Shown: one piece after another, positions 1 to 64,000 of the stretch
Layout of the letters: each line of letters starts with the position of its first letter
Numbering within the stretch: position 1 is the first letter of the stretch
Assembly: GCA_002419055.1 (NCBI GenBank)
Contig: DIFI01000017.1
Span: 41,160-105,159 of the forward strand
Source of the DNA: Peptococcaceae bacterium UBA5752
GTDB lineage: Bacteria > Bacillota > Dehalobacteriia > UBA4068
Length of the DNA: 64,000 nt
Reading direction: 5' to 3'
The notes under the pieces: model-generated
The model's input: the letters and a program-made list of their open reading frames with translations, nothing else
What the model was told of the DNA's origin: nothing
Databases searched by the model: none
Translations under genes and position numbers: made by a program

Positions 1-398
1 TTGCCGTTAGAATCGACAAGATTTCCGCTAGCATCAAAAGATAAGCTGCCAACCCTAGTGTAGTTTACATTTCCTCCCGCATCCTTTATAACCAGATACC
101 CCTCGCCGGAAATATAGAGGTCCATCGCTTTTTCTGTCTGGCTGTAACCGCCACGGATATTGCTCAAAGATATAGTGGCAACAGTAGTACCGCAGCCTAT
201 CTGCTTGGCATTGACGCCGCCGGTAGTCGTGGAAGGAGCCGTCGCCGCCGAAAGTGTCTGATAATAAACGTCAGTAAAAAGCACGCTGCTTGATTTAAAA
301 CCCGCCGTATTAACATTGGCGACATTATTAGCTATAACATCCAACATGGTTTGATGGCTACGTAGTCCTGTTACCCCGGAAAACATTGATTTTAACAT
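1..398 (-). CDS. flgE: flagellar hook protein FlgE, N-terminal part (gene continues beyond window start)
   Basis: Minus-strand translation from ATG at 396-398 gives MLKSMFSGVTGLRSHQTMLDVIANNVANVNTAGFK..., the conserved N-terminus of flagellar hook/rod family proteins; RBS AAGGAGG 9 nt upstream; lies downstream of flgD as in Firmicute fla operons. Confidence 0.85.
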   Translation of the reverse strand, partial: MLKSMFSGVTGLRSHQTMLDVIANNVANVNTAGFKSSSVLFTDVYYQTLSAATAPSTTTGGVNAKQIGCGTTVATISLSNIRGGYSQTEKAMDLYISGEGYLVIKDAGGNVNYTRVGSLSFDASGNLVDSNG

Positions 399-483
399 AA
401 TTTTTTGCCTCCTTTTTTTATTGCGCTGCTGTTTGTACTTTTCTAGTCGTTAAAAAGCACTAAGCTTCCTTAAGAAGGTCCAG

Positions 484-885
484 CTATATAATCACAGCGC
501 CGTCGATCTGGGTAAAAATATTCTCTTTCATATCATCACTGTTCATGGCAGTAATTACGGTATTGTTGCTAATATTGACTATAAACGCACCTTTGCCGGT
601 CAGAATCAGTGTATTATCAACGCCCTTTTGCTCTGCTTTTTTTATGGCGTCGCTCAGTTTTTCCAAATCATCCGTAGATAGCTCTATATCCCTTTGTTCC
701 AATCTCTGCACGGCATGTTTGGAAAAGTTAAGCTCACTTGTCTGTAACTTTTGCTGAAATATTTCGGCAAAGGACTGCTGCGGCTGCCTGATGCTCTCAT
801 TTACCGTTTCTTTTTGTTGCTGTTCCCCAACGGTTTTAGAGCTCAGTATAGATCCGTATTTCATTAAGGAATCTTCAATACGCAT
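484..885 (-). CDS. small flagellar operon protein (TIGR02530-like, typically between flgD and flgE)
   Basis: 133-aa ORF with AAGGAG RBS overlapping flgD stop; position between flgD and flgE matches the Firmicute 'flagellar operon protein' family; assignment by context. Confidence 0.5.
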   Translation of the reverse strand: MRIEDSLMKYGSILSSKTVGEQQQKETVNESIRQPQQSFAEIFQQKLQTSELNFSKHAVQRLEQRDIELSTDDLEKLSDAIKKAEQKGVDNTLILTGKGAFIVNISNNTVITAMNSDDMKENIFTQIDGAVII

Positions 886-895
886 GTCTTTCTCC

Positions 896-1309
896 TTAAA
901 CCTCCGGGTTTGTTACCAGCACAATATCACTGGCCGCATACATTGACCCGTCTATCTCTACATATGGAATATTGTCCTGCAGCCAAACATTGGCTACTGT
1001 ACCGGACGCGGTAGAAGTTATTCCGCTATCACTGATACTGTAAACCGTAACATTTTTTCCGAGCAGCGAGACTGCATAAGACAGCTGGCTGGTGCTGGCC
1101 ATCTCCTGCATCTGCGATAACGTACTGAACTGCGCCATCTGACTAATAAACTCGGTGTTATCTATAGGATCAAGCATATTTTGGTTTTGCAGCTGAGCTA
1201 CTAAAAGCTCAAAAAAGTCTGTCATGGACAAAGTGGAATTATCGCTTGATGTCGTTACGGTGCTTGATGATGAAGTTGTACTGTAAACGCTGTTTGTATC
1301 AATACTCAT
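896..1309 (-). CDS. flgD: flagellar hook capping/assembly protein FlgD
   Basis: 137 aa, Ser/Thr-rich N-terminus then FlgD-like core (DFFELLVAQLQNQNMLDPID...), AAGGGG RBS, position after fliK. Confidence 0.8.
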   Translation of the reverse strand: MSIDTNSVYSTTSSSSTVTTSSDNSTLSMTDFFELLVAQLQNQNMLDPIDNTEFISQMAQFSTLSQMQEMASTSQLSYAVSLLGKNVTVYSISDSGITSTASGTVANVWLQDNIPYVEIDGSMYAASDIVLVTNPEV

Positions 1310-1330
1310 ATAAACAACCCCTTAAAGTTT

Positions 1331-2838
1331 TTATGCCCAAATACTCAGTTGCCCGTTATAAATATACGCTACTTGGGTAGTATCTTGATCGTTAACGATG
1401 TCTTCATCGTAATAGCGGTAAGCCGCACGATCTTGACTTTGCCGGCTTTGCCCGTCATTTGCGTTCCTTTCGAAGAAGGCATAAGTATCGTTGGCATTTG
1501 CGCTGGTTTCTTCTTTGACGCTGATATTCAGTACCCGTACTTCGTAATTCTTTGTAACAAGGGCTGCTTTCAATTGCTCCGATTGGCTTTCCAGAAGCTT
1601 TTGAGTGAGCGGATTATCCGTTGTAATCACCAGTTTTATTTGAGAATCATGGCATTCCAGCGTAACTTGTACCTCGCCCAAGCCTTCCGGATAAAGACTG
1701 AGCTTAAAAGTTCCGGTACCGTCCTCTTTTAAATTCTCCGCTATTTTGTCCGTTATCTGCGCAAAAGCCGGAGCTGCATCGGTAACCGGCACAGAGGTAT
1801 CGGATACCTGTTCAACAGATGCATCTACTTTCATTAAATTAAAATCTGTTACTAGCTTTGTAAAGTCGACCTGTTTTTCGCCTGCATCGGTAGCCGTATC
1901 CTCATCGGCTGAATTTGTTGCTGTTACAGTAGCTTCTGGCTGCGAATCACCGCCTAATAAGCTGCTATTTGTATCAGTTTGGGCCCCTGTATGTTTTGTT
2001 ACTTCTGGTTGCTGTACCGATAGCATGGCTGCGGCGTCTGATAACGTATTAACGGTATTTTCCGAGGCAGCTGCCGTTTTTTGCTCTGCTCCAACGCTTA
2101 GATCGGATATAGCCGCTGATACTTCATAACCGGAATTAAGCTGTTTCAACTGGCAATAAACGATGTTTGCGTCAAAATCACTCGCCACTACCTTGACGCT
2201 TTCCCGCGACACATTCGATATTTCGGTCAAAAATTGATTGTTACTGGTTTTGGTTTTTTCTCCGGCATCTGCTAGCTGTATTTCTTGATTAGATACTTCC
2301 GCATCCAAAACCGTATATACTGACAGATCGGCAGCAGAAGATGACGGCAGTTGGTAAGTTAAATCAGTTTCGCTTACAGTATCCGAAACAGCTTGTCCCA
2401 GAACAACCGGCGTATGGGTTTCAACAATAGAAATTGTACCCTGGTCTAATGCTTCAATACAATCCGTACTGTTGCTAGCCCCTGTTGTGTCAGACATAAT
2501 TGCAGCCGCCGCTACAGTATTTAAAGACGCCGCCAATGCTTGGATGTTGGCATTGTTATACTGCGGCTGGGGATTTGCAGTCATTAGCGGTGATTGCACT
2601 ATATCGCTAATGGCGTTTTTCTTTTCTTCTTCCGTCTGCGCTCCCAACTCGGATTCAGTGGTATTAAGAAGCTCCGCTTGCGCTACCGTAAACTCAGCTG
2701 TACTCCCCGACTCATTTTGCTGTTCAGGACTAATTATGCTTTGCATCAAAGGCCAAAAACCATCACTATCTAATGCCGCAGCCGCCTGCATACCATCTGT
2801 TAGCGGTAAAAAATTGTTATTATTAATAGCCGTTATCA
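1331..2838 (-). CDS. fliK: flagellar hook-length control protein FliK
   Basis: ~500 aa, low-complexity Ala/Thr/Ser-rich protein with conserved C-terminal Flg_hook-like region (EGLGEVQVTLECHDSQIKLVITTDNPLTQKLLESQSEQLKAAL); start moved to internal ATG (MITAINN) preceded by AAAGGAGGTG. Confidence 0.75.
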
Positions 2839-2875
2839 TTTTTTCACCTCCTTTCAATATGCTATTTGATGATAA

Positions 2876-3325
2876 TTAACTGCTAAATTTTAAATGATTG
2901 GTGTTAGCAACAAAATCGTCAATAAACAGCTCTGTTTCTTTTCTTTGCTGTTCGCGGTAAGTAACTTGATATTTCTGCTTTAGCTTTTCCATGACGGTTT
3001 TGTCTTGGGAAATCTTGATTATCTTTATGATCTGATTATCGATCTGAAGTTCTGCTTTTTTAATTTTTTCTTGCTGCAGCTCCATACGGCCAATCAGGTC
3101 CGACAGATAGGATTTAAAGACCATCACTTCACAGACCGCGACCCCAATCTTAAACATTTGCTCGTTTTTTAACTGCAGTCTTTTATATTCGTTTTTCATA
3201 TCGATCATTTCCGAACAGAACCTATTGTAAAGGGAATGCATCTGCTCTAAAATGGCTTTTTCGTTTTCTTCCATATGCGATTTGTATTCAAGTATCTTCT
3301 GCATGGAAAATTTAAATTGTTTCAT
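2876..3325 (-). CDS. fliJ: flagellar export chaperone FliJ
   Basis: 149-aa coiled-coil-type protein (MKQFKFSMQKILEYKSHMEENE...) immediately downstream of fliI; GGAGG RBS. Confidence 0.6.
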   Translation of the reverse strand: MKQFKFSMQKILEYKSHMEENEKAILEQMHSLYNRFCSEMIDMKNEYKRLQLKNEQMFKIGVAVCEVMVFKSYLSDLIGRMELQQEKIKKAELQIDNQIIKIIKISQDKTVMEKLKQKYQVTYREQQRKETELFIDDFVANTNHLKFSS

Positions 3326-3336
3326 ATTTCCTCCGA

Positions 3337-4641
3337 TTAGCCGACGATACCGTGCAATAGTCCGATCGTTGCTTCATAGTCAAAACTCTGTTCAATACGC
3401 TGCTGCAAAAACTCATTGATATGATCGATAATACTGACCGCGTAATCCAGTTCCGGATTGGTTCCGGCTTTATAAGCACCGATGCTGATCAGATCGAAGC
3501 TCTCATAATACACGGAAAGTATCCTTCTCACTTTAGAGGCAATACTCATATGCTCAACGTCAACAATTTCATTCATCAGCCTGCTGATGCTGGCCAAAAT
3601 ATCGATGGCCGGATAATGGTTGCGCATTGCTATCTGCCGGGAAAGTACGATATGACCGTCTATTATGCCCCGTACGGTATCCGATATCGGTTCATCGGTA
3701 TCGTCTCCTTCCACCAGAACAGTGTAAATGCCGGTAATAGAACCTTCCGTAAAATTCCCCGACCGTTCCAAAAGCTTGGGGAGCATCGAATAAATTGAGG
3801 GGGTGTAACCCCTTGCGACTGGGGGCTCGCCGATTGCCAATCCTATTTCTCTTTGCGCCATAGCAAAACGGGTAAGTGAATCCATAATCAAAAACACATG
3901 CTTGCCCTGATTTTTGAAATACTCGGCGATAGTAGTGGCGGTAAATGCGCATTTCAAGCGCATCATCGCCGGCTGATCGGAGGTGGCGACAACAAGCACC
4001 GACCTTTTCATGCCTTCTTCGCCCAGATCTTTTTCTATAAAGTCCCTGACTTCTCTGCCACGTTCACCTACCAAAGCGATCACATTAACATCGGATTCGA
4101 TGTTTCTGGCGATCATGCCCATTAAAGTGCTTTTGCCTACGCCGCTGCCGGAGAAGATTCCCATCCTCTGTCCCCGACCACAGGTTAAAAGGCTATCGAT
4201 GGCCTTGACACCGAAATTTATCTTTGTATCTATACGGGGGCGGGAAAGAGGATTAGAGGGCGTATTGGAAACGCAATAGCTGGCCATACCGGTAAAATTG
4301 TCACCATCGTCAATCGGTAATCCAAAGCCGTCAAGAATTCTGCCGATAAGTCTATCGCCAACGGGGACCTTTAAAACATCCCCGGTCGATTCTACCATGC
4401 TGCCCGGACCGATGCCGCTGATGTCTTCAAACGGCATCAGCAGTACCTTGCTTCCCTTAAATCCGACTACTTCCGCCCGGATGATCTTGTTATCCTTGGT
4501 GGAATAAATATTGCATACGTCGCCGATATTGGAGACCGGACCGGAAGCTTCTATGACAAGACCGATAATCTGATCGACCTTGCCGTTATGTACAATGGTA
4601 TTGGCGTTACGTACTGCCTGTTGGTAAATTTTAAAATTCAA
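3337..4641 (-). CDS. fliI: flagellum-specific ATPase FliI
   Basis: 434 aa; Walker A GSGVGKSTL, Walker B region VFLIMDSLTRFAMAQREI; F1/T3SS ATPase family; TTG start with GGAG RBS. Confidence 0.95.
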   Translation of the reverse strand: MNFKIYQQAVRNANTIVHNGKVDQIIGLVIEASGPVSNIGDVCNIYSTKDNKIIRAEVVGFKGSKVLLMPFEDISGIGPGSMVESTGDVLKVPVGDRLIGRILDGFGLPIDDGDNFTGMASYCVSNTPSNPLSRPRIDTKINFGVKAIDSLLTCGRGQRMGIFSGSGVGKSTLMGMIARNIESDVNVIALVGERGREVRDFIEKDLGEEGMKRSVLVVATSDQPAMMRLKCAFTATTIAEYFKNQGKHVFLIMDSLTRFAMAQREIGLAIGEPPVARGYTPSIYSMLPKLLERSGNFTEGSITGIYTVLVEGDDTDEPISDTVRGIIDGHIVLSRQIAMRNHYPAIDILASISRLMNEIVDVEHMSIASKVRRILSVYYESFDLISIGAYKAGTNPELDYAVSIIDHINEFLQQRIEQSFDYEATIGLLHGIVG

Positions 4642-4710
4642 TTACTTATCTCCGATCTTCAATTTTTGCAAATCCAGAATACACTAAAAATAAGTATTGA
4701 ATTGTAAGCA

Positions 4711-5451
4711 TTAAGCTGTAATCTCTGCATTGATAAGAGTCTCTTTTAGTTTTTGCAGCTGCTTACGCACACTGACATCAATAATATTTTGCGGCGTCTC
4801 GACGATACAAGTGCCGCGTGGCGCGTCTTCAAGCACCGTGATACTAATATCCGTTGCTCCTTTGGCCAACTCCAAGAATGCATCTACATTTGTCATTGCT
4901 AATTCGGATTCATACTCCGAAACAGAGACTTTAACCCACTCCAGCTTTTTGTAATCCTTGACTGCACTTTTAAAGATATTCAAGAAGAGGCTATCATCCT
5001 TCTCGAGATTTTTATCAATCACTTTTTTGGCGATTACTAATATCAATTCTTTAAGCTCATCTTCGTAATCACAAAAAATTTCTTCTCTTTTTCCTTCGAT
5101 TGTATCTATCAGCTGCCTAAGCTCATTATAGCCCTTCTTGATACTTGCTTCGGCTTCCGCTTTGCCTTGACGCAGTCCGTCTTCATATCCTGTTTTTTTC
5201 GCCAGTTCAAATACTTCTCGAGCTTTTTTATTGCCGTCTATCAGTATGTCATTGGCACAAGCGACGGCATTTTGAATAAGCTGTTGAGCCTTGAGTTTTG
5301 CTTGATACAAGATATCTTCCTTTTTTCCCAACGCTTCGTCATATGGCATAGACTTGATATTTGAATAAGATTCTTCGTTCTTTTTGATGCAATCCAGAAT
5401 GAAGCAATAGTTTTCAACAATTATATCGTTGTCTTTAAATATATTAGACAA
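4711..5451 (-). CDS. fliH: flagellar assembly protein FliH
   Basis: 246-aa charged/coiled-coil protein between fliG and fliI; TTG start overlapping fliG stop (TTGTCTAA). Confidence 0.7.
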   Translation of the reverse strand: MSNIFKDNDIIVENYCFILDCIKKNEESYSNIKSMPYDEALGKKEDILYQAKLKAQQLIQNAVACANDILIDGNKKAREVFELAKKTGYEDGLRQGKAEAEASIKKGYNELRQLIDTIEGKREEIFCDYEDELKELILVIAKKVIDKNLEKDDSLFLNIFKSAVKDYKKLEWVKVSVSEYESELAMTNVDAFLELAKGATDISITVLEDAPRGTCIVETPQNIIDVSVRKQLQKLKETLINAEITA

Positions 5452-6442
5452 TTAGCTCATCCTTTCGGCCTCTGGATACATAGATCTGTCCGGAATCTTC
5501 CAGCTTTCTTACTATACCTACCAGCTTTTGCTGTGCTTCCTCTACCTCGCTCATTTTTACGCCCCGCATATACTGTGCTTCTTCTTGCATCATCTCCGCC
5601 ATGCGGGTTGACATGTTGGCAAAGAAAATATCGGATATATCCTTGCTTGCGCCCTTTAAGGCCACCAACAGATCCTTGGTATCTGCCTCCCGCAGAAAGG
5701 TTTGGATTGCAATATCGTCAAGAGTGACAATATCTTCGAAGATAAACATCCGCTTTCTGATTTCTTCGGCCAGGGATGGTTCTTTTTTGCTTAACTCTTC
5801 CATGATGAATTTTTCCGTCCCTCTGTCGACCTCGTTCAATATATTGGAGATATGTGATACCCCATCAATCTCAGCCATACCTATGGACATACTGGAAGAA
5901 AATTTCTTTTCCAGGGCTCTTTCCACTTCTTTTACAATCTCTGGTGATGTCCGGTCCATTGTCGCAATCCGCTCCACCACTTCCAGCTCAATATCCCCCG
6001 GCAGCTCGGCAATGATTGATGAAGCCTGATCCGGCCTTAAAAATGTGAGTATGAGGGCGATAGTCTGCGGATGCTCAGTTTGCAGGAATGAAAGCAATTG
6101 TTTGGGATCGGCTTTTTTGAGAAAATCGAAAGCCCTGGTCTTCATCGTTTTAGTTATTTTTTCTATTAGCGTACTGGCGTTTTGGATACCGAATGCTTTA
6201 TTTAATATCTCTTTGGCATAATCTATGCCGCCTTCGGTAAAGTACTTTTGAGCCAAACAGAGATTGTAAAACTCTTCCATGATGCCTTCCATAGATTCCG
6301 CACTTAATTCCTTGATCGTGGCAATCTCCATGGTAAGCTGCTCAACTTCCTCTTCGCGCAAAAATTTATAAATATTGGAGGCATGATCAGTACCCAGGGC
6401 AATGATCACAGCCGCTGCTTTTCTTTTAGTCGATAAACTCAT
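5444..6442 (-). CDS. fliG: flagellar motor switch protein FliG
   Basis: 332 aa; N-terminus LSTKRKAAAVIIALG and overall FliG architecture; overlaps fliF stop by 4 nt. Confidence 0.9.
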   Translation of the reverse strand: MSLSTKRKAAAVIIALGTDHASNIYKFLREEEVEQLTMEIATIKELSAESMEGIMEEFYNLCLAQKYFTEGGIDYAKEILNKAFGIQNASTLIEKITKTMKTRAFDFLKKADPKQLLSFLQTEHPQTIALILTFLRPDQASSIIAELPGDIELEVVERIATMDRTSPEIVKEVERALEKKFSSSMSIGMAEIDGVSHISNILNEVDRGTEKFIMEELSKKEPSLAEEIRKRMFIFEDIVTLDDIAIQTFLREADTKDLLVALKGASKDISDIFFANMSTRMAEMMQEEAQYMRGVKMSEVEEAQQKLVGIVRKLEDSGQIYVSRGRKDELIV

Positions 6443-8022
6443 TTTTCCTCATCCTCTTTTAACCAGGTTCTAATCAGTTGAGCAACTATATCGGGGCTGT
6501 TGGAGGAGAAATCTTTGATTTGTTTTTTCAAGTTCTGCTCTCTTGTTTCGTTCAAAACAATTTCTTGTGGCATGGGCAAAACATCCTGCTTCTCTGTTGT
6601 GACGGCTTCCGTCTTTTTGTTCCAAAATTCCCCCACGGCGGCTTTATCGTCTTTGGATTTCTTTTTAGATTTCTTTTTCAAGAACACAAATAAGCATAAA
6701 GCTATGACTATTAAGGCTACTGCTATGCCGATAATCATATATAAGTTGTCAATAATAAAGACATTAACACCTGTAGTTCTCTCCTGATTTGCGGATTGAG
6801 TATCCGTAATAAAATCAACATTGGTTATCGCCACCTTATCTATAGTAACGCCGGCGGCATTAGCTATCATTTGCTTATAATCATTAATCTCTGATGGTGT
6901 CAGGCTTTCGTCTCCGATCAATACTGATATTGTAGTATCCTTAATATCATATCCATCCCGCTGGGTCTGCTCAACAAGTTGGTTATTCAAATAATTGACA
7001 CTGCTGGATTCGCTGAAATTGCCGGTACTGTCTGTGCCGGTTACACTCGGGTAGGTAGTGACACCGGTATTTGAACTCGTCCCCGTAACTCCTCCGCTGC
7101 CGCCACCATTTGATGAACTGACACTTTCTTTAGACGAATCCTGAGTAACAACAAGACCACTATTATCTGTTACAGGTGAATAAGTCGTCGATTCACTTAC
7201 TTTTTTATTTATATCCACCATGGTATTAACTACTACACGCAACCGATCGGCTCCAAAAACCGGTTCAAGAAGCTTTGTGATATTGTTCTGGATAGTTGAG
7301 CTGATAGACTTTTCCAGCTCAAGCCGATTATATGCACTAACTTGGCTTTCATCATTATCGTTGAGCATTTCTCCTGTAGTGCTGACGATCGCGATATTTT
7401 CATCATCTAAACCGTTAACGCTTTTACAAACAAGCGCTTCAATACCATTGACCTGTTTTGCATCCAACTCTACAGATGAACCAATATCCAAAACAATCGC
7501 GGCTGTAGCGGCTTTTTTATCTTCCTCCAGCACAAACGAATCTTCTGCCGGCATGCTGATAGTAACAATGGCATCATCAATACCATTAATCGTTTTAATC
7601 GCTGCCTGCAGTCGATCTTGCAGCTGAAAGAGTAAGTATTGCTTTTTTTCGTAATCGGTCGTCATATAGCCGGAGTTGCTGCTGAAAATATCATAATTGA
7701 GCGTACTTTGCGGGTAGCCTTCCGAGGCAAGTGTCATTTGCAACTCCGCTTCCTGCTCTTGGGGTACCATAATAGTTCCGTTTTCCCCGGTTTTGAAATC
7801 GATGTTCATATCGCTGAGCACTGATGCTATCTTTCCAAGTTCTTCTGATGAAAGTCCGCTATATAAAGTCACATATCCGACACTATTTGCGACTAGTGTA
7901 AGTACTATAGCAATAGCAACCGCAGCAGCTACCGATACGATAATGATTTTCTTCTTTTTAGCGCTTTGTGCTTTCCAAAATTGCGTTATCTGCTGTACAA
8001 CTTGTTTGGTTGTCAATTTCAT
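6439..8022 (-). CDS. fliF: flagellar MS-ring protein FliF
   Basis: 527 aa; N-terminal TM (IIIVSVAAAVAIAIVLTL), large periplasmic region, C-terminal TM (IGIAVALIVIALCLFVFL) then charged tail; typical FliF. Confidence 0.9.
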   Translation of the reverse strand: MKLTTKQVVQQITQFWKAQSAKKKKIIIVSVAAAVAIAIVLTLVANSVGYVTLYSGLSSEELGKIASVLSDMNIDFKTGENGTIMVPQEQEAELQMTLASEGYPQSTLNYDIFSSNSGYMTTDYEKKQYLLFQLQDRLQAAIKTINGIDDAIVTISMPAEDSFVLEEDKKAATAAIVLDIGSSVELDAKQVNGIEALVCKSVNGLDDENIAIVSTTGEMLNDNDESQVSAYNRLELEKSISSTIQNNITKLLEPVFGADRLRVVVNTMVDINKKVSESTTYSPVTDNSGLVVTQDSSKESVSSSNGGGSGGVTGTSSNTGVTTYPSVTGTDSTGNFSESSSVNYLNNQLVEQTQRDGYDIKDTTISVLIGDESLTPSEINDYKQMIANAAGVTIDKVAITNVDFITDTQSANQERTTGVNVFIIDNLYMIIGIAVALIVIALCLFVFLKKKSKKKSKDDKAAVGEFWNKKTEAVTTEKQDVLPMPQEIVLNETREQNLKKQIKDFSSNSPDIVAQLIRTWLKEDEEK

Positions 8023-8054
8023 CTTATATACCCAATTTTTTTTATTTTCTAATT

Positions 8055-8354
8055 CTAGACAGGCATGTTCATGATATTGTTATATGCTTCCAACGCTTTA
8101 TTTCTGACCTGAACAAGCATAGATACGGCCAGCCCCGCTTTGACGCTATCGATCATTACCGTATGCAGGTCGTCGGTCTGTCCCGTGGCGACCAACATTT
8201 CGTCCTGCTTAACTGTTTCTTCGGCCTGTTTTACATTTTCTAAAGCGTTATTAAAAATATCGGTAAATGAAACCGTGGAATTTTCTGACTTGGTCACAGT
8301 AGGTTGAATCTGTTCTATTATCGATTGGATATTACTGATTGTGCTTATTGACAT
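8055..8354 (-). CDS. fliE: flagellar hook-basal body protein FliE
   Basis: 99 aa, position between flgC and fliF, AGGAG RBS. Confidence 0.75.
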   Translation of the reverse strand: MSISTISNIQSIIEQIQPTVTKSENSTVSFTDIFNNALENVKQAEETVKQDEMLVATGQTDDLHTVMIDSVKAGLAVSMLVQVRNKALEAYNNIMNMPV

Positions 8355-8364
8355 AACGCTGCTC

Positions 8365-8802
8365 CTATCTGCCTATTTCCAAGGCTTTGGTGGCCATCAG
8401 CTTTACGGCATTGAATACGGTAACATTTGCTTGGTATGACCTGGTTGCCGACATCATATCAACCATTTCGTCTACCGTATCGACATTTGGCATCATCACA
8501 TATCCGCTTTCATCTGCATCGGGATGATCGGGATCGTAAACCGGTTTTAAATCGCTTTGGTCTTCAACAATGGCTGTCACCTCTACGCCGCCCAAGTTTT
8601 CGGCTTGCGCAAGAGAATCCAAAACACCGGAAAAAGGACTATTTGTTGCCTCTGAGAATACTACCATTTTTCTTCTGTATGTATCACCATTTTCAGTCCT
8701 GGTCGTAGAAGCATTGGCGATATTGGAGGAAATCACATCCATGCGCAGCTTTTGCGCCGTCAGAGCTGAACCGCTGATATTAAGCGAATCTAAAAATGAC
8801 AT
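8365..8802 (-). CDS. flgC: flagellar basal-body rod protein FlgC
   Basis: 145 aa; MSFLDSLNISGSALTAQKLRMDVISSNIANASTTRT... and C-terminal ...TRSYQANVTVFNAVKLMATKALEIGR are rod-protein signatures. Confidence 0.9.
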   Translation of the reverse strand: MSFLDSLNISGSALTAQKLRMDVISSNIANASTTRTENGDTYRRKMVVFSEATNSPFSGVLDSLAQAENLGGVEVTAIVEDQSDLKPVYDPDHPDADESGYVMMPNVDTVDEMVDMMSATRSYQANVTVFNAVKLMATKALEIGR

Positions 8803-8804
8803 AA

Positions 8805-9188
8805 TTAAGCACCTCCCTTGATAGCATATGAAATTCTTGATAATTCATCGGATATTAGTCTGGACATACATTGGTATTGCAGCTGAACTCGCGTCAGCTC
8901 AATATTTTGTTCGTCAATATCAACATTATTGCCATCTTCCCGCATCTGACTGGAATTGTCGCAGGTTACTTTTGGTTCTATTTCCTCCAGCTGTTTTTGA
9001 AATTCGACATCGGAGTTTGCACCATTTAAAGCAGAATACAAAATGTCTTCAAACTCAACACTCTTGCATTTATACTCGGGTGTATCAACGTTAGCGATAT
9101 TGTTAGAGATTACTTGCTGCCTCAACCACAAAGCATCAAGACTCTTTTGGGCAATCTGCAGGCTATTGGAATTTATTAGATTTTGCAT
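8805..9188 (-). CDS. flgB: flagellar basal-body rod protein FlgB
   Basis: Start set to internal ATG (MQNLINSNSLQIAQKSLDALWLRQQVISNNIANVDTPEY) which has AAAGGAG RBS 8 nt upstream; longer ORF-track start lacks an RBS. Confidence 0.85.
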   Translation of the reverse strand: MQNLINSNSLQIAQKSLDALWLRQQVISNNIANVDTPEYKCKSVEFEDILYSALNGANSDVEFQKQLEEIEPKVTCDNSSQMREDGNNVDIDEQNIELTRVQLQYQCMSRLISDELSRISYAIKGGA

Positions 9189-9275
9189 CAAAAATGCTCC
9201 TTTCAAAAATCTTATAAAAAAAGAGTGTTGTACTGAATAAAGCAAACGCAAATCTAAAAGTTCACGTTGTTTGCA

Positions 9276-9445
9276 ATGCATTCAGCCCACACTCTACAAA
9301 ATATTAAATCATCAGAAAATCAATGAATGTAATTAGTTATTTTGGGAGCTGGCTGCCATTTCAGAGGCCCTGTAGCTTTGCGTCGCCATCTTTCGATGGG
9401 TTTGCTATTATCTATAACTTTATGACTTTTTCTGACACTTTATAA
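9276..9445. repeat. intergenic repeat family, copy 1 (~170 bp)
   Basis: gcattcagcccacactctac...aatcaatgaatgta...ttattttgggagctggctgccatttcagaggccctgtagctttgcgtcgccatctttcgatgggtttgctattatctataactt...tctgacactt; recurs at 9446-9577 and 9706-9890. Confidence 0.8.
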
Positions 9446-9577
9446 TGAATGTAACTATAATGTGTAGTTATTTAGGGAGCTGGCTGCCATTTCGTAGGCC
9501 CTGTAGCTTTGCGTCACCATCTTTCGATGGGTTTGCTATTATCTATAACTTTTTAACTTTTTCTGACACTTTAAACT
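9446..9577. repeat. intergenic repeat family, copy 2 (near-identical to core of copy 1)
   Basis: atgaatgtaa...ttatttagggagctggctgccatttcgtaggccctgtagctttgcgtcaccatctttcgatgggtttgctattatctataactt...tctgacactt; ~95% identical to copy 1 over ~100 bp. Confidence 0.8.
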
Positions 9578-9705
9578 GTTAATGTTTCTGCAATAATTTG
9601 TCTCCTTTTATATTTTAAATAGTTTAATAAATAAAAAAACAGAGTATTTCACTTAAATAATCATGCATAACACGTATATACATAGATATACAATGACCTG
9701 CTATG

Positions 9706-9890
9706 CATTCAGCTCAATACTCTACTTAAAATATTTGATGTCGTCTGAAAATCAATGAAATTACTATAATATCGAGTAGTTATTTAGAAAGCTGGATGCC
9801 ATTTTACCATTTTACCATTTTACAGACCCAGTGGCTTTGAGCCGCCATCTTTCGATGACCTTGCCTTATCTAAAACTTACTTTTGATTTT
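9706..9890. repeat. intergenic repeat family, copy 3 (diverged, full-length)
   Basis: atgcattcagctcaatactctac...gaaaatcaatgaa...tagttatttagaaagctggatgccatttt(accatttt x2)acagacccagtggctttgagccgccatctttcgatgaccttgcc; shares start, middle and CCATCTTTCGATG core with copies 1-2. Confidence 0.7.
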
Positions 9891-9993
9891 ATTCTTATGA
9901 TTCTTACTACGACGAATTTTTAGAATGTTTCTATATTTTGCATCAACTGTATAAATTTGTCAATACTATTTTTGTATTTTTTATCATTATTTA

Positions 9994-10020
9994 TAACTTT
10001 ATGTATAATTTTGTCGATAT
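9994..10020 (+). promoter_or_regulatory. putative sigma-28 (FliA/SigD)-type promoter, distal, upstream of fliD
   Basis: TAAC-N15-GTCGATAT versus consensus TAAA-N15-GCCGATAT; late flagellar gene context. Confidence 0.35.
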
Positions 10021-10110
10021 ATTTATTGAATATTACCATTTTTTATTCTTTAACCAATATTAATTATGATTATTAATTAATATTTGCCGTAATAAATAAT
10101 TGTTTTTAGC

Positions 10111-10138
10111 TAATTTTTTTATACATATTTGTCGATAT
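10111..10138 (+). promoter_or_regulatory. putative sigma-28-type promoter, proximal, upstream of fliD
   Basis: TAAT-N16-GTCGATAT, same -10 element as distal copy, ~40 nt upstream of fliD RBS (AAGGGGGG). Confidence 0.35.
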
Positions 10139-10178
10139 ATCTAAAGAGAATATTTTCGATAACAAGGGGGGATTTATA

Positions 10179-12107
10179 ATGTCGATCAGTACCATAACAA
10201 GCAGCAGTAACAGGATCAGCGGATTGGCATCAGGCCTGGATACTGATGAATTGGTAAAAAATCTCACCGAGGCAACGCGTTCTAAAGTCGAAAAAACGGA
10301 ACAGCAAAAGCAGATCCTTGAATGGAAGCAAGAAGATTACCGATCGCAACTTGAAGAATTAATTGAATTCAATAATACATATTTTGGCACATCTTCTTCC
10401 GGCATCACTTTAGGAAACACCTTGAATCGGATGACGGCAACAAGCTCCAATACCGCTTATGTGCAAGCAATAGCCGGAAACAATGCCACAGGAGGGTCGG
10501 TTTATATAAGCGATATCGTAAGCCTTGCAACCGCGGCTTCGGTCAAAAGCTCATCTCAGATAAGTCCGGATTTATCTTTTACGGTCAGCACCGATAACCT
10601 CAGTTCCCTTTCCGGTGCTGCAATGAATGTAACACTAGATGGTACGACAAAAACAATAACCTTCACCGAGGGTACCTACAGCACTGTAGACGATGTTGCG
10701 ACAGAATTGACGAATCTTTTGAATGATGCTTTTGGCGATGGCCGAATCACGGTAACTAATACCGATGGCGATCTTTCCCTCTTTGTCGAAAACAGTGTTC
10801 TCGGAATAGCCAATACTAATGAGGATGGCGCGGTACAAGCCCTTGATATAATGGGGTTTTCTGCAGAAACAGATGTTTCTTCCAACCGTTTAAATTTAAG
10901 CAATACCATTTCTGATTATGCTGCTGTTTTTGGCAGTGACGAAAGCTTCTCTTTTACCATAAATGATAAAGAATTTACTTTTACAAGCGGCACGACACTA
11001 AGCAAGGTTATTTCAACTATCAATGCCAGTAACGCCAATGTTAATATTTCCTATTCCAATATCAAAGATACTTTTACCATAAAATCAAAAGAAACCGGTA
11101 CAGGTTCAAGCGTAGAGTTGGCAGACACTTCCGGTTCCTTTTTGAGTTCCATATTGGGTGGTACCGGCTCTGCAACCGCCGGCAATAATGCAATTGTTAA
11201 GCTAAGTCTGGATGGAAGCACCGCTGCCGAAGACCAGATCACCATTACCAGAAACTCCAATACCTTTGCCATCAACGGTACTACCTATACCCTCAAGGGT
11301 ATCGCGGGCGGCACGGCGGAGGAAGGGATTACGGTAAACACAGACGTTGATACGGAAAATATTTATGATACTATCACCAAATTTGTCAGCGACTATAATA
11401 AATTACTTAGTTCGATAACCAATAAGCTGTATGAAGAGCGTGACAGCGATTTTCAACCGCTGACCGAAAGCGAAAAAGAAGACTTATCCGAAGATGAAAT
11501 TACAGACTGGACCGAACAAGCAAGGCAGGGCTGGTTAAGAAACGATACCTACCTGACCGAGATATATAATTCTCTTCGAAGTTCACTTTACACCCATGTT
11601 AAGAGCCTGGACGGTTCGGGAGATAATATCGGGCTGATTCTGGCCGATATCGGCATCACCACATCCGATTACACAGAAAACGGCAAGCTGACCATTGACG
11701 AGGATAAACTACGTTCGGCCTTAGCCGAAGACGCGGGAAGTGTGATAAACCTTCTGACGCAGAAATCTTCCGTAAACTATTCTTTGTACAACACAACCGA
11801 AAACAAGCAAACCCGCTATAACGAATCCGGCCTCTTATGGAGAATCAACGATATTGTAAAAAACAACATCAGTACCGTCGGTAAAAAAGGCTCTCTTGTT
11901 ACCCTTGTCGGCAATCCCAGCACCGGATATGTAGGCACTTCTACATACAGCGAGCGGATTAATGCTATGGAAGATAAGATCGACACACTGAAAGAAAAAC
12001 TTGCGGATCAAGAAGATTTTTACTATAAGAGGTTTACCGCAATGGAAACGGCTCTCAGCACATTAAACTCTCAAAGCAATTATCTAGCTTCACTATTGTC
12101 CAGCTAA
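10179..12107 (+). CDS. fliD: flagellar filament capping protein FliD
   Basis: 642 aa; N-terminal ISGLASGLDTDELVKNL motif and C-terminal coiled coil region typical of FliD; followed by fliS. Confidence 0.85.
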   Translation: MSISTITSSSNRISGLASGLDTDELVKNLTEATRSKVEKTEQQKQILEWKQEDYRSQLEELIEFNNTYFGTSSSGITLGNTLNRMTATSSNTAYVQAIAGNNATGGSVYISDIVSLATAASVKSSSQISPDLSFTVSTDNLSSLSGAAMNVTLDGTTKTITFTEGTYSTVDDVATELTNLLNDAFGDGRITVTNTDGDLSLFVENSVLGIANTNEDGAVQALDIMGFSAETDVSSNRLNLSNTISDYAAVFGSDESFSFTINDKEFTFTSGTTLSKVISTINASNANVNISYSNIKDTFTIKSKETGTGSSVELADTSGSFLSSILGGTGSATAGNNAIVKLSLDGSTAAEDQITITRNSNTFAINGTTYTLKGIAGGTAEEGITVNTDVDTENIYDTITKFVSDYNKLLSSITNKLYEERDSDFQPLTESEKEDLSEDEITDWTEQARQGWLRNDTYLTEIYNSLRSSLYTHVKSLDGSGDNIGLILADIGITTSDYTENGKLTIDEDKLRSALAEDAGSVINLLTQKSSVNYSLYNTTENKQTRYNESGLLWRINDIVKNNISTVGKKGSLVTLVGNPSTGYVGTSTYSERINAMEDKIDTLKEKLADQEDFYYKRFTAMETALSTLNSQSNYLASLLSS

Positions 12108-12126
12108 AAACAAGGGGGCGATTTAA

Positions 12127-12507
12127 ATAGAACCTAACAATCCTTATCAAAAATATAAGGAATTATCAATAAACACATTAACTCCTGAAGAATTGCTGAT
12201 CTTTACATATGATGAGCTATCTTTAAATATTAACAGGGCTATTTTAAGTATCCAAAAGAGAAAACCAGCAGATGCACATACCTATATCACCAAAGCGGAA
12301 AAAATCGTTATGTATCTTATCGATATACTTGATATCAAATACCCTATCTCAGATAAACTTTTACAAATCTACGAGTACATTTATCTTCAGTTGATTTATG
12401 CCAACACTTACAAAAACGAAAATACATTAACCAAAATATTGGAGATTGTCACGGAGATGAGAGCTACATGGCAGCAGGCGGAAAAGGAGATTCGCCAAAA
12501 ATTCTAA
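12127..12507 (+). CDS. fliS: flagellar export chaperone FliS (start codon uncertain)
   Basis: In-frame translation upstream of the track's TTG gives ...NPYQKYKELSINTLTPEELLIFTYDELSLNINRA..., the canonical FliS N-terminus; frame opens after TAA at 12124-12126 with GGGGG RBS at 12114-12118 but no canonical start (ATA at 12127). Confidence 0.75.
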   Translation: MEPNNPYQKYKELSINTLTPEELLIFTYDELSLNINRAILSIQKRKPADAHTYITKAEKIVMYLIDILDIKYPISDKLLQIYEYIYLQLIYANTYKNENTLTKILEIVTEMRATWQQAEKEIRQKF

Positions 12508-12525
12508 CTTAAAGAGAGTATACAT

Positions 12526-13038
12526 ATGAACAATCTTGATAGTCTTATAGCTAATAATCTTATCTCATTAATCGATAAAAAAATTGTACTGTTGCAGACT
12601 TATAAAACGAGTCTGCAATGGTTAGATGAAAACGCCGAAAATAGCAGCAATAGCGATCTATATTCAGAGCTTGATCTGCAAAATTCATATATCAAACAAT
12701 TAAAAGAGCTCAACTTGATGACTAAGGTAATAATGGATGATTACTCTATCAATAGCAGTTCCGTTCCCCTGTTATTGGCAACCAAAGCTGCAGAACAAAC
12801 CCTAATGCCGCAATGGAATCAAGCCCTTTACCTTAAATTAGCGGAATACAATGAGTTATTGTCTTCAATAAGTGAACTGAATAATAATGTGGTTAATAAG
12901 GTTCAATGCCTGTCCGATATATACAGGGACAAAATCAAGCACATCCGCGGACAGAAAAACATCATTTCCAACTATCAATTGTTCAATAAAAATGCAACCG
13001 GTATTTTTTTTGATTATAAAGAAGGTAACAAAAAATAG
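12526..13038 (+). CDS. hypothetical protein, possibly FliT/FlgN-like flagellar chaperone (by position after fliS)
   Basis: 170-aa helical-looking protein, RBS present, located fliD-fliS-X as fliT is in Bacillus; no recognisable motif. Confidence 0.3.
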   Translation: MNNLDSLIANNLISLIDKKIVLLQTYKTSLQWLDENAENSSNSDLYSELDLQNSYIKQLKELNLMTKVIMDDYSINSSSVPLLLATKAAEQTLMPQWNQALYLKLAEYNELLSSISELNNNVVNKVQCLSDIYRDKIKHIRGQKNIISNYQLFNKNATGIFFDYKEGNKK

Positions 13039-13089
13039 ATTTTTATATCGTTATCCTATGCAGTTGGATATTGCAAGGAGGATCACTTA

Positions 13090-13929
13090 ATGGATATTGC
13101 AAGTATAATTGGTATTACTTTAGGCTTTGGCTGTTTGCTGTTTGGCTATACAATGGATGGGGGCGGTCTAGGATCACTTGTTTTGCTCAGCGCTTTTATT
13201 ATAGTTATCGGCGGCTCACTAGGTTCAGCCGCCTTATCCTTTGGTATAGATGAATTAAAAAAAATACCGAAAATGATTATTTGCGCCTTCAAACCACCAA
13301 AATCAAATATTTCCGAAACTATAGATTATATCGTAAAACTATCCGAAATTGCCCGTAAGGATGGGCTTTTAAGTATTGAAAAATCTATTAATGAAAATAA
13401 CATGGGCGATAAAATGGATCCCCTTTTATATCAAGGAATGATGATGGTAATAGACGGGGTGGACTTAGAACAGATAAGAGATACCATGGAAACTGAGATA
13501 TACATTTATGAGGAAAAATCCAAAGGTGAAATAGCTATCTTTGATTCACTGGGAGGGTATGCTCCTACATACGGCATGATTGGCACGATCATGGGGCTTA
13601 TCAAGGTTCTTGCCAATATGGAATCGGCCGAGGAAATGACCAGCTCTATCGCAGTTGCTTTTACTGCAACCCTCTACGGCGTAGTAAGCGCTAATGTTAT
13701 ATATATTCCCATTGCCAGCAAATTGAAACTAAGACTTAAACAAAGCCTTCTGGAAAAAGAAATGATTGTAGAAGGGGTATGCAGCATCCGCAACGGCATG
13801 AATTCGAAGATGCTGCGCGATAAACTCACAATTTATATCCTTGAAGTAGCGAAAAGCAAAAAGAATTCCGGTGATGAAGCAAATCATAACCGGAAGAAGA
13901 AAGATAAGAGGAATGATAATGCGGCGTAA
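13090..13929 (+). CDS. motA: flagellar motor stator protein MotA
   Basis: 279 aa; N-terminal TM helices (IIGITLGFGCLLFGYTM..., LVLLSAFIIVIGGSLGSAAL) and conserved C-terminal region (GMIGTIMGLIKVL...AVAFTATLYGVVSANVIYIPIASKLK); AAGGAGG RBS. Confidence 0.9.
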   Translation: MDIASIIGITLGFGCLLFGYTMDGGGLGSLVLLSAFIIVIGGSLGSAALSFGIDELKKIPKMIICAFKPPKSNISETIDYIVKLSEIARKDGLLSIEKSINENNMGDKMDPLLYQGMMMVIDGVDLEQIRDTMETEIYIYEEKSKGEIAIFDSLGGYAPTYGMIGTIMGLIKVLANMESAEEMTSSIAVAFTATLYGVVSANVIYIPIASKLKLRLKQSLLEKEMIVEGVCSIRNGMNSKMLRDKLTIYILEVAKSKKNSGDEANHNRKKKDKRNDNAA

Positions 13930-14680
13930 AAAAGATGAGGAAGAAAATGATAAAAGTGAACGCTGGCTCCTGACATATTCCGATATGATGAATAACCTTC
14001 TCATCCTTTTCATGGTTTTATATGCAATGAGCATCATAGATTTGGCTAAATTTGAAGACATGGCCAACGGGTTTTCCAACGTTTTTGCTTCTGGTACTAC
14101 AACCGAAAGCCAAGGCAGCGATGGAGCCGGAGCTTCCGAATATACTGTCGAGGAACCGGGCGAAGGCACGGCTGGCGGCACAGATGTTGTAAGTGAAGAA
14201 TTCGATAAAGTATATAAAACCATACAAAAAGAACTGGCTGAAAACGGCTATGAAGATATGGTGATAATTGAACAAGGCGCTGATTATATAAAATTCAGCT
14301 TTGGAGAAAATGTATTATTTTATCCCGACAGTTCCACTATCAAGACTACAGATATGGGTGTGTTAAAATGCATCGGTGATGCATTGGTAACCATAGAACC
14401 GCTTATCCAATCAATAGATATCAGCGGCCATACTGCTACCACAGGCCAGCAAACAACCAGTGTCTTCTCGTGGGAGCTCTCTGCCGAAAGATCGATAGCT
14501 GTTCTAAAATATCTCGTACAAACATGCAATCTTCAAGAATCAAAGATGGCTATCTCCGGCTACTCGCGTTATCATCCCGTTGCCAGCAATGAGACCGAAG
14601 AAAGCAGACAATTGAATCGGCGGGTCGAGATCAAGATCACTCGCATAAAATCCGAAACCACTGACCAAACAGAACAATAA
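13913..14680 (+). CDS. motB: flagellar motor stator protein MotB (OmpA-like C-terminal domain)
   Basis: RWLLTYSDMMNNLLILFMVLYAMS plug/TM region, C-terminal OmpA-like motif (NRRVEIKI); start chosen at ATG 13913 (AGAGGA RBS), overlaps motA end. Confidence 0.85.
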   Translation: MIMRRKKDEEENDKSERWLLTYSDMMNNLLILFMVLYAMSIIDLAKFEDMANGFSNVFASGTTTESQGSDGAGASEYTVEEPGEGTAGGTDVVSEEFDKVYKTIQKELAENGYEDMVIIEQGADYIKFSFGENVLFYPDSSTIKTTDMGVLKCIGDALVTIEPLIQSIDISGHTATTGQQTTSVFSWELSAERSIAVLKYLVQTCNLQESKMAISGYSRYHPVASNETEESRQLNRRVEIKITRIKSETTDQTEQ

Positions 14681-14714
14681 TTTTAGTTGTCTTCTCATCC
14701 CCCTTTCCACATAA

Positions 14715-14757
14715 ACAAATAAGATCGTACATAATAGTACGATCTTATTTGTTTTAT
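14715..14757. terminator. bidirectional rho-independent terminator between motB and cheD
   Basis: 16-bp perfect stem acaaataagatcgtac/gtacgatcttatttgt with loop ataata, T-run follows. Confidence 0.75.
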
Positions 14758-14775
14758 TGTATACGGATATATATT

Positions 14776-15255
14776 TTAAAAAACCTTATTGCCCTTGCCT
14801 GCTGTTTTTACTATCATAGAACCATTTTGCGTATTAAATTCCACTGTCCGGCCGTAATTTAATCCGGTATCCTCGGCCATAAGCCTGATATTCAGTCTCT
14901 TTAGCTCATTTTTTACTACTTCAACATTTCTCTCGCCAATACTTTTTCCGGTAGTGATAAACATATTGGCACCACCGGCGATCTTTGCAATCATGTGCAG
15001 ACGAGCACAGCCTTGACGTTCCATAGATCTTACCAGCTCCTCAACAGCCGTATCGGCAAATTTGTAGACCTCATGTCTGTCGCTGCCGATAAAGGCCTGA
15101 GGGAGTAAGACATGCGCCAATCCGCTGATACGACGCATCGTGTCAAAAAGGCAAATGCCTACACAAGACCCCAGCGCATATGTAATAAGGCTGTCCGGTG
15201 GATATGCTACCTGTTGATCTGAAATACCAACAATCACTAAATTGCCCATCAACAA
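14776..15255 (-). CDS. cheD: chemoreceptor glutamine deamidase CheD
   Basis: 159 aa; ...LITYALGSCVGICLFD... CheD core; overlaps cheC stop. Confidence 0.85.
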   Translation of the reverse strand: MLMGNLVIVGISDQQVAYPPDSLITYALGSCVGICLFDTMRRISGLAHVLLPQAFIGSDRHEVYKFADTAVEELVRSMERQGCARLHMIAKIAGGANMFITTGKSIGERNVEVVKNELKRLNIRLMAEDTGLNYGRTVEFNTQNGSMIVKTAGKGNKVF

Positions 15256-15863
15256 ACTCCCAGACTTTCCATGATCAATTGCAGCGATTTTGGTTCCGGC
15301 ATGATCAATAGATGGCTTTTGATAGCGCTGTCTCCGCTTAAGAAATCCTCCTCGATAAAGAGAAGCTTGTCCCCCATGACGCCGAACTGTGCAGCCGGAT
15401 AGCTGAGGATGGCTCCGGCCATATCTAAAGCGATCTGGGGCGTGGTTAGCCCGATGTTCAAACCGGTCATTGTAGAAATAGCGCTTATATATGAGCCTGC
15501 CAATATATTGCCGATCTCCATGATCGCCGACATGCTCAGCTCCGAAATCTCTTCAAAGCTTTGTATTTGCTCATCCATAAGCACATTGACCAGCATATAG
15601 ATAAATTCCTGATCAAGTAAAAACAGCAACATCCCCTTCACGTCTTCCGTCATATTGACTAGAATGCCCGCAAGCTCATTTTCCGGACCGCCAAGGATTG
15701 TCGCCATACTGCTGACATCGATAATCTGCAACGCCGGAACGGACATCATGACCTTGTCGGCCAGTATATGAGCAAGGGAAGTAGCCGCATTACCGGCGCC
15801 AATGTTTCCTATCTCAGACAGTACGCTTATTTGAAGTTCGCTGAGGTTTTCGTAATTTTTCAA
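15249..15863 (-). CDS. cheC: CheY-P phosphatase CheC
   Basis: CheC/FliY family: LSELQISVLSEIGNIGAGNAATSLAHIL and second repeat ...ISAIMEIGNILAGSYISAIS; start set to TTG (MKNYENLSELQ) with AAGAGGTG RBS 7 nt upstream rather than the longer RBS-less ORF. Confidence 0.8.
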   Translation of the reverse strand: MKNYENLSELQISVLSEIGNIGAGNAATSLAHILADKVMMSVPALQIIDVSSMATILGGPENELAGILVNMTEDVKGMLLFLLDQEFIYMLVNVLMDEQIQSFEEISELSMSAIMEIGNILAGSYISAISTMTGLNIGLTTPQIALDMAGAILSYPAAQFGVMGDKLLFIEEDFLSGDSAIKSHLLIMPEPKSLQLIMESLGVC

Positions 15864-16091
15864 ATAACTACACCTCTTTAAATATATTAACTTTACCCAC
15901 TTACGTATATATCGACGAAATTCAGACAAAAAACATATTCTTACTTAAAATATTTGCTTTTTCTTAGATAGATTTTAATTTCATCTTATACATTGCATGC
16001 AAATATAAAAAGAAAAAAACAATTGGATAATATATTCAAAATATCTGCATAAGCTAGATCTGATAAATTATTAAGCTTAAAGAATGCATGC

Positions 16092-16120
16092 TTGCTGACA
16101 TATGAATACCGTGGTATAAT
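16092..16120 (+). promoter_or_regulatory. putative sigma-A promoter with extended -10 for the 1612-aa gene
   Basis: TTGCTG-N17-tgGTATAAT (perfect -10, TG at -15/-14); ~85-nt leader before RBS AAGGGGG. Confidence 0.4.
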
Positions 16121-16210
16121 TATGCCATCAAGCTGCAAATAAAAGAGACCATAACTGATCGCAAATTAACCGGTGTCCATGGATAGAATTTAGAATGAAG
16201 GGGGTTCCCT

Positions 16211-19200
16211 ATGCAAATTGCATCAGAAAAAAAGATGCTGGCCCTTTTGGTACAGCGTCTAAATGATTCGACGAATCCCTATGTTTATTCATTGAAAAGA
16301 AAAGAAGTTAATGCTTTTTTGGAACAGCATGGCTGGGCAAAAAAGATTAATGATTTGCTACGCATGCCTACTTCTGTTACCTGGAAGCGGGTTTTAGAAT
16401 TAAGCCGGGATACGCTGGATTATCTGTGTGAAATGCCGGATGAAGGCTGGTTAAATTTTACCTTGCATTTTGCCATTGATCTGATGTTCCCCAAAGAAGA
16501 GTTTGCTTTACGCCGCAGTAAATTCAGCGACGGAGCAGTTTTTCTGCTTACTTTGATGCAGCTTGTTTATGACGAAGAAAAGAAAGCCGGATTGATACCT
16601 AAATCGGTTGAGTTTTCTTTACTAAATAAATCTGAAGTAGAGGGCGAGTCAACCGCTGTTGAATACAACCGTTTGCTTAAAGCACTTAGACAGGAATATG
16701 TATACGAAATGATGCGGCTGTCTCAGGAACTGTCGCCCTACCGTTCTTTAGAACATATCGCCAATGTTCATCGGATGGCTCTTTATATGGCGCGGCAATT
16801 GAAGCGCTCCGGCGTACCTGTGGACTTATGCCTTATTTCCGGTGCTGCCCTGACTCATGATATAGGTAAATTTGGCTGCCAGAAAGGTGAACGCGTACCT
16901 TATCTGCATTATTTTTATACTGACAGATGGTGCCGGCAGCAAAATATACCCACAATCGGTCATATCGCGGCCAACCATTCTGTTTGGGATCTGGAGCTAG
17001 AAAATTTGTCGGCGGAATCACTGCTGCTCATTTACGCTGATTTTCGTATTAAACAAGTGACAGATAACGGCGTGGAAAATACCCGCGTATTCACACTCAA
17101 GGAAAGCTTCCAAGTCATACTAGAAAAACTTGATAACGTGGATTCCTCCAAGCGGGACCGTTATCTGAAAGTTTATGATAAGCTCAGCGATTTCGAGGAT
17201 TATCTGCGCTTTTTAGGCGTAGATACAAACATGGATGGCAAAGAATTGCATCCTTGCTGCCGCGAAGCCTCTCTGATGACCGGCGAAGAAGCGGTGGCTT
17301 CTTTGAAACTGCTGGGCGTTGAGCATAATATTGCTCTGATGCACCACTTCGGCAACGAACGATTGTTCGGTAACATCCTGGAAGCTGCCCGAACCGAGAA
17401 AAACTGGAAAAATATCCGCGCCTATCTAGGTGTTTTCGATGAATATTTCACTTATCTGAGCATCAGCCAAAAGGTGCAGACGCTGGCTTTTCTTTACGAG
17501 CTGTTGATGAACCGCGAAGGCGATATACGCCGTCAGGCCGCATCGCTACTGGGCAATATCATTGCGCGCTTCGATATCAGCTATAAAAAAGAACTGCCCG
17601 CCGGTGTGGCGGAGGATGATGATATAACCTCGCTGCAAATGTGGGAAAAATATCTTGAGATGATTATTCATCCGAGTTATAAGCTTACCTTCCAACACAA
17701 AAGCTGGATTGGCTTTACATTAAAGATAGTTATCTCATCATTTTTCGAAAACTGTGACGAGGCTGACCGCCGTCCTTTTATGGAGCGGCTAACCAAGTGG
17801 TTTAGCAGCCCGGATAAGGAAGAGTTGGTCAACTTCTATTTACTTGATGCAATCAATTATCTGCCTCTGAAATTTTGCACGGACAAGGAAAGGTCGCGTC
17901 TACTGACATTTGCCATGGATGCAGCCGAAGGCTCCATATCACTGTTGCGCGCCTCTGCTTTGCGTACTTTGAGCTATATCGTTGCCATCGGCTACCCCTT
18001 AGAACAAGATGAGGTTCGTCGTCTGTCCGCGCTTTGCGTACCCTGCAACGATCAAGAAGAAAATACTACGCTGCGAATGTTAAAAACGCAAATTCGCAGT
18101 TGTTTATCGGAAAGTGACGAAACTGAATTGACTGCCGTCAGCAGTGATACAATCTCCGATATCTTTCTTGATAATCTGAAGATGGCCACCTCGTGGGTGA
18201 TCAAAACCCTTAACGTGGATCTTTTGCTCAGCGTAGCCGAGCAAGACCCGCACAGTCCTTATCTGCTGCATATCGCCGCTCATTTTGCTAATCTGCTCAA
18301 AGTCAGTGAGCGGGTAGTGGTGCGGCACAAAGCCGGCGCCGCGCTGTTGCACATCGCGCCTCTACTTTCCTATGACCAGCGCAATGAGATAGCAGTGGAG
18401 CTGCTACAGGGACTGGAAGTCGGAGAATATGAATTTTCTAAATATATACCCGAATATTTGGGACAGTTTGCTCTCTGGCTAAGTACCGAAGAACTGGAAG
18501 AATTGATTCTCCAACTCAATGATCTGGTTTACAGTCCTAATACAAATGTGGTAGCCGTCGCCATAGCAACAATTGGCGTTCTGATGGAATGCCTCAATAA
18601 TCGCCGTGACAACTTTGGTGAGACTCACCAAATGCAGGAACGCCGCAGAGAATATTTACTTGGTATACTGCTTAAAGGTTTGGTAGGACGTGACGCTGCA
18701 AGACAGGAGTCGATGCTGATCATCGGACAGCACTTCTTTGCCTCTCGCAAACTGGCCGATGACGATAAACGTCAGCTATTCGGCAAATGCTGTAAAAAGC
18801 TGCTCAGCTTAATTAGCGAATATCGGGAAGGCAAACTGGAATTTTTCTACCGTGCCGCTGTTTTAAACAATATTTACCGCTTCATCAGCGATTCCCAGCT
18901 TAATCATGGGGAATTTGTCATTGAACAATTTGATAAAGTTGCGTTTTTCCCCGGCACCTTCGATCCTTTCTCCAATTCTCACAAAGGTATCGTGGAGGAG
19001 ATGCTTCAGCAGGGCTTCGAAGTAATGCTGGCTATCGATGAATATTCCTGGTCCAAAAAAACGCAGCCGCATTTTATCCGGCATCAATTAGCCAATATGA
19101 CTTTGGCCGATAAATTTCATGTCTATGTTTATCCCGGATCTATGCCGGTTAATATTGCAAATCCGCAGGATCTGGCTATGCTGCGACATTCTCTGCCGGA

Positions 19201-21049
19201 GCGTCATATCTATATAGTAGCCGGCAGCGACGTAGTAGCTAATGCTACCGCCTATAAAGAGCCGCCACAACCCGATTCTATCCACAGCTTCGACCATATC
19301 ATATTTCCGCGTACGGAGGGCGAAGATATTGCGGCAGTGATTGACATGGCCGCACTATCCCGCATCAAAGGCGAAGTGATAAGCCTATCACTGCCGGTAT
19401 ACTTGGAAAATGTCAGTTCTACCAACATCCGTGAGGATATTGACAATAACAGAGATATTTCCAATCTGGTTGACCCCATGGTACAGGAGTTCATCTACAA
19501 CAACAATCTCTATCTGCGTGAGCCTCAATACAAACAGTTACCGAACGTCCGGCAAGCCGAAGTGGAACGCTGGACTTCGGCAAATCCCGCCGATGTACAA
19601 CGTCTGTTAAATAAACTGTTGCCGGAGCGGGGTGAGGCAAATCGTGCGACAGCCGTTGCTTTAAGTAAAAGAGGAAGCGAATTTTTTCTGCTCAAAGATG
19701 ACAGCCAAGAGGCTAGTCCGGTAGGAATGATATCGCTGCACGAAGTGCAGATTTCGGAATTGATGCCTTTGTTGGGCAATACCCATTTGGCGGATAAAGT
19801 CCGCCAACGACAGGCCGGACGAGTATTGTTGATCACCGGCATATATATGAGCAAAGACAGTTGGGACAACTCTCAGCTTCTCTGCACCGAAGTATTTGGA
19901 TCAGCGCTGCGTAACGGCTGTACCCATGCTATGTTCTATCCAATCGACACCGCAGGAAACTGCAATTATGTCTTAGAGTTGCTGAAACGCCAAGGTTTTG
20001 TGGTTTTAGAGGACAATGACCCGCGGCAGCCGTTATATATTACCGATTTGCGTGCGCCTTTGGTGTTGCTCCGCAATATCGAGACATCTATGAAGGCGCC
20101 TTTTGCCAATTTACCGTCTGTATTGAAGGCGGCACAAGGGGCTCACTGGCGGTTGCAGACTGCCATGGCAGGACTCAAGCCGGGTCATCTGGTATTATCC
20201 GTAGATTCCAATATCATGCAGGAAAAGCTGATCCGCCGCATTACAGAACTTAACGGCGTACCGGCAAAACCCGTAGAGCCTCCGCAGTTTGGCCCCTTGA
20301 TGTGCGTTCCTTTCAGCAAGTTACTGCGGCGCAGTATAGTGCCGAATACAGTGACCAAGACAGTGCATACAGACAAAGTGTTTGAGCCAGATATCAGCAA
20401 ATTTTCTATTGAAGCATATCCCAATTATTTGCCGCTGGAATACCAAATTCGCACTATCAAATCATTTATGCGCCCGGTGATTATGGTGACTGATATGCTG
20501 CAAAGCGGCCACAGGTTAAGAACATTATCTCCGATTTTTAATCAACAGGGTATTGAGATCCACGCCGTATTAGCGGGAATATTATCCGGACGGGGCCGTG
20601 ATGTTGTCTCCACGCAAGGTTATCGTGTCGAATGCATCTATTTTGTTCCCAACCTTCATGGCTGGTGCATCGAGTCCACTCTCTATCCTTTCATCGGCGG
20701 AGATACGGTGCGCAGAAATGAAAGTCCTAAGGCCAATCTGCTACCCGCGGTCAACCTGATACTGCCCTATGCTTCTATTCGCATTTTCAACCAATTTCCG
20801 AGAAAAGCGGTATACGATTATTCGCTTGCATGTATGGAAAATGCCCGCGATATCATGCAGGTGTTGGAACAGGAATACGCCGCCCGCTTCGGACGCAATC
20901 TGACATTGAACCGCCTCTCTGAAGTTATCCACCTGCCGTTGCTGCCTGATAAGGGTAAATATATGCAATATGATTACAATCTTACGGCATCTGTTTATAT
21001 AAAAAATGATATCGAGCTGCTGTTGCGGCTGAGTAATCAGTTTCGATGA
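16211..21049 (+). CDS. giant multidomain protein: HD phosphohydrolase motif + long helical (HEAT/ARM-like) region + HxGH/ISSTxIR nucleotidyltransferase domain (NMN/NaMN adenylyltransferase-like) + type-I phosphoribosyltransferase-like domain
   Basis: HD motif ...NVHRMALYMARQL...ALTHDIGKFG...HIAANH...LIYADFR (nt ~16750-17080); NTase FFPGTFDPFSNSHKGIV ... ENVSSTNIRE (nt ~18940-19440); PRTase-like VIMVTDMLQSGHRLRTL (nt ~20477-20527); strong RBS; single uninterrupted ORF. Confidence 0.85.
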   Translation: MQIASEKKMLALLVQRLNDSTNPYVYSLKRKEVNAFLEQHGWAKKINDLLRMPTSVTWKRVLELSRDTLDYLCEMPDEGWLNFTLHFAIDLMFPKEEFALRRSKFSDGAVFLLTLMQLVYDEEKKAGLIPKSVEFSLLNKSEVEGESTAVEYNRLLKALRQEYVYEMMRLSQELSPYRSLEHIANVHRMALYMARQLKRSGVPVDLCLISGAALTHDIGKFGCQKGERVPYLHYFYTDRWCRQQNIPTIGHIAANHSVWDLELENLSAESLLLIYADFRIKQVTDNGVENTRVFTLKESFQVILEKLDNVDSSKRDRYLKVYDKLSDFEDYLRFLGVDTNMDGKELHPCCREASLMTGEEAVASLKLLGVEHNIALMHHFGNERLFGNILEAARTEKNWKNIRAYLGVFDEYFTYLSISQKVQTLAFLYELLMNREGDIRRQAASLLGNIIARFDISYKKELPAGVAEDDDITSLQMWEKYLEMIIHPSYKLTFQHKSWIGFTLKIVISSFFENCDEADRRPFMERLTKWFSSPDKEELVNFYLLDAINYLPLKFCTDKERSRLLTFAMDAAEGSISLLRASALRTLSYIVAIGYPLEQDEVRRLSALCVPCNDQEENTTLRMLKTQIRSCLSESDETELTAVSSDTISDIFLDNLKMATSWVIKTLNVDLLLSVAEQDPHSPYLLHIAAHFANLLKVSERVVVRHKAGAALLHIAPLLSYDQRNEIAVELLQGLEVGEYEFSKYIPEYLGQFALWLSTEELEELILQLNDLVYSPNTNVVAVAIATIGVLMECLNNRRDNFGETHQMQERRREYLLGILLKGLVGRDAARQESMLIIGQHFFASRKLADDDKRQLFGKCCKKLLSLISEYREGKLEFFYRAAVLNNIYRFISDSQLNHGEFVIEQFDKVAFFPGTFDPFSNSHKGIVEEMLQQGFEVMLAIDEYSWSKKTQPHFIRHQLANMTLADKFHVYVYPGSMPVNIANPQDLAMLRHSLPERHIYIVAGSDVVANATAYKEPPQPDSIHSFDHIIFPRTEGEDIAAVIDMAALSRIKGEVISLSLPVYLENVSSTNIREDIDNNRDISNLVDPMVQEFIYNNNLYLREPQYKQLPNVRQAEVERWTSANPADVQRLLNKLLPERGEANRATAVALSKRGSEFFLLKDDSQEASPVGMISLHEVQISELMPLLGNTHLADKVRQRQAGRVLLITGIYMSKDSWDNSQLLCTEVFGSALRNGCTHAMFYPIDTAGNCNYVLELLKRQGFVVLEDNDPRQPLYITDLRAPLVLLRNIETSMKAPFANLPSVLKAAQGAHWRLQTAMAGLKPGHLVLSVDSNIMQEKLIRRITELNGVPAKPVEPPQFGPLMCVPFSKLLRRSIVPNTVTKTVHTDKVFEPDISKFSIEAYPNYLPLEYQIRTIKSFMRPVIMVTDMLQSGHRLRTLSPIFNQQGIEIHAVLAGILSGRGRDVVSTQGYRVECIYFVPNLHGWCIESTLYPFIGGDTVRRNESPKANLLPAVNLILPYASIRIFNQFPRKAVYDYSLACMENARDIMQVLEQEYAARFGRNLTLNRLSEVIHLPLLPDKGKYMQYDYNLTASVYIKNDIELLLRLSNQFR

Positions 21050-21066
21050 GATTTTAGGAGTTTAAT

Positions 21067-22320
21067 ATGTACTATGCCAAATTAGATGAAAACTATATAT
21101 GTTCTTTAAAAGGCGATTTACCGGGGCAGAAAGTGCATCAATTGCCATCGGATGTATCTCGGACGGTTTTTTTGTTTGAGCGCGATCCGTTAACTTGCCG
21201 TGATGCTTTCGCCGTTACCCACCCTTGCCAATTGTCCGCGCAAACAGAGGATGTGACTTGGCTGGCATCTGAGAGTTTACCGTCGGCGGAAAAACTGCCG
21301 CTACAAGTGACAGAGCTAATCCGTAATGACCAACTGCGTGCAGTCAACAAATCGCATCCCCGCTGGAGAGAATTGCTAAATTGTACTGCTGCGGAGGGGA
21401 AAAAACGGGTCAATATTATCGCAGTAGGCGATGTCGGCGGTACTGTGCTTATTGGTCTGCGTCTATTGGGTGGCGATATACTTTCTTCTATCGGCATCTA
21501 TGACCTGTCGCCCACGACTTTAGACCGCTGGGAATTCGAAGTGGGACAAGTTTACTCTCCCTGGACCGAATATCAGCCTCCGCATGTAGCCATAATAGAT
21601 GAGGAAAACATCTTCGATTGCGATATGCTGGTCTTTTGCGCCACCGGCGGCGTGCCTCCGCTTGCGGAAAAAGGCGATGTACGTTTAGCACAGCTTGCCG
21701 TCAACAGCCGTTTAGTATCACATTATGCCAAACTGGCACGCCAGCGAAGTTTTGGCGGCATCTTTGCGGTTGTCAGCGATCCGGTTGATCTGCTTTGCCG
21801 CATAGCATGGTTGGAAAGTAACCGTAATCATGACGGCCGCTGGGACGGCAAGGGTTTATTCACGGCACAGGTGGAGGGCTACGGTTTAGGAGTTATGTAT
21901 GCGCGGGCAGCTTATTATGCCCGCCGCGACAGCCGCTTTGCTGCTTTTTTGAACGATGGCGCAGCTTATGGGCCTCACGGCTCCGAACTGGTTATTGCCA
22001 ATTCCCTGTCTGATTATGACGATGACCTATCAAGGGAATTGACGCGCCTGGCTGCCGAGGCTAATCTGGAAGCCAGGTCACGGGATTTCAAGCCCTTCAT
22101 TGCGCCTGCTCTTTCCTCCGCTGCTTATCAGATACTCGACACTTTGCGGGGACGCCCTCATCTCGGCGCAACTATGCTGGGTGATATCTTTTTCGGCGCT
22201 GTCAACCGGCGAGGGCCCTCCGGCATAGAGGTTTTTTCTCATCCCCTACCGCAAGAGCTGCTATCCCGTATCCAATATTCTGCTGCTGTTTTGCAAAATT
22301 TGGGAGAACACTATGAATAA
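21067..22320 (+). CDS. lactate/malate dehydrogenase-family (Ldh_1-like) NAD(P)-binding protein with ~100-aa N-terminal extension
   Basis: KRVNIIAVGDVGGTVLIGL (Rossmann GxGxxG), DMLVFCATG, SDPVDLL (cf. LDH TNPVDIL), GYGLGVMYARAAYYAR, GPHGSELV (cf. GEHGDS with catalytic His); TAGGAG RBS, 18-nt gap after upstream gene. Confidence 0.7.
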   Translation: MYYAKLDENYICSLKGDLPGQKVHQLPSDVSRTVFLFERDPLTCRDAFAVTHPCQLSAQTEDVTWLASESLPSAEKLPLQVTELIRNDQLRAVNKSHPRWRELLNCTAAEGKKRVNIIAVGDVGGTVLIGLRLLGGDILSSIGIYDLSPTTLDRWEFEVGQVYSPWTEYQPPHVAIIDEENIFDCDMLVFCATGGVPPLAEKGDVRLAQLAVNSRLVSHYAKLARQRSFGGIFAVVSDPVDLLCRIAWLESNRNHDGRWDGKGLFTAQVEGYGLGVMYARAAYYARRDSRFAAFLNDGAAYGPHGSELVIANSLSDYDDDLSRELTRLAAEANLEARSRDFKPFIAPALSSAAYQILDTLRGRPHLGATMLGDIFFGAVNRRGPSGIEVFSHPLPQELLSRIQYSAAVLQNLGEHYE

Positions 22321-23359
22321 AGATTTAGTTCTTGTGATGCCTCATTGCGGTGAAAAAGAAAAAACACTGCGTATGCGCAGCGTACTCAAATATGCCCTTG
22401 AAGGCCAAAAAATCAGCCGCCGTATTGAGACAGTCAAAGAGCTAGAGGATCTTCAAGGTTGCCGTATTCTGTTTGCGGTCAATCTGGGGGCATCGGGAAT
22501 CAACCTCAGTTTTTATGCGATGCTGAAAAAAATACGCCTGCACAGTCACATGTTCGAAGGTTGTGTCGGTGGAGTGATAGTGGACGGACAAAGTGTGCTT
22601 TATACAAAAGCTGTGGCCCGCGACCTAGTCTTTGCTGCAAATACGGCAGGCTGCGCCTTTATTGGCCGGCCGTTGGTGGAAGGACCGGCATCACTGGCCA
22701 ATTTTCATATTTTGGCGCAAATAAATGATACCGATGAATGGTCGGCTTATCACCGTGAGGCGCGTAGTATGGTCGAACGCATCTGTTCAACCAAGCCGCC
22801 ACGACCGGGACGCGGTGAGGTGCTGGTGCTTCATGCTTCTTCACGCAGTACATCCAACACTTTGATGCTGTGGGAGATGATCCGCTCTCATCTCGGCGAG
22901 CGTCCAATAACCGAAATATGTCTGCGTAACGGCACTGTCAAAGACTGTGTCGGCTGCCCTTATAAAACCTGCCTCCATTTTGGTGAGCAGAACAGTTGTT
23001 TTTACGGCGGAGTTTTAACCGAAAGCGTTTATCCGGCCATTCAGCGTTGTGACAGCCTAGTGATGCTCTGCCCCAATTATAACGACTCGGTATCCGCCAA
23101 TATTTCCGCCGGTATCAACCGGCTGACCGCTTTATTCCGCAATGTCCGTTTTTATGATAAAAAAACCCATGCTGTGATTGTCTCAGGTTATTCCGGCAGC
23201 GATATTGTGGCCGGACAGTTGATCGCGGCGCTTAATATGAATAAAAGTTTCTATCTGCCGCCGCGCTTTTGCATCTGCGAAACCGCCAATAACGTGGGTA
23301 GTATCCTCAAAGTCGAAGGTATAAGTGAGCGCGCCGCGGCGTTTGCTAAAACGATATAA
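22313..23359 (+). CDS. NADPH-dependent FMN reductase/flavodoxin-like fold protein with ~150-aa N-terminal extension
   Basis: C-terminal half VLVLHASSRSTSNTLMLWEMI...CDSLVMLCPNYNDSVSANISAGINRL resembles FMN_red/iron-sulfur flavoprotein family; start overlaps upstream stop by 8 nt. Confidence 0.55.
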   Translation: MNKDLVLVMPHCGEKEKTLRMRSVLKYALEGQKISRRIETVKELEDLQGCRILFAVNLGASGINLSFYAMLKKIRLHSHMFEGCVGGVIVDGQSVLYTKAVARDLVFAANTAGCAFIGRPLVEGPASLANFHILAQINDTDEWSAYHREARSMVERICSTKPPRPGRGEVLVLHASSRSTSNTLMLWEMIRSHLGERPITEICLRNGTVKDCVGCPYKTCLHFGEQNSCFYGGVLTESVYPAIQRCDSLVMLCPNYNDSVSANISAGINRLTALFRNVRFYDKKTHAVIVSGYSGSDIVAGQLIAALNMNKSFYLPPRFCICETANNVGSILKVEGISERAAAFAKTI

Positions 23360-23370
23360 GTATTTATCAA

Positions 23371-23420
23371 AACAAATACGTCGGTTTTGTGATAAGAAAC
23401 CGGCGTATTTGTTATTTTTA
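23371..23420 (+). terminator. rho-independent terminator ending the three-gene operon
   Basis: 17-bp stem aacaaatacgtcggttt/aaaccggcgtatttgtt (one G-U), loop tgtgataag, then ATTTTT. Confidence 0.8.
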
Positions 23421-23518
23421 GAGACATTTACATATATATATTATTCACAAATAATATATATTGTGATATATTTATACATGTTATCACTATAATCATATAA
23501 TTATAGTGGAGGATCTAA

Positions 23519-24310
23519 ATGAGTAAGTCCAATGTTTTTATGATAATGCCTTTCGAAGATGCATTTTTTGAAGCATATGAAATGCTTAAAGAAAGATTTG
23601 CTGATAATTTTGAGTTTTGTCATGCAGGGGACGATGTAAATACACAACAAAACGTTCTTAAGGACATTGTACAAATGATTTGTAATGCAGATGTCATCAT
23701 CGCAGATTTAACAAACCTAAACTCAAATGTCTTTTATGAATTAGGGGGTTGCTCACACTCTTAAAAAAAAAATGTTATTATCATCACACAGAATATAAGT
23801 GAACTACCGTTTGATATTGAATCTTACAGAGCAATAGAATATTCTGTGCATTTTAAGAGATTTGATAATCTAATCAAAGAACTTGAGAGATACTTGAAAG
23901 GTGCAATAGACGGAACGGTAACTTTTGGAAATCCGGTGACAGATTTCTTATCTACTGTTAGCTCCACAATACAAAAAACTTATAAAACAGAAAGCTCTTT
24001 GGACGAGACAATTGGTGAGAAAGTATTCATTGATTTTTTGGTAGATATTGAAGAAAAAACATTATTATTTACAGATACCATTGTTGAAATGACGGCCGAT
24101 CTTAATAATATGACGGATGATATAACTAAAGAAACAGCAGAAATTAATCGTGTCAAACAAAACGGGGGCTCTGGTACCGCATTATTTATGCGTAAAACAG
24201 CAAAAATAGTTGCAGAAAGCATAAGTTTTTTTGCTAAGAAAGTAATAATCATAACTCTAGCTACTTATATTTATGACCGGAAATTGAGAAGAATTGTATT
24301 GGCCTTCTAG
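23519..24310 (+). pseudogene. nucleoside 2-deoxyribosyltransferase/Rcl-like (SLOG-like) domain protein interrupted by one in-frame TAA at 23762-23764
   Basis: ORFs 23519-23764 and 23846-24310 are in the same frame with no other stop between; joined reading gives ...ADVIIADLTNLNSNVFYELGGCSHS*LKKNVIIITQNISELPFDIESYRAIEY..., i.e. the NDT/Rcl motif (FE[IL]G with catalytic Glu, then hydrophobic K-P-V-I strand); stop sits at start of an A10 run. Confidence 0.5.
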
Positions 24311-24592
24311 AGAATAAGTATATCAATGAACCAGAAATAAAACTGAAATAATAACATTTCTTAAATCATTATTCCAAATGAAGCAGACAATAATTACTAC
24401 TTCCGAACAAACAAAAGATATGATAGATAGTTTTTCAGCCTTAAAACGATACAAAGTTATTTAGAGATTGACCTCAATAAGTTTTTACAATTTTCAGCAC
24501 AGATGGTAGCCTCTATTGATAGGATTTTGGATAAGAGTAAATTTGTGGTAGGACAAATAGACTTTTCCGAATAAATAAATATTCTTTGATTA

Positions 24593-24630
24593 AAAAGCCT
24601 TGATATAAATAAAATATCAAGGCTTTTTAT
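24593..24630. terminator. bidirectional rho-independent terminator
   Basis: stem aaagccttgata / tatcaaggcttt with loop, flanked by A-run and T-run; between convergent genes. Confidence 0.7.
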
Positions 24631-24632
24631 AT

Positions 24633-24911
24633 TTAACCTCCCGCAACGACCGGGAATATGGCAACTAAATCATTTGCGGCAAGTTTGGTATGGATTCCGT
24701 TAAGATGTTGGACATGCCGTCCGTTGACAAGGATGATGATTTCGGAGTTCAAATCCGTTTGCTCTTCGTCAAACACCGCATCCCTAAATTTATTACCGTA
24801 CTTTTTGGACAGTTGCCGTAACAAATCGGCGAGATCATCAACCGATTCATTCCAGCTTGTCCGTTTTTCGCCGGTATAATCGCGGATATAAGCAAAATAT
24901 TTGATCTCCAT
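24633..24911 (-). CDS. MoaD/ThiS-family sulfur-carrier (ubiquitin-like) protein
   Basis: 92 aa ending in ...FPVVAGG (C-terminal Gly-Gly), AAGGGGTG RBS; last gene of the AOR operon. Confidence 0.7.
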   Translation of the reverse strand: MEIKYFAYIRDYTGEKRTSWNESVDDLADLLRQLSKKYGNKFRDAVFDEEQTDLNSEIIILVNGRHVQHLNGIHTKLAANDLVAIFPVVAGG

Positions 24912-24950
24912 ACTCTCACCCCTTAAAGTAATATCTTAACACATCATACC

Positions 24951-25730
24951 TTATTTATCAGAATCAAGATACTCATCCAAATGCAAGCCGTCTTTGAGCC
25001 TTGTCGCTGCCCGCTTGGTCTTACAATAATTACAAAGCTGTAACTCCTCGATATTACCTACCGTTTCGCCCAATTTTTTGCGAACATGCTCCAACGACTC
25101 CGGCGTTGTGAAATACTCACCGCAATCCCGGCAGCGCAATAACTCAAACGTCTTTTCCCAAATGGTGCGGTTTCCTTCTGCTTCGGTCATCTCGATTGCC
25201 TGCGTAGGACATATAATGGCGCACGAGCCGCAGCCAATGCAATCCGCCGCCGGTTCGTTAAAGGCCGTACCGATCTTCTTTTTTGTCCCCCGGTTGAGCG
25301 TAGAAATCGCATTAGTGCCTAATTCCTCGCAAGCTTTGACGCACAAACCGCAAAGGATGCATTTACTGTCCGGATCGGCTTCTAAACGGTCGAACGGTTC
25401 GACATGATAGCGTGCAAGCAACCCTTTGATTCTCGCACTGTCCGGCGCAATTAAATTATACAATGCCAGCAATATCTTGCGTCTGGCCGCAATCATTTCA
25501 CTGTTAGTGAATACTTCCATGCCGTCGGCTACAGGATAAGTGCAGGAGGCCACATATTGAGTTCTCCCGTTTTCATGTACTTCGACCATACATAAACGGC
25601 ATGATGCCAAACCAGGCAGCGCCTCTGAATGGCATAAAGTAGGTATCTCAATGCCGTTGCGCCGTGCCACATCCAGGATTTTTTCGCCGGGATTGGCCGC
25701 ATACGTTTTCCCATTTATGATTATTTGCAT
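24951..25730 (-). CDS. 2Fe-2S ferredoxin-type + 4Fe-4S cluster protein (NuoG/HydC N-terminal-like electron-transfer subunit)
   Basis: Start at internal ATG (MQIIINGKTY...) with AAAGGAGG RBS; CHSEALPGLASCRLCMVEV (2Fe-2S), CILCGLCVKAC and CIGCGSCAIICP (4Fe-4S). Confidence 0.7.
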   Translation of the reverse strand: MQIIINGKTYAANPGEKILDVARRNGIEIPTLCHSEALPGLASCRLCMVEVHENGRTQYVASCTYPVADGMEVFTNSEMIAARRKILLALYNLIAPDSARIKGLLARYHVEPFDRLEADPDSKCILCGLCVKACEELGTNAISTLNRGTKKKIGTAFNEPAADCIGCGSCAIICPTQAIEMTEAEGNRTIWEKTFELLRCRDCGEYFTTPESLEHVRKKLGETVGNIEELQLCNYCKTKRAATRLKDGLHLDEYLDSDK

Positions 25731-25746
25731 CTTATCTCGCCTCCTT

Positions 25747-27543
25747 TTAATGCACTCGGATTGCATCCACCGCACAGCGTTCACGGCAACTGTTGCAATT
25801 GATACATTTTGCTTCATCCAAAACATGAGGCTGCTTTTTCTCGCCGCTAATGGCCGCCGTCGGACATGATTTTGCACACAAGCCGCAGCCGATACAAGCT
25901 TCTTGATCAATGTAAAGCTTTGTCAAGTTCTTACAAACTCCGGCCGGACAACGTTTATCTTTGATGTGAGCTTCAAATTCATCGCGGAAATTTTTAATAT
26001 TAGAAAGTACAGGATTTGGCGCTGTTTTTCCAAGGCCGCACAACGAATTAGCCTTGACCATTGACCCGATTTCTTCCAATAATTCGATATCCCCTTCTTG
26101 CCCCTTTCCTTCGCAAATATCGTTGAGGATCTTCAGCATACTTTTGATACCTTCACGGCAAGGCACGCATTTTCCGCATGATTCTTCGGACAAAAATTTC
26201 AGGTAATAGCGGGCAAATTCTACCATACAGGTGCGGTCGTCAATGACGATCATGCCGCCGGAACCCATCATTGATCCTTCCGCGATCAGCGAATCATAGT
26301 CGATTGGCAAATCAAGTTTGCTTTCCGGAATACAGCCTCCGGAAGGACCGCCCGTTTGTACCGCTTTAAACTTACGTTTTTTCTCGATGCCGCCGCCGAT
26401 GTCAAATATGATCTCCCGCAATTTGATACCCATCGGTACTTCCACCAAGCCGGTATTATTGATTTTGCCGACCAAAGCGAAAACTTTGGTTCCTTTACTC
26501 TTTTCACTGCCGATTGAGGCAAACCAATCAGCGCCTTTACTGATGATCACCGGCACATTCGCCCAGGTTTCCACATTATTGATGATTGTCGGCTTGCCCC
26601 ATAAGCCTTGGTTTGCCGGAAACGGCGGTTTGGACGTCGGTTCACCGGTTGAGCCTTCGATTGAATGAATTAAGGATGTTTCCTCGCCGCAGACAAATGC
26701 GCCGCCACCGCGTACCACTTCAGCGTCAAACGCAAACCCGCTGCCAAAAATATTTTGACCCATAACTCCTCTTGCATGTGCATCGGCAATCGCCTTTTTC
26801 ATGTTTTCCACGGCCAGGCCATATTCATCACGGATATACAGGAATGCACGATTAGCGCCGATTGCATAACCGCATATAGCCATACCTTCCAATACAGTAT
26901 GCGGGTCTCCTTCCATTATCGAACGGTCCATAAATGCACCCGGGTCGCCTTCGTCGCCGTTGCAGATAACATATTTGATGTCTCCTTGAGCTTTGGCAGC
27001 AAACGACCATTTTAAACCGGTCAGAAAACCGCCGCCGCCTCTACCGCGCAAGCTGGATTTTCTTATTTCATCTATTACCTCTTGCGGAGTCATCGTCTTT
27101 AACACTTTTTCCAGTGCTTGATAACCGCCTTTGGCAATGTAATCATCAATGCTGTCATTTGCTATACATCCACAATGACGCAAAGCAATCCTAAATTGTT
27201 TCTTTTCGAACGACCAATCATTCTTGGATTGGATCTTTGCATTTTGTTGTTTATCAAAATACAGCAGTCTGTCGATTACTTCGTCTTTAATAATGCTTCG
27301 TTCAATGATCTCCTGAACATCTGTGGTTTTAACATGAATATATGTAATTTCTTGCGGCGTAATATGAACCAACGGGCCTTTTTGGCAAAGGCCATGGCAA
27401 CCTGTTTTTTTGATATCGGCAACAACTTCAACATCCAAATCCAGTTTAGATATTATTTTTTGCATAGTTTGGTATATTTTCATACTGCCACTTGCCTGGC
27501 ATCCGGTGCCGCAGCAAACAAATATCGTTTTTTTATTTTGCAT
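25747..27543 (-). CDS. NuoF/HydB-like NAD(H)-binding FMN + Fe-S subunit (51-kDa family) with N-terminal thioredoxin-like and C-terminal 2x[4Fe-4S] domains
   Basis: GGGGFLTGLKWSF, ICNGDEGDPGAFMDRSIMEGDPH (FMN/NADH site), ESCGKCVPCREG (N3 cluster), C-terminal CIGCGLCAKSCP...CINCNSCRERC. Confidence 0.9.
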   Translation of the reverse strand: MQNKKTIFVCCGTGCQASGSMKIYQTMQKIISKLDLDVEVVADIKKTGCHGLCQKGPLVHITPQEITYIHVKTTDVQEIIERSIIKDEVIDRLLYFDKQQNAKIQSKNDWSFEKKQFRIALRHCGCIANDSIDDYIAKGGYQALEKVLKTMTPQEVIDEIRKSSLRGRGGGGFLTGLKWSFAAKAQGDIKYVICNGDEGDPGAFMDRSIMEGDPHTVLEGMAICGYAIGANRAFLYIRDEYGLAVENMKKAIADAHARGVMGQNIFGSGFAFDAEVVRGGGAFVCGEETSLIHSIEGSTGEPTSKPPFPANQGLWGKPTIINNVETWANVPVIISKGADWFASIGSEKSKGTKVFALVGKINNTGLVEVPMGIKLREIIFDIGGGIEKKRKFKAVQTGGPSGGCIPESKLDLPIDYDSLIAEGSMMGSGGMIVIDDRTCMVEFARYYLKFLSEESCGKCVPCREGIKSMLKILNDICEGKGQEGDIELLEEIGSMVKANSLCGLGKTAPNPVLSNIKNFRDEFEAHIKDKRCPAGVCKNLTKLYIDQEACIGCGLCAKSCPTAAISGEKKQPHVLDEAKCINCNSCRERCAVDAIRVH

Positions 27544-28021
27544 CTTCGATCCCTCCTTGATATTGTTGGAGTATTTGTCTCAAGGAAGCAGGTGTCAAAT
27601 TGCCATGATATTCATCATTGATTACCGCAACAGGTGCTAGTCCGCAAGCGCCTATACAGGCAACCGTTTCCAATGAAAACAATCCGTCGGCGGTAGTTTC
27701 CCCGGGTTCGATACCGAGAATCGTTTCTATTTCCGAAAGCAGGTTTAAAGAGCCTTTAATATGACAGGCAGTTCCATCACACACCTTTATAATATACTTA
27801 CCCTTGGGGGTAAGGCTGAATGCTTTATAAAATGTAGCCATTCCACAAACCTTGACTAATGGAACATTAAGGTATTGAGCAACGGTCTTCATTGCTTCCG
27901 CAGGCAAATAATTATAATGTCTTTGTATATCTTGCAAGATTGCCAGCAAAAATCGGCGTTCCGGCAGATATTTTTGGGCAATCTTTAAAGTCTCCGATTT
28001 TATTTGCGATATTTCACTCAT
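27533..28021 (-). CDS. NuoE/HydA-gamma-like [2Fe-2S] thioredoxin-like subunit
   Basis: CDGTACHIKG...CIGACGLAPV motif; start set to ATG (MSEISQIK) with GGGGGG RBS. Confidence 0.85.
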   Translation of the reverse strand: MSEISQIKSETLKIAQKYLPERRFLLAILQDIQRHYNYLPAEAMKTVAQYLNVPLVKVCGMATFYKAFSLTPKGKYIIKVCDGTACHIKGSLNLLSEIETILGIEPGETTADGLFSLETVACIGACGLAPVAVINDEYHGNLTPASLRQILQQYQGGIEDAK

Positions 28022-28094
28022 AATTATCCCCCCAGCCATTGAGAAAGAGAGGGAAAGAAGACCAATACTCCTTTCCCCATTCTTTCATTTTTTT

Positions 28095-29909
28095 TTAAAG
28101 CTGTTTCAAATTCAAATCTTGCATTTTCTCTGCAGTCGGTACACCGGATGGGTTCCAACCGCGCAATTGATAATATTCGGGCAGCATTTCATGTAAACGG
28201 TTGACGCTTCCCTTATATGCGCCATTCTTTTGTGGCTCATTCAAGATTCTCGGCGGCAGCGTATCGTCTGCGCCTGTAAAACCACAGGCGTTATTAAAGA
28301 CACGCTCCAGGTTCCAGATCCGTTCGCCGCATTTCATTAATTCTTCCCCGGTATACTCAAACCCGGTTCCGGCTGATAATACTTTGGCAATGATATCAGC
28401 GTCAAGCGCAAATGTTGTAAATAGACAGAAGCCGGCAGCATCAACTGCGGAAGTCAAATCCTGGAATATCTTGCAAACTGCAGCTTTACCTTCGGTAACA
28501 GCCGGGTCCAGCTTCATCGGAATGCCGAGGATTTCCGGCGAAGTCATATATCCACGAACATGGCAGCCGCCACGATTGGATGTTGCATATTCAAGTCCGA
28601 TACCTTGTAATGTACGTGGCTCGTAGGCAGGCATTTCCTGCTTTTTAACGCTCATTGACAATTCGGCATGGCCGTAATGTTCGGCCAAACGATACGAACC
28701 TTCGGCCAATAAGTTACCGATACCCTCACGGTAAGCGGTTTTTTCGACCAGCTCTTTTAATATTGCTGCATTACCAAATGACAGATCACAACCGGCATCT
28801 TCTTTGGGCATATAACCGCTTTCATAAAGCTCCATCGCGCAAGCAATCGTAGTCGGCATGGAAATTGCATCAATACCCAATTCATTACAGCGGAAGTTTG
28901 CTTGACAGATGGCGTCAATATCGCTGATACCACAGTCGGCGCCAAAGCCCCAGCCTGCTTCATACTCTGGGCCTTCGCCAAATCCCGCATATGGCTTGAA
29001 TGTGCGTGTGACCCTGCCACAACCTATAACACAAGAAAAACATCCTTTATTACGAACAAGATTCTTGTGCTCAATCATATACTCACCGCTCGTCTTGTCC
29101 GCCCATTCAATAGTGCCCGAATCCCTGAAGTTACGAACCGGCAAACCATTGGATTGGTCAAGAATATTGATAAGTATCTGCGTACCGTAGGCCTTTAATC
29201 CGGCGCCGGTGACAGGATTATCTTTTAATGCTTTTGTTGCCTCAGTAATAGCTGTTGCAAATCTATCCCTATTTGCTACATAAACCGGTTTATTGCCTTT
29301 AACTGCAATGGCCTTTAAATTTTTAGAACCCATGACGGCACCGACACCGCTTCGTCCGGCGGCTCTGTTCATTTCGTTCAAAATACAAGCAAATTTGCAT
29401 AGGTTTTCACCGGCAGGCCCGATACAGGAAATTTTTGCTCTTTCGCTGGTTTCGGTACGCAACAGATCAGTTGTGTCGGGCACTTCTTTGCCCCAAATAT
29501 GAGAGGCATCTTTAATTTCAACTTTATCGTTATCGATCCACAGATAAACCGGTTTTTCGGATTTGCCTTCGATAACAAAGCCATCATACCCCGCAAACTT
29601 CATTTCGGCGCCAAATTCGCCGCCTGAGTTTGAACTGGCAATCGTATTAGTTAACGGACCGCGTGTTATTACCATGAAACGGCCGGATGACGGAGATCCG
29701 GTGCCAGTCAAAGGCCCTGTCAAATAATACATATTATTTGCCGGATCCAACGGAGCTACATTAGGACCGACTTCCTCACAATACATTTTTGTCCCCAGCC
29801 CACGCCCGCCAATATATTCACGTGCATATTCCTGGTTTAAGGACTCGGTCGAAATTGTACCGTTTGTTAAATTGACTCTTAATAACTTACCTTGATAACA
29901 ACTGGACAT
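28095..29909 (-). CDS. tungsten-type aldehyde:ferredoxin oxidoreductase (AOR family)
   Basis: 604 aa; N-terminus MSSCYQGKLLRVNLTNGTISTESLNQEYAREYIGGRGLGTKM and full-length AFOR N/C domain pattern; GAGGAGGTG RBS. Confidence 0.9.
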   Translation of the reverse strand: MSSCYQGKLLRVNLTNGTISTESLNQEYAREYIGGRGLGTKMYCEEVGPNVAPLDPANNMYYLTGPLTGTGSPSSGRFMVITRGPLTNTIASSNSGGEFGAEMKFAGYDGFVIEGKSEKPVYLWIDNDKVEIKDASHIWGKEVPDTTDLLRTETSERAKISCIGPAGENLCKFACILNEMNRAAGRSGVGAVMGSKNLKAIAVKGNKPVYVANRDRFATAITEATKALKDNPVTGAGLKAYGTQILINILDQSNGLPVRNFRDSGTIEWADKTSGEYMIEHKNLVRNKGCFSCVIGCGRVTRTFKPYAGFGEGPEYEAGWGFGADCGISDIDAICQANFRCNELGIDAISMPTTIACAMELYESGYMPKEDAGCDLSFGNAAILKELVEKTAYREGIGNLLAEGSYRLAEHYGHAELSMSVKKQEMPAYEPRTLQGIGLEYATSNRGGCHVRGYMTSPEILGIPMKLDPAVTEGKAAVCKIFQDLTSAVDAAGFCLFTTFALDADIIAKVLSAGTGFEYTGEELMKCGERIWNLERVFNNACGFTGADDTLPPRILNEPQKNGAYKGSVNRLHEMLPEYYQLRGWNPSGVPTAEKMQDLNLKQL

Positions 29910-29912
29910 AAC

Positions 29913-30392
29913 TTATGACACCTCCTCAAACACTTTTTTGAACTTCTCGGCATAAAGTGCTTTTTTGGCCATGACGACTTCACTGGCTTCTTTGTATTCA
30001 ATCGCGCCATTGGGACAAGCTTTTGCGCATGCCGGTTCACCTTTACATAAATCACATTTAAGTACGCGTTTTGTTTCAACATCATACGAAATATTACCGA
30101 AAGGACAAGCGCTGACACACAGCTTACAACCAATACATTTTTGCTTTTCCCATACCACTCCGTTTGTTGCGGTATCTCTGCCAAGCGCTCCGGTAGTGCA
30201 AACATTCATACACGGTGCATCTTCGCAATGCATACACATCAAAGGTACTCCTAAGCCTATCCGTTCCCAAATAAGAGTATGTACTCTTGACTTTGCCGGG
30301 TTAAAAGCATCTTCTTTGGCAAATGAACATGCTAATTCGCAGTTCCGGCAGCTGGCACATTTTTCCGGAGAAATAATCAATATCTTTTGCAT
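29913..30392 (-). CDS. polyferredoxin-like 4x[4Fe-4S] protein (AorA-like electron-transfer subunit)
   Basis: 159 aa with four CxxCxxCxxxCP-type motifs (CASCRNCELAC, CMHCEDAPCMNVC, CIGCKLCVSACP, CDLCKGEPACAKACP); weak RBS. Confidence 0.8.
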   Translation of the reverse strand: MQKILIISPEKCASCRNCELACSFAKEDAFNPAKSRVHTLIWERIGLGVPLMCMHCEDAPCMNVCTTGALGRDTATNGVVWEKQKCIGCKLCVSACPFGNISYDVETKRVLKCDLCKGEPACAKACPNGAIEYKEASEVVMAKKALYAEKFKKVFEEVS

Positions 30393-30574
30393 TTTCCGGC
30401 TGCAACCGTTATTTACGGTGCAGACTTCACCCCCCTTTTAATAATTTGTAACCTTACTTTATCTCGTGTAACATTTTTGATATTATCAAACACTATTTCC
30501 TTTTATCATTTTACAATTTGATTATATCATATTATCTTGATTTATCAACTATTTTTTACTTAATAATTCATAAA

Positions 30575-30610
30575 ACAAAAAAGAGGCACAAATTTGCCTC
30601 TTTTTTGTTT
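30575..30610. terminator. bidirectional terminator between IclR gene and AOR operon
   Basis: aagaggca-caaatt-tgcctctt hairpin flanked by A-run and T-run. Confidence 0.65.
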
Positions 30611-30659
30611 TATGCTATCTATAGCAGCTATTTCTTATTAAAGTAAACAAATTATTTTA

Positions 30660-31442
30660 CTAATATAAAACAACATTATCAACTATTTCCGATAATTGTT
30701 TACCGTACCTGAGAAGTAAATGTATTATTCTCTTCATCTGCATATCAGTTATTTGTGATGGTTCACCGGAAACCGAAACTGCCCCGACAATTTTATCACC
30801 AAAACCAAAAACAGGGACAGCCAGGGAAATTGTTTCATCATATTCGAGATCATTGACTGCATAACCGCGCAAGCGTATTTCAATCAATTCCTTATTTAAT
30901 ATTTCCGGATCCGTAATTGTTTTTTTCGTATAAGCGGTTAAACCGGTTTTTTTGAGTATCCTTTCCCGTTCATATTCAGGCAAATAAGCAAGAAAAACCT
31001 TTCCTGCCGCACTTGCATGCATCGGCACAGAAGCCCCGATCAGATTATGTCCATATATCAAGTGTGTTTTTTCACGCACCAGAACGCTGGTTGCTTTTTC
31101 TCCGCTGCGGATACAAAAATAAATTCGGATACCTATCTCATCATAAAACTCCGTAAGCAATGCGCCAATTTCCTGATAAGGAAGATCTTTACGCAAATAA
31201 CTCTCGCCGACACGAAAAGCCTCAGGACCAATGCGATATTTTTTATTTTCCGGATTCTGCAAAACATACTTTTCGCGCACAAGAGTAGCCATATAATGAT
31301 GTATTGTGCTTTTATTTATGTCTAACGATTCCGATAGGTCGTTAATCGAAAGTTCTTCATTTACAGTTGCCATATAACTTAAGATCTGGAGGCATTTTTG
31401 TGCCGAAGTAATTATTCTTGCCTCTTTTTCTTTGGTTGCCAT
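30660..31442 (-). CDS. IclR-family transcriptional regulator
   Basis: N-terminal wHTH (LQILSYMATVNEELSINDLSESLDINKSTIHHYMATL) plus C-terminal IclR effector domain, 260 aa. Confidence 0.85.
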   Translation of the reverse strand: MATKEKEARIITSAQKCLQILSYMATVNEELSINDLSESLDINKSTIHHYMATLVREKYVLQNPENKKYRIGPEAFRVGESYLRKDLPYQEIGALLTEFYDEIGIRIYFCIRSGEKATSVLVREKTHLIYGHNLIGASVPMHASAAGKVFLAYLPEYERERILKKTGLTAYTKKTITDPEILNKELIEIRLRGYAVNDLEYDETISLAVPVFGFGDKIVGAVSVSGEPSQITDMQMKRIIHLLLRYGKQLSEIVDNVVLY

Positions 31443-31486
31443 AAATTATCACATCCTTAGATATGCAGCTTCAATAGTATCTTTAA

Positions 31487-32680
31487 TTAGTTGCTGCCAA
31501 AAACAATTAGTGTCATTGTTTGGTTGATATGCATACCGTTATACTGTTCACCGTAAGTGTTAAATCCAAGCAGTGGAGCAATACTTATATCATCTATAAG
31601 CTCCTCAAGATTACCCTCACGCTCCGATTCACGATAGCGCAAAATACAATTAAATGCGATAATGGCGCTGATATCCTGCATTTCATGCTGTATTTTTTTG
31701 ATTACATCCTGCGTTTCCTGGAGTATTTGGCCGGGACGCATAATCGTCACACTTGTCCCCTCGGTTATGCGGCTGAAAAACATCAATGCTCTTTCTTCAT
31801 TTATAACTTTAAAGATGCTGCGCATATAATATTCGTCTTCAAAGGAAAGAGCTAATGGATGCTTCATAAACACATCCTCATTTAACGCATCTACCTCAAT
31901 GCCCAGAGCACGAGCATATTCATCGGCAGCGGGGTGTCCGTTGAATTCGTAAACAATCCGATTTTCCAAATCAGCTTTGGTAATTTTTAACCTTTTAGTA
32001 GTCGGCAAATAACTGTTGGTTTGCACGATCCGCATCGGTACATCAGTTTTAAAGATCAGCAGTACCATTGCATTTTCATATGTTTTGCCCAATGCATGAA
32101 TAATCGTTTTTTTAAAGTTAGAATCATCACCGGCAGAACCGCCGGCAACCCGTAGAGTACGGGCAATTTTGCTTAATCCAAGCATAATATATTCTTCAAC
32201 CGATTGCAAGCCATCGATCAATACCAGTCCGGTGTAAATGGAACTGTCAAGTTCATCAACAGAAATTCCTAATTGTGAACAAGCCTTTTCCACCGCCTTT
32301 TTGGGCGCGCCGATAGGGTTATCGCTGATTCGTTTACCAACGCCAATCCCTATCGCCAGCTCGTGCGAGGAAAAACTCATTGCTGAAAAGCTTTTACTCA
32401 TAAACCCATGCTGAGTAAATTCACCGGCCGAGGTGCATCCGACAAACTCTACATCGCGATAAAAATCATCCTGTGCTGCATAGCTATTGATAGCCTCAGA
32501 AATCTTCAGCTGATCGTAATGACTGGAAACAAAAAACAGCACGCATTTCAGGTCATCCTGCTTAATTTCTTGCAGCACTTCACCAACTGCCAAATTCTCA
32601 TTTGCGTTAGTGCTATAGCCTGTCTTTACGCTGATACCGCCCAATGAACTCCCCCCTAACATGGATTTTCTTACTAACAT
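31487..32680 (-). CDS. FIST-domain-like sensory protein (tentative)
   Basis: 397 aa; pattern ...VLFFVSSHYD...GCTSAGEF...VAGGSAGDDSN... reminiscent of FIST N/C domains; assignment by motif memory only. Confidence 0.4.
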   Translation of the reverse strand: MLVRKSMLGGSSLGGISVKTGYSTNANENLAVGEVLQEIKQDDLKCVLFFVSSHYDQLKISEAINSYAAQDDFYRDVEFVGCTSAGEFTQHGFMSKSFSAMSFSSHELAIGIGVGKRISDNPIGAPKKAVEKACSQLGISVDELDSSIYTGLVLIDGLQSVEEYIMLGLSKIARTLRVAGGSAGDDSNFKKTIIHALGKTYENAMVLLIFKTDVPMRIVQTNSYLPTTKRLKITKADLENRIVYEFNGHPAADEYARALGIEVDALNEDVFMKHPLALSFEDEYYMRSIFKVINEERALMFFSRITEGTSVTIMRPGQILQETQDVIKKIQHEMQDISAIIAFNCILRYRESEREGNLEELIDDISIAPLLGFNTYGEQYNGMHINQTMTLIVFGSN

Positions 32681-32747
32681 TATCTATTATTTTCTTTATA
32701 TGTTTAATTTATTATATCACATTAATATAAAAATCAATACTTATAAG

Positions 32748-32795
32748 GGTGTATCTTATAAAATCGCTTAAGACACACCCTTTTTCTTTATTTAT
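32748..32795. terminator. hairpin downstream of EFR1-like gene (possible terminator)
   Basis: aagggtgtatctta...taagacacaccctt stem (1 mismatch) followed by TTTTTC on + strand; weaker T-run on - strand. Confidence 0.35.
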
Positions 32796-32810
32796 AGTGG
32801 AGCTAACCCC

Positions 32811-33683
32811 TTAGTCGTTCAAGTATTTTCTGATACCTTTGAATAGATAGCCTTTGGCGACTTGTTCAACAGGCGGTAACTCGATCATATACTGCGTACG
32901 CTCCTGCAACGCCTGTAAATCAAAACCGTTTTTCAATATCAGTTTTTCAGCAAATCCAGATACTGAAATTGCCTTATGTGGACAGCCGTAAATACAGCGG
33001 AAGCAATTTACACAATCGCCTCCCCAAACAGGTTTGCCGTCTATTATAGTTATGTTATTTCTCGGACAGTTGTTTTTACACCAGGAGCATCCTGTACAAC
33101 CATCAGTAACTTTGAGATTTTTGGCAAATGATCCGCCTGATCTTTTTTCTAATGCTCCAAGTTTGGCAAATATCCGATCCAAGAAAAACGGCTTTGCCCG
33201 CATCCTTTTTGCGGAAAGCATATCGGATACGGCTTTTTCTGTTTTGCTAGGTAAGATTCTTAATATCATAGCGGCAAGATCATCTTTTAGAGAAACAAAT
33301 ACATTGGCAGGCATGATAAACATGCTTTCGTAATATACATCATAACCCTTATGCTCTAACTTTTTAATAACTGCAATGCGGCTGGCAGTATTGGGTGGTA
33401 TTTCACCACCGCCGGAGACCGATATTACAGCCGCCGGTAGGTCATCTACTGCTGCCGAACAGTCAATCCACTCGTCAACCGGTTTAGGGCTGGTCATAAT
33501 ATACACAGGATAAAGCATAATCAGCAAATCCGCAGCTATATCTTTATGATCCGCTGTGTTCAATTCGGTTTTAGACACTTCAATGCCCCGCTTTGCCAAA
33601 GCATTTACTATGCTTTCGGCAATAAGCGCTGTACCGCCGGTACCACTAAAATAGACTAGATGAACCGATTCAATATCTTTCAT
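32811..33683 (-). CDS. EFR1-family ferredoxin (flavodoxin-like domain + 2x[4Fe-4S])
   Basis: VHLVYFSGTGGTALIAE flavodoxin-like start; CTGCSWCKNNCP and CVNCFRCIYGCP clusters. Confidence 0.6.
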   Translation of the reverse strand: MKDIESVHLVYFSGTGGTALIAESIVNALAKRGIEVSKTELNTADHKDIAADLLIMLYPVYIMTSPKPVDEWIDCSAAVDDLPAAVISVSGGGEIPPNTASRIAVIKKLEHKGYDVYYESMFIMPANVFVSLKDDLAAMILRILPSKTEKAVSDMLSAKRMRAKPFFLDRIFAKLGALEKRSGGSFAKNLKVTDGCTGCSWCKNNCPRNNITIIDGKPVWGGDCVNCFRCIYGCPHKAISVSGFAEKLILKNGFDLQALQERTQYMIELPPVEQVAKGYLFKGIRKYLND

Positions 33684-33816
33684 AATATAGTCACCTAAAT
33701 ATAGTTCATATCCAGAGCCTAATCTGCCATTTAAAATTTTCTATAAAATCCGTTAATTCACTTGTCCGGCAGTTTTATTCACCCAATAGATAAGATCAAT
33801 TTATATTATAACTTTA

Positions 33817-34053
33817 TCACACAGACGGACCGATTACCATATCATGATCATTCAGAACGTCAAAAGCAGCAGCAAAATCACTCGCTGCCATCTGCGGACA
33901 ATCAGTGCCCACAATTACGGCTTTTACCGATTTTTTCAGTGCTTCAATACTGGCATTGTGCATCCGCTCTCCAAGGTCATTTTCTACCTGAGGATAGGAA
34001 CTTGCTACGGCAAAGAAAATGTCGATGCGCAAAGAGGACAAGGTACGTTTCAT
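33817..34053 (-). pseudogene. fragment of DUF2064/TIGR04282-type (arsenosugar-cluster) glycosyltransferase-like gene
   Basis: 78-aa internal fragment ...AVIVGTDCPQMAASDFAAAFDVLNDHDMVIGPSV (cf. ...VIGPAEDGGYYL... family motif), truncated at both ends. Confidence 0.4.
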
Positions 34054-34055
34054 AA

Positions 34056-34275
34056 ATCAATATTGTCATTGAAAAAATTAAATTCGCTTGGCTACGGAAT
34101 AGATTCCGCACTGCAATTAGATCTTATCTATAATTCTAACGGTGCTTTTTTGCCGGACCCCCAGGCTTCCTTGGAATCAACTTATAAAAGAGAACTCTAT
34201 AAAGATTGGCAGATAAGGTTCAACCGTTTGTATACCATAACCAACGTTCCCATCGGCCGTTATGTGGAATACTAA
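34056..34275 (+). pseudogene. C-terminal fragment of ArsS-like radical SAM/Cys-rich protein
   Basis: ...LKKLNSLGYGIDSALQLDLIYNSNGAFLPDPQASLESTYKRELYKDWQIRFNRLYTITNVPIGRYVEY matches the characteristic C-terminal tail of arsenosugar radical-SAM (TIGR04167-type) proteins; no N-terminal radical-SAM part present. Confidence 0.35.
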
Positions 34276-34617
34276 AAAAATGCGGTATAATGAAATATAT
34301 AATAAACTTCTGGAGGATTCCTTTAACGTCACAACAATTGACAATCTTTATCTATTTTCTTTTAAGATCAAATATTATTATACTTTAAATATATAGTTAA
34401 TAGTTATAACATCTTTTTATCGATGTATTAATGTATATCACAATAATTTATCCAAACCGTAAAACAAGAAACCCTGTCCTTAAATTGGACAGGGTTTTAA
34501 TTTGCCGGCTTGGCAGAGTATATCTCTACAAAACTGAAAAAGCAGCTTTTTGTGCTCGGGACATAAGCCGCCTCTATCATTAATATATTGATACAAAAAA
34601 AGGAGATTTCAGCGGCA

Positions 34618-35613
34618 ATGAACCAAAACAATTCAAACTATCTGGAAAATCTACGGATCCGACAAGGTGCGGATAGTCTAAGACGTAAGTTTATTGATTT
34701 GGCAGCGCGTCACCGGCAAAAAGCTATCAGATATTTAAATCATGATAAACTGCGGTTTCCCACATTATATTTACTGATGCCTGATATCCAAACTTTCAAT
34801 CTCTATGATGAGCTGATCCCACGCAACAATACAGCCATCCAAATCTGGGCCAAAAAATCCCGCGATTTTGCTCTTGCCTTTCGTCTGGAACGGCTACTGC
34901 CACAAGACAACGAAACTAACCGCGCGGCTTTAAAATGGATGTTCGATACCGGTTTATATTGGGATGGACCTTCAAACTTTAGTGAAAACTTTAATGCCGC
35001 TATAGACACCGCCGCGGCGATGCTGATCGCTACCCATAAAGATATGACCGTATTGCCCGCAGTTTGCGAGTTGATATTCTGGCGACACCGTCAGGGACTT
35101 TTGATCCATGATCTTGTCTGGGGCTTTTTCCAGTCATATGAACCGGATTCAATGATGATGATTGCCAAATATCTCAACACCGGTGATGCCAAAGATGTCG
35201 AACTTGCCTGCAGACTTCTGCACATAGACATTCCGGACAGCGTTGACGCCTTCACTGCCCACAATCACAAAAATCTTTTTGAGCAATATAAGTCCTGGTT
35301 CTACGAAAATAATCCCTATCTACGTTTTACGGGAGAGCATTTTCTGCAAACTTCCGAACCCAATCCTCTTTATCTGGATAATGAGGCTAAGTATCTGGGA
35401 AAACGCATATCTCCCAAAGACGGGCTACCCTTAGAAAACGTAACCCCTGATGAAACTGCCTGCCTGATCCAATTTCGCAAAGCCTCAGAAAATGATCAGG
35501 AGATCCTCTCATCTTATTCAGCCAGATTGCATAACCGCGATTTCCGCTTATGGAAGGAATGGATCATGAGCAATATATCCGAACAAGTCAGCACTGCTAT
35601 AGCGGAATTGTAG
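34618..35613 (+). CDS. hypothetical protein (332 aa), translationally coupled to tgl
   Basis: ATG with AAGGAG RBS; no recognisable motifs; 3' end overlaps tgl start region. Confidence 0.5.
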   Translation: MNQNNSNYLENLRIRQGADSLRRKFIDLAARHRQKAIRYLNHDKLRFPTLYLLMPDIQTFNLYDELIPRNNTAIQIWAKKSRDFALAFRLERLLPQDNETNRAALKWMFDTGLYWDGPSNFSENFNAAIDTAAAMLIATHKDMTVLPAVCELIFWRHRQGLLIHDLVWGFFQSYEPDSMMMIAKYLNTGDAKDVELACRLLHIDIPDSVDAFTAHNHKNLFEQYKSWFYENNPYLRFTGEHFLQTSEPNPLYLDNEAKYLGKRISPKDGLPLENVTPDETACLIQFRKASENDQEILSSYSARLHNRDFRLWKEWIMSNISEQVSTAIAEL

Positions 35614-35620
35614 GTGATAT

Positions 35621-36407
35621 AATGATTACGATCGGTAATAAACCGGCAGATACTGCCGCCATTTCCAGCGAATACCCCGCAAACAGTCTAGAAAGAGTTA
35701 TCATTAATACTCTTGCTGCCAGCAGCAAAACGTACAACTATGCAACAAAAGAGCGGCTGCAATTCGAGCTTAAGCTGCGTCGGGAAATCGTCAACGCCGC
35801 CGAAGAACTCTATAGAAGCCATCTGAAGTTTAGGACCTTCTACAACTCAATCCGCAATGAGGATTATTGGATCAGAAAACCTGATGGTGGATTTGCCCTG
35901 CGGCCGGACGTAAAGCCGTCCGATGCTATCAGGGATATCTATAGCAACAGTCATAAATACGGAACCGAGTGCGCCACCGCCATGCTAATGGTTTATTACA
36001 AAGCTCTATTGGAGGTCTTTCCAGAAGAGGCTTTTAATAAAATATTCCGGGATATCTATCTGATGAACTGGCACCGTATTGAACCTGAGCTGCGGGAAGT
36101 AAGTTTGATGCAGAGTACATATGATCACCTGCCCGGGGACCGCCGCTATTTTAGAAATCCCGACGTCAATCCTGAAACACCCGAATGGCAGGGAGAAAAC
36201 GTGATTGATCTTGGTGGCGGCTTCTATTACGGCCATGGTATCGGCAGATACATGGCTCCCATGTTCATTGATTCCCTCAACCAAAACCGCATTGCCTATG
36301 CGGATGAATCCGCTTATCTGCTCGACAGCGTGGGCAGGCCGAATTTCGACCGCTTATTTTCCCTTTATCAAAAATATTCAGCCACAGCTTCATCCGTTTC
36401 AGCGTAA
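35621..36407 (+). CDS. tgl: protein-glutamine gamma-glutamyltransferase (spore coat transglutaminase Tgl)
   Basis: ECATAMLMVYYKALLEV (cf. B. subtilis Tgl ECATAIVIIYYLALIDT, catalytic Cys), WQGENVIDLGGGFYYGHGIG (cf. WRGENVILLGEDKYFAHGLG), FELKLRREIVNAA; start at ATG 35621 with AGGTGA RBS. Confidence 0.85.
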
Positions 36408-36435
36408 CAATTTATATGAATAACCTAAAAGTTTA

Positions 36436-36870
36436 CTATCTTCTTGGCTTTACTCTTATGGACATTAAAGTCTTTATGTCATTAGCCACTGACTTGTCTT
36501 TCACTTCTATCATTAACCAACGTCCACCGGCAGAAAAAGACGTTTTTCGGTATAGCGCCTGAACGTATGGTGATAATGTCTCCAAACCCATTTCAACATC
36601 TTCTTGCTCTTTTACTCCTATAACAACTAAAGCGATAAAAAAGCCTTGCATGGGATACAGGGTGCAGAGTGACTTGCCGCTCTTTTTATACTTGACATTC
36701 CAGCCCGGCTGAGCAGAACATTTACTGTATGCCATTTGAGGTTGTACCCGATATGCCTCTTCAATATAGTCAATCAGTTCTTCCCAAATTGGTTCTGCTT
36801 CTTCAATATATTGCTTTATTTCCTCATTAGACGGAATTTGATTGATGCTAAATAGCTGATCCCATTTCAT
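36436..36870 (-). CDS. hypothetical protein (DUF3788-like, tentative)
   Basis: 144-aa ORF; no catalytic motifs recognised. Confidence 0.35.
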   Translation of the reverse strand: MKWDQLFSINQIPSNEEIKQYIEEAEPIWEELIDYIEEAYRVQPQMAYSKCSAQPGWNVKYKKSGKSLCTLYPMQGFFIALVVIGVKEQEDVEMGLETLSPYVQALYRKTSFSAGGRWLMIEVKDKSVANDIKTLMSIRVKPRR

Positions 36871-36916
36871 AAGCAGTCTCCTTATGTTCTTTTAGAATCC
36901 ACCCTATCAGGCATAT

Positions 36917-37747
36917 CTATTTCTCTAAATTATTTAAAATTTCAAGATATCTTTCTGTCGCTGCATCGGACGGTTCACCCTTGCTGCAAATCTGTAGATT
37001 TTCTAATTTGCGATTTGGTCTTTCAACAATTAATCTTTTCCGATCATCAAGTTTCTCGCTCAATGAAGCGACGGCTTCTATGAATCGCTTGTCCTTCCTC
37101 GCCTTTGAGTAGAACGACAAAACATATGTATAATAGAATAGGTTATATCGCAGAAACGGGTATTCAACTTGCATAAACAATGTTCCCATTCCAAAGTGAC
37201 AAGGTCCGGTTGGCACTCGGATAGTCCAGTGATCAAGTAGTGTCTCAACCGCCCGGTCAAGTTCCTGAGTCCCTTCATGCCTTCCAGCGCATCTAAATGC
37301 ATCCAGGGCAATAAGTGTAACTCCCGGATTTGAGAAGTTGGTTTCCGGGCCTCGTCCAAATAAGAATTTGTTGCATCGCCAGCCACCATCTTCGAACCTG
37401 CTTGAAAGTAGATGCTCCAGTACCGCCTGGACGCGTTGGTCGCCGGAATATCCGTTTCTGCAAAGCGCTGCAGCCGCAATAGCCATATGACAAGGAAAAA
37501 TCGAACCCTTGGGAGCAATACGTACTCGTCCGTCATCTCTTATAACACTAAGGACGAGTTCACAAGACCCTTGGAGTGCTTCATGAGACTTTGGCACTTT
37601 CAAGTCGCTCATGATGAGCAGAGCAGTCAAGGTGCTGATTGGACGTTCTATGCCAATTCGCCCATCTGGTGTTGCCCAAAAATCGGCGCCATTGTCATGA
37701 CGAGTGGCGAGAATCTTATCCAGATCTGCCTTATACAACTCACTCAT
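36917..37747 (-). CDS. hypothetical protein (276 aa)
   Basis: Clean ORF, helical-repeat appearance, no motif recognised. Confidence 0.4.
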   Translation of the reverse strand: MSELYKADLDKILATRHDNGADFWATPDGRIGIERPISTLTALLIMSDLKVPKSHEALQGSCELVLSVIRDDGRVRIAPKGSIFPCHMAIAAAALCRNGYSGDQRVQAVLEHLLSSRFEDGGWRCNKFLFGRGPETNFSNPGVTLIALDAFRCAGRHEGTQELDRAVETLLDHWTIRVPTGPCHFGMGTLFMQVEYPFLRYNLFYYTYVLSFYSKARKDKRFIEAVASLSEKLDDRKRLIVERPNRKLENLQICSKGEPSDAATERYLEILNNLEK

Positions 37748-37764
37748 CTAATTTTCTCCTCTCC

Positions 37765-37842
37765 CTAGCGATTCTGTTTATTCTGGCACAGCGTATCAAG
37801 ATCGCAATTCATCCCACAGGGAGCAATAAGCTGTTCTTCCAT
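37765..37842 (-). pseudogene. internally deleted duplicate of the DUF3795 gene (25-aa Cys-containing mini-ORF)
   Basis: MEEQLIAPCGMNCDLDTLCQNKQNR* = first 13 aa of the 39459-39902 protein (MEERLIAPCGMNC) fused in frame to its C-terminal segment (CDIDTLRKNKKYR); ~85% nt identity to both gene ends; own AGGAGAG RBS. Confidence 0.3.
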
Positions 37843-37857
37843 ATCCGGTCATCTCTC

Positions 37858-38202
37858 CTAGGAAAAGATAATGGCCAACATCACAGCTTGTTTTTCTGAC
37901 TGGTTTGCTAGGCCATGCGAATCACCATTTGCGGTAAATACGGCATCTCCCTCGTGCAAAATATAATCTTCACCATTTTGACTAACTATCAATTCACCTT
38001 CCAGTAAATAATAAATTGCTGCATCATCTGTATGGGCATGCAAACCAATTGAGCAAGCGGGAGAAATAAAGAACTTGGAAAAAAGGTTGCTTTTACCGAG
38101 CATTTCCTCGGGTTCAAAAATATTCAAGTCTTTGATAGTGCCAGTGCCGCCGCTAATATTATTTCTAACACGAAGCCGCATTGCTTCCTTTCTCTTTATC
38201 AT
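37858..38202 (-). CDS. cupin-domain protein
   Basis: 114 aa; cupin motifs G(x)5HxH...(LHAHTDDAAIYYLLEGE) and ...GDAVFTANGDSHG. Confidence 0.7.
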   Translation of the reverse strand: MIKRKEAMRLRVRNNISGGTGTIKDLNIFEPEEMLGKSNLFSKFFISPACSIGLHAHTDDAAIYYLLEGELIVSQNGEDYILHEGDAVFTANGDSHGLANQSEKQAVMLAIIFS

Positions 38203-38344
38203 CTTTATCCTCCTTTTTTAATTGTTTTTTGCATAGGAACATTCGTTGACTTCAAATAATTTGCCAGCATAATATTTTACAAAGTATCTCTTACCCTTTT
38301 GAATTACGGTTCGACATTCCGTTTCAAGCTGGAATCAGTACTGT

Positions 38345-39196
38345 TTATTTAATAATACGATAGGCGAGTCCAACAAGCCCCGGGCCGGTATGCACACCTA
38401 ACGCCGGACTGATCTGGCACAAATAGAGATTGCGCAGACCCTTGAGGTTCTTTAAATTAGCATGTACTATCTTTGCCTTCTCTGCTGCGTTTCCATACAA
38501 AACAGCAATATCAATCCTTTTATCTGCTGCGATTTTTCTGATGCTTTCCTCTATCTTTTTGATTGCGCAAGAATAATTGCGGCATTTTGCGTAAGTGAAA
38601 TAACGCCCGTCCTGATTTATCGAAATAACAGGCACAATACCCAATATGGTTCCTAGAGTTCCCGTAACCAGTCCGATTCTTCCACCTTTGATTAGATAAT
38701 GAAGGGTCGGTATGCAGAAATAGCCGTTGGTATTTGCCCAGCTGTCTTCTAACGCGGCCAAAATTTCAGCGGATGAAGATCCCGCTTCGTTCATATCCAC
38801 TGCCTGTATAACAAGAAGCCCTAGCGCCATGGAAAGCCTGCGGCTATCAAACATGTGGATGTGAAGGTCATATTCCTCTTTGGCGCACATGCCAAACACG
38901 TTAAAAGTTCCACTTAGTCCAGAGGAAATACAAACAGCAATTGCTTCCTGATAACCTTCACGCTTGAGCTGTTCAAATAGTTCTTTAATATCTCCCGGCG
39001 ATGGCTGTGATGTGGATGGCACTACCTCGGGCATGCGAGAATACACCTCCTGAGGACTAATGTTAACCCCGTCGAGATAGTCTCCTTCCGGCATGCTGAC
39101 ATGAAGAGGCAAAATAAAGACCTGATGCTTTTCCAGATATTCCTTTGGTATGTCACAACTGCTGTCTGTGATGATAGCAATTTTACTGTTGTTCAT
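38345..39196 (-). CDS. DegV-family fatty-acid-binding protein
   Basis: IAIITDSSCDIP N-terminal signature, 283 aa. Confidence 0.85.
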   Translation of the reverse strand: MNNSKIAIITDSSCDIPKEYLEKHQVFILPLHVSMPEGDYLDGVNISPQEVYSRMPEVVPSTSQPSPGDIKELFEQLKREGYQEAIAVCISSGLSGTFNVFGMCAKEEYDLHIHMFDSRRLSMALGLLVIQAVDMNEAGSSSAEILAALEDSWANTNGYFCIPTLHYLIKGGRIGLVTGTLGTILGIVPVISINQDGRYFTYAKCRNYSCAIKKIEESIRKIAADKRIDIAVLYGNAAEKAKIVHANLKNLKGLRNLYLCQISPALGVHTGPGLVGLAYRIIK

Positions 39197-39458
39197 TTAA
39201 TCCCTCCTAAAAATAAAATTGTCCAAAATTCAAGAAATCATGAGCAAGACATCTCAAAGTTTTCATATCCGGACATTTCTCTATTCTCATTATGGCATAA
39301 TTTTACTCAGAAGTCTTTATAAAGATAATTTATATTTTGGCCATAAATTTTGCGGTTCTGCTTGGTCATATATAAAAGGCGGCTAAGATATTATATCTTA
39401 ACCGCTTTTTCATTTGTTGTATTATGCTAAACTGCTACAGCAAAGTCTATATAATTTA

Positions 39459-39902
39459 CTACTCACCCCAGCGGTACTTCTTATTTTTGCGCAGCGTATC
39501 AATATCGCAATTCAAGCAAAGTCCGTTATGACAGCATATCTGCTCACCGCATTCGGGGCAGCGCCACTTTGCCTCTTCCTTTTCCAGAAACTCCTTGATG
39601 CCATGCTCTTTGATGAATTCGAGATTTTCTAACATGCTCATATGGTATTTGGTACGGTAGCGCTTATCGAGATTTTTCAGCCGACTACAAGGAAAATCCC
39701 CGCACTCAAAACAAAACCGCACAAGTCCATTGCCCAAAAGATCGCACTTATTTTTCATAAAAACGCAGTTCTTGCCGCGTGGCAGGCAGCCTGCACAATA
39801 TGTTTTTCTAAATCCCTGCTTATTTAAATCGTTTTTCATTGCCAGATGATTGACGCATAATCCACAATTCATCCCACAGGGTGCAATTAGTCGTTCTTCC
39901 AT
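39459..39902 (-). CDS. Cys-rich DUF3795-like protein
   Basis: 147 aa with multiple CxxC pairs (CGMNCGLC, CAGCLPRGKNC, CFECGDFPC, CPECGEQICC, CLNC). Confidence 0.5.
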   Translation of the reverse strand: MEERLIAPCGMNCGLCVNHLAMKNDLNKQGFRKTYCAGCLPRGKNCVFMKNKCDLLGNGLVRFCFECGDFPCSRLKNLDKRYRTKYHMSMLENLEFIKEHGIKEFLEKEEAKWRCPECGEQICCHNGLCLNCDIDTLRKNKKYRWGE

Positions 39903-40206
39903 CTCAAATCACCAACTTTTTCAAATCTTCGTTACATGATATTTTAACATTTATAATTCAAAATATCACTTCTTTTTTTTAACCACACCGTTGGCACACT
40001 ATCATTTAAATCTCCTTTTTACCTTGTTTATTATATTAAAAAGACATTTTTACCTAATTATATTTTAATATTAATAATTAATCTATATCAAAAAATAAGG
40101 CAGTACAAATTGATAAAAAACATGAAATTCTATATACTTTGCAAGATCTTTTATATAATTTTCTAATTATAAGTAAAGAATTCTATTAAATTTAAAATTA
40201 GGTTCT

Positions 40207-40265
40207 ATAAACAAATTCCTGATAAATTCCTGATATCTGTAAAGATATTAGGAATTTGTTTTTTT
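40207..40265. promoter_or_regulatory. long near-perfect palindrome upstream of the polysaccharide deacetylase gene
   Basis: aaacaaattcctgat...attaggaatttgttt followed by T5; no upstream + strand gene, so operator or orphan terminator. Confidence 0.3.
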
Positions 40266-40373
40266 GATAAAACGATTAAACCCGAATACGAATGTCGTTT
40301 ATAACATACCAATTAGTACCTCGCATTATAATAGCAAATCGGAAAAAAATAGTTATCATGGGGGGTAATCAAT

Positions 40374-41225
40374 TTGAAAACAAAAAAAATAATTATTTTT
40401 TTCTTGCTCTTAATACCATTAATAGTAATGGCAATTTATGCGAATATGCCAGTAAAACAACCGGAGATGGAATTAGTATCGAAAGATATAAATCCAGACT
40501 CGATTGATATAACAAATCCAGCCTATGAGACATCGAATAGTATGGATACAACAAATCTGTTCCCGTTTCCTACTGAAGGCATTCCGGTTTTGATGTATCA
40601 TTCTATAAGCACGGCTCCCGGTAATACGTTATGCGTTTCCGAAACACAATTTCAAGAAGAAATGGCATGGCTTGAAAATAACAATTACCATACTTTGAAT
40701 ATGGATCAACTATATGATGCTTTGGTTAACGGCGCATCGGTCCCGGAAAATCCTATTGTTATAACATTTGATGATGGATACGCGGACAATTATCAAGTTG
40801 CTTGGCCAATTCTAAAGCAATATGGTTTTACGGCAACATTTTTTGTCATAACTAATTATGTAGGCACTGATACAATTGATTGGAATCAGCTTAAAGAACT
40901 GATCAGTCAGGGAAATTCCATAGGCAGCCATTCAGTCCATCATCTTGATATGATAACTCTCTCTAACGCGCAACAGGAAAGCGAGCTTAGTCAGTCAAAA
41001 CAAATACTCGAAGCTAGTCTCGGCACAAGTATTATAGCATTTTGCTTTCCGTCCGGACAGTATTATGACACCACATTAAAAATATTGTCCGATACTGGTT
41101 ATAAGTTAAGTTTTACTACCAGGCCGGGCAAAGTTTATCTTGGAAATAATCAATTTAAGCTTCATCGCGTGCGTATTGACGGAGGAATGTCACTTTCCGG
41201 TTTTATAAGTCAAGTATCATATTAA
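40374..41225 (+). CDS. polysaccharide deacetylase (NodB-homology domain) with N-terminal membrane anchor
   Basis: VLMYHSIS...ITFDDGYADNYQVAWPILKQYGFTATFFV NodB motifs; TTG start with GGGGGG RBS. Confidence 0.8.
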   Translation: MKTKKIIIFFLLLIPLIVMAIYANMPVKQPEMELVSKDINPDSIDITNPAYETSNSMDTTNLFPFPTEGIPVLMYHSISTAPGNTLCVSETQFQEEMAWLENNNYHTLNMDQLYDALVNGASVPENPIVITFDDGYADNYQVAWPILKQYGFTATFFVITNYVGTDTIDWNQLKELISQGNSIGSHSVHHLDMITLSNAQQESELSQSKQILEASLGTSIIAFCFPSGQYYDTTLKILSDTGYKLSFTTRPGKVYLGNNQFKLHRVRIDGGMSLSGFISQVSY

Positions 41226-41344
41226 CTGTAGTAATTTCTATGATCGTAGTGATATTTCGTCCGTGATTAATTCTTTTATTCAAAAAGAATATAATCATAA
41301 GAAGTAAACTGCTATAAACTGGATTATTGTGGAGGAGAAATATA

Positions 41345-41704
41345 ATGAAAGTAGCTAATCTAACCATAATGGTTAACAACTTGGAAGAATCGATTGAGTT
41401 TTATAAAACTATTACTGAATTGACTATTTCTCGCCGCTTTAAAGCAGGCCCGGGAGAAATTGCATTTATGAAAAACGCTGATGGTGAAACCGAAATTGAG
41501 CTGGTCTCAATGCCTCAGGGACAAAAGTTTGAAGGCAAAGGTTTTTTTGTTTGTTTTGAAACAGAAAATTTGGACACAGTACAGGAGCTTGCAAAAGCAA
41601 AAGGGCTGAATCCTTCCGATATCCGGAATCCTGACGCTAAAAATAGATATTTCTATGTGTATGACCCTAATGGAGTATCTGTAGAAATTAAACAAAAAGT
41701 TTAA
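41345..41704 (+). CDS. VOC-family (glyoxalase/bleomycin-resistance fold) protein
   Basis: 119 aa, paired beta-alpha-beta-beta-beta modules (MKVANLTIMVNNLEESIEFY...); GGAGG RBS. Confidence 0.7.
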   Translation: MKVANLTIMVNNLEESIEFYKTITELTISRRFKAGPGEIAFMKNADGETEIELVSMPQGQKFEGKGFFVCFETENLDTVQELAKAKGLNPSDIRNPDAKNRYFYVYDPNGVSVEIKQKV

Positions 41705-41734
41705 TGCTGTATGTAGACAAGCGTCATGTTAATA

Positions 41735-41770
41735 AAAAGACCCGCCTCTTAAAATGAGGCGGGTTTTTTG
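41735..41770. terminator. bidirectional rho-independent terminator
   Basis: cccgcctc-ttaaaatga-gaggcggg then TTTTTT; A-run on other side. Confidence 0.85.
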
Positions 41771-41780
41771 TGTCAACCGT

Positions 41781-42644
41781 TTATTCTTCCGTATCGTATA
41801 AAATCAAACCTTTGCCATCGAAATAAACCAGGTCGCCGTCTTTATATTCCCAAATGGCCTTAAACTCGGTCGGCGTTTTGATACCGTCTTTTTCTTGATA
41901 ATCACTGCTCACCGTTGACCAAGTAACCTTATCGGTCGTACCATCGGTTGCAGTAAACACTCTGTCGTTGGTAGTAAAGGTAACCGATTCATTTTTTTCG
42001 TCAAATGTGAAAATCCCGCTGGCAGTTTCGCCGTAATAGGAGATAGTAGCTTTAGCGTTTACATCATCGATTTCTTCCCAAATTATATAATTCTGCAAAG
42101 CTACACTTGGAATAAGCAGACACTCCGATAAAAAAGTGACCAAGCTTGCTTTATCCATAATATCTCCGGTTTGATTAAATAAAGTATGAATTTTTGCAAT
42201 TACGCCTTTCATCGAGCCCTTGCCGTGAACATATGCATCCAGACCTTCAAAGGTAATGCCATATATGGCGCTGTTGATGTAGGCAATTCGCATCGGAACA
42301 CTCGCGAAATTGTACTGTATATAATCAATCTTCATTGTGGGTTTATCTTTGCCGAATAGAAAATCGACGTCATGATATACCACTTTCATAAATGCCATTT
42401 TGTGAATGCCGATAAAACCGCAAAACTTAAAATAATTCTGTACAGGCGTCGGCAAATCAGCAATATCGTTTTCGGTAATTATACCGGTCCCTTTGTCCGT
42501 TTCGATTATAATACTGCCTGTGAGGTGGTTAAATTCCGTCCTGGTCTTTGAATACGGAATATTAAAAAACACCAAGGCGATTCCTACAACACTGAGTAAA
42601 ACTCCGATAATTACGAACATTTTCATTTTACCCCTCTTTTTCAT
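41781..42644 (-). CDS. membrane-anchored hypothetical protein (287 aa)
   Basis: N-terminal TM (FVIIGVLLSVVGIALVFF) followed by a soluble domain; no motif recognised. Confidence 0.5.
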   Translation of the reverse strand: MKKRGKMKMFVIIGVLLSVVGIALVFFNIPYSKTRTEFNHLTGSIIIETDKGTGIITENDIADLPTPVQNYFKFCGFIGIHKMAFMKVVYHDVDFLFGKDKPTMKIDYIQYNFASVPMRIAYINSAIYGITFEGLDAYVHGKGSMKGVIAKIHTLFNQTGDIMDKASLVTFLSECLLIPSVALQNYIIWEEIDDVNAKATISYYGETASGIFTFDEKNESVTFTTNDRVFTATDGTTDKVTWSTVSSDYQEKDGIKTPTEFKAIWEYKDGDLVYFDGKGLILYDTEE

Positions 42645-43036
42645 TTTGATTCTCCTTTACATTGCTCATATCTGGATTGCGAATCATGCAATATTGCTTA
42701 AAATCTATATTGTCGGCAGCGAATTCTTGACAAATCCCGAAACCGAAATGTTGATATATTCCTAAGATTGATTGATTATGTGTTTCGAGTATAATAGGGA
42801 TTCCTTTGGCGTCCGATTGTTGCAAAAAAGGAGTAATCAACTCACGAAAAGCGCCAGTACCGCGGAATCGTTTATCTATTGCAACAACCAGCAGATGGTA
42901 ATATTCCTCTCGAAATTCATTAAACCACAAAGGATTATCAACCTCCCCTAACCTTTGGCTATTTTCTATAATCGTCTGTAGCTTCCGCAAGCAATTCGCT
43001 TAATTCTTCTATATCTTCACTTCTGACAGGCCGCAT
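42628..43036 (-). pseudogene. GNAT-family N-acetyltransferase disrupted by a frameshift near 42975-42990
   Basis: ATG at 43034-43036 with AAAGAGGG RBS encodes MRPVRSEDIEELSELLAEATDDYRK* (GNAT-type N-terminus); the -1/+1 frame continues ...YYHLLVVAIDKRFRGTGAFREL... (motif A). The two parts are in different frames. Confidence 0.5.
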
Positions 43037-43056
43037 ATTATATCCCTCTTTTATAT

Positions 43057-43518
43057 TTATAACTCATCGGCAACTTTGTTTTCTTTCTCCATCATTTCAA
43101 TGTTTTCTGCAAGCTTTGATATGCCTTGGTAAAACCCATCTGTTACTTCGCTATTAAATCCGGTAAAAATTTTATCCAGGAATGCTAATTCTTTATCGCT
43201 TCGCCCGGCAAAATATTCTTTGCATTTTTGAGTTAGGGTGATTCGCAGAGCCCGCGCATCGTTTTGATCTTTTGTGATCGTCACATAGCCCTGTTCTGCC
43301 AACGCGGCCGCCAAGCGTTTGGCGTTTTGCCTAGAGTAGCCAACAAAGTTTGCCACCTCGCTTAATGTCGGCGGTAAGCTGAATTTTGAAACGCATACGA
43401 TAAACAGCCATTGTTTTGTGGTAATGTTTTTATCAAACGCGTCACCAAGCACCTGTAATCGGTTTGACACAGCAAATATCGATGCAAAGATGTATGCTTT
43501 CTTTTCCAATTCATTCAT
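43057..43518 (-). CDS. MarR-family transcriptional regulator
   Basis: wHTH region LSEVANFVGYSRQNAKRLAAALAEQGYVTITKDQNDARALRITLT; start at second ATG (MNELEKK) with GGAGGG RBS. Confidence 0.8.
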   Translation of the reverse strand: MNELEKKAYIFASIFAVSNRLQVLGDAFDKNITTKQWLFIVCVSKFSLPPTLSEVANFVGYSRQNAKRLAAALAEQGYVTITKDQNDARALRITLTQKCKEYFAGRSDKELAFLDKIFTGFNSEVTDGFYQGISKLAENIEMMEKENKVADEL

Positions 43519-43710
43519 CGTAACGCCCTCCAATATTATAGGTAACATGTTACTCTTATTATATGTAATATGTTACCTTTTGTCAATAGCTTTAGATTAA
43601 TTATTTCATATAAATAACATAAGAAATTCAAACAGAATTCATATTTGTGTTTTAGGATACTTATATTCCAATGTTTTCCAGAACTCCAATTTGGTGTATG
43701 CAATTAAAAT

Positions 43711-44403
43711 ATGAAAGGAACAAAGACTATGAAAAAAATCATCATTCTTGCTTTGTGTTTGTCGGTTCTCGCATTTTGCCTTGTGGGCTGTAGTGATAAT
43801 ACCCAAACCAATACCGATTCCGGTACTGATTTAAGCAACACTACAATTGCAGGGCAGGTCACCGCTATTGATGGTACTTCTGTTACCCTACAACTCGGTG
43901 ACCTTACTGGAAACAATAAGAGCGCCGCTCCCGCGGATGATGCTACCAAAGATGAGGCTACATCAAGTGATACTACCGGCTCAGCTTCTACGGACACAGC
44001 CACAAGCGGCACAGCTCCTTCAGGGGAAGCTCCCGGCGGCGCAGTTCCCTCAGGGGAAGCTCCCAGCGGCGGTGGTCCAAGGTCAACCTTTACTGCCGGA
44101 AGTGAAAACATCGCGATTACCATCGGCGATGATGCAACAATTACTATTGAGGGCATGGGTGAGAACACTACCGGCACCATAGACGATATCAAGGTAGGTG
44201 ATATACTGGAAGTAACTTTTGGTGATAACAACACTGTCACCGCCGTAATAGTGAAGAATGTCATGGTTAATGTTGACAATACAAATGGTACCGACCAAAC
44301 CACGAACAATAACTCCACCACTAGCACCGATGATACGTCTGATTCCACCGACGATAATGCTGTCGATACCATCGACAAGAATGCGGCTGATTCTACCGAT
44401 TAG
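43711..44403 (+). CDS. Thr/Ser/Gly-rich lipoprotein
   Basis: Signal peptide + lipobox LVGC; low-complexity region with tandem GEAPxG repeats (nt ~44000-44080). Confidence 0.6.
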   Translation: MKGTKTMKKIIILALCLSVLAFCLVGCSDNTQTNTDSGTDLSNTTIAGQVTAIDGTSVTLQLGDLTGNNKSAAPADDATKDEATSSDTTGSASTDTATSGTAPSGEAPGGAVPSGEAPSGGGPRSTFTAGSENIAITIGDDATITIEGMGENTTGTIDDIKVGDILEVTFGDNNTVTAVIVKNVMVNVDNTNGTDQTTNNNSTTSTDDTSDSTDDNAVDTIDKNAADSTD

Positions 44404-44556
44404 CCGGATATTAACAACAGCCGAATAAATAGTAACAAACAATAAAGATGGCAGGAGCAAAAAATACTCCTGCCATCTTAAACACTTCCTAATACATCTT
44501 AGTTTCTGCATTTTCATATAATAAAACATTAAGCGTGTTAATTAAAGGGGGAGCTT

Positions 44557-45117
44557 ATGTTCAATTTAGCCACCAGCGATTCGTCTTTCGACTGCAAACA
44601 TATGACTAAAAGTGTTAGTATCCCCGTCGAACTGTATGAATCAATGCAGGGAAAATACTTTATCGGTTATGCCGATAACTTAAGTTTTGGCAAAGGAGCC
44701 AGCGCCTGGGCAAGACTATATAACCCCACAAATTCAGGCGTAAATTTGTTTGTTAATGTTTGGACTGTTACAGATATATCAGCAGCGCCCTTTCGCGCAC
44801 AATTCTGGTTCAACGCAAATCCTCAGGGCACACCTGCGGAGTCGCCTCTCGTAACCCCTGCCAATACGGCAATACAGCCTCTTCCCAAACCTAGAATAAA
44901 GCTGCAATTAGCGTCCAATGTTAGCGGAGAGCCAACCGGAGGAGTTAAAGCATTTGTACGCCGGGGCGAAACGGAAACGACACTGGTCGAAACGGAAAAC
45001 GGTAAACTGATCTTCCCTCCCGGCGGTTCGTTTTTGGTCTTTTTATCTCTATCTGAAAACCCTAATATCTCAGCTTCAGGCCGCATCGCCTTTGGCTGGT
45101 GGGAAGAAAAAATTTGA
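44557..45117 (+). CDS. hypothetical protein (186 aa)
   Basis: Strong RBS AAAGGGGGAG; beta-rich composition; no motif recognised. Confidence 0.45.
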   Translation: MFNLATSDSSFDCKHMTKSVSIPVELYESMQGKYFIGYADNLSFGKGASAWARLYNPTNSGVNLFVNVWTVTDISAAPFRAQFWFNANPQGTPAESPLVTPANTAIQPLPKPRIKLQLASNVSGEPTGGVKAFVRRGETETTLVETENGKLIFPPGGSFLVFLSLSENPNISASGRIAFGWWEEKI

Positions 45118-45282
45118 TTAACAATATATTTACAAAGGTAGTCATGTAAAAGTTGAAATCTTTACATGGCTTTTTTGTTGTGCCTTTTGCTCATTCTGAT
45201 GCAACCCACATACTCAAAGTATACAAGGATTCAATTTTCGAGAATATTGTTGTTATGCGCTTATACAGGCCTTTATGTACGA

Positions 45283-45777
45283 ATGATGAATGATGTTATC
45301 GATCAGATAGAGGAAAATATTTCGCAACAAATAACGCTGCAAAGCTTGTCTGAAAGATTCTATATGTCTGAGGGTACATTGGTATTAAAGGAAACCTATA
45401 TTTACCTTGATACATTTTATTTATCTGGAATATACTTTGACGTCAACGAAAATGATGCTGACTTCGAAGATACCTTGAAAACTGCCGGCGAGACCTTTGC
45501 CTCCGCAGCCCCAAAACCAAATTTCCCGAAGCAGGAGCAATTTTATACTGTTGTAAATTGTCACGGGGACGAGAGCGGAAAGTATATTGTTTTTTTTGGG
45601 GAAGGACCCTTTGAGAAGAAAAACGAAAATGATCCGGGTATTCGCAAGATTTCCTCCGGATGGTATGCCCGGTTCTCTTATCACGGTGATATGCTGGATA
45701 TGCGAAGTACTTTGTCCATAGGTTTCCTTTCAACCCAATGTTTAGGACGCGAAGGTGATAACGGCAACCTGGTGTAA
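45283..45777 (+). pseudogene. remnant of AraC-family regulator with GyrI-like effector domain (internal deletion)
   Basis: MMNDVIDQIEENISQQITLQSLSERFYMSEGTL is the first helix of an AraC HTH, but the rest of the HTH is missing and sequence runs into a GyrI-like C-terminal part (...YIVFFGEGPFEKK...GWYARFSYHGDM). Confidence 0.35.
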
Positions 45778-45882
45778 GAATCCTTTGACAACATTGATCT
45801 GAGCTTGGGTTAGATAGATACTTATTAACTTAATCCACAAAATTGTTGTCGACATTCAACCATCAAAATATACTATTCTATA

Positions 45883-46227
45883 TTATTTGATTTTCTTATC
45901 TCTTCCATATTTTATAACATTAACGTCAGTCACTATTACTAATCCTTCGTTTATCATTTGATCAATAACCGGTATTGCTTTTTCTATCTGTTCTTTGGTA
46001 TCAATTGCTTCAATAATTACCGGCAAGCTTGAGCTTAAATCAAGTATCCGCGTTGTGCGTATGGTTTTACCTTCTCCATATCCCTCGATTCCCCGCATTA
46101 CGGTCACCCCGGCTATGCCCAGCTCTTTTAGTTTGAAAACCACTGCATTATATAAGTTGTGGCCCATATATTTTGAATCCTCACTCACATATATTTTGAG
46201 TATTTGACATTTATCTCCTGCTTTCAT
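45883..46227 (-). CDS. DUF190 (PII-like) protein commonly linked to fluoride exporters
   Basis: 114 aa; co-operonic downstream of two crcB genes. Confidence 0.65.
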   Translation of the reverse strand: MKAGDKCQILKIYVSEDSKYMGHNLYNAVVFKLKELGIAGVTVMRGIEGYGEGKTIRTTRILDLSSSLPVIIEAIDTKEQIEKAIPVIDQMINEGLVIVTDVNVIKYGRDKKIK

Positions 46228-46244
46228 ATTTGCAAAACCTCATT

Positions 46245-46610
46245 TCATATTATTATAAATAAACCTCCGATATAGAAACCTGCCATAAACCCGATGATTC
46301 CAAAAATAAGAGAACTCGAAATATATATAAATGCATTTAACTTTTCTTTTCCTTGAAAGAGATTAAAACCTTCATACATAAATGTTGAAAAAGTGGTATA
46401 TGCGCCTAAAAAACCGTCACCCAACAGCAGATATATGTTATTGCCTGCATTAACACTAGTTATAATACCCAAAAGTAACGCTCCGGTAATATTGATAGTA
46501 AAGGTACCAATCGGAAATGCAGTGTTTTGTCTTTGAGAAATTATCTTTCCGAATTGAAACCTGCATACAGCACCAAAAGCTCCACCTAGGCCAACCAAGA
46601 CAATATCCAT
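46245..46610 (-). CDS. crcB: fluoride-specific ion channel subunit FluC/CrcB (second copy)
   Basis: 121 aa, 4 TM, GGAFGAVCRF and GAYTTFSTF motifs. Confidence 0.85.
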   Translation of the reverse strand: MDIVLVGLGGAFGAVCRFQFGKIISQRQNTAFPIGTFTINITGALLLGIITSVNAGNNIYLLLGDGFLGAYTTFSTFMYEGFNLFQGKEKLNAFIYISSSLIFGIIGFMAGFYIGGLFIII

Positions 46611-47038
46611 TATTCCACTTCGCTTTCAATTTCAATTTTTTCTTTTCTCCTAAAAAGTCTTAAACCTGCCGAACGCGCAAGTATGGTTCCCAAATATGCT
46701 ACTCCAAGTCCCAGCATGATTGAAATTGTTATATATGAAATAGCAGAAAAATAATCTCCGATTCGCATAAGCTCGAAAGTTTCCTTGCACAATGTGGCAA
46801 ATGTTGTAAAAGCTCCCAAAAAACCAATTGTTACGCCATGTCGAATATCCGGGTTAACTTCTCTGAACTCAAATGCCAATGTAATAAAAAATGCCATAAT
46901 AAAACACCCTGCTATATTAATAATCAATGTATTTAAGGGAAAAAGCTCATGATATCCCAGTATTTGAATTAATTCAAACAAATAACGTGCAATTGCACCT
47001 ATAAATCCGCCAATGCTTATAAAAATGTATTTTTTCAT
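46610..47038 (-). CDS. crcB: fluoride-specific ion channel subunit FluC/CrcB (first copy)
   Basis: GGFIGAIARY and GAFTTFATL motifs; 1-nt overlap with the next crcB suggests a heterodimeric Fluc pair. Confidence 0.85.
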   Translation of the reverse strand: MKKYIFISIGGFIGAIARYLFELIQILGYHELFPLNTLIINIAGCFIMAFFITLAFEFREVNPDIRHGVTIGFLGAFTTFATLCKETFELMRIGDYFSAISYITISIMLGLGVAYLGTILARSAGLRLFRRKEKIEIESEVE

Positions 47039-47080
47039 ATGTTCTCGACCAAGCTTTCTTTATTAAACTTATGTTTATAC

Positions 47081-47160
47081 AAAAAACTCCTACAGATAAC
47101 TTAAGTAAGTTATTTGTAGGAGTCATTAGCTTTTCAGCATTTAAGGTGAACTCCATCACC
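47081..47160 (-). ncRNA. fluoride riboswitch (crcB RNA motif) with intrinsic terminator
   Basis: Minus-strand RNA GGUGAUGGAGUUCACC...AAAUGCUGAAAAGCUAAUGACUCCUAC matches the crcB-motif consensus (GGCGAUGGnGUUCGCC...CUAAUGACUCCUAC); followed by expression-platform hairpin cuccuacaaauaacuu/aaguuaucuguaggag + U-run. Confidence 0.85.
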
Positions 47161-47234
47161 AATTATAATTTATATCACATTATATAGTATATTACAACGT
47201 TTTTTTATTGGTTTTAGGGATTATGTGGAATGCC

Positions 47235-48215
47235 TTATTTTAACAGATCAAGCAAATACCCATAACCTTCTTCTTTCATCTTATCCTTAGGTATAAATTT
47301 GAGCGATGCACTGTTGATGCAGTATCTTAAACCGCCTGTTTTTCTTGGTCCATCATTAAAAACATGTCCAAGATGCGCGTCTCCTCTCTTGCTACGCACT
47401 TCTACTCTCGTCATCCCATGGCTGTTATCTGTCAACTCACAGATTGCACCGGAATTTATCGGCTGGGAAAAACTTGGCCATCCACAACCCGATTCAAATT
47501 TATCACTTGAGGCAAAAAGCGGTTCTCCTGTAGTAATATCGACATAAATGCCTTCTTTAAAATTATTAAAGTGCTCATTTTTGAAAGGCGGTTCAGTGGC
47601 GTTGTTGCGTGTCACATTATACTGCATTTCGGAAAGGGTGGCTTTCAAAGCTTCCTGCGATTTTGGTCGATATCTCAATTGATTATCTTGCGCTTGCCTT
47701 GCTTTCTTAAACTCTTCCCTGCCAATATGGCAATATCCGTTGGGGTTTTTATCCAAATATTTCTGATGGTATTCTTCAGCCGGATAGTAGTTTTGCAATT
47801 GATTTACCTCAACCGCAATCAGCTTGTCATATTTACTCTGAAGTTCTTGCAAAGAATTAAGAATTATATCTTGGTCCCGGTAATCAATATAATAAATTCC
47901 CGTGCGATACTGTTTACCGATGTCATTCCCTTGACGGTTTTTAGTCAGAGGATTAATTATATCGTAATAGAGCTTTAATATGAATTCCAAGCTTATTTCA
48001 TTAGCGTCATACAAAACCTTAACTGTTTCTGCATGGCCGGTTCCTTTGTTACATACATCTTCGTAACTGGGATTTTGGGTATTACCGTTTGCATATCCCA
48101 CTTGGGTCGCCACAATTCCTTTAACAAGAGATAAATATTTTTCTGTTCCCCAAAAGCATCCACCTGCCAGATAGATTTCTTTTAAGGTCTCTACTGTGCT
48201 TTTTTCATTTTCCAT
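47235..48215 (-). CDS. msrAB: bifunctional peptide methionine sulfoxide reductase MsrA/MsrB
   Basis: N-terminal MsrA ([10 protein letters not shown] active site) and C-terminal MsrB (CGWPSF ... [11 protein letters not shown]). Confidence 0.9.
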
Positions 48216-48274
48216 AAATGCCTTAACTCCTTACTTGTAAAAAGTCTTCATATCGGTTGAATTATCTTCGTATA

Positions 48275-48309
48275 TTTATTCTTCCTAAAATATCGATAAC
48301 AATTCTTCT
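48275..48309 (-). promoter_or_regulatory. 35-bp conserved upstream motif (copy 1, upstream of msrAB)
   Basis: tttattcttcctaaaatatcgataacaattcttct; near-identical copy at 55774-55808 upstream of an unrelated gene. Confidence 0.4.
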
Positions 48310-48470
48310 AAATTTCATTACAAAATTTGAGATATATGCCACGGTAATTACTCTGCTGATAGGAATTCCATATTTTTTCGATATTGCTGATTGACAGATA
48401 TGATTGATTAATGTATAATTACTGTTGTCTATACAACTGTTGTATGTACAACATGGGGAGGTGATAAAAA

Positions 48471-48884
48471 ATGCTGATGAGTGATTTATCTATCATCGTC
48501 AGAGGAAGTCAGATCTATTCTACACGCAAGCTGGCGGAGTTTGATATCAATGCTGCCGAAGAATTTATACTAATGTATATATTGGGGCATCCGGAATCAA
48601 ATCAGGATTCCATCGCCAAATATTTTATGCTGGATAAAGGAACGGTCGCCAAGAGCTTGGCAAAACTGGAAAGCAAGGGCTTCATTGTGCGAAAGATCAA
48701 TAATGAAAACCAGCGTGAAAAGGTCATCACAATGACCCCAAAAGCGCAGAACATCAAAAATGTTCTGGTGGGTTTGCTGGCGGAGTGGACCAAAACCATG
48801 TACGACGGTCTAACCGATGACGAAATCCGTACCTTTGAAAACACTGTGGAAAAAATAGCCGAAAATATCACGAAGCAAATTTAA
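48471..48884 (+). CDS. MarR-family transcriptional regulator
   Basis: 137 aa, wHTH (DSIAKYFMLDKGTVAKSLAKLESKGFIVRK); precedes MFS transporter. Confidence 0.8.
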   Translation: MLMSDLSIIVRGSQIYSTRKLAEFDINAAEEFILMYILGHPESNQDSIAKYFMLDKGTVAKSLAKLESKGFIVRKINNENQREKVITMTPKAQNIKNVLVGLLAEWTKTMYDGLTDDEIRTFENTVEKIAENITKQI

Positions 48885-48897
48885 GGGAGATTCAAAA

Positions 48898-51288
48898 GTG
48901 AAAAACAGTTCAGCTAAAAAGACCGGACTGGCATTAATTGCGATTATTTATTTAGCAGGGATATTCATGGGAGCTATTGACACCGGAATAGTAACCCCCG
49001 CTAGAACCATCATTCAGAACAACCTTATGGTAGGTGACAAATCGGGCATCTGGATTATAACAATTTACACCTTGGCGTATGCGGCTAGTATACCCGTGAT
49101 GGGAAAACTTGCCGATAGATACGGCAGGAAGATTATTTATATTACGAGCATATTCCTATTCGGTTTTGGTTCTTTATTATGCGGTTTGTCTCATTATGCT
49201 GGTAGCTTTGAACTGCTGATCGCCGCGCGAGCTATTCAGGCAGTTGGCGGCGGCGGCATCATGCCCGTAGCTACCGCCGAATTTGGAACCTCCTTCCCGC
49301 CGGAAAAGCGCGGCATGGCTCTGGGACTTGTGGGTGGCGTATACGGAATCGCAAATATATTAGGCTCACTTGCAGGCAGCGCCATTTTGGATATATTTGG
49401 AACCCAGAACTGGCAATATATATTCTTTGTCAACATACCGATTACGATCTTTATCATTCTGGCCGGTTTGTATGCATTACCCAATCATAAAGAAAAAGCA
49501 GTAAAAAGAATCGACAGCCTCGGAACCCTTGTTATTGTGGCTATGGTGCTTTCCCTACTCTACGGGCTGAAGCAGATTGATTTCTTTGACTTTATAAATA
49601 CGGTTACAAGCACGGATGTTTTTCCCTTCCTGATTGCCTTTGTTGTACTGATCCCCATCTTTATATTAATTGAAAAGAAGGCCGAAGATCCGATCATAAA
49701 TCTTTCGTACTTCAAGAACGTCAGTATTCTCACAACGCTTGCCGTAGCCTTTATATCTGGTTTTGTGTTGATGGGCATCGTATTCATACCGCAGTTCTGT
49801 GAAAATTCACTGAAGGTCGCACCTGGGAACGGGGGCTACTTTACCGTGATACTTGGCCTTCTTTCCGGTGTATCGGCCATGTTATCCGGCAGGCTGATCG
49901 ATAAGATCGGAGCAAAACTTGTGCTTATGCTGGGCTTCACAATCTCCATTATCGGAGCTATGTTCCTGATACTGGTTGCTGCGGTGAATCCAAATATTGT
50001 GTCGGTAGTGACCAGTCTAATGCTTCTGGGCCTTGGCCTGGGCTTTACCATCGGCGCACCGGTAAACTACATGATGCTGGAAAATATTAAAGACAGCGAA
50101 GCAAGCTCCGGCCTCGCCACCCTTTCTCTGATCCGCTCCATCGGAACTTCTATCGCACCCGCCATTATGGTAGGCTTCATTGCCCACGCCGGTTTATCTG
50201 TCCAGACTGACTTAATGGCAGTAATGCCCGATCAGATCAACATGCCTTCCCTTCCTTATGTACAGCAAATCACTGAAAAGGTGAATGAGCTTAAGGAAGA
50301 TCCGAACATGTCGGATAGGCTAGGCGAAATGGAAATGCCCGATCTTGCCTCCATGCAAACCATTAAGCTGGATTTTGGCGACAGCGAAGATTATCAAATG
50401 CCGGCAGGTATGCTGGAAAAGCTGCAAAGCTCCGATGTTACAACCATTGTGGAAATTACCAAGGATATGGCGGCAAGCATGTTTGACCAAATGTCTCCCC
50501 CCATCATAGCAAACATTCAGAACGGACTGAATTCCGGTATTGCCGGTATAAATGCGGGAATAGGCGAAATGGATGCGGGCATTTCTCAACTGCAGCAGGC
50601 ATACAATGGCATCGGTCAAGGCATTGCCGGAATGGAAAAAGCAGTGGCTTCGCAGGAGGCAGCACTGGCACAGCTTCAAAGCCTCAAAGTGTCCATAACC
50701 CAAATGATGGGGAGTAGCGCTTATACAGGCTCCGGCATGAATTCTACGGACATGTCCATGTCGATGGGAGGCGAAGCTTCGGCCGGCTCCGGCGCGAGTC
50801 TTTTGGATATGATACCCGCTTCGGTGAAAAGCAGTATGTCCGAAAGCGTTTTGAGCCAACTGGCAGAAATCAAAACTATGGATGATCTTGATGCGAAGAT
50901 CAGTGACCTGCAAAGCGCGATCGCTGCCTTGAACAGCAAAATAGAGCAAAACACCAAAACCCGGGCGGAGATGAAATCAGCTATCGACCAGATGACCGCA
51001 TCCAAAGCGGAAATGGCAACCCTGGCAGCAGATATGGAAACTCTGAACGAAGCGATCCCCGAAGCCTTTGAAACAGCAAAGACAGATTATCTCGCCGAGC
51101 TGGACGCCCGGTCAGATAAACTGGAAAGCGTTTATCAAAGAACATTGAACGAAGGCTATCAATCAATCTATCTTACAGTTATCGTATCGGCGGCTATAGC
51201 ATTGTTCCTTCTGGTCTTTTACAAAAAGGAAACTACTTTTTCCGACGAGCTAACGGAACCTGCTAATCAAAGCGAGGACGATCAATAA
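48898..51288 (+). CDS. MFS (DHA2-like) transporter with ~270-aa coiled-coil insertion before the last TM helix
   Basis: N-terminal MFS signature GKLADRYGRKIIYI; ~13 TM helices, then a long soluble Ala/Gln/Gly-rich repeat region (GIAGINAGIGEMDAGISQLQQAYNGIGQGIAGMEKAV...) and a final TM (IYLTVIVSAAIALFLLVF). Confidence 0.8.
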   Translation: MKNSSAKKTGLALIAIIYLAGIFMGAIDTGIVTPARTIIQNNLMVGDKSGIWIITIYTLAYAASIPVMGKLADRYGRKIIYITSIFLFGFGSLLCGLSHYAGSFELLIAARAIQAVGGGGIMPVATAEFGTSFPPEKRGMALGLVGGVYGIANILGSLAGSAILDIFGTQNWQYIFFVNIPITIFIILAGLYALPNHKEKAVKRIDSLGTLVIVAMVLSLLYGLKQIDFFDFINTVTSTDVFPFLIAFVVLIPIFILIEKKAEDPIINLSYFKNVSILTTLAVAFISGFVLMGIVFIPQFCENSLKVAPGNGGYFTVILGLLSGVSAMLSGRLIDKIGAKLVLMLGFTISIIGAMFLILVAAVNPNIVSVVTSLMLLGLGLGFTIGAPVNYMMLENIKDSEASSGLATLSLIRSIGTSIAPAIMVGFIAHAGLSVQTDLMAVMPDQINMPSLPYVQQITEKVNELKEDPNMSDRLGEMEMPDLASMQTIKLDFGDSEDYQMPAGMLEKLQSSDVTTIVEITKDMAASMFDQMSPPIIANIQNGLNSGIAGINAGIGEMDAGISQLQQAYNGIGQGIAGMEKAVASQEAALAQLQSLKVSITQMMGSSAYTGSGMNSTDMSMSMGGEASAGSGASLLDMIPASVKSSMSESVLSQLAEIKTMDDLDAKISDLQSAIAALNSKIEQNTKTRAEMKSAIDQMTASKAEMATLAADMETLNEAIPEAFETAKTDYLAELDARSDKLESVYQRTLNEGYQSIYLTVIVSAAIALFLLVFYKKETTFSDELTEPANQSEDDQ

Positions 51289-51381
51289 CTGACTCTGCAA
51301 ACTAAATAAAACAGAGCCTCCTATCGTAGTTCTATTCTACGGCATGAGGCTTTGTCATATCATGAAAATTTATTATTTGTA

Positions 51382-52176
51382 TTATTTGTATGTAACTACT
51401 AAACGCTTTGAGATGTTTTTACCGATCCAGTAAAAGAAATTACCATATAACATCTTGTGAATCGGCAACGGTACATTAGGCGAATATGCTTTGCTTACCA
51501 ATCCCGTTTCATCCCAGTAGGTACCGTCATATGTTGCATATTGATATCCCAGAGTGTAATGGCGGCTTATTCCCCGAAATAAATTATATGTCATTACTGC
51601 CGAGAACGAAGGCGAATGCAATTTTTCGCTATTAAGAGCATTGTAAAACTTAGCTGCAACATCAGTACATTTTCGCATGTGCTTTTGAGTAGGCCGGTAA
51701 TCATTGTAACTTATGGCACTGATCGGCAGTTGGAAGCATCTGTTGAATCCCAATCCTATAAACGTTCCGCACATATACTTGGTTGAGTCTTTGGCGCCAA
51801 CCGCACCGGTAGTTGATATGATCAATGCTTTTTTATCAAAATACCGGGGACGGTGCAGCATAAAGCTTAAATGATCAACCAGATTTTTGGCCACCGCGGG
51901 TATCTGCATATTATAAGTTGGGGCTGAAAAAATAATCCCGTCGCATTCATCTATTTTGTCAATAATACCTTGCACGACGTTGTGATGCGGACAATGGATG
52001 TGCCCCTGCCTGAAACACAAGCTGCAGCCAAGACAATAAGGCAAGTCAATATCCATCAAATGTATTTCTTCAAATTCCATAGTGCAATCCATTGCCTGAA
52101 GATTTTCTTTGACAAGTTCTGTTAAGATCCAAGTGTTTCCCTTATGAGAACTGCCGTTAATAATTAAACATCTCAT
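51382..52176 (-). CDS. flavodoxin-like fold NAD(P)H-dependent oxidoreductase family protein
   Basis: MRCLIINGSSHKGNTW... N-terminus typical of FMN-reductase/iron-sulfur flavoprotein family. Confidence 0.5.
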   Translation of the reverse strand: MRCLIINGSSHKGNTWILTELVKENLQAMDCTMEFEEIHLMDIDLPYCLGCSLCFRQGHIHCPHHNVVQGIIDKIDECDGIIFSAPTYNMQIPAVAKNLVDHLSFMLHRPRYFDKKALIISTTGAVGAKDSTKYMCGTFIGLGFNRCFQLPISAISYNDYRPTQKHMRKCTDVAAKFYNALNSEKLHSPSFSAVMTYNLFRGISRHYTLGYQYATYDGTYWDETGLVSKAYSPNVPLPIHKMLYGNFFYWIGKNISKRLVVTYK

Positions 52177-52178
52177 TT

Positions 52179-52754
52179 TTATCGCTCCTTAAATATACTG
52201 TCCGCTATAATATCAATTAGCTTATCTCTTTCTTCTTTGATGTAAAAATCAAAGCCAAATAGCTGCTTACTTAAGTCTTTTCTTAAAAATGCCGCTTGCA
52301 ATATTGATACAAATCCAAATACCTGAATTTTTTTGACATCGGCTGTTGTTTCAAGTTCTTTTAAGCTATAAGAAAAACCATGCACTGTTTTCATTGTATT
52401 ATCAATAAGCTGCGGTTTGTTATAGTCGCCTAGTATAGATATCCGAGACACAGCCGGATTATTGATTAAAAAATCCATAACAGATTTTGCGGCTGCCTTA
52501 ATTTTTTCTAAATAACTCGCATTTGCATCTACATTTGGTTTGAATTTTGATATTACTTCTTCTATCATTTTTTGGATGCATATTTCTATCAAGTTTTCCT
52601 TTGTTTGAAAATGATAATTAATTAAACCTACTCCAACCTCTGCTTTTTCAGAGATTTGCCTTATTGTAATCGCATCTATATTACCTTCGCTTTTCTCAAT
52701 GAGTTCCGTTGTTACCCGTATAATTTTTTCTTTTATATCGCTTGTCTTATTCAT
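52179..52754 (-). CDS. TetR/AcrR-family transcriptional regulator
   Basis: N-terminal HTH IRQISEKAEVGVGLINYHFQTKENL. Confidence 0.8.
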   Translation of the reverse strand: MNKTSDIKEKIIRVTTELIEKSEGNIDAITIRQISEKAEVGVGLINYHFQTKENLIEICIQKMIEEVISKFKPNVDANASYLEKIKAAAKSVMDFLINNPAVSRISILGDYNKPQLIDNTMKTVHGFSYSLKELETTADVKKIQVFGFVSILQAAFLRKDLSKQLFGFDFYIKEERDKLIDIIADSIFKER

Positions 52755-52839
52755 TTCACCCTCCCGCTGAACATTGTTCTGAACACTGTTCAGTTATATT
52801 GTAATATAATTAACGAGCGTTGTCAATAAATAAAGCAAA

Positions 52840-52885
52840 ATGATGCCCGTCGAGATAATTCGACGGGCATCTATATATTTTTGGT
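52840..52885. terminator. rho-independent terminator after the cwlJ-gerQ-like operon
   Basis: gatgcccgtcgag-ataat-tcgacgggcatc hairpin with flanking T/A runs. Confidence 0.6.
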
Positions 52886-52928
52886 AAAGGACTTACCTCA
52901 TATACGAACGTGTATGTTTTAGCAGAGG

Positions 52929-53558
52929 TTAAGGCTGCAATATAGTAACAAATTTGACAGAATACAGGTCACACATGATATGAGTGCGGGAATTTACATC
53001 TAAAAGTACAAAATAGTTTATACCTACCTCTATAAGTATACCCGTTTTATCGGCATATTGATTGCTACCGATTATGAATTCCGCCCGCACACTTTTTCCG
53101 ATATTACTAGCAAGATAATAGGGTATGTAACCTCTTTCGGTAGAGGGGGGAGGACCCTGCTGGGTAATAATGCTGCCTGGTGGCGCTGGAACCGGTGGCG
53201 AAACAGGTGGTGGATCCGACGGCATGGCAGAGCCGCCTTCCTGCATCATATTCGACATGTTATCTTTCTGCATCATATTCGACGGCATAGCCATGTTGCC
53301 TTGCTGCATCATATTCGACGGCATAGCCATGTTGCCTTGCTGCATTGGCATAGCAGAGTTGTCTTTCTGCATAGGCATAGCAGAGTTGCCTTGTTGATTT
53401 GAACTCAACGGCATAGCAGAGTTGCCTTGCTGCATCTGATTCGACGGCATAACACAGTTATCTTGCTGATTCGATGCCGTAGCAGGTTGGGATGACTGAC
53501 GACGGGATGCGCTTGAATCAAACACTTTATTTCCCATCCAATTTATATTGCTGCTCAT
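52929..53558 (-). CDS. gerQ: GerQ-like spore coat protein with Gln/Met/Pro-rich tandem-repeat N-terminus
   Basis: C-terminal domain ...KSVRAEFIIGSNQYADKTGILIEVGINYFVLLDVNSRTHIMCDLYSVKFVTIL resembles B. subtilis GerQ/YwdL core; Q-rich N-terminus; positioned immediately downstream of a cwlJ-like gene as in B. subtilis. Confidence 0.55.
   Translation of the reverse strand: MSSNINWMGNKVFDSSASRRQSSQPATASNQQDNCVMPSNQMQQGNSAMPLSSNQQGNSAMPMQKDNSAMPMQQGNMAMPSNMMQQGNMAMPSNMMQKDNMSNMMQEGGSAMPSDPPPVSPPVPAPPGSIITQQGPPPSTERGYIPYYLASNIGKSVRAEFIIGSNQYADKTGILIEVGINYFVLLDVNSRTHIMCDLYSVKFVTILQP
53196..53470. repeat. coding tandem repeats (~36-nt units) within gerQ-like gene
   Basis: Repeated catcatattcgacggcatagccatgttgccttgctg / cataggcatagcagagttgccttg units encoding QQGN(S/M)AMP... 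peptide repeats. Confidence 0.8.
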
Positions 53559-53581
53559 AAAATAAAAACACCTCCGATATT

Positions 53582-54031
53582 TTAAGTTTGCGCATAGGAT
53601 TCCGTAGGATTATAAAAGCAATGTTGATTTATTCTTGTAAACCAATATCCGGTACCATTATAGGGGAAAAGGTTGGGACATTGAGGTATATATGGATTCA
53701 TGTACCATAAAGTGTTAGAGCTCGCACCGGTATGTATGCCCCCGTTGATGGCCCAATCGGCAACTTGATAATGTTTGTCTTCGGGCGTTGCAGTCCATAC
53801 ATTCTGAGTGTTTTGAACTCCACCTATTATAGTTTTATAACATGAAAACTGGCACATTTGGATAATAACCTTTCGCAAATCGCCCTGGCACTCTCTTTGA
53901 TATTCTCCGTTCGGCACCCTCACTCGATTCATAACTACAGTAGCGACAGCTCTCATTCCGTCAAGACCTTCGCCGCCTGCCTCACATTTTATGAGTCTTG
54001 CAAATAGTTCCCTAGTATCCACCTTTTTCAC
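53582..54031 (-). CDS. cwlJ: spore cortex-lytic cell wall hydrolase CwlJ/SleB-C-terminal family (Hydrolase_2)
   Basis: LIKCEAGGEGLDGMRAVATVVMNRV... matches the Hydrolase_2 (SleB/CwlJ) catalytic domain start. Confidence 0.7.
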   Translation of the reverse strand: MKKVDTRELFARLIKCEAGGEGLDGMRAVATVVMNRVRVPNGEYQRECQGDLRKVIIQMCQFSCYKTIIGGVQNTQNVWTATPEDKHYQVADWAINGGIHTGASSNTLWYMNPYIPQCPNLFPYNGTGYWFTRINQHCFYNPTESYAQT

Positions 54032-54288
54032 CTCAGTTTCATATTACTCATTTTGCGGAATTTTGTTACAAGAATAACCAACAAAATTGCAATCCATAAT
54101 TATATATAAAGGAAACAGGAAGAAAGCGGTTGGGGTAATTTGTCAATGTCTTAATAGTTGTCATGATTCATGACAAGTGCTCTTCCGTTATTAAATTTCA
54201 TACTCGCCTCAAACACGCATTATAAAGTCAAATACACAAAGAAGCTACTGATTAATCAGTAGCTTCTCGCAACAGGTTGAACACGCTG

Positions 54289-55716
54289 TCACTTAATATT
54301 CGTCTGATGCTTATCATCTTGATGCAAATTGGTCAATTCATCAGAAGGTTCCATTTGCATCCTTGCATCATCGTGGTGAACAGTTATATTTTTACGCTTA
54401 TAAAACCGTATCGCTAAATAACTTAATGCATAAATAGCGACTATGATGCCACCGGCAACTAACCCGGAGGTCTGTCCCTCAATAAACGGCATGCTAAAAA
54501 TGGAAGCAATCAGAAAGAACAGAACAAAGTAAGAGGTGTACGGAAAGCCCCACATCTGACACTTTCCATCCGGAGGGCAGCCGTATTTTCTACGAAAGCG
54601 TATATGTGTGGCCATGATGACGACATAGGAAAACAGCAGTGCGAAGCCTCCGGAACTGATCAAAAACAGATAGACGCTTGGAAACAAAAGACCGAGTCCC
54701 AGTGCTAAAAGCATGGCAAATCCTGAAGACAGGATTGCGCGGTAAGGGACATCTTTTCTATCTATTAACCAAGCGGGAGCCAGCCCTTCGTCAACAAGCG
54801 AACGCATCATCCTTCCCAACCCGAACATCGCAGCAAGCATGGTGGTAAGAATGGCAAATATCAAAACCACGTTAATGGCCGTACCTGCCCATCCGATGCC
54901 GCGATTGTTCAGAGCCGCCACAATAGGGCTTGTGTTCTGGCTTATTTGTGATGTCGGAATCAGCGGCAGCAACATTGCTGTGGAAATAATATAAAGCCCT
55001 ACGAGTATTATCACCGTATTGCGGATTGCTTTGGGTATTGTTTTTTTTGGACGATCCGCTTCAGACGCAGCTAATCCTATGATTTCAAAGCCAGCATAGG
55101 CAAACAGCACGATCAACATACTTCCGGCAATACCCGAAATTCCGCCCGGCATCAGTGACTCGCCGGCTAATTCTCCGACGCCGATTGCCGCGCTGTCCGG
55201 AAACAATCCGATCACTAATAAGACCGCGATTACGATAAATGAAACGAGTGCAAATAGCTTGACAGCCGCCAGACCGCTTTCAATCGTGCTAAATTTAACA
55301 GCTCCAAGGAGATTTATAAGTGTAACGCCGATGATAATTGCACTGCCCAACATCGCGATTGATACATCAGGAATCCAGTTGCGTACCAATATGGATATGG
55401 CAGTTGCCTCACTGGACATGGCAAAAACCATTCCTGTCCAGTATACCCAGCCGACGACGAATCCGGTTCCCTGACCGAACATCTGCGACGCAAAGGTGCG
55501 GAAGGAGCCTAAAACAGGATTTGCCACAGTCATTTCAGACAGAGCGAAAAGGATAAAATAAACCAATACTCCACCCAATATAAACGATATCAAAATGGAT
55601 GGACCTGCGGCATGAATCGCAACAGAGGATCCAAGAAAAAAGGATGCTCCTATTACGGTTCCCAATGCCAAAAAGGTCAATTGCCAGGCTCCAAGCCCTT
55701 TCTCCTGCTTTTTCAT
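54289..55716 (-). CDS. amino acid permease (APC superfamily)
   Basis: 475 aa, 12 predicted TM, N-terminal AWQLTFLALGTVIGASFFLGSS motif. Confidence 0.85.
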   Translation of the reverse strand: MKKQEKGLGAWQLTFLALGTVIGASFFLGSSVAIHAAGPSILISFILGGVLVYFILFALSEMTVANPVLGSFRTFASQMFGQGTGFVVGWVYWTGMVFAMSSEATAISILVRNWIPDVSIAMLGSAIIIGVTLINLLGAVKFSTIESGLAAVKLFALVSFIVIAVLLVIGLFPDSAAIGVGELAGESLMPGGISGIAGSMLIVLFAYAGFEIIGLAASEADRPKKTIPKAIRNTVIILVGLYIISTAMLLPLIPTSQISQNTSPIVAALNNRGIGWAGTAINVVLIFAILTTMLAAMFGLGRMMRSLVDEGLAPAWLIDRKDVPYRAILSSGFAMLLALGLGLLFPSVYLFLISSGGFALLFSYVVIMATHIRFRRKYGCPPDGKCQMWGFPYTSYFVLFFLIASIFSMPFIEGQTSGLVAGGIIVAIYALSYLAIRFYKRKNITVHHDDARMQMEPSDELTNLHQDDKHQTNIK

Positions 55717-55773
55717 AACGAAACCCCATACATTAATTTTAGGATAAATTATCGATTTAATTAATTTTCTTTG

Positions 55774-55808
55774 TTTATTCTTCCTAAAATATCAATAACA
55801 ATCCTTCT
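55774..55808 (-). promoter_or_regulatory. 35-bp conserved upstream motif (copy 2, upstream of amino acid permease)
   Basis: tttattcttcctaaaatatcaataacaatccttct; 32/35 identical to 48275-48309. Confidence 0.4.
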
Positions 55809-55894
55809 TTGAGATGTAAGCGACAAGATTATTATGCTTTTGTATAATAAAATTTAAATTACAGACAATATTAAAAACAAAAGGAGGTGATTTT

Positions 55895-56125
55895 ATGAAA
55901 CCAAATCCTGATGACAGAAGTGATAATGTAGAAAAAATCCAGGAACACATCGACGAGACCATACGTAATATGGAAGCAGCCGAAGATATGATTGACAGGA
56001 CCGATAATCGCAAAACAAAAGAAGATCTTATTGCTAAAAACGAGAGGCGTGAAGAGGCATTAAAAGGCTTTCGTAAAGAAATAAAGGAAGAAGCCGATGC
56101 CAGAGAAAATAATTATCAAGATTAA
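55895..56125 (+). CDS. tlp: small acid-soluble spore protein, thioredoxin-like Tlp
   Basis: MKPNPDDRSDNVEKIQEHIDETIRNMEAAEDMIDRTDN... matches the Tlp family N-terminus; GGAGG RBS; own terminator. Confidence 0.7.
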   Translation: MKPNPDDRSDNVEKIQEHIDETIRNMEAAEDMIDRTDNRKTKEDLIAKNERREEALKGFRKEIKEEADARENNYQD

Positions 56126-56145
56126 AAAGTATATATTTTATAACG

Positions 56146-56178
56146 TAAATAGCCATCCGGAAGGACGGCTATTTTGAT
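56146..56178 (+). terminator. rho-independent terminator after tlp
   Basis: atagccatcc-ggaa-ggacggctat + TTTTGA. Confidence 0.7.
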
Positions 56179-56238
56179 CTGTGTGTATATTAAATTATAA
56201 AATGCAGACAATAATACAAAACAATAGGAGGTGGTTTT

Positions 56239-56481
56239 GTGAAAACAAATCGTGATAATCATAATGATAGAATGCAGGAAAATAATGTTATGACCGAGTT
56301 AGCCAATGATATGAAGGATAAGAATTCAAAAACAAAAGAAGTGCTTCATGGTAATAACGAGAGGCATGAAAAGGCCCCAGGATACACGAGTAAAAAGGAT
56401 GAATCCGGCACTAAAGTGTTTTTCGCCTCATCTAATCCGGTTACGCTTTTTCAATCAAGCTCTTCAATACCTTTGAAATAA
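56239..56481 (+). CDS. divergent Tlp-like paralogue (GTG start)
   Basis: MKTNRDNHNDRMQENN... parallels KPNPDDRSDNVEKIQE; same upstream architecture (cagacaata...AGGAGGTG-N7-start) and terminator as tlp. Confidence 0.45.
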   Translation: MKTNRDNHNDRMQENNVMTELANDMKDKNSKTKEVLHGNNERHEKAPGYTSKKDESGTKVFFASSNPVTLFQSSSSIPLK

Positions 56482-56516
56482 TAAAGACGAAAAAAGTTTA
56501 TATTCTATACCGCAGG

Positions 56517-56543
56517 GAGCTGTCCAGAAGGACAGCTCTTTTG
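56517..56543 (+). terminator. rho-independent terminator after second tlp-like gene
   Basis: gagctgtcc-agaa-ggacagctc + TTTT. Confidence 0.75.
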
Positions 56544-56784
56544 ACAAGTCCGATAATCTATTATGATGTAATTGATTTATGTTTTGGTTACATTTATTAA
56601 TGAAGTAAATGATATTCGTTCGCCATTATATTAATAGATGCGGCTGTTTTATACATAATTGTTATTTTTAACCTAAATTTGCCGGTATGCACATAAGTAA
56701 TAACCCTTTTTCATATGGTTGAATATATGCGGGATTTTTTACACAGTAATGTTAACGTTAAGAGAGTATTAATGAGGTATGATA

Positions 56785-57624
56785 ATGGAGACTAAATATT
56801 TTTTTGGGCATAGGGGTTATAGCACATTATATCCCGAAAACACAATGCTTGCATTTAAGAAGGCGGTAGAAACCGGAGCATGCGGATTCGAATTAGACGT
56901 TGTAAAATCATCCGACGGAGTATTGTTTATAATGCATGATGATACCGTGGATAGAACGACAAACGGTACCGGCAAATGCTCTAAACTAACTTGGGAGTAT
57001 ATCCAAACTTTAGATGCCGGATCATATAAAGATGCAGCGTTTGCAGGGGAAGGAGTTCCATCTTTTGAGCAAGTTTTGGATTTTTTCAATAGAATAAATT
57101 GCTGGATACTTATAGAGATAAAAGATGGATATACTGATATAGCATCTGATGTAGCTAAAATGATCACCGATAAAGGAATGGAAAATCAGGTCAAGATACA
57201 GAGCTTTAATTGGGATTACATGGATACCGTTAAATCCGTAAATCCTTATATATGTACCGGATTGTTAGGTTATATTATATTCACTGCCCAGGTGAAGGCT
57301 TTGGTTAGCGGGCATGATTTTTTATCTCTCAATTCCTATACACAGGCAACTATAAATCACGCTCATACAAATGGCCTCGAAACATTTGTCTGGACAGAAA
57401 ATACCGCTAATGATATCCAAAATTATGTTGATATTAATGTGGATGGGATTATCGGTAATGATGTATTATTATTTATGGATTCAGCTTTTGCCAACAATAT
57501 TATTCAATGCTATCCTATTACTCAAACAGTAGCACCGGTGGCTTATAGACAAAGAAAAGAAACCAAACGGATCACCGTTAAATTAAGTAAAACTGCAGAC
57601 AAAGAATGGGCACGGTCAATATAG
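56785..57624 (+). CDS. glycerophosphodiester phosphodiesterase (GDPD/UgpQ family)
   Basis: FGHRGYSTLYPENTMLAFKKAVETGACGFELDVVKSSDGVLFIMHDDTVDRTTNGTG catalytic motifs. Confidence 0.85.
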   Translation: METKYFFGHRGYSTLYPENTMLAFKKAVETGACGFELDVVKSSDGVLFIMHDDTVDRTTNGTGKCSKLTWEYIQTLDAGSYKDAAFAGEGVPSFEQVLDFFNRINCWILIEIKDGYTDIASDVAKMITDKGMENQVKIQSFNWDYMDTVKSVNPYICTGLLGYIIFTAQVKALVSGHDFLSLNSYTQATINHAHTNGLETFVWTENTANDIQNYVDINVDGIIGNDVLLFMDSAFANNIIQCYPITQTVAPVAYRQRKETKRITVKLSKTADKEWARSI

Positions 57625-57663
57625 TAATTAGAAAGTAAATCATATTGCGGTCATAGATACAAC

Positions 57664-57694
57664 AAAACCCGCCTCTATTGAAGCGGGTTTTATC
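57664..57694. terminator. bidirectional rho-independent terminator between GDPD and GGDEF genes
   Basis: cccgc-ctctattgaa-gcggg with A/T flanks. Confidence 0.7.
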
Positions 57695-57702
57695 ATATGC
57701 TT

Positions 57703-59040
57703 TTATTTAGGAACGGAAACAGACTCTTCAACAACATCTTCACTAATAGTTCTTATACAGTTCCGTCCGCTGCTTTTTGCCAAATACAGTGCCCGGTCAG
57801 CAAGACTGATTGCCTTGGTGATATCTTTCTTTTCGCTTATCGGAATTGTACAAGTACCCAAACTGACGGTAACATAAGAATCAGTTGAGGAATCATCATG
57901 TATGATTTTTAAATCGCATACTTTAGCACTGATCGTATTCGCTGTTTGGGCAATTACTTCCCTGCTCCTGTTAAACGCCGCATAAATGAATTCCTCTCCG
58001 CCCCAACGAACGACAAACTCACTGGAATCTTCAACGATAGAGTTGATTTGATTTGCCACTGCAATTAATATTTTGTCACCTTCTTCGTGGCCGAAACAAT
58101 CATTAAACTGCTTAAAGAAATCAATATCAATCATGATGACTGATATTGTCGAGCCCTCGCAGACATTACAGTCGAATTCTCTGTCAATAAATTCCCGAAA
58201 GCTTCTGCGATTTGGAATACCTGTTAACTCATCCAGCAAGGCGAACTCTTTTAGCTGATGGTTAGCAAGTGCCAGTTTTATATTAATTTTTCTGTTTTCT
58301 TCAATCTTTTTTTCAAGTAATATATTTGATTTATTTAAAAGTATCTTGCTAAGGTAATTTTCGCAATAATTATGATAAATAATTCTGGATATTAACCACG
58401 ATATTACGATAAAAACAAATAAATTCACATAGTGACCAATCAGGATATCTCTTGAACCTTGAAAAAACGGCAGTCCGATTGCGATAATGAGAACTGATAT
58501 AAAATATGGGGCCAAAATCTTTTTGTTATCCAATAAATAAATGGCCGAACAAACGATCATATTTACCATAAAAACTATAAGCTGACCATATAGTCTTTGA
58601 TCCATCAGAGATATTACGCTTCCCCACGACAACATAAATGTTATATACGCAACAAGCGCTATATCTAAATGTTTTCTATGATTTTTCAGGAATTCCCTAT
58701 TACCACAAGATCTGTTGATGATCATCAGATATGTAACGTTGATTATTATCATAATTAAATACATTGCCAGATAGGAGTTGAAAGCAAATCTGCTGTCAAC
58801 TTTTAATATCGCGCTTATGATATCAATTATTAAATATATAGCCTCAATCACAATGACAATAACTGCCATTATTTTTCCCCTGTGGATATTATCAACGATG
58901 CGGTCTATTTCAAAGTGTTCTTTTTCGCATTCATCGATATCATTATTTAAAAAATTCAGTACTATCATTCTTACCTCGATTGCAAATTTCCTTAAAAAAG
59001 TCAAATAACGATATTTTGTTATGTTATAATAATATTTCAT
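57703..59040 (-). CDS. membrane-bound diguanylate cyclase (multi-TM N-terminal domain + GGDEF)
   Basis: C-terminal ...LDELTGIPNRRSF...IMIDIDFFKQFNDCFGHEEGDKIL...RWGGEEFIYAAF (GGEEF active site); ~6 TM helices N-terminally; start uncertain (no RBS at 59040; alternative internal ATG with GAGGT). Confidence 0.85.
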   Translation of the reverse strand: MKYYYNITKYRYLTFLRKFAIEVRMIVLNFLNNDIDECEKEHFEIDRIVDNIHRGKIMAVIVIVIEAIYLIIDIISAILKVDSRFAFNSYLAMYLIMIIINVTYLMIINRSCGNREFLKNHRKHLDIALVAYITFMLSWGSVISLMDQRLYGQLIVFMVNMIVCSAIYLLDNKKILAPYFISVLIIAIGLPFFQGSRDILIGHYVNLFVFIVISWLISRIIYHNYCENYLSKILLNKSNILLEKKIEENRKINIKLALANHQLKEFALLDELTGIPNRRSFREFIDREFDCNVCEGSTISVIMIDIDFFKQFNDCFGHEEGDKILIAVANQINSIVEDSSEFVVRWGGEEFIYAAFNRSREVIAQTANTISAKVCDLKIIHDDSSTDSYVTVSLGTCTIPISEKKDITKAISLADRALYLAKSSGRNCIRTISEDVVEESVSVPK

Positions 59041-59438
59041 ATTTCATATATATGCAACAACAAATTTGTAATTTTGTTCTATATCTTATCATTAGAAAAT
59101 GCAATTTAACGTTTTCAATTAACAGAATACCCCCACATATTGCTTCGAACAACATGCGGTGAATCATGTTATATGAGAGTCTATTAGACGTAAAAACTTA
59201 CGCAATTTATATGTAATTTCAGACATAAAAAAACAAACTCTCTGAAATTAAAAATAGGGTTTCGTTTGGCGGAGCTACTTAATCCAAATACTAACGTTAA
59301 ATTTTTAGATGGATTTGCCGTTACGAAAATCTTAACAACCTGTTTTTTTATGTTTAATTTATGATATATATACAGTTAAGTTGCATTTATGTTTACTGTA
59401 ATATATAATATATTTTATTTATTGTGAAGGGGTGTAAT

Positions 59439-60062
59439 ATGTTTAGAACAACTCCAAAAGAGGAAATCTTTTTTGATATGTTCGTTGATACTGCAAAAAA
59501 ATCCTGCGAAGCCGCAATATTACTGGATGATTTGGTAAACAATTACGTTTCAATTAATGAAAAGATTAACGCCATTGAGACGATCGAACATGAATGCGAC
59601 CAATGCGTCCATGACATTATCAAGCAGCTCAACAAATCGTTTATCACTCCAATTGACCGCGAGGACATAAACGAAATAGTCAAGGTGCTGGATAATATTA
59701 CGGATGCTATCGAGTCCACAGCGCACAGATTTAAAATGCTTAACGTAAAGACTATAACCGATGAGGCGAAGGTAATGTCAAAACTTATCGTAGCCTGTAC
59801 AACCGAGCTTTTAGGCGTAATGACCGAGCTCAAACATATGAAGACCAGTAAAACGTTGTATACAAAAATCATTGAAGTGAATCGTATCGAAGATAAAGGT
59901 GATGATGTTTTTAGGGGTGCCATAACCTCTATGTTTATAAACGACTCAAATCCAATCGATGTAATAAAATGGAAAGAAATCTACGAATTCCTTGAAAACT
60001 CCCTCGATGCATGTGAGGACGTGGCAAACATCGTTGAAGGGATAGTAATGAAACATGTCTAG
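59439..60062 (+). CDS. DUF47-family (PhoU-like) protein associated with Pit phosphate transporter
   Basis: Helical 207-aa protein immediately upstream of and overlapping pitA, as in Firmicute pit operons. Confidence 0.7.
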   Translation: MFRTTPKEEIFFDMFVDTAKKSCEAAILLDDLVNNYVSINEKINAIETIEHECDQCVHDIIKQLNKSFITPIDREDINEIVKVLDNITDAIESTAHRFKMLNVKTITDEAKVMSKLIVACTTELLGVMTELKHMKTSKTLYTKIIEVNRIEDKGDDVFRGAITSMFINDSNPIDVIKWKEIYEFLENSLDACEDVANIVEGIVMKHV

Positions 60063-61053
60063 TTCAATAATGCTGATAGCCGTTATTGCCATCGCTTTGA
60101 CCTTCGATTTCATCAACGGGTTTCACGACACCGCAAACGCGATAGCTACCTCCGTTTCCACAAGGGTACTTTCGCCAAGGCAAGCAATTATCATGGCCGC
60201 TGTCTTGAATTTTGCCGGAGCTCTCATCAGCGAGAGCGTGGCAAAAACCATTTCATCCGGTCTTGTAAACGGGAGTCTGGAGCAATATGTAATCGTAGCC
60301 GCCTTGCTTGCCGCAGTAATATGGGATCTTATTACATGGTATATAGGAATACCGAGCAGTTCCTCTCACGCTTTGATAGGCGGCCTTGTAGGCGCATCAT
60401 TAGTTTATGCTTGGAGCGTTGACAAAATAATATGGACAGGCGTTCTGGAAAAGGTCGTTATCCCGCTGGTCTCATCCCCGTTAATCGGTTTTGTATTCGG
60501 CTATCTGATAATGAGCAGCCTGTTTGAACTACTTAGGCCTTTCTCTCAGAAAATGGTAAACAAGTGGTTCTCAAAGCTGCAGATAGTTTCGGCAGCTTTA
60601 ATGGCATTTTCACACGGGTGCAACGACGCGCAGAAATCTATGGGCATTATCACACTTGCACTTGTCAGTGCGGGTACAATCAGTAGTAATGCCGGGATAC
60701 CGCTATTAGTTAAGCTTGCCTGCGCAGTCGCCATGGCGCTGGGTACATCGATTGGCGGATGGAAGATAATCAAAACCATCGGCGTCAACATGATAAAGCT
60801 TCAGCCTATAGGAGGATTTGCAGCAGAAACAAGCGCCGCAGTTGTCATACATGCGATGACAGCCTTTGGAGCCCCGGTGAGCACAACGCATGTGATTACC
60901 GCCTCTATTATGGGCGTTGGTGCTTCAAAAAGGTTTTCCGCCGTGCGGTGGGCGCTGGCAAAGAGTATTGTTAAGGCCTGGGTACTGACAATACCGGTAA
61001 CCATGCTGCTGGGGGCGCTGATAACTCTTCTGTTCAAATTATCAATCGGATAA
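60055..61053 (+). CDS. pitA: inorganic phosphate transporter PitA (PHO4 family)
   Basis: TFDFINGFHDTANAIATSV and later GCNDAQKSMGII repeat signatures. Confidence 0.9.
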   Translation: MSSSIMLIAVIAIALTFDFINGFHDTANAIATSVSTRVLSPRQAIIMAAVLNFAGALISESVAKTISSGLVNGSLEQYVIVAALLAAVIWDLITWYIGIPSSSSHALIGGLVGASLVYAWSVDKIIWTGVLEKVVIPLVSSPLIGFVFGYLIMSSLFELLRPFSQKMVNKWFSKLQIVSAALMAFSHGCNDAQKSMGIITLALVSAGTISSNAGIPLLVKLACAVAMALGTSIGGWKIIKTIGVNMIKLQPIGGFAAETSAAVVIHAMTAFGAPVSTTHVITASIMGVGASKRFSAVRWALAKSIVKAWVLTIPVTMLLGALITLLFKLSIG

Positions 61054-61083
61054 GCCAAATAAAAAAGTTTGTTGATTAATAAA

Positions 61084-61118
61084 AACCCTATGTTCATTAA
61101 GAACACAGGGCTTTTTTG
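61084..61118. terminator. bidirectional rho-independent terminator
   Basis: ccctatgttc-attaa-gaacacaggg + CTTTTTT. Confidence 0.7.
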
Positions 61119-61161
61119 GTTAAGGGACTTTACATATACGAAGATACAAGCCGCAACGTTA

Positions 61162-62088
61162 TTACTCGCCTTTGACGCTCCTGCAAGAGATTAGCCAAGG
61201 AGCCGGAAATGGCTCCGTCAAGTTTTTGCTATTGACTCGCGATACTTCTATATGTATTGCTTCAGTGCGCTCCAAGCCGTTTTCTCTAAACAATGCAGGA
61301 AGCAATGTCAGAATTTCGAAATCCAGAGTGTAGATCACAAAATCTATGTCAGGGTTGATTGCCAGCAGGCTCTTTATTTCACTGCCAATCCTCTGAGAAG
61401 CAACGATAAATGCTATGTCCGGTACCGGCAGCTTATCCGGAATACTATCTTGCAGAGATTCAACAGACTCGATGATTGTTACGTTATTGAGGCCGAATTT
61501 CTCAATATTCTCTTTCATGGTATTGCGGTCTTTTGTGTCATATTCCACAGCAAAGACTCTGCCCTCAGCAGCAATCATGGCGGACTCAACCGCGATGCTC
61601 TCACCCGAGATTATACATATATTATCCCGGTACCCCAGATTAAGCTTATTCATTATAATCGCCCGAACTTCCCGGCAACAATATCGAACAGAGCCGCTGG
61701 AAAAACGGTTATTTTCCATTCCTATATGATAATTTGTGACAGCGTTGGGATTGAGAATCAACATAGCTGCAGAGGCGTTGATCCCGCGGTCGATCATGCA
61801 TGATAGCTTGTCGTGCTTGATCTCGCCGGATGGATCTGAGCCCTCATTGTACCAGATGTCACAGTCCCCTAGTTCCGAATTCCACATCTCGTAGAAAATA
61901 TCCGGATGTCCGGCATCTGTAAAGACCAGTACTGCCCGGTTGCTCATAATAGCCGGAATTAGGTTCTTATTCTTACCTGTAATGTCAAGTATCTTAAGTT
62001 TTGCCAGGTTGATCTCAACGTTGCTTGAAAAATACTGAAGCCAAGATAAAATGGCCTCATTGGTAAACATTGACTGTTCCATAGACAA
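61162..62088 (-). CDS. precorrin-6Y C5,15-methyltransferase-like protein (CbiE/CbiT, CobL-type; tentative)
   Basis: C-terminal half ...RVFAVEYDTKDRNTMKENIEKFGLNNVTIIE resembles CbiT class-I SAM methyltransferase; N-terminal half tetrapyrrole-methylase-like; by motif memory only. Confidence 0.4.
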   Translation of the reverse strand: MSMEQSMFTNEAILSWLQYFSSNVEINLAKLKILDITGKNKNLIPAIMSNRAVLVFTDAGHPDIFYEMWNSELGDCDIWYNEGSDPSGEIKHDKLSCMIDRGINASAAMLILNPNAVTNYHIGMENNRFSSGSVRYCCREVRAIIMNKLNLGYRDNICIISGESIAVESAMIAAEGRVFAVEYDTKDRNTMKENIEKFGLNNVTIIESVESLQDSIPDKLPVPDIAFIVASQRIGSEIKSLLAINPDIDFVIYTLDFEILTLLPALFRENGLERTEAIHIEVSRVNSKNLTEPFPAPWLISCRSVKGE

Positions 62089-62149
62089 AACCTCCTTATT
62101 AAAGTATCATACCATATTTTAGTATTCGTGCACAGTCTGGAACAAAATT

Positions 62150-63088
62150 TTAAGCGTCGGTGCGTTCCAGCAAGCGTTCCCATTTTTGATCCACATATTG
62201 CTGCGCTTCTTCAATCATCCACTCATTGCCTTTGAGGAACATATGTTTGAATCTGCCCTGAGATCGGAAAAATTCCTCCACGGGCAGCTTTTTCTTCGGC
62301 ATATAGCTTAAACGCCATACTCCCTCCTCTACTTCGTAAAGAGGCCAGACGCAGGTATCGACCGCCAGCTTAATGATCTCCGGAAGCTTAGCCATCGGGT
62401 AATCCCAACCGCGGGGGCATGGGGACAATACGTTCAAAAAGCAAGGTCCCTCCGTATAAATGGCTTTATAAGACTTGGTGTGCAGATCCCTGAAATTGCC
62501 TATGGGGGCAGTCTGGGCTGCATAAGGGATATTATGAGCAACCAAGATCTCAGTCAAATCTTTTTTATTCTGTTTTTTACCCTTCCCGACAGGACCTACA
62601 GCCGAGGTAGTCGTACGGGCAAAACGAGGCGTTGAAGATGAACGCTGAATACCGGTATTCATGTAAGCTTCGTTATCATAGCAGACGTAGACCATATCAT
62701 GACCGCGTTCCATGGCGCCTGAAAGTGATTGCAGCCCGATATCATAAGTACCTCCGTCACCTGAAAAGGTGATAAACTTAACGGTACCTTCCACCTTGCC
62801 GCGGCGTTTCAAAGCGTTATATGCCGCTTCCGCTCCGGAACAGGTAGCTGCGGAGTTTTCAAAAGCGGAATGAATAAAACTGTCCGTATAGGCAGTGTAA
62901 GGATACATAAAGGTAGAGACCTCCAGACAGCTGGTAGCATTGACAATAACTGCTCTGTCCTCTTTTTCTAAGGCACGCAGAACACCTGATACAATGATCC
63001 CGGCGCCACAGCCGGCGCAGAGCCGATGTCCACCGGTGAGACGTTCCGGCTTTTCTACTTCCCGTTTCAGGTCATATACTGCACTCAT
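62150..63088 (-). CDS. porB: 2-oxoacid:ferredoxin oxidoreductase beta subunit (TPP-binding; PorB/VorB-type)
   Basis: CAGCGAGIIV...GDGGTYDIGLQSLSGAMERGHDMVYVCYDNEAYMNTGIQRS (TPP-binding GDG...N motif). Confidence 0.85.
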   Translation of the reverse strand: MSAVYDLKREVEKPERLTGGHRLCAGCGAGIIVSGVLRALEKEDRAVIVNATSCLEVSTFMYPYTAYTDSFIHSAFENSAATCSGAEAAYNALKRRGKVEGTVKFITFSGDGGTYDIGLQSLSGAMERGHDMVYVCYDNEAYMNTGIQRSSSTPRFARTTTSAVGPVGKGKKQNKKDLTEILVAHNIPYAAQTAPIGNFRDLHTKSYKAIYTEGPCFLNVLSPCPRGWDYPMAKLPEIIKLAVDTCVWPLYEVEEGVWRLSYMPKKKLPVEEFFRSQGRFKHMFLKGNEWMIEEAQQYVDQKWERLLERTDA

Positions 63089-63089
63089 G

Positions 63090-64000
63090 TTATCTCCTCC
63101 TCTGTCTCTGTCCCAGATGGGTATATACAGGTCCGGTCTCGCCGGTCACAGTAATATACGCCAGCCGACCGAACACTTCTTCAACATCTTCTGTCTTTAA
63201 GTCACGACCGCCCAAACCGTAAACGATATCGATCAGATACGGACGATCCTTGAGATCATACAAAGCGCTGCGAGTCTCGGCAAATAACGGGCCGCCGTTT
63301 GCCGAAAAGCCTTCGGACTTATCCATGACAGCCACGGCCTTGGTATTAGCCAAAGCCCGCGCCAGTTCCTCGCCCGGGAATGGACGAAAGACTCTGACTT
63401 TTATAAGCCCTGCCTTTACTCCATTCTCCCGCAGCTTATCGACAGCCGCTTTGGCAGTTCCGGCACTTGATCCGATCAAAACCAACGCAAGCTGGGCATC
63501 CTCCATACGATATTCTTCGAAAAGGCCATAGTGCCTGCCGGAAATCTTGGCAAATTCCGCGGCAACCTCCAGTATGCGGGCCTTGGCGGCCTTCATTGCC
63601 TCCGCCTCCATAACCTTGTGTTCCATGTAATATGGACTGATATCGTATGGTCCTACCGCCAGCGGATTTTCTTTTTTCAACAGATAATTTTCGGGGTTAT
63701 ATTCCCCGACAAACTTGCGCACGGCATCCGTCTCCAAAAGCTCTATATTTTCTACGGCATGACTGGTAATGAAGCCATCCATACAGGTCATCACCGGTAA
63801 GCGTACGCTTGGCGTCTCGCCGACAGGCACGGCCATGATAAAATTATCGTAGGCCTCCTGATTATTTTCGGCATAGATTTGAATCCAGCCGCTATCACGG
63901 GCTCCCATAGAGTCGGAGTGGTCGTTGTTGATGTTAATAGGCCCCGAAAGAGCGCGGTTGACGCAGGCCAGTGTAATAGGCAGCCGGCATGAAGCCGCGA
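63090..64000 (-). CDS. porA: 2-oxoacid:ferredoxin oxidoreductase alpha subunit (PorA/VorA-type), C-terminal part; 5' end beyond window
   Basis: Reading frame stays open to the window edge (...PITLACVNRALSGPININNDHSDSMGARDSGWIQIYAENNQE...), typical PorA core; ends 1 nt before porB. Confidence 0.8.
   Translation of the reverse strand, partial: AASCRLPITLACVNRALSGPININNDHSDSMGARDSGWIQIYAENNQEAYDNFIMAVPVGETPSVRLPVMTCMDGFITSHAVENIELLETDAVRKFVGEYNPENYLLKKENPLAVGPYDISPYYMEHKVMEAEAMKAAKARILEVAAEFAKISGRHYGLFEEYRMEDAQLALVLIGSSAGTAKAAVDKLRENGVKAGLIKVRVFRPFPGEELARALANTKAVAVMDKSEGFSANGGPLFAETRSALYDLKDRPYLIDIVYGLGGRDLKTEDVEEVFGRLAYITVTGETGPVYTHLGQRQRRR

What the first reader, a model, noticed from the sequence alone, without database searches (positions are those of the whole stretch)
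23360..24650. AT-rich islet with a nucleoside 2-deoxyribosyltransferase/Rcl-like gene interrupted by one in-frame TAA at an A10 tract
- Two ORFs (23519-23764, 23846-24310) are in the same frame and separated only by TAA.
- Read-through restores the family motif ...FYELGGCSHS[L]KKNVIIIT... (catalytic Glu of NDT/Rcl/LOG-like SLOG folds, then the conserved hydrophobic strand).
- TAA is most simply a TTA(Leu)->TAA nonsense change at the edge of a 10-A homopolymer, so a pseudogene, sequencing error or phase-variable state are all possible.
- NDT/Rcl-like N-glycosidase domains act on nucleotides/NAD-like substrates, the same chemical theme as the adjacent operon.
- The islet is far more AT-rich than both neighbours and contains further tiny ORF debris, so it looks like acquired and decaying DNA.
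Basis: partly seen in the sequence, partly recalled or inferred. Interest (0 to 1): 0.65.

Follow-up and report, generated by a model that had tools for sequence, protein, structure and literature searches.

The report
Decayed NDT-like accessory gene relic
The AT-rich islet is the dead remnant of a horizontally acquired, about 360-residue gene with a nucleoside-deoxyribosyltransferase-like domain; it is broken by at least six lesions rather than one stop codon, so it is an ordinary pseudogene.

Summary
The raw observation holds. Two same-frame ORFs (23519-23764, 23846-24310) are separated only by TAA 23762-64 at an A10 tract, in an islet of 31% GC between flanks of about 47% GC.

Intact relatives (best E 1e-97, 65-69% identity) are 350-372 aa, not about 260 aa. 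They combine an N-terminal NDT/DNPH1-like alpha/beta domain with a C-terminal bundle of four long helices.

The TAA is not a Leu-to-stop change. A +1 in a G5 run (23744-48) and a compensating shift in the A10 run put 9 codons out of frame. The true frame there reads GVAHTLKKK, which is the family motif.

Downstream there are four more lesions:
- two 1-nt deletions (about 24246 and about 24336);
- TGA in place of the family's invariant Trp (24274-76);
- a deletion of about 20 nt that removes an invariant Gly motif (about 24450).

The native stop is at 24572-74. Two metagenome assemblies that differ elsewhere carry an identical islet.

A single slippage event cannot restore the gene, so phase variation is excluded. 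In other genomes the gene is solitary and usually low in GC. It is never linked to the upstream operon, and that operon is conserved in relatives without it.

Verdict: a multi-lesion pseudogene of an uncharacterised, mobile NDT-like family. Low interest.

The parts
23371..23413 (+). Intrinsic terminator of the upstream FMN_red operon (17-18 bp stem followed by ATTTTT). It marks the left edge of the islet.
23420..23518 (+). Very AT-rich 5' region of the pseudogene. It holds promoter-like sites (for example TATACA-17-TATAAT at 23473-23501), two palindromes (23434-61, 23485-508) and the RBS GGAGGA at 23508-13.
   Evidence: Consensus matches only; function is not shown.
23519..24574 (+). The whole pseudogene: relic of an NDT-like plus four-helix-bundle protein of about 360 aa, 65-67% identical to intact relatives once the frames are corrected.
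23519..23743 (+). Segment 1 in the original frame, residues 1-75 (MSKSNVFMIMPF...NVFYEL). It includes the conserved Glu codon GAA at 23738-40.
23744..23748 (+). Lesion 1: G5 run with one extra G (+1 frameshift).
   Evidence: Intact relatives have gg[ngc] followed directly by the [VIL] codon.
23745..23771 (+). Nine codons whose true frame is +1 relative to the start. They read GVAHTLKKK, the family motif with invariant G76, H79 and K83.
23762..23764 (+). It is a stop only because this stretch is read out of frame; in the true frame it spans cTT AAa (Leu-Lys).
23763..23772 (+). Lesion 2: A10 tract carrying the compensating shift (+2 from an A8 such as ctt aaa aaa aat gtt, or -1 from an A11). It returns the reading to the original frame.
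23774..24244 (+). Segment 3 in the original frame (VIIITQNISELPFD...FFAKKV): the rest of the NDT-like domain, the linker and the first helices. It carries G166V and K227I at conserved columns.
24245..24247 (+). Lesion 3: 1-nt deletion (gta[a]at). The reading moves to frame 3.
   Evidence: and direct reading
24274..24276 (+). Lesion 4: TGA in place of the invariant Trp (W250, motif LWPEIE).
24334..24338 (+). Lesion 5: 1-nt deletion in cca gaa [a]at aaa (PENK). The reading moves to frame 2.
   Evidence: and direct reading
24339..24449 (+). Frame-2 segment KTEIITFLKSLFQMKQTIITTSEQTKDMIDSFSALKR. This includes the 28-aa 'debris' ORF 24378-24464.
24450..24451 (+). Lesion 6: junction of a deletion of about 19-22 nt that removes about 7 codons, including invariant G308 (G-[ML]-[QE]-R-x-L-[NT]-Q), and shifts the frame back to the original.
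24452..24574 (+). Last segment (QSYLEIDLNKFLQFSAQMVASIDRILDKSKFVVGQIDFSE) and the native stop TAA at 24572-74, where relatives also end.
24591..24629 (.). Perfect 16-bp hairpin flanked by A and T runs. It is a likely bidirectional terminator shared with the convergent ThiS/MoaD-like gene (24633-24911, - strand) and marks the right edge of the islet.

Best explanation
Region 23519-24574 is a non-functional relic (pseudogene) of a single-gene, horizontally acquired accessory locus.

The ancestral gene encoded a protein of about 360 aa. It had an N-terminal NDT/DNPH1-like (TIR-related) N-glycosidase-type domain of about 130 residues, a short disordered linker, and a C-terminal bundle of four helices of 36-46 residues each.

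In this genome the gene has accumulated six lesions:
1. +1 in a G run.
2. A compensating shift in an A run. Lesions 1 and 2 together create the apparent in-frame TAA.
3. A 1-nt deletion at about 24246.
4. TGG-to-TGA at the only, invariant Trp.
5. A 1-nt deletion at about 24336.
6. A deletion of about 20 nt.
It also carries substitutions at conserved columns.

Shown: no reading frame and no single slippage event can yield the full protein.

Inferred: the locus has no present function beyond possibly residual transcription.

Inferred, not shown: the intact family is a mobile conflict or defence-type effector. In this model the helical bundle controls or oligomerises an N-glycosidase that attacks a nucleotide or NAD-like substrate through the conserved Glu. 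The copy here was lost through relaxed selection or because it was costly.
For: Homology and true length:
- 793 database proteins match at E <= 1e-3. The best are intact at 356-372 aa, with E 1e-97 and 65-69% identity.

Lesion map:
- A frameshift-aware alignment to P0001, P0002 and P0006 gives the same lesions each time and recovers 229-240 identical residues.
- The three-frame translations show the homologous pieces directly.
- Frame correction raises the PF05014 score from 16.0 to 25.6 bits, which is within the range of intact members at 26-31 bits.
- Invariant W250 and G308 are lost, and G166 is replaced by V.

The lesions are real:
- The islet is identical in JGI assemblies 3300002219 and 3300000568, which differ by two indels elsewhere.
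- 47 homopolymer runs sit inside intact ORFs of at least 200 aa in this window.
- Lesions 3-6 are not long-homopolymer events.

Fold:
- The AF2 model of P0002 has mean pLDDT 82.
- The top 50 PDB matches are all NDT or DNPH1.
- Viral structure matches are CMP hydrolase, CAP12/Pycsar TIR and NDT.
- YELG aligns to YELG of DNPH1.

Foreign, solitary nature:
- Gene GC is 5-30 points below the flanks in 19 of 26 loci.
- There is no conserved neighbour.
- Some copies sit next to TnpV or a type III R-M methyltransferase.
- The PADLOC CBASS TIR-effector model matches at 1e-9 to 7e-7.
Against: - No raw reads were available, so the two homopolymer lesions (G5, A10) could in principle be shared sequencing errors.
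- The two metagenomes may come from related cultures and may not be fully independent.
- There is no close relative (above 70% identity) from which to infer the ancestral nucleotide states exactly.
- The defence or conflict role of the intact family is inferred from context and fold only. Immediate neighbours are often housekeeping genes.
- No PADLOC model covers the full protein.
- No paper describing the family was found.
Confidence: 0.9

Rival explanations
1. One reading: an otherwise intact gene of about 260 aa carries one nonsense codon (TTA to TAA) at the edge of the A10 tract, possibly as a phase-variable or contingency switch.
For: The two ORFs are in the same frame with only TAA between them, and the A10 is the longest homopolymer in the window.
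Against: - The nine residues around the TAA match the family only in the +1 frame.
- Relatives are 350-372 aa.
- Four more disabling lesions lie downstream, including loss of the invariant Trp and of a Gly motif.
- No single length change of G5 or A10 restores even the N-terminal domain.
Confidence: 0.02
2. Sequencing or assembly artefact: the gene is intact in the organism and the frame changes are indel errors in an AT-rich, homopolymer-rich stretch.
For: - Lesions 1 and 2 lie in G5 and A10 runs.
- The second assembly (L002) shows two indels elsewhere, so indel errors or variants do occur in these data.
Against: - The islet is base-for-base identical in two assemblies that differ elsewhere.
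- TGG-to-TGA and the deletion of about 20 nt are not homopolymer errors.
- Lesions 3 and 5 lie in runs of only 2-3 A.
- 47 other homopolymer runs lie in intact long ORFs.
- Substitutions have also occurred at conserved columns.
Confidence: 0.04
3. Recoding: the gene is expressed through programmed frameshifting or transcriptional slippage at the homopolymers, with TGA read as Trp. This could be a legacy of a donor that uses TGA = Trp.
For: - Long A runs promote transcriptional slippage (general knowledge).
- The only Trp position of the family is TGA here.
Against: - Five separate frame changes would be required, three of them at sites with no slippery run.
- The deletion removes conserved residues outright.
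- The host's other genes are long ORFs under table 11.
- Intact relatives were called with the standard code.
Confidence: 0.01
4. The fragments have been retained as new small genes, for example an 81-aa N-terminal peptide or the 154-aa helical fragment acting alone.
For: - The promoter-like sites and the RBS upstream of 23519 look intact.
- JGI gene callers annotate products of 81, 154 and 28 aa.
Against: - The 81-aa product ends with 5 out-of-frame residues and lacks two strands of the fold.
- The 154-aa ORF starts at an internal GTG with no RBS evident and ends in 20 out-of-frame residues.
- The database holds a counterpart of the 154-aa fragment only from this same sequence (P0007). No counterpart of the 81-aa fragment was listed.
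Confidence: 0.03

Closest known systems
Nucleoside 2'-deoxyribosyltransferases (PF05014; for example PDB 7o62, 8pqq, 6evs) and DNPH1/Rcl 2'-deoxynucleoside 5'-phosphate N-hydrolase (for example 8os9, 4fyh)
   Same: - The N-terminal domain of about 130 residues has the same alpha/beta fold (Foldseek probability 1.00, TM normalised to target 0.5-0.75).
- It has the same ...ADhhhAxhT-x5-hxYELG-x-A... strand-helix element, with the Glu aligned to the YELG Glu of DNPH1.
- NCBI already names members 'nucleoside 2-deoxyribosyltransferase'.
   Different: - HMM scores sit at or below the Pfam gathering cut-off.
- Identity to solved enzymes is only 14-21%.
- A helical bundle of about 200 residues is appended.
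- The gene is sporadic, low in GC and solitary rather than part of nucleoside salvage.
- The copy in this window is dead.
Retron-Eco1 (Ec86) NDT-like effector
   Same: An NDT-like N-glycosidase domain serves as an anti-phage effector, has an extra lobe, and shows oligomerisation-dependent activity with a conserved catalytic Glu (bioRxiv 10.1101/2023.08.16.553469).
   Different: - No reverse transcriptase or ncRNA lies next to any family member examined.
- The C-terminal part here is a four-helix bundle, not the retron effector's C-lobe.
- No sequence-level match to a retron effector model appeared in PADLOC.
CBASS/Pycsar TIR effectors (CAP12, PF10137; PADLOC PDLC00733)
   Same: The only PADLOC match that recurs in every member scanned (the window's joined sequence and five intact relatives; E 1e-9 to 7e-7) covers the same strand-Glu-helix core. 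A viral CAP12/Pycsar TIR model is the second-best structural match in BFVD.
   Different: - The match covers about 70 residues only.
- PF10137 is below threshold (E 0.077).
- No cyclase gene is nearby.
DUF4062 TIR-like NADases (Swarozyc system)
   Same: This is a precedent that domains with distant similarity to both TIR and NDT, carrying a conserved Glu, act as NADases in bacterial immunity (bioRxiv 10.64898/2026.05.01.722283).
   Different: No Pfam match to DUF4062 appeared for the window sequence or its relatives. The accessory domains differ.

Membership tests
Pseudogene (disabled copy of a protein-coding family) | Intact full-length homologues exist, and the copy carries disabling lesions relative to them. 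| tested here: met
   Homologues are 350-372 aa. The copy has five frame changes, one TGA at an invariant Trp and one deletion of about 7 codons.
Pseudogene (disabled copy of a protein-coding family) | The lesions are real rather than assembly errors. | tested here: inconclusive
   The islet is identical in two assemblies that differ elsewhere. 47 homopolymer runs are intact elsewhere in the window. Raw reads were not available.
PF05014 nucleoside 2-deoxyribosyltransferase family | Profile score at or above the Pfam gathering cut-off (28.8 bits). | tested here: inconclusive
   Window read-through scores 16.0 bits and the frame-corrected sequence 25.6 bits, both below the cut-off. Intact relatives score 26.2-30.7 bits, and 2 of 5 are above the cut-off.
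PF05014 nucleoside 2-deoxyribosyltransferase family | NDT/DNPH1 alpha/beta fold. | tested here: met
   Tested on the AF2 model of the closest intact relative P0002, not on the window copy. The top 50 PDB matches are all NDT or DNPH1.
PF05014 nucleoside 2-deoxyribosyltransferase family | Catalytic Glu nucleophile at the end of the central strand. | tested here: met
   Invariant E74 in YELG aligns with YELG of DNPH1. The codon is still present in the window at 23738-40.
PF05014 nucleoside 2-deoxyribosyltransferase family | Conserved Asp acting with the Glu (D80 in DNPH1). | tested here: inconclusive
   Invariant D49 lies one residue out of register with the D80 position in the ungapped HMMER alignment. 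No residue-level structural alignment was available.
PF05014 nucleoside 2-deoxyribosyltransferase family | N-glycosidic bond cleavage or transfer activity; a dimer with a composite active site. | not testable with these tools
   Needs biochemistry on an intact member.
Phase-variable (contingency) gene | A single simple-repeat length change toggles an otherwise intact ORF. | tested here: not met
   Two homopolymers must change together, and four more lesions lie downstream.
CBASS/Pycsar TIR effector | Encoded next to a CD-NTase or pyrimidine cyclase. | tested here: not met
   No such neighbour was seen among the Pfam families recorded for called genes around three relatives, nor among the ten immediate neighbours scanned with Pfam and PADLOC in five more loci. 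None is in the window.
Retron NDT effector | Encoded next to a retron reverse transcriptase and ncRNA. | tested here: not met
   No reverse transcriptase is among the neighbours. No Rfam hit occurs in the islet.
   The operon is conserved in L170 and L171 without this gene. Eight of the 14 relative loci with called or scanned neighbours lack the operon; the other six were not checked.

The most novel reading that the evidence does not exclude
The intact family (NDT/TIR-like N-glycosidase domain fused to a four-helix bundle, about 360 aa) is solitary and usually low in GC. It occurs in Clostridia, Spirochaetota, Chloroflexota, Acidobacteriota and other phyla. It could be an undescribed single-gene anti-phage or abortive-infection system that depletes NAD+ or a nucleotide through Glu74. 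The window would then capture a host that has recently discarded it. A still more exotic reading, that the donor used TGA = Trp, is not excluded but is very unlikely.
Probability: 0.3. Interest if true: 0.45.

Novelty: new member of a known kind. Interest (0 to 1): 0.2.

Why it matters
For this window it mainly corrects the record. The locus should be annotated as one pseudogene, 23519-24574. It should not be annotated as two or three hypothetical proteins, a phase-variable gene, or part of the neighbouring operon.

More generally it is a worked example of how an apparent in-frame stop at a homopolymer can be the footprint of two compensating frameshifts.

The only wider interest lies in the intact family. 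It is widespread, is labelled 'nucleoside 2-deoxyribosyltransferase' by automatic annotation, has an architecture that no characterised NDT shares, and behaves like a mobile conflict gene. That makes it a reasonable but unproven candidate for a new nucleotide- or NAD-targeting defence effector.

Tried and rejected
- Plain tblastn stayed in one frame and hid the lesions. I replaced it with my own frameshift-aware dynamic-programming alignment.
- My first comparison of the window with L002 used a wrong offset and produced noise. It was redone correctly.
- The search for an 'empty site' or a syntenic intact orthologue failed. The nearest relatives of the neighbouring FMN_red protein are only about 55-63% identical, so only operon-level synteny could be compared.
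- Rfam and tRNA scans of the islet and its surroundings were negative: there is no riboswitch and no tRNA integration site.
- Flanking repeats gave no convincing target-site duplication.
- Literature searches found no description of this architecture.
- L024, an apparent long 'pseudogene' in another MAG, is a scaffold gap of Ns and was discarded.
Full report
**What is in the sequence**

Between the stop of an FMN-reductase-like gene (22313-23359) and the stop of a convergent ThiS/MoaD-like gene (24633-24911, minus strand) lies a 1.27-kb stretch of 29-35% GC. Both flanks are 46-55% GC.

ORFs 23519-23764 (81 aa) and 23846-24310 (154 aa) are in one frame. The only stop between 23519 and 24310 is TAA at 23762-64, whose last two bases open a 10-A run at 23763-72. 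That run is the longest homopolymer in the 64-kb window. So the raw observation is correct.

**What the gene was**

The joined sequence finds 793 database proteins at E <= 1e-3. The best reach E 1e-97 at 65-69% identity, and they are intact proteins of 350-372 aa, not about 260 aa.

A 58-member alignment (A1) has 30 invariant columns. These include P11-F12, D49, N68, Y73-E74-L75-G76, H79, K83-K84, L95-P96-F97-D98, W250, E254 and G308.

An AlphaFold2 model of the closest intact relative (P0002, mean pLDDT 82) shows three parts:
- an alpha/beta domain at residues 1-130;
- a disordered linker at residues 147-163;
- four long helices at 167-212, 217-262, 269-304 and 311-349.

Several lines tie the N-terminal domain to the NDT/DNPH1 superfamily:
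- All 50 best Foldseek matches in the PDB are nucleoside 2'-deoxyribosyltransferases or DNPH1/Rcl, with TM normalised to target up to 0.75.
- In the viral structure set the best matches are a CMP/hmCMP hydrolase, a CAP12/Pycsar TIR protein and NDTs.
- PF05014 is the top Pfam hit for intact members at 26-31 bits, against a gathering cut-off of 28.8.
- HMMER aligns ...ADVIIADLT-x5-VFYELG-x-A-x3-K... to ...ADVVVAEVT-x5-VGYELG-x-A-x3-K... of human DNPH1. This places the invariant Glu on the YELG Glu of DNPH1.
- NCBI already names members 'nucleoside 2-deoxyribosyltransferase'.

Strict Pfam membership is borderline.

**What the TAA really is**

The family motif after YEL is G-[VIL]-A-H-[AT]-[LFM]-N-K-K-V. 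The frame that contains the TAA reads G-G-C-S-H-S-*-K-K-N-V, which is not that motif and is one residue too long. The +1 frame reads G-V-A-H-T-L-K-K-K.

A frameshift-aware alignment against three intact relatives places a 1-nt insertion in the G5 run at 23744-48. It places a 2-nt surplus (equivalently a 1-nt deficit) at the A10/T boundary at 23772-73.

Intact genes read, for example, 'ggg att gca cat gcc ctt aat aaa aaa gta' or '...aga aaa aat gtt' at this point. The simplest history is G4 to G5 together with A8 to A10, or alternatively A11 to A10.

The TAA is thus cTT-AAa read out of frame. It is the by-product of two compensating homopolymer indels and not a TTA-to-TAA substitution. Correcting the frames raises the PF05014 score from 16.0 to 25.6 bits.

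**Further lesions**

The same alignment shows that the last 20 residues of the 154-aa ORF and the small 'debris' ORFs are the out-of-frame C-terminal third of the same gene.

| Lesion | Position | Change | Consequence |
|---|---|---|---|
| 3 | about 24245-47 | 1-nt deletion (gta[a]at) | reading moves to frame 3 |
| 4 | 24274-76 | TGA | replaces the invariant, only Trp (LWPEIE) |
| 5 | about 24336 | 1-nt deletion (cca gaa [a]at aaa, PENK) | reading moves to frame 2 |
| 6 | about 24450 | deletion of about 19-22 nt | removes about 7 codons including invariant G308, returns to the original frame |

The original frame then runs to the native stop TAA at 24572-74, where relatives also end.

With the frames corrected, the relic is 64-67% identical to its five nearest intact relatives (P0001-P0003, P0005, P0006) over about 350 residues. 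It departs from the consensus at 5 of the 61 columns that are at least 90% conserved, including G166V and K227I. Intact members depart at 1.5 such columns on average.

Four of the five indels are deletions or deficits, which is the usual direction of bacterial pseudogene decay (general knowledge).

**Real lesions or artefact?**

The gene fragments are called identically in two JGI metagenome assemblies: 3300002219 (contig SCADCLC_10002388, 246 kb, 100% identical to the window) and 3300000568.

The second assembly differs from the window by two extra bases at 23011 and 23070, inside the FMN_red gene. It is base-for-base identical across the islet.

Elsewhere in the window, 47 homopolymer runs (A/T of at least 7, G/C of at least 5) lie inside intact ORFs of at least 200 aa.

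The nonsense codon, the deletion of about 20 nt and the two deletions in A2-A3 contexts are not homopolymer-type errors. I therefore regard the pseudogene as real. Two caveats remain: raw reads were not available, and the two samples may be related.

**Phase variation and recoding**

No single slippage event restores even the N-terminal domain, because G5 and A10 must change together. Four downstream lesions would remain in any case. Programmed recoding would need five shifts, three of them at non-slippery sites, and could not restore deleted residues. Both ideas are rejected.

**Context and origin**

A strong terminator at 23371-23413 ends the upstream operon.

The islet brings its own elements:
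- AT-rich promoter-like region;
- palindromes;
- RBS GGAGGA at 23508-13;
- a perfect 16-bp hairpin at 24591-24629 after the native stop.

No tRNA gene, Rfam family or convincing target-site duplication is present.

In other genomes the gene is solitary, with unrelated neighbours:
- trmD and tgt;
- peptidase M14 and a BOF protein;
- an SBP/ABC transporter and a methyltransferase;
- TnpV;
- a type III R-M methyltransferase;
- DUF6037;
- an RDD protein.

Its GC is 5-30 points below the flanks in 19 of 26 loci examined.

Full-length members occur in Oscillospiraceae, Lachnospiraceae, Christensenellaceae, Pseudoramibacter, Paenibacillus, Spirochaetaceae, Rhodothermia, Ignavibacteriota, Dehalococcoidia and Holophaga.

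They are nearly absent from phage and plasmid collections, at 2 of the 80 best IMG/VR loci. The N-terminal domain alone is common there, joined to other C-termini.

The upstream three-gene operon (a 1612-aa protein with a cytidylyltransferase-like segment, a 417-aa Ldh_1_N-like protein, and FMN_red) is conserved in Anaerovoracaceae-like relatives. In those relatives the NDT-like gene does not follow it. The proposed functional link with the neighbouring operon is not supported.

**How the intact protein most likely works (inferred)**

This rests on three kinds of evidence:
- analogy with NDT-like and TIR-like effectors, namely the retron Ec86 effector (10.1101/2023.08.16.553469) and DUF4062 NADases (10.64898/2026.05.01.722283);
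- the partial match to a CBASS TIR-effector model;
- the mobile, low-GC, solitary behaviour of the gene.

The most likely role is a conflict or defence effector. In this model the Glu-dependent N-glycosidase domain destroys NAD+ or a nucleotide, under control of, or after oligomerisation through, the four-helix bundle.

I put this at about 0.3. A specialised salvage or modified-nucleotide hydrolase is the main alternative. Nothing of this can operate in the window copy.

**Verdict**

The locus is an ordinary multi-lesion pseudogene of an uncharacterised, horizontally mobile NDT-like family.
- Interest is low for the locus and moderate at most for the intact family.

Noticed in passing
window 16211-23359 (+); L170 3117-10059; L171 3032-10062: A conserved three-gene operon: a protein of 1612-1628 aa whose only Pfam hit is a cytidylyltransferase-like segment (residues 912-1075), a protein of 328-417 aa that is weakly Ldh_1_N-like, and an FMN_red flavoprotein of about 350 aa. 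It is conserved at about 55-63% identity in Anaerovoracaceae-like contigs. The function of the giant protein is unknown.
   Followed up: partly
window 23011 and 23070 vs L002: The second metagenome assembly (JGI 3300000568) has one extra base at each of these positions. This splits the FMN_red gene into 246 + 61 aa there, while the window copy is intact. This is either an assembly error or a strain variant.
   Followed up: partly
window 23347-23359 and 24442-24454: A 13-nt direct repeat, TAAAACGATA[T/C]AA. One copy is at the 3' end of the FMN_red gene and the other sits exactly at the deletion/frameshift junction (lesion 6) of the pseudogene. It may be chance in AT-rich DNA.
   Followed up: no
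window 23434-23461 and 23485-23508: Two palindromes lie in the pseudogene's promoter region: ATATATATTATT/AATAATATATAT and CACTATAATCAT/ATAATTATAGTG. The second overlaps a TATAAT box and could be an operator. Relatives were not compared.
   Followed up: no
L023 about 6454; L032 about 6373: Other genomes carry copies with a single frameshift: a Defluviitaleaceae MAG (next to an A7 run, in the linker region) and a Candidatus Scatousia MAG. Inactivation or indel error may recur in this family. L024's apparent interruption is a scaffold gap of Ns.
   Followed up: partly
phage and plasmid records H1-H30; IMG/VR loci L092-L169: The N-terminal NDT/TIR-like domain alone (residues about 1-130) is widespread in temperate phages (Klebsiella, Enterococcus phiEf11, Streptococcus Javan, Staphylococcus) and in plasmids (Rhizobium 'TRAFs-binding domain-containing protein', Serratia, Arsenophonus), joined to different C-terminal regions.
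   Followed up: no
window 24274-24276: The family's only and invariant Trp is encoded TGA here. TGG-to-TGA is the simple reading. Origin from a donor that uses TGA = Trp cannot be formally excluded from one codon.
   Followed up: no
window 24633-30392 (-): Downstream, on the opposite strand, is a cluster encoding a ThiS/MoaD-like protein ending in GG, a 2Fe-2S/4Fe-4S protein, a NuoF-like subunit (Complex1_51K), a 2Fe-2S thioredoxin-like subunit, an aldehyde:ferredoxin oxidoreductase and a ferredoxin. It looks like ordinary anaerobe redox metabolism and is unrelated to the islet.
   Followed up: no

Follow-up and report, generated by a model that had tools for sequence, protein, structure and literature searches.

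Six closely packed genes, worS, worL, worC, worB, worA, and worX, occupy positions 24633-30392 on the minus strand of a 64-kb window, by which we mean the whole stretch of DNA that was analyzed. All six open reading frames were confirmed where the initial annotation had placed a six-gene operon, and all six products contained the expected domains. In the direction of transcription, worS (29913-30392) encodes 159 amino acids with 16 cysteines and Fer4_11 among its domains, worL (28095-29909) encodes 604 amino acids matching AFOR_N (1e-82) and AFOR_C (3e-145), and worC (27533-28021 or 28039) encodes a NuoE family protein of 162 or 168 amino acids with a 2Fe-2S_thioredx domain (PF01257; 1e-52). 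These are followed by worB (25747-27543; 598 amino acids; Complex1_51K, 4e-46; NADH_4Fe-4S, 5e-33), worA (24951-25730; 259 amino acids; Fer2_4 plus two 4Fe-4S motifs), and worX (24633-24911; 92 amino acids; ThiS/MoaD, with Gly-Gly at the C terminus). At the level of sequence families, E-values this low rule out chance matches. The worC start is most likely 28021 (162 amino acids, as annotated on an identical contig), with an alternative ATG at 28039, and worA begins at the ATG at 25730 rather than at the TTG at 25910 given in the original list of open reading frames; the product on record has the corrected length, and homologues have 245 to 260 amino acids.

The intergenic gaps are, in order, 3, 73, -11 (an overlap), 16, and 39 nt, and the overlapping or closely spaced cistrons form a transcription unit with one promoter and one terminator. 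The latter is an intrinsic terminator at 24591..24629 (minus strand) with a 16-bp stem and a U-run, the fold of which (-19.9 kcal/mol; z, -5.9) was equalled by 0 of 200 shuffles. The "fusion" of catalytic subunit and flavin module of which the initial annotation spoke is a misnomer, as the two are encoded by distinct cistrons of a shared operon.

Upstream, on the same strand, are genes for a 397-amino-acid FIST_N plus FIST_C protein (31487..32680; Pfam FIST, 1e-34; FIST_C, 5e-23) and a 260-amino-acid IclR family transcription regulator (30660..31442; HTH_IclR, 3e-11; IclR_C, 6e-31). The IclR gene has the same position in four related loci (L084, L085, L086, and L087), where the FIST gene also directly precedes IclR-worSLCBAX. 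The FIST protein is a candidate sensor partner of the regulator; it was rejected as a NosP equivalog, scoring 307 bits against an NCBIfam NosP cut-off of 450 bits. Control from a region next to an IclR gene had been proposed, and that neighbor is indeed present, but the IclR gene has its own strong intrinsic terminator (30569..30614, minus strand; 20-bp stem then U-run; -27.6 kcal/mol centroid; z, -6.35 versus shuffles), implying that the wor genes have their own promoter. A wor promoter at 30521..30548 (minus strand; TTGATA, 16 nt, TG-n-TATAAT) matches 11 of 12 consensus positions and has an extended -10 TG, and its TTG and TGATATAaTCAA blocks are kept at every one of the five FIST-IclR-wor loci, whose aligned intergenic regions average only 52% identity.

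Just 3' of the -10 element lies the palindrome TTTGATAATATCAAA (30476..30490), a candidate operator of 14 to 15 nt, 14 nt of which are invariant in the same five loci; its 13-mer has a single exact copy within the window. We infer that this palindrome is the IclR site, at which the FIST-IclR pair would control wor. A 5'-untranslated region (5'-UTR) element at 30400..30435 (minus strand) consists of a Shine-Dalgarno-like GGGGGGTGA and then a small hairpin ending beside the worS ATG. Blocks of this element are conserved in five loci, and 4 of the 10 base pairs in the hairpin consensus show compensatory changes, but its folding energy is weak (-7.3 kcal/mol). No Rfam family was found at the wor 5'-UTR, and the Tuco riboswitch (RF01055) was absent upstream of worS even at E<=10.

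In the gap separating worL from worC, the terminator scan detected a stable hairpin (28050..28078, minus strand) with an 11-bp G/C-rich stem; a 101-nt stretch around it has a folding energy of -26.2 kcal/mol (z, -2.5). Similar hairpins follow worL at seven other loci (L084, L083, L003, L004, L006, L016, and L028), at L083 in both copies. The structure is possibly a leaky terminator or a 3' stabilizer, and it may set a 3:1 SL:ABC ratio by yielding more SL than CBA. This would fit the pattern in Eubacterium limosum, in which transcript levels of worSL exceed those of worXABC about 3-fold (PMC11725836, PMC13328260). Full termination at this hairpin, splitting the operon, is possible in principle.

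WorS, with its 16 cysteines arranged as four CxxCxxC...C motifs, is assigned as the nanowire subunit, a polyferredoxin that has a C-terminal helix and is predicted to bind four [4Fe-4S] clusters. Its best PDB match is 9mqx_E (1e-42; 47% identity in an end-to-end alignment), with AorA (8c0z_C) second at 6e-38. WorL is assigned as the tungstopterin aldehyde oxidoreductase catalytic subunit; it best matches 9mqx_D (1e-232; 57% identity) and then P. furiosus AOR (1aor; 1e-204), and its predicted [4Fe-4S] ligands (Cys 290/293/297/495) are conserved, as are the counterparts of P. furiosus Glu313 and His448 (E317 and H450). WorC, a NuoE/BfuC-like subunit with Cys 81/86/122/126 present for a predicted [2Fe-2S] cluster, matches BfuC subunits of bifurcating enzymes (7t2r_C, 7e-44; 9n5u_C; 8a6t_C; 9mqx_C, 1e-41).

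WorB is a NuoF/BfuB-like protein with predicted FMN/NAD(H) binding and B1 to B5 sites, extended by an N-terminal thioredoxin-like 2Fe-2S domain and a C-terminal 2x[4Fe-4S] domain; its SLBB domain falls under the Pfam cut-off (21.6 versus 27 bits). All of its best nine PDB matches are BfuB-type B subunits at about 1e-199 or better, among them those of the bifurcating hydrogenases 7q4v_B (7e-239), 8a6t_B, 7t2r_B, and 7p5h_B, along with Acetomicrobium mobile WorB (9mqx_B; 4e-218; 54% identity) and NfnB (9n5u_B), whereas non-bifurcating NuoF reaches only <=1e-125. Ligands are present for B1 (C456/459/462/502), B2 (C439, C477, H526, C532, and C537), B3/B4 (eight cysteines at 550-590), and B5 (C10/11, C15, C49, and C53), and a GAFMD motif lies at 202-206. 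The B2-B5 ligands, the conserved His (here H526), and GAFMD are absent from non-bifurcating homologues (PMC9304861), and the presence in WorB of the residues by which bifurcating BfuB is told apart from non-bifurcating NuoF supports a bifurcating reading. No cofactor ligand diagnostic of a bifurcating Bfu core is missing from the complex. A second FMN/NAD site, which the initial annotation had suggested looking for, was not found; the single flavin domain without a second NAD site likewise favors bifurcation. Within the B2 site, residue 477 is a Cys, whereas A. mobile WorB has Thr, so that a [2Fe-2S] cluster rather than Zn is possible there.

WorA is assigned as a small BfuA adaptor, predicted to hold a [2Fe-2S] cluster (A1), two [4Fe-4S] clusters (A2 and A4), a Zn finger, and a C-terminal helix. 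Sixteen cysteines are invariant across 23 homologues, and the A3 site is absent, with no Cys within residues 64-123; this combination of A1, A2, A4, and four Zn-finger cysteines without A3 is how type-2 Bfu A subunits are defined in the literature (PMC9304861, PMC12318220). The best PDB match, 9mqx_A, is full length (1e-52; 40% identity), followed by a partial one at 4e-27, and an AlphaFold model (pLDDT, 80.6; helix at 234-248) also finds 9mqx_A first in Foldseek (E, 4e-24; TM, 0.75/0.79), twelve orders of magnitude before the next match. Helix residues differ from the A. mobile interface (R236 to K239 and Y238 to A241), so a 3:1 assembly is not guaranteed. At two other loci (L005 and L009), WorA-like small BfuA proteins accompany xanthine-dehydrogenase-family enzymes, and as they also serve other enzymes, WorA alone is not diagnostic. 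WorX (PF02597, 2e-15; TIGR01687 moaD_arch, 5e-21) is MoaD/ThiS-like with a Gly-Gly end and is assigned to pterin cofactor processing, not to the enzyme itself; the gene carries this name in the literature, and its placement varies among Class IV operons (PMC13328260).

Taken as a whole, the locus is in all likelihood a type-1 Class IV tungsten-containing oxidoreductase operon (worS-worL-worC-worB-worA plus worX; alias Wor-Bfu or WorABCSL), the order matching the published type-1 operon with worX last (PMC13328260). The wor synteny was found again in five close relatives, S-L-C-B-A or C-B-A-S-L arrangements also occur in Oscillospiraceae, Clostridia, Tissierellia, Syntrophomonas, Spirochaetaceae, and Methanofollis loci, and S-L adjoins C-B-A in at least 15 independent loci, archaeal ones included. 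All five subunits align nearly full length with A. mobile WOR1, WorABC(SL)3 (PDB 9mqx), an electron-bifurcating tungsten aldehyde oxidoreductase (Schut 2021; Feng 2025, PMC12318220) that supplies the best PDB match for L, S, and A. This pentameric WorABCSL enzyme of A. mobile, solved by cryo-EM, oxidizes aldehydes with simultaneous reduction of ferredoxin and NAD+ (PMC12318220), and such enzymes are described as a class in PMC13328260. Predicted cofactors are alike in W-pterin plus [4Fe-4S] (L), 4x[4Fe-4S] (S), [2Fe-2S] (C), FMN with B1, B3, B4, and B5 (WorB), and A1/A2/A4 with Zn finger and C-terminal helix but no A3 (WorA). The two differ in gene order (SLCBA plus X here versus type-2 CBASL), in WorA, which is 12 residues longer here, and in host, here a probable mesophile (GC about 41%) among the uncultured Clostridia versus a thermophilic member of the Synergistetes. 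Identity to the characterized A. mobile enzyme is moderate (40-57%).

From its homology with that enzyme, the product very probably oxidizes aldehydes with joint reduction of NAD+ and ferredoxin. WorL would convert aldehyde to acid at a tungsto-bispyranopterin site, and electrons would pass from its [4Fe-4S] cluster to the four of WorS, copies of which would stack via their C-terminal helices into a cluster "nanowire." The Zn finger and helix at the WorA C terminus would dock into this wire, and the relay A4-A2-A1 would deliver electrons to WorB at its cluster B1 and only FMN. Bifurcation at the WorBC FMN/Fe-S center would then send an exergonic branch to NAD+ and an endergonic branch to ferredoxin or flavodoxin by way of the [2Fe-2S] cluster of WorC and the clusters at the WorB C terminus, for a predicted net reaction of 2 RCHO + NAD+ + 2 Fd(ox) -> 2 RCOOH + NADH + 2 Fd(red), with WorX acting in cofactor maturation. 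Coupling to NAD+ would allow low aldehyde concentrations to be removed even when acid is abundant. The homologous A. mobile enzyme supports both main proposals of the initial annotation, that the tungsten AOR is coupled to NAD(H), possibly as a bifurcating enzyme, and that a HydABC/NuoEF-type module takes the place of the FAD subunit AorC. The novelty it implied does not stand: purification, a cryo-EM structure, and cataloguing of this enzyme type date from 2021 onward, publications on the class span 2021-2026 and include a census that counts 102 such operons, and the locus is an ordinary addition.

Operation in reverse, as a confurcating carboxylic acid reductase using NADH and reduced ferredoxin to supply aldehydes for alcohol, is unlikely. 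AOR family enzymes are reversible, acid reduction by monomeric AORs of acetogens is documented (PMC12727526), and Bfu enzymes are generally reversible (PMC9304861). However, the potential of the acid/aldehyde couple is close to that of ferredoxin or lower, so that NADH (about -280 mV) as a co-donor would make acid reduction harder rather than easier (PMC13328260), no alcohol dehydrogenase gene adjoins the operon, and the E. limosum orthologue is assigned to acetaldehyde detoxification (PMC11725836). Very unlikely is an NAD+-only aldehyde dehydrogenase in which ferredoxin plays no part and the NuoEF-like module is a plain diaphorase, as in AorC of AorABC or HoxEFU/FdsBG. The NuoE/NuoF/NuoG-N-terminal architecture does occur in non-bifurcating enzymes, and R. 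capsulatus formate dehydrogenase (6tg9) and complex I are among the PDB matches, but the WorB ranking and its B2-B5 sites argue against this.

A Class IV enzyme with a non-aldehyde substrate, by analogy to the benzoyl-CoA reductase BamB, is highly improbable: although the WOR family has members that do not act on aldehydes and most of its clades await characterization (PMC13328260), the three closest solved relatives of WorL (9mqx_D, 1aor, and 8c0z_A) are broad-spectrum aldehyde oxidoreductases of clade 87, BamB is much more distant (5e-66, partial), the catalytic Glu/His equivalents are conserved, and a domain search found no BamDE/Hdr-like genes. That worCBA serves some other enzyme (a hydrogenase or formate dehydrogenase, for example) and sits beside AOR genes by accident is barely credible. 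In its favor are the hairpin and 73-nt gap after worL, promoter-like hexamers within the worL 3' end (28197-28170), and the other partners of small BfuA modules; against it stand the lack of any hydrogenase or formate dehydrogenase gene anywhere in the 64-kb window (a neighboring hydrogenase or formate dehydrogenase being the origin that the initial annotation had weighed), the lack of POR-Bfu or CODH catalytic genes near the cluster, the recurrent S-L/C-B-A adjacency, the WorA elements that dock WorS in 9mqx, and co-induction of all six genes in E. limosum (PMC11725836).

Among other relatives of the bifurcating aldehyde oxidoreductase proposed here, E. limosum WOR1 (wor1SLXABC), a type-1 Class IV WOR that rids lactate-grown cells of acetaldehyde (PMC11725836, PMC13328260), is, from its published description, likewise a Firmicute cluster with S-L first and worX included. 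There worX lies between the L and ABC genes rather than at the operon end, and wor1 stands behind a Tuco riboswitch and a CcpA-like site, in place of which we found the FIST-IclR pair with its conserved palindrome. The pair at five loci, the palindrome, the missing Tuco riboswitch, and the post-worL hairpin are possibly new details. Aromatoleum aromaticum AorABC (PDB 8c0z), an NAD+/benzyl-viologen-linked tungsten AOR, has a homologous catalytic subunit (8c0z_A; 1e-192), a homologous polyferredoxin nanowire in AorA, and NAD+ as an acceptor also, but its AorC is replaced here by a three-subunit FMN/Fe-S Bfu core. That core resembles the flavin-based electron-bifurcating HydABC/BfuABC family (A. 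woodii 7q4v, T. kivui 8a6t, T. maritima 7p5h, and A. mobile NiFe-HydABCSL 7t2r), whose B and C subunits are closest to WorB and WorC (7e-239 to 3e-206) and have the same cluster ligands. Unlike HydABC, WorA is without a hydrogenase H-cluster domain and A3/A5 clusters, and the third substrate would arrive via the separate WorSL subunits.

The wor cluster comprises six open reading frames, read on the minus strand from 30392 to 24633 in the order given by the initial annotation, as established from the ORF list and from family scans that left no ambiguity. The first gene, worS (29913-30392), encodes 159 aa with matches to 4Fe-4S dicluster families, worL (28095-29909) encodes a 604-aa protein with AFOR_N (1e-82) and AFOR_C (3e-145) domains, and worC (27533-28021) encodes 162 aa of the thioredoxin-like [2Fe-2S]/NuoE type (PF01257, 1e-52). 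The 598-aa product of worB (25747-27543) combines a Nuo51 FMN domain (PF01512, 4e-46) and a NuoF 4Fe-4S domain (PF10589, 5e-33) with a thioredoxin-like [2Fe-2S] domain at the N terminus and a dicluster ferredoxin domain at the C terminus (Fer4, 5e-12). These are followed by worA (24951-25730; 259 aa, with Fer2_4 and two 4Fe-4S motifs) and worX (24633-24911), which encodes a ThiS/MoaD protein of 92 aa with Gly-Gly at its C terminus. From worS to worX the genes are spaced by 3, 73, -11, 16, and 39 nt; the 3-nt gap links worS and worL translationally, and worCBA lie 3' of worL. Upstream of worS is a promoter close to consensus, its -10 element extended (30548-30521), a strong terminator (24591-24629, z -5.9) follows worX, and the upstream IclR gene (30660-31442) has a strong terminator of its own (z -6.35). 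The reading frames, family scans, and transcription signals therefore confirm that the six genes form a single operon, and the S-L-C-B-A-X order, all on the same strand between a single promoter and a single terminator, is that of the published Class IV scheme (PMC13328260). Contrary to the proposed fusion, the catalytic subunit and the flavin module are encoded by separate cistrons.

Some start codons required a choice. An upstream ATG would lengthen WorC to 168 aa. On the identical public contig the gene is called with 162 aa, and an exact look-up returned no record for the 168-aa WorC or for the 159-aa WorS; the 162-aa start is supported because the longer form is not on record. The N terminus of WorS agrees with that of Acetomicrobium mobile WorS. 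For worA, the ORF list extends to a TTG at 25910, overlapping worB; the recorded product has 259 aa, and its homologues span 245 to 260 aa and start with M-x-I-x-I-D/N-G.

Comparison with the PDB places this operon in a known class. All five subunits match 9mqx, the cryo-EM structure of A. mobile WorABC(SL)3, and three have it as their top match: WorL (9mqx_D, 1e-232, 57% identity, with Pyrococcus furiosus AOR and A. aromaticum AorB behind), WorS (9mqx_E, 1e-42, 47% identity, with AorA second), and WorA (9mqx_A, 1e-52, 40% identity over its full length, with a partial runner-up at 4e-27). WorB (9mqx_B, 4e-218, 54% identity) and WorC (9mqx_C, 1e-41) find their counterparts at rank four. The three structures ranked before 9mqx_B are all bifurcating B subunits (A. 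woodii HydB, T. kivui HydB, and A. mobile NiFe-HydB), and non-bifurcating NuoF reaches 1e-125 at best. [quoted passage not shown] The proposal of an NAD-linked, possibly bifurcating AOR is thus supported, as a homologous class has been published, its structure matches, and the defining residues are kept.

Those residues can be followed through each subunit. WorL C290, C293, C297, and C495 align with the [4Fe-4S] ligands C288, C291, C295, and C494 of P. furiosus AOR, and E317 and H450 are the equivalents of its catalytic E313 and H448. In WorS, 16 cysteines fall into four motifs, i.e., four [4Fe-4S] clusters. The alignment of WorS to 9mqx_E extends to the final residue, with Y147, F151, and V154 at the hydrophobic helix positions occupied by F145, F149, and I152, which points to a C-terminal helix suited to nanowire stacking.

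WorA has 16 cysteines that are invariant across 23 homologues. They supply the A1 [2Fe-2S] cluster (C33/44/47/63), the A2 and A4 [4Fe-4S] clusters (C124-134 and C164-174), and a Zn finger (C200/203/233/236) in place of A5, and the cysteine map of the same homologues has none in residues 64-123, where A3 would sit. According to PMC9304861, WorABCSL belongs to the "type 2" members of the BfuABC family, whose A subunit has the A1, A2, and A4 clusters only. An AlphaFold model of WorA (pLDDT 80.6, C-terminal helix at 234-248) has 9mqx_A as its top Foldseek match (E 4e-24, TM 0.75/0.79), with the next target twelve orders of magnitude worse. A. mobile WorA differs from this one in having a shorter C terminus and other residues in the interface helix.

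WorB has the B5 [2Fe-2S] ligands (C10/11, C15, C49, and C53, in an N-terminal CC-x3-C...C-x3-C pattern), a GAFMD motif by the FMN in which A203 and M205 align with A202 and M204 of the A. mobile hydrogenase subunit 7t2r_B, the B1 ligands (C456/459/462/502), the B2 ligands (C439, C477, H526, C532, and C537), and eight C-terminal cysteines for B3 and B4. All of them are kept in a further 17 BfuB sequences, drawn from wor-linked and related loci. In Schut 2022, the B2 to B5 sites and the conserved His are described as absent from non-bifurcating homologues, and BfuB is defined by Nuo51 FMN, SLBB, NuoF 4Fe-4S, and 4Fe-4S ferredoxin-type domains. The SLBB domain of WorB is weak, scoring 21.6 bits against a Pfam cut-off of 27 bits. 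A. mobile WorB has Thr at the B2 position equivalent to Cys477, as do three of the loci (L013, L018, and L028); the majority of Firmicute loci share the Cys found here, and according to Schut 2022 both states are common across the Bfu family. WorC is a NuoE-like BfuC with a thioredoxin fold and four Cys ligands for its [2Fe-2S] cluster. As to the question of a second FMN/NAD site, Pfam finds a single flavin domain and an additional NAD site in no subunit. One close relative (L084, 82% identical) has a WorB (10369-12174) whose C-terminal ferredoxin domain is unaligned, with all eight B3/B4 cysteines absent from the alignment and no Fer4 match recorded by Pfam; this gap could stem from a frameshift or a faulty assembly, or the ferredoxin-binding domain may truly have been lost.

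Other enzymes of the WOR family fit less well. The benzoyl-CoA reductase BamBCDEFGHI is the other Class IV WOR, and its BamB (4z3w_A) is a distant, partial match to WorL (5e-66); Pfam finds no Hdr-like or CCG-domain genes of the BamDE type within the wor cluster. An AorABC-type enzyme (type N, clade 87) would need an FAD/pyridine-nucleotide oxidoreductase gene, which is absent in and beside the operon, where NuoE-, NuoF-, and NuoG-N-terminal-like genes stand 3' of worL instead of one for AorC, the FAD subunit that reduces NAD(P). A monomeric, ferredoxin-only Class I AOR of the P. furiosus type can be dismissed, as worL has worS and worCBA beside it.

Genes labelled "NADH-quinone oxidoreductase subunit E/F/G" or "bidirectional hydrogenase diaphorase" here should be renamed WorC, WorB, and WorA. 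The possibility that the NuoEF-like genes belong to an adjacent hydrogenase or formate dehydrogenase was rejected. A Pfam scan of essentially all ORFs of at least 150 aa found neither enzyme in the 64-kb window, yielding flagellar genes, unknowns, Tgl, DegV, MsrAB, transporters, and a distant 2-oxoacid:ferredoxin oxidoreductase. WorSL is the sole possible partner of worCBA in the window. Genome contigs searched with a WorA profile gave at least 80 loci, and among the matches listed the closest full-length homologues adjoin WorS-WorL, in the order S-L-(X)-C-B-A at seven loci (L003, L004, L006, L008, L011, L016, and L028) and C-B-A-S-L at L013 and at L018, a Methanofollis MAG. The same operon occurs in five closer relatives, one of which has two tandem copies: in L083 (GCA_030625885.1, DAOUPZ010000004.1, 955-13222) two complete worSLCBA clusters follow each other, with worX after the first and none called after the second. 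The WorA adaptor alone is not diagnostic, because at L005 and L009 a WorA-like adaptor follows an enzyme of the xanthine-dehydrogenase family. At these loci (L005, 492-8738; L009, 47-8738), BfuC, BfuB, and a small WorA-like BfuA lie immediately 3' of that molybdoenzyme (MoCoBD_1/2, Ald_Xan_dh_C) and a GltD/HdrA-like flavoprotein with CCG domains. Such an arrangement would couple the Bfu module to an enzyme of the xanthine-dehydrogenase family, a partner type absent among the Bfu partners named in the available sections of Schut 2022.

By homology, aldehyde would be oxidised at the tungstopterin site of WorL and electrons would pass through the WorL [4Fe-4S] cluster to the four WorS clusters. 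They would then enter WorA at A4 and, by way of A2 and A1, reach B1 and the FMN in WorB. From this FMN/Fe-S centre, one branch would lead to NAD+ and the other, via the WorC [2Fe-2S] cluster and B3/B4, to ferredoxin or flavodoxin. Ferredoxin-only aldehyde oxidation is unfavourable if aldehyde is scarce and acid abundant, and coupling to NAD+ drives it (PMC13328260); by the same thermodynamic argument, a reverse, acid-reducing role is unlikely. Just 5' of the FIST gene is an EFR1-family gene (32811-33683, minus strand; NCBIfam, 1e-40) whose product, with a flavodoxin-like N terminus and a C-terminal 2x[4Fe-4S] domain, could be a WOR acceptor; a dedicated role of this kind is not supported, because the gene is not conserved in related loci. 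At the window edge, 30 kb from the wor operon, are genes for 2-oxoacid:ferredoxin oxidoreductase subunits (61162-63908, minus strand; POR_N/PFOR_II, TPP_enzyme_C). PORs make acetaldehyde as a side product (PMC11725836).

This type of enzyme is already known biochemically and structurally, from purified protein and a solved structure, and a catalogue lists 102 Class IV operons, with SLCBA (Eubacterium limosum) and CBASL (A. mobile) types and a variable position of worX (PMC13328260). Little is gained at the enzyme level, except that the class now reaches a lineage of Clostridia that is uncultured, flagellated, and apparently spore-forming. What is new may be limited to two leads, one on regulation and one on stoichiometry.

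The first lead concerns how wor expression is controlled without a Tuco riboswitch. E. limosum wor1 sits behind such a riboswitch (PMC11725836), whereas the operon described here has a FIST-IclR gene pair upstream and RF01055, the Moco/Tuco model, is absent 5' of worS at the gathering score. Relaxing the search to E<=10 over 30250-30750 gave chance matches to the terminator hairpin only, and RF01055 was likewise not found upstream of worS in the four closest FIST-IclR-wor loci (L084 to L087). Its only match in those four is in L087 (11180-12266, minus strand, 74.5 bits), 5' of a tupA-like PBP_like_2/SBP_bac_11 gene beside FIST-IclR-wor; judged by this placement, the predicted riboswitch governs the transporter, not the enzyme operon, in this clade. 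At all five loci compared, worS has a FIST-domain gene and an IclR gene upstream, and the outer flanks vary. The IclR-worS spacer has a mean identity of 52%; within it, none of the five loci departs from the -35 TTG, the extended -10 element, or the palindrome TTGATAATATCAAA (14 nt). The 13-mer core of the palindrome has a single exact copy in the window, and we regard the palindrome as a candidate operator, probably for the IclR protein.

Closer to the gene, a strong Shine-Dalgarno-like sequence, GGGGGGTGA, lies about 33 nt 5' of the worS ATG (30400-30435, minus strand). Between it and the ATG is a small hairpin, conserved at all five loci, whose 3' arm abuts a weak proximal GGA. The element may set Shine-Dalgarno spacing or sequester the ribosome-binding site; covariation support for the hairpin is weak to modest.

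The second lead is how cells reach the unequal 3:1 ratio that a nanowire needs, for which an intercistronic hairpin after worL is our candidate. In E. limosum, worSL transcripts are about 3-fold above worXABC (PMC11725836), and the SL:ABC stoichiometry of the complex is 3:1 (PMC12318220); both reports leave the RNA-level cause unexplained. Here, a stable hairpin (28050-28078) stands 3' of the worL stop codon. Hairpins of other sequence occupy this place in L084, L003, L004, L006, L016, and L028 and, in long form, in both clusters of L083. The hairpin fits the roughly 3-fold excess of worSL and the 3:1 ratio, and may act as a leaky terminator or a 3' stabiliser. It is the one hint, and an indirect one, that this enzyme may assemble as ABC(SL)3. 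Our tentative and rather doubtful proposal is that, in this sub-clade of Clostridia, Tuco control of the E. limosum kind was swapped for a dedicated sensor/regulator pair, FIST plus an IclR repressor or activator, at the putative operator TTTGATAATATCAAA, and that the post-worL stem-loop, as leaky terminator or 3'-end stabiliser, yields about three WorSL per WorABC. Were this true, a FIST protein responding to aldehydes, acids, or redox state would become the first effector-sensing system identified for a tungsten enzyme.

The host is an uncultured member of the Clostridia. Among named sequences, the nearest homologues of FliI, WorL, and WorA come from "Clostridia bacterium" and similar MAGs, and the identical contig is found in both a JGI metagenome and an NCBI assembly. 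The window, with a GC content of about 41%, holds flagellar genes, a spore-coat transglutaminase gene (Tgl), and DegV, and the host is flagellated and, from the Tgl gene, apparently spore-forming. Three c-di-GMP-I riboswitch aptamers (9341-9416, 9472-9547, and 9784-9875, minus strand; 61.8, 60.8, and 35.2 bits) stand in tandem upstream of a flagellar rod/FliF/FliG/FliH/FliI/FliK operon (8805-9281 down to 1331-2857). It is unusual for a flagellar operon to be preceded by three such aptamers. Converging on the wor operon is a unit of three closely spaced or overlapping genes (16211-23359, plus strand), for which PADLOC and NCBIfam scans gave weak hints only. The first encodes 1612 aa without a Pfam domain, with a weak NMN/NaMN-adenylyltransferase-like stretch at 907-1113 (1.8e-09), the second 417 aa with a faint LDH-type Rossmann N terminus, and the third 348 aa with a C-terminal FMN_red domain; the unit may be NAD-related. 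Next to it, an 81-aa ORF (23519-23764, plus strand) has a faint TIR-effector-like PADLOC match (E 0.007) and resembles a truncated domain; the neighbouring gene arrangement is different on one related contig. Finally, a fluoride riboswitch lies at 47110-47169 on the minus strand (58.3 bits, E 1e-13).
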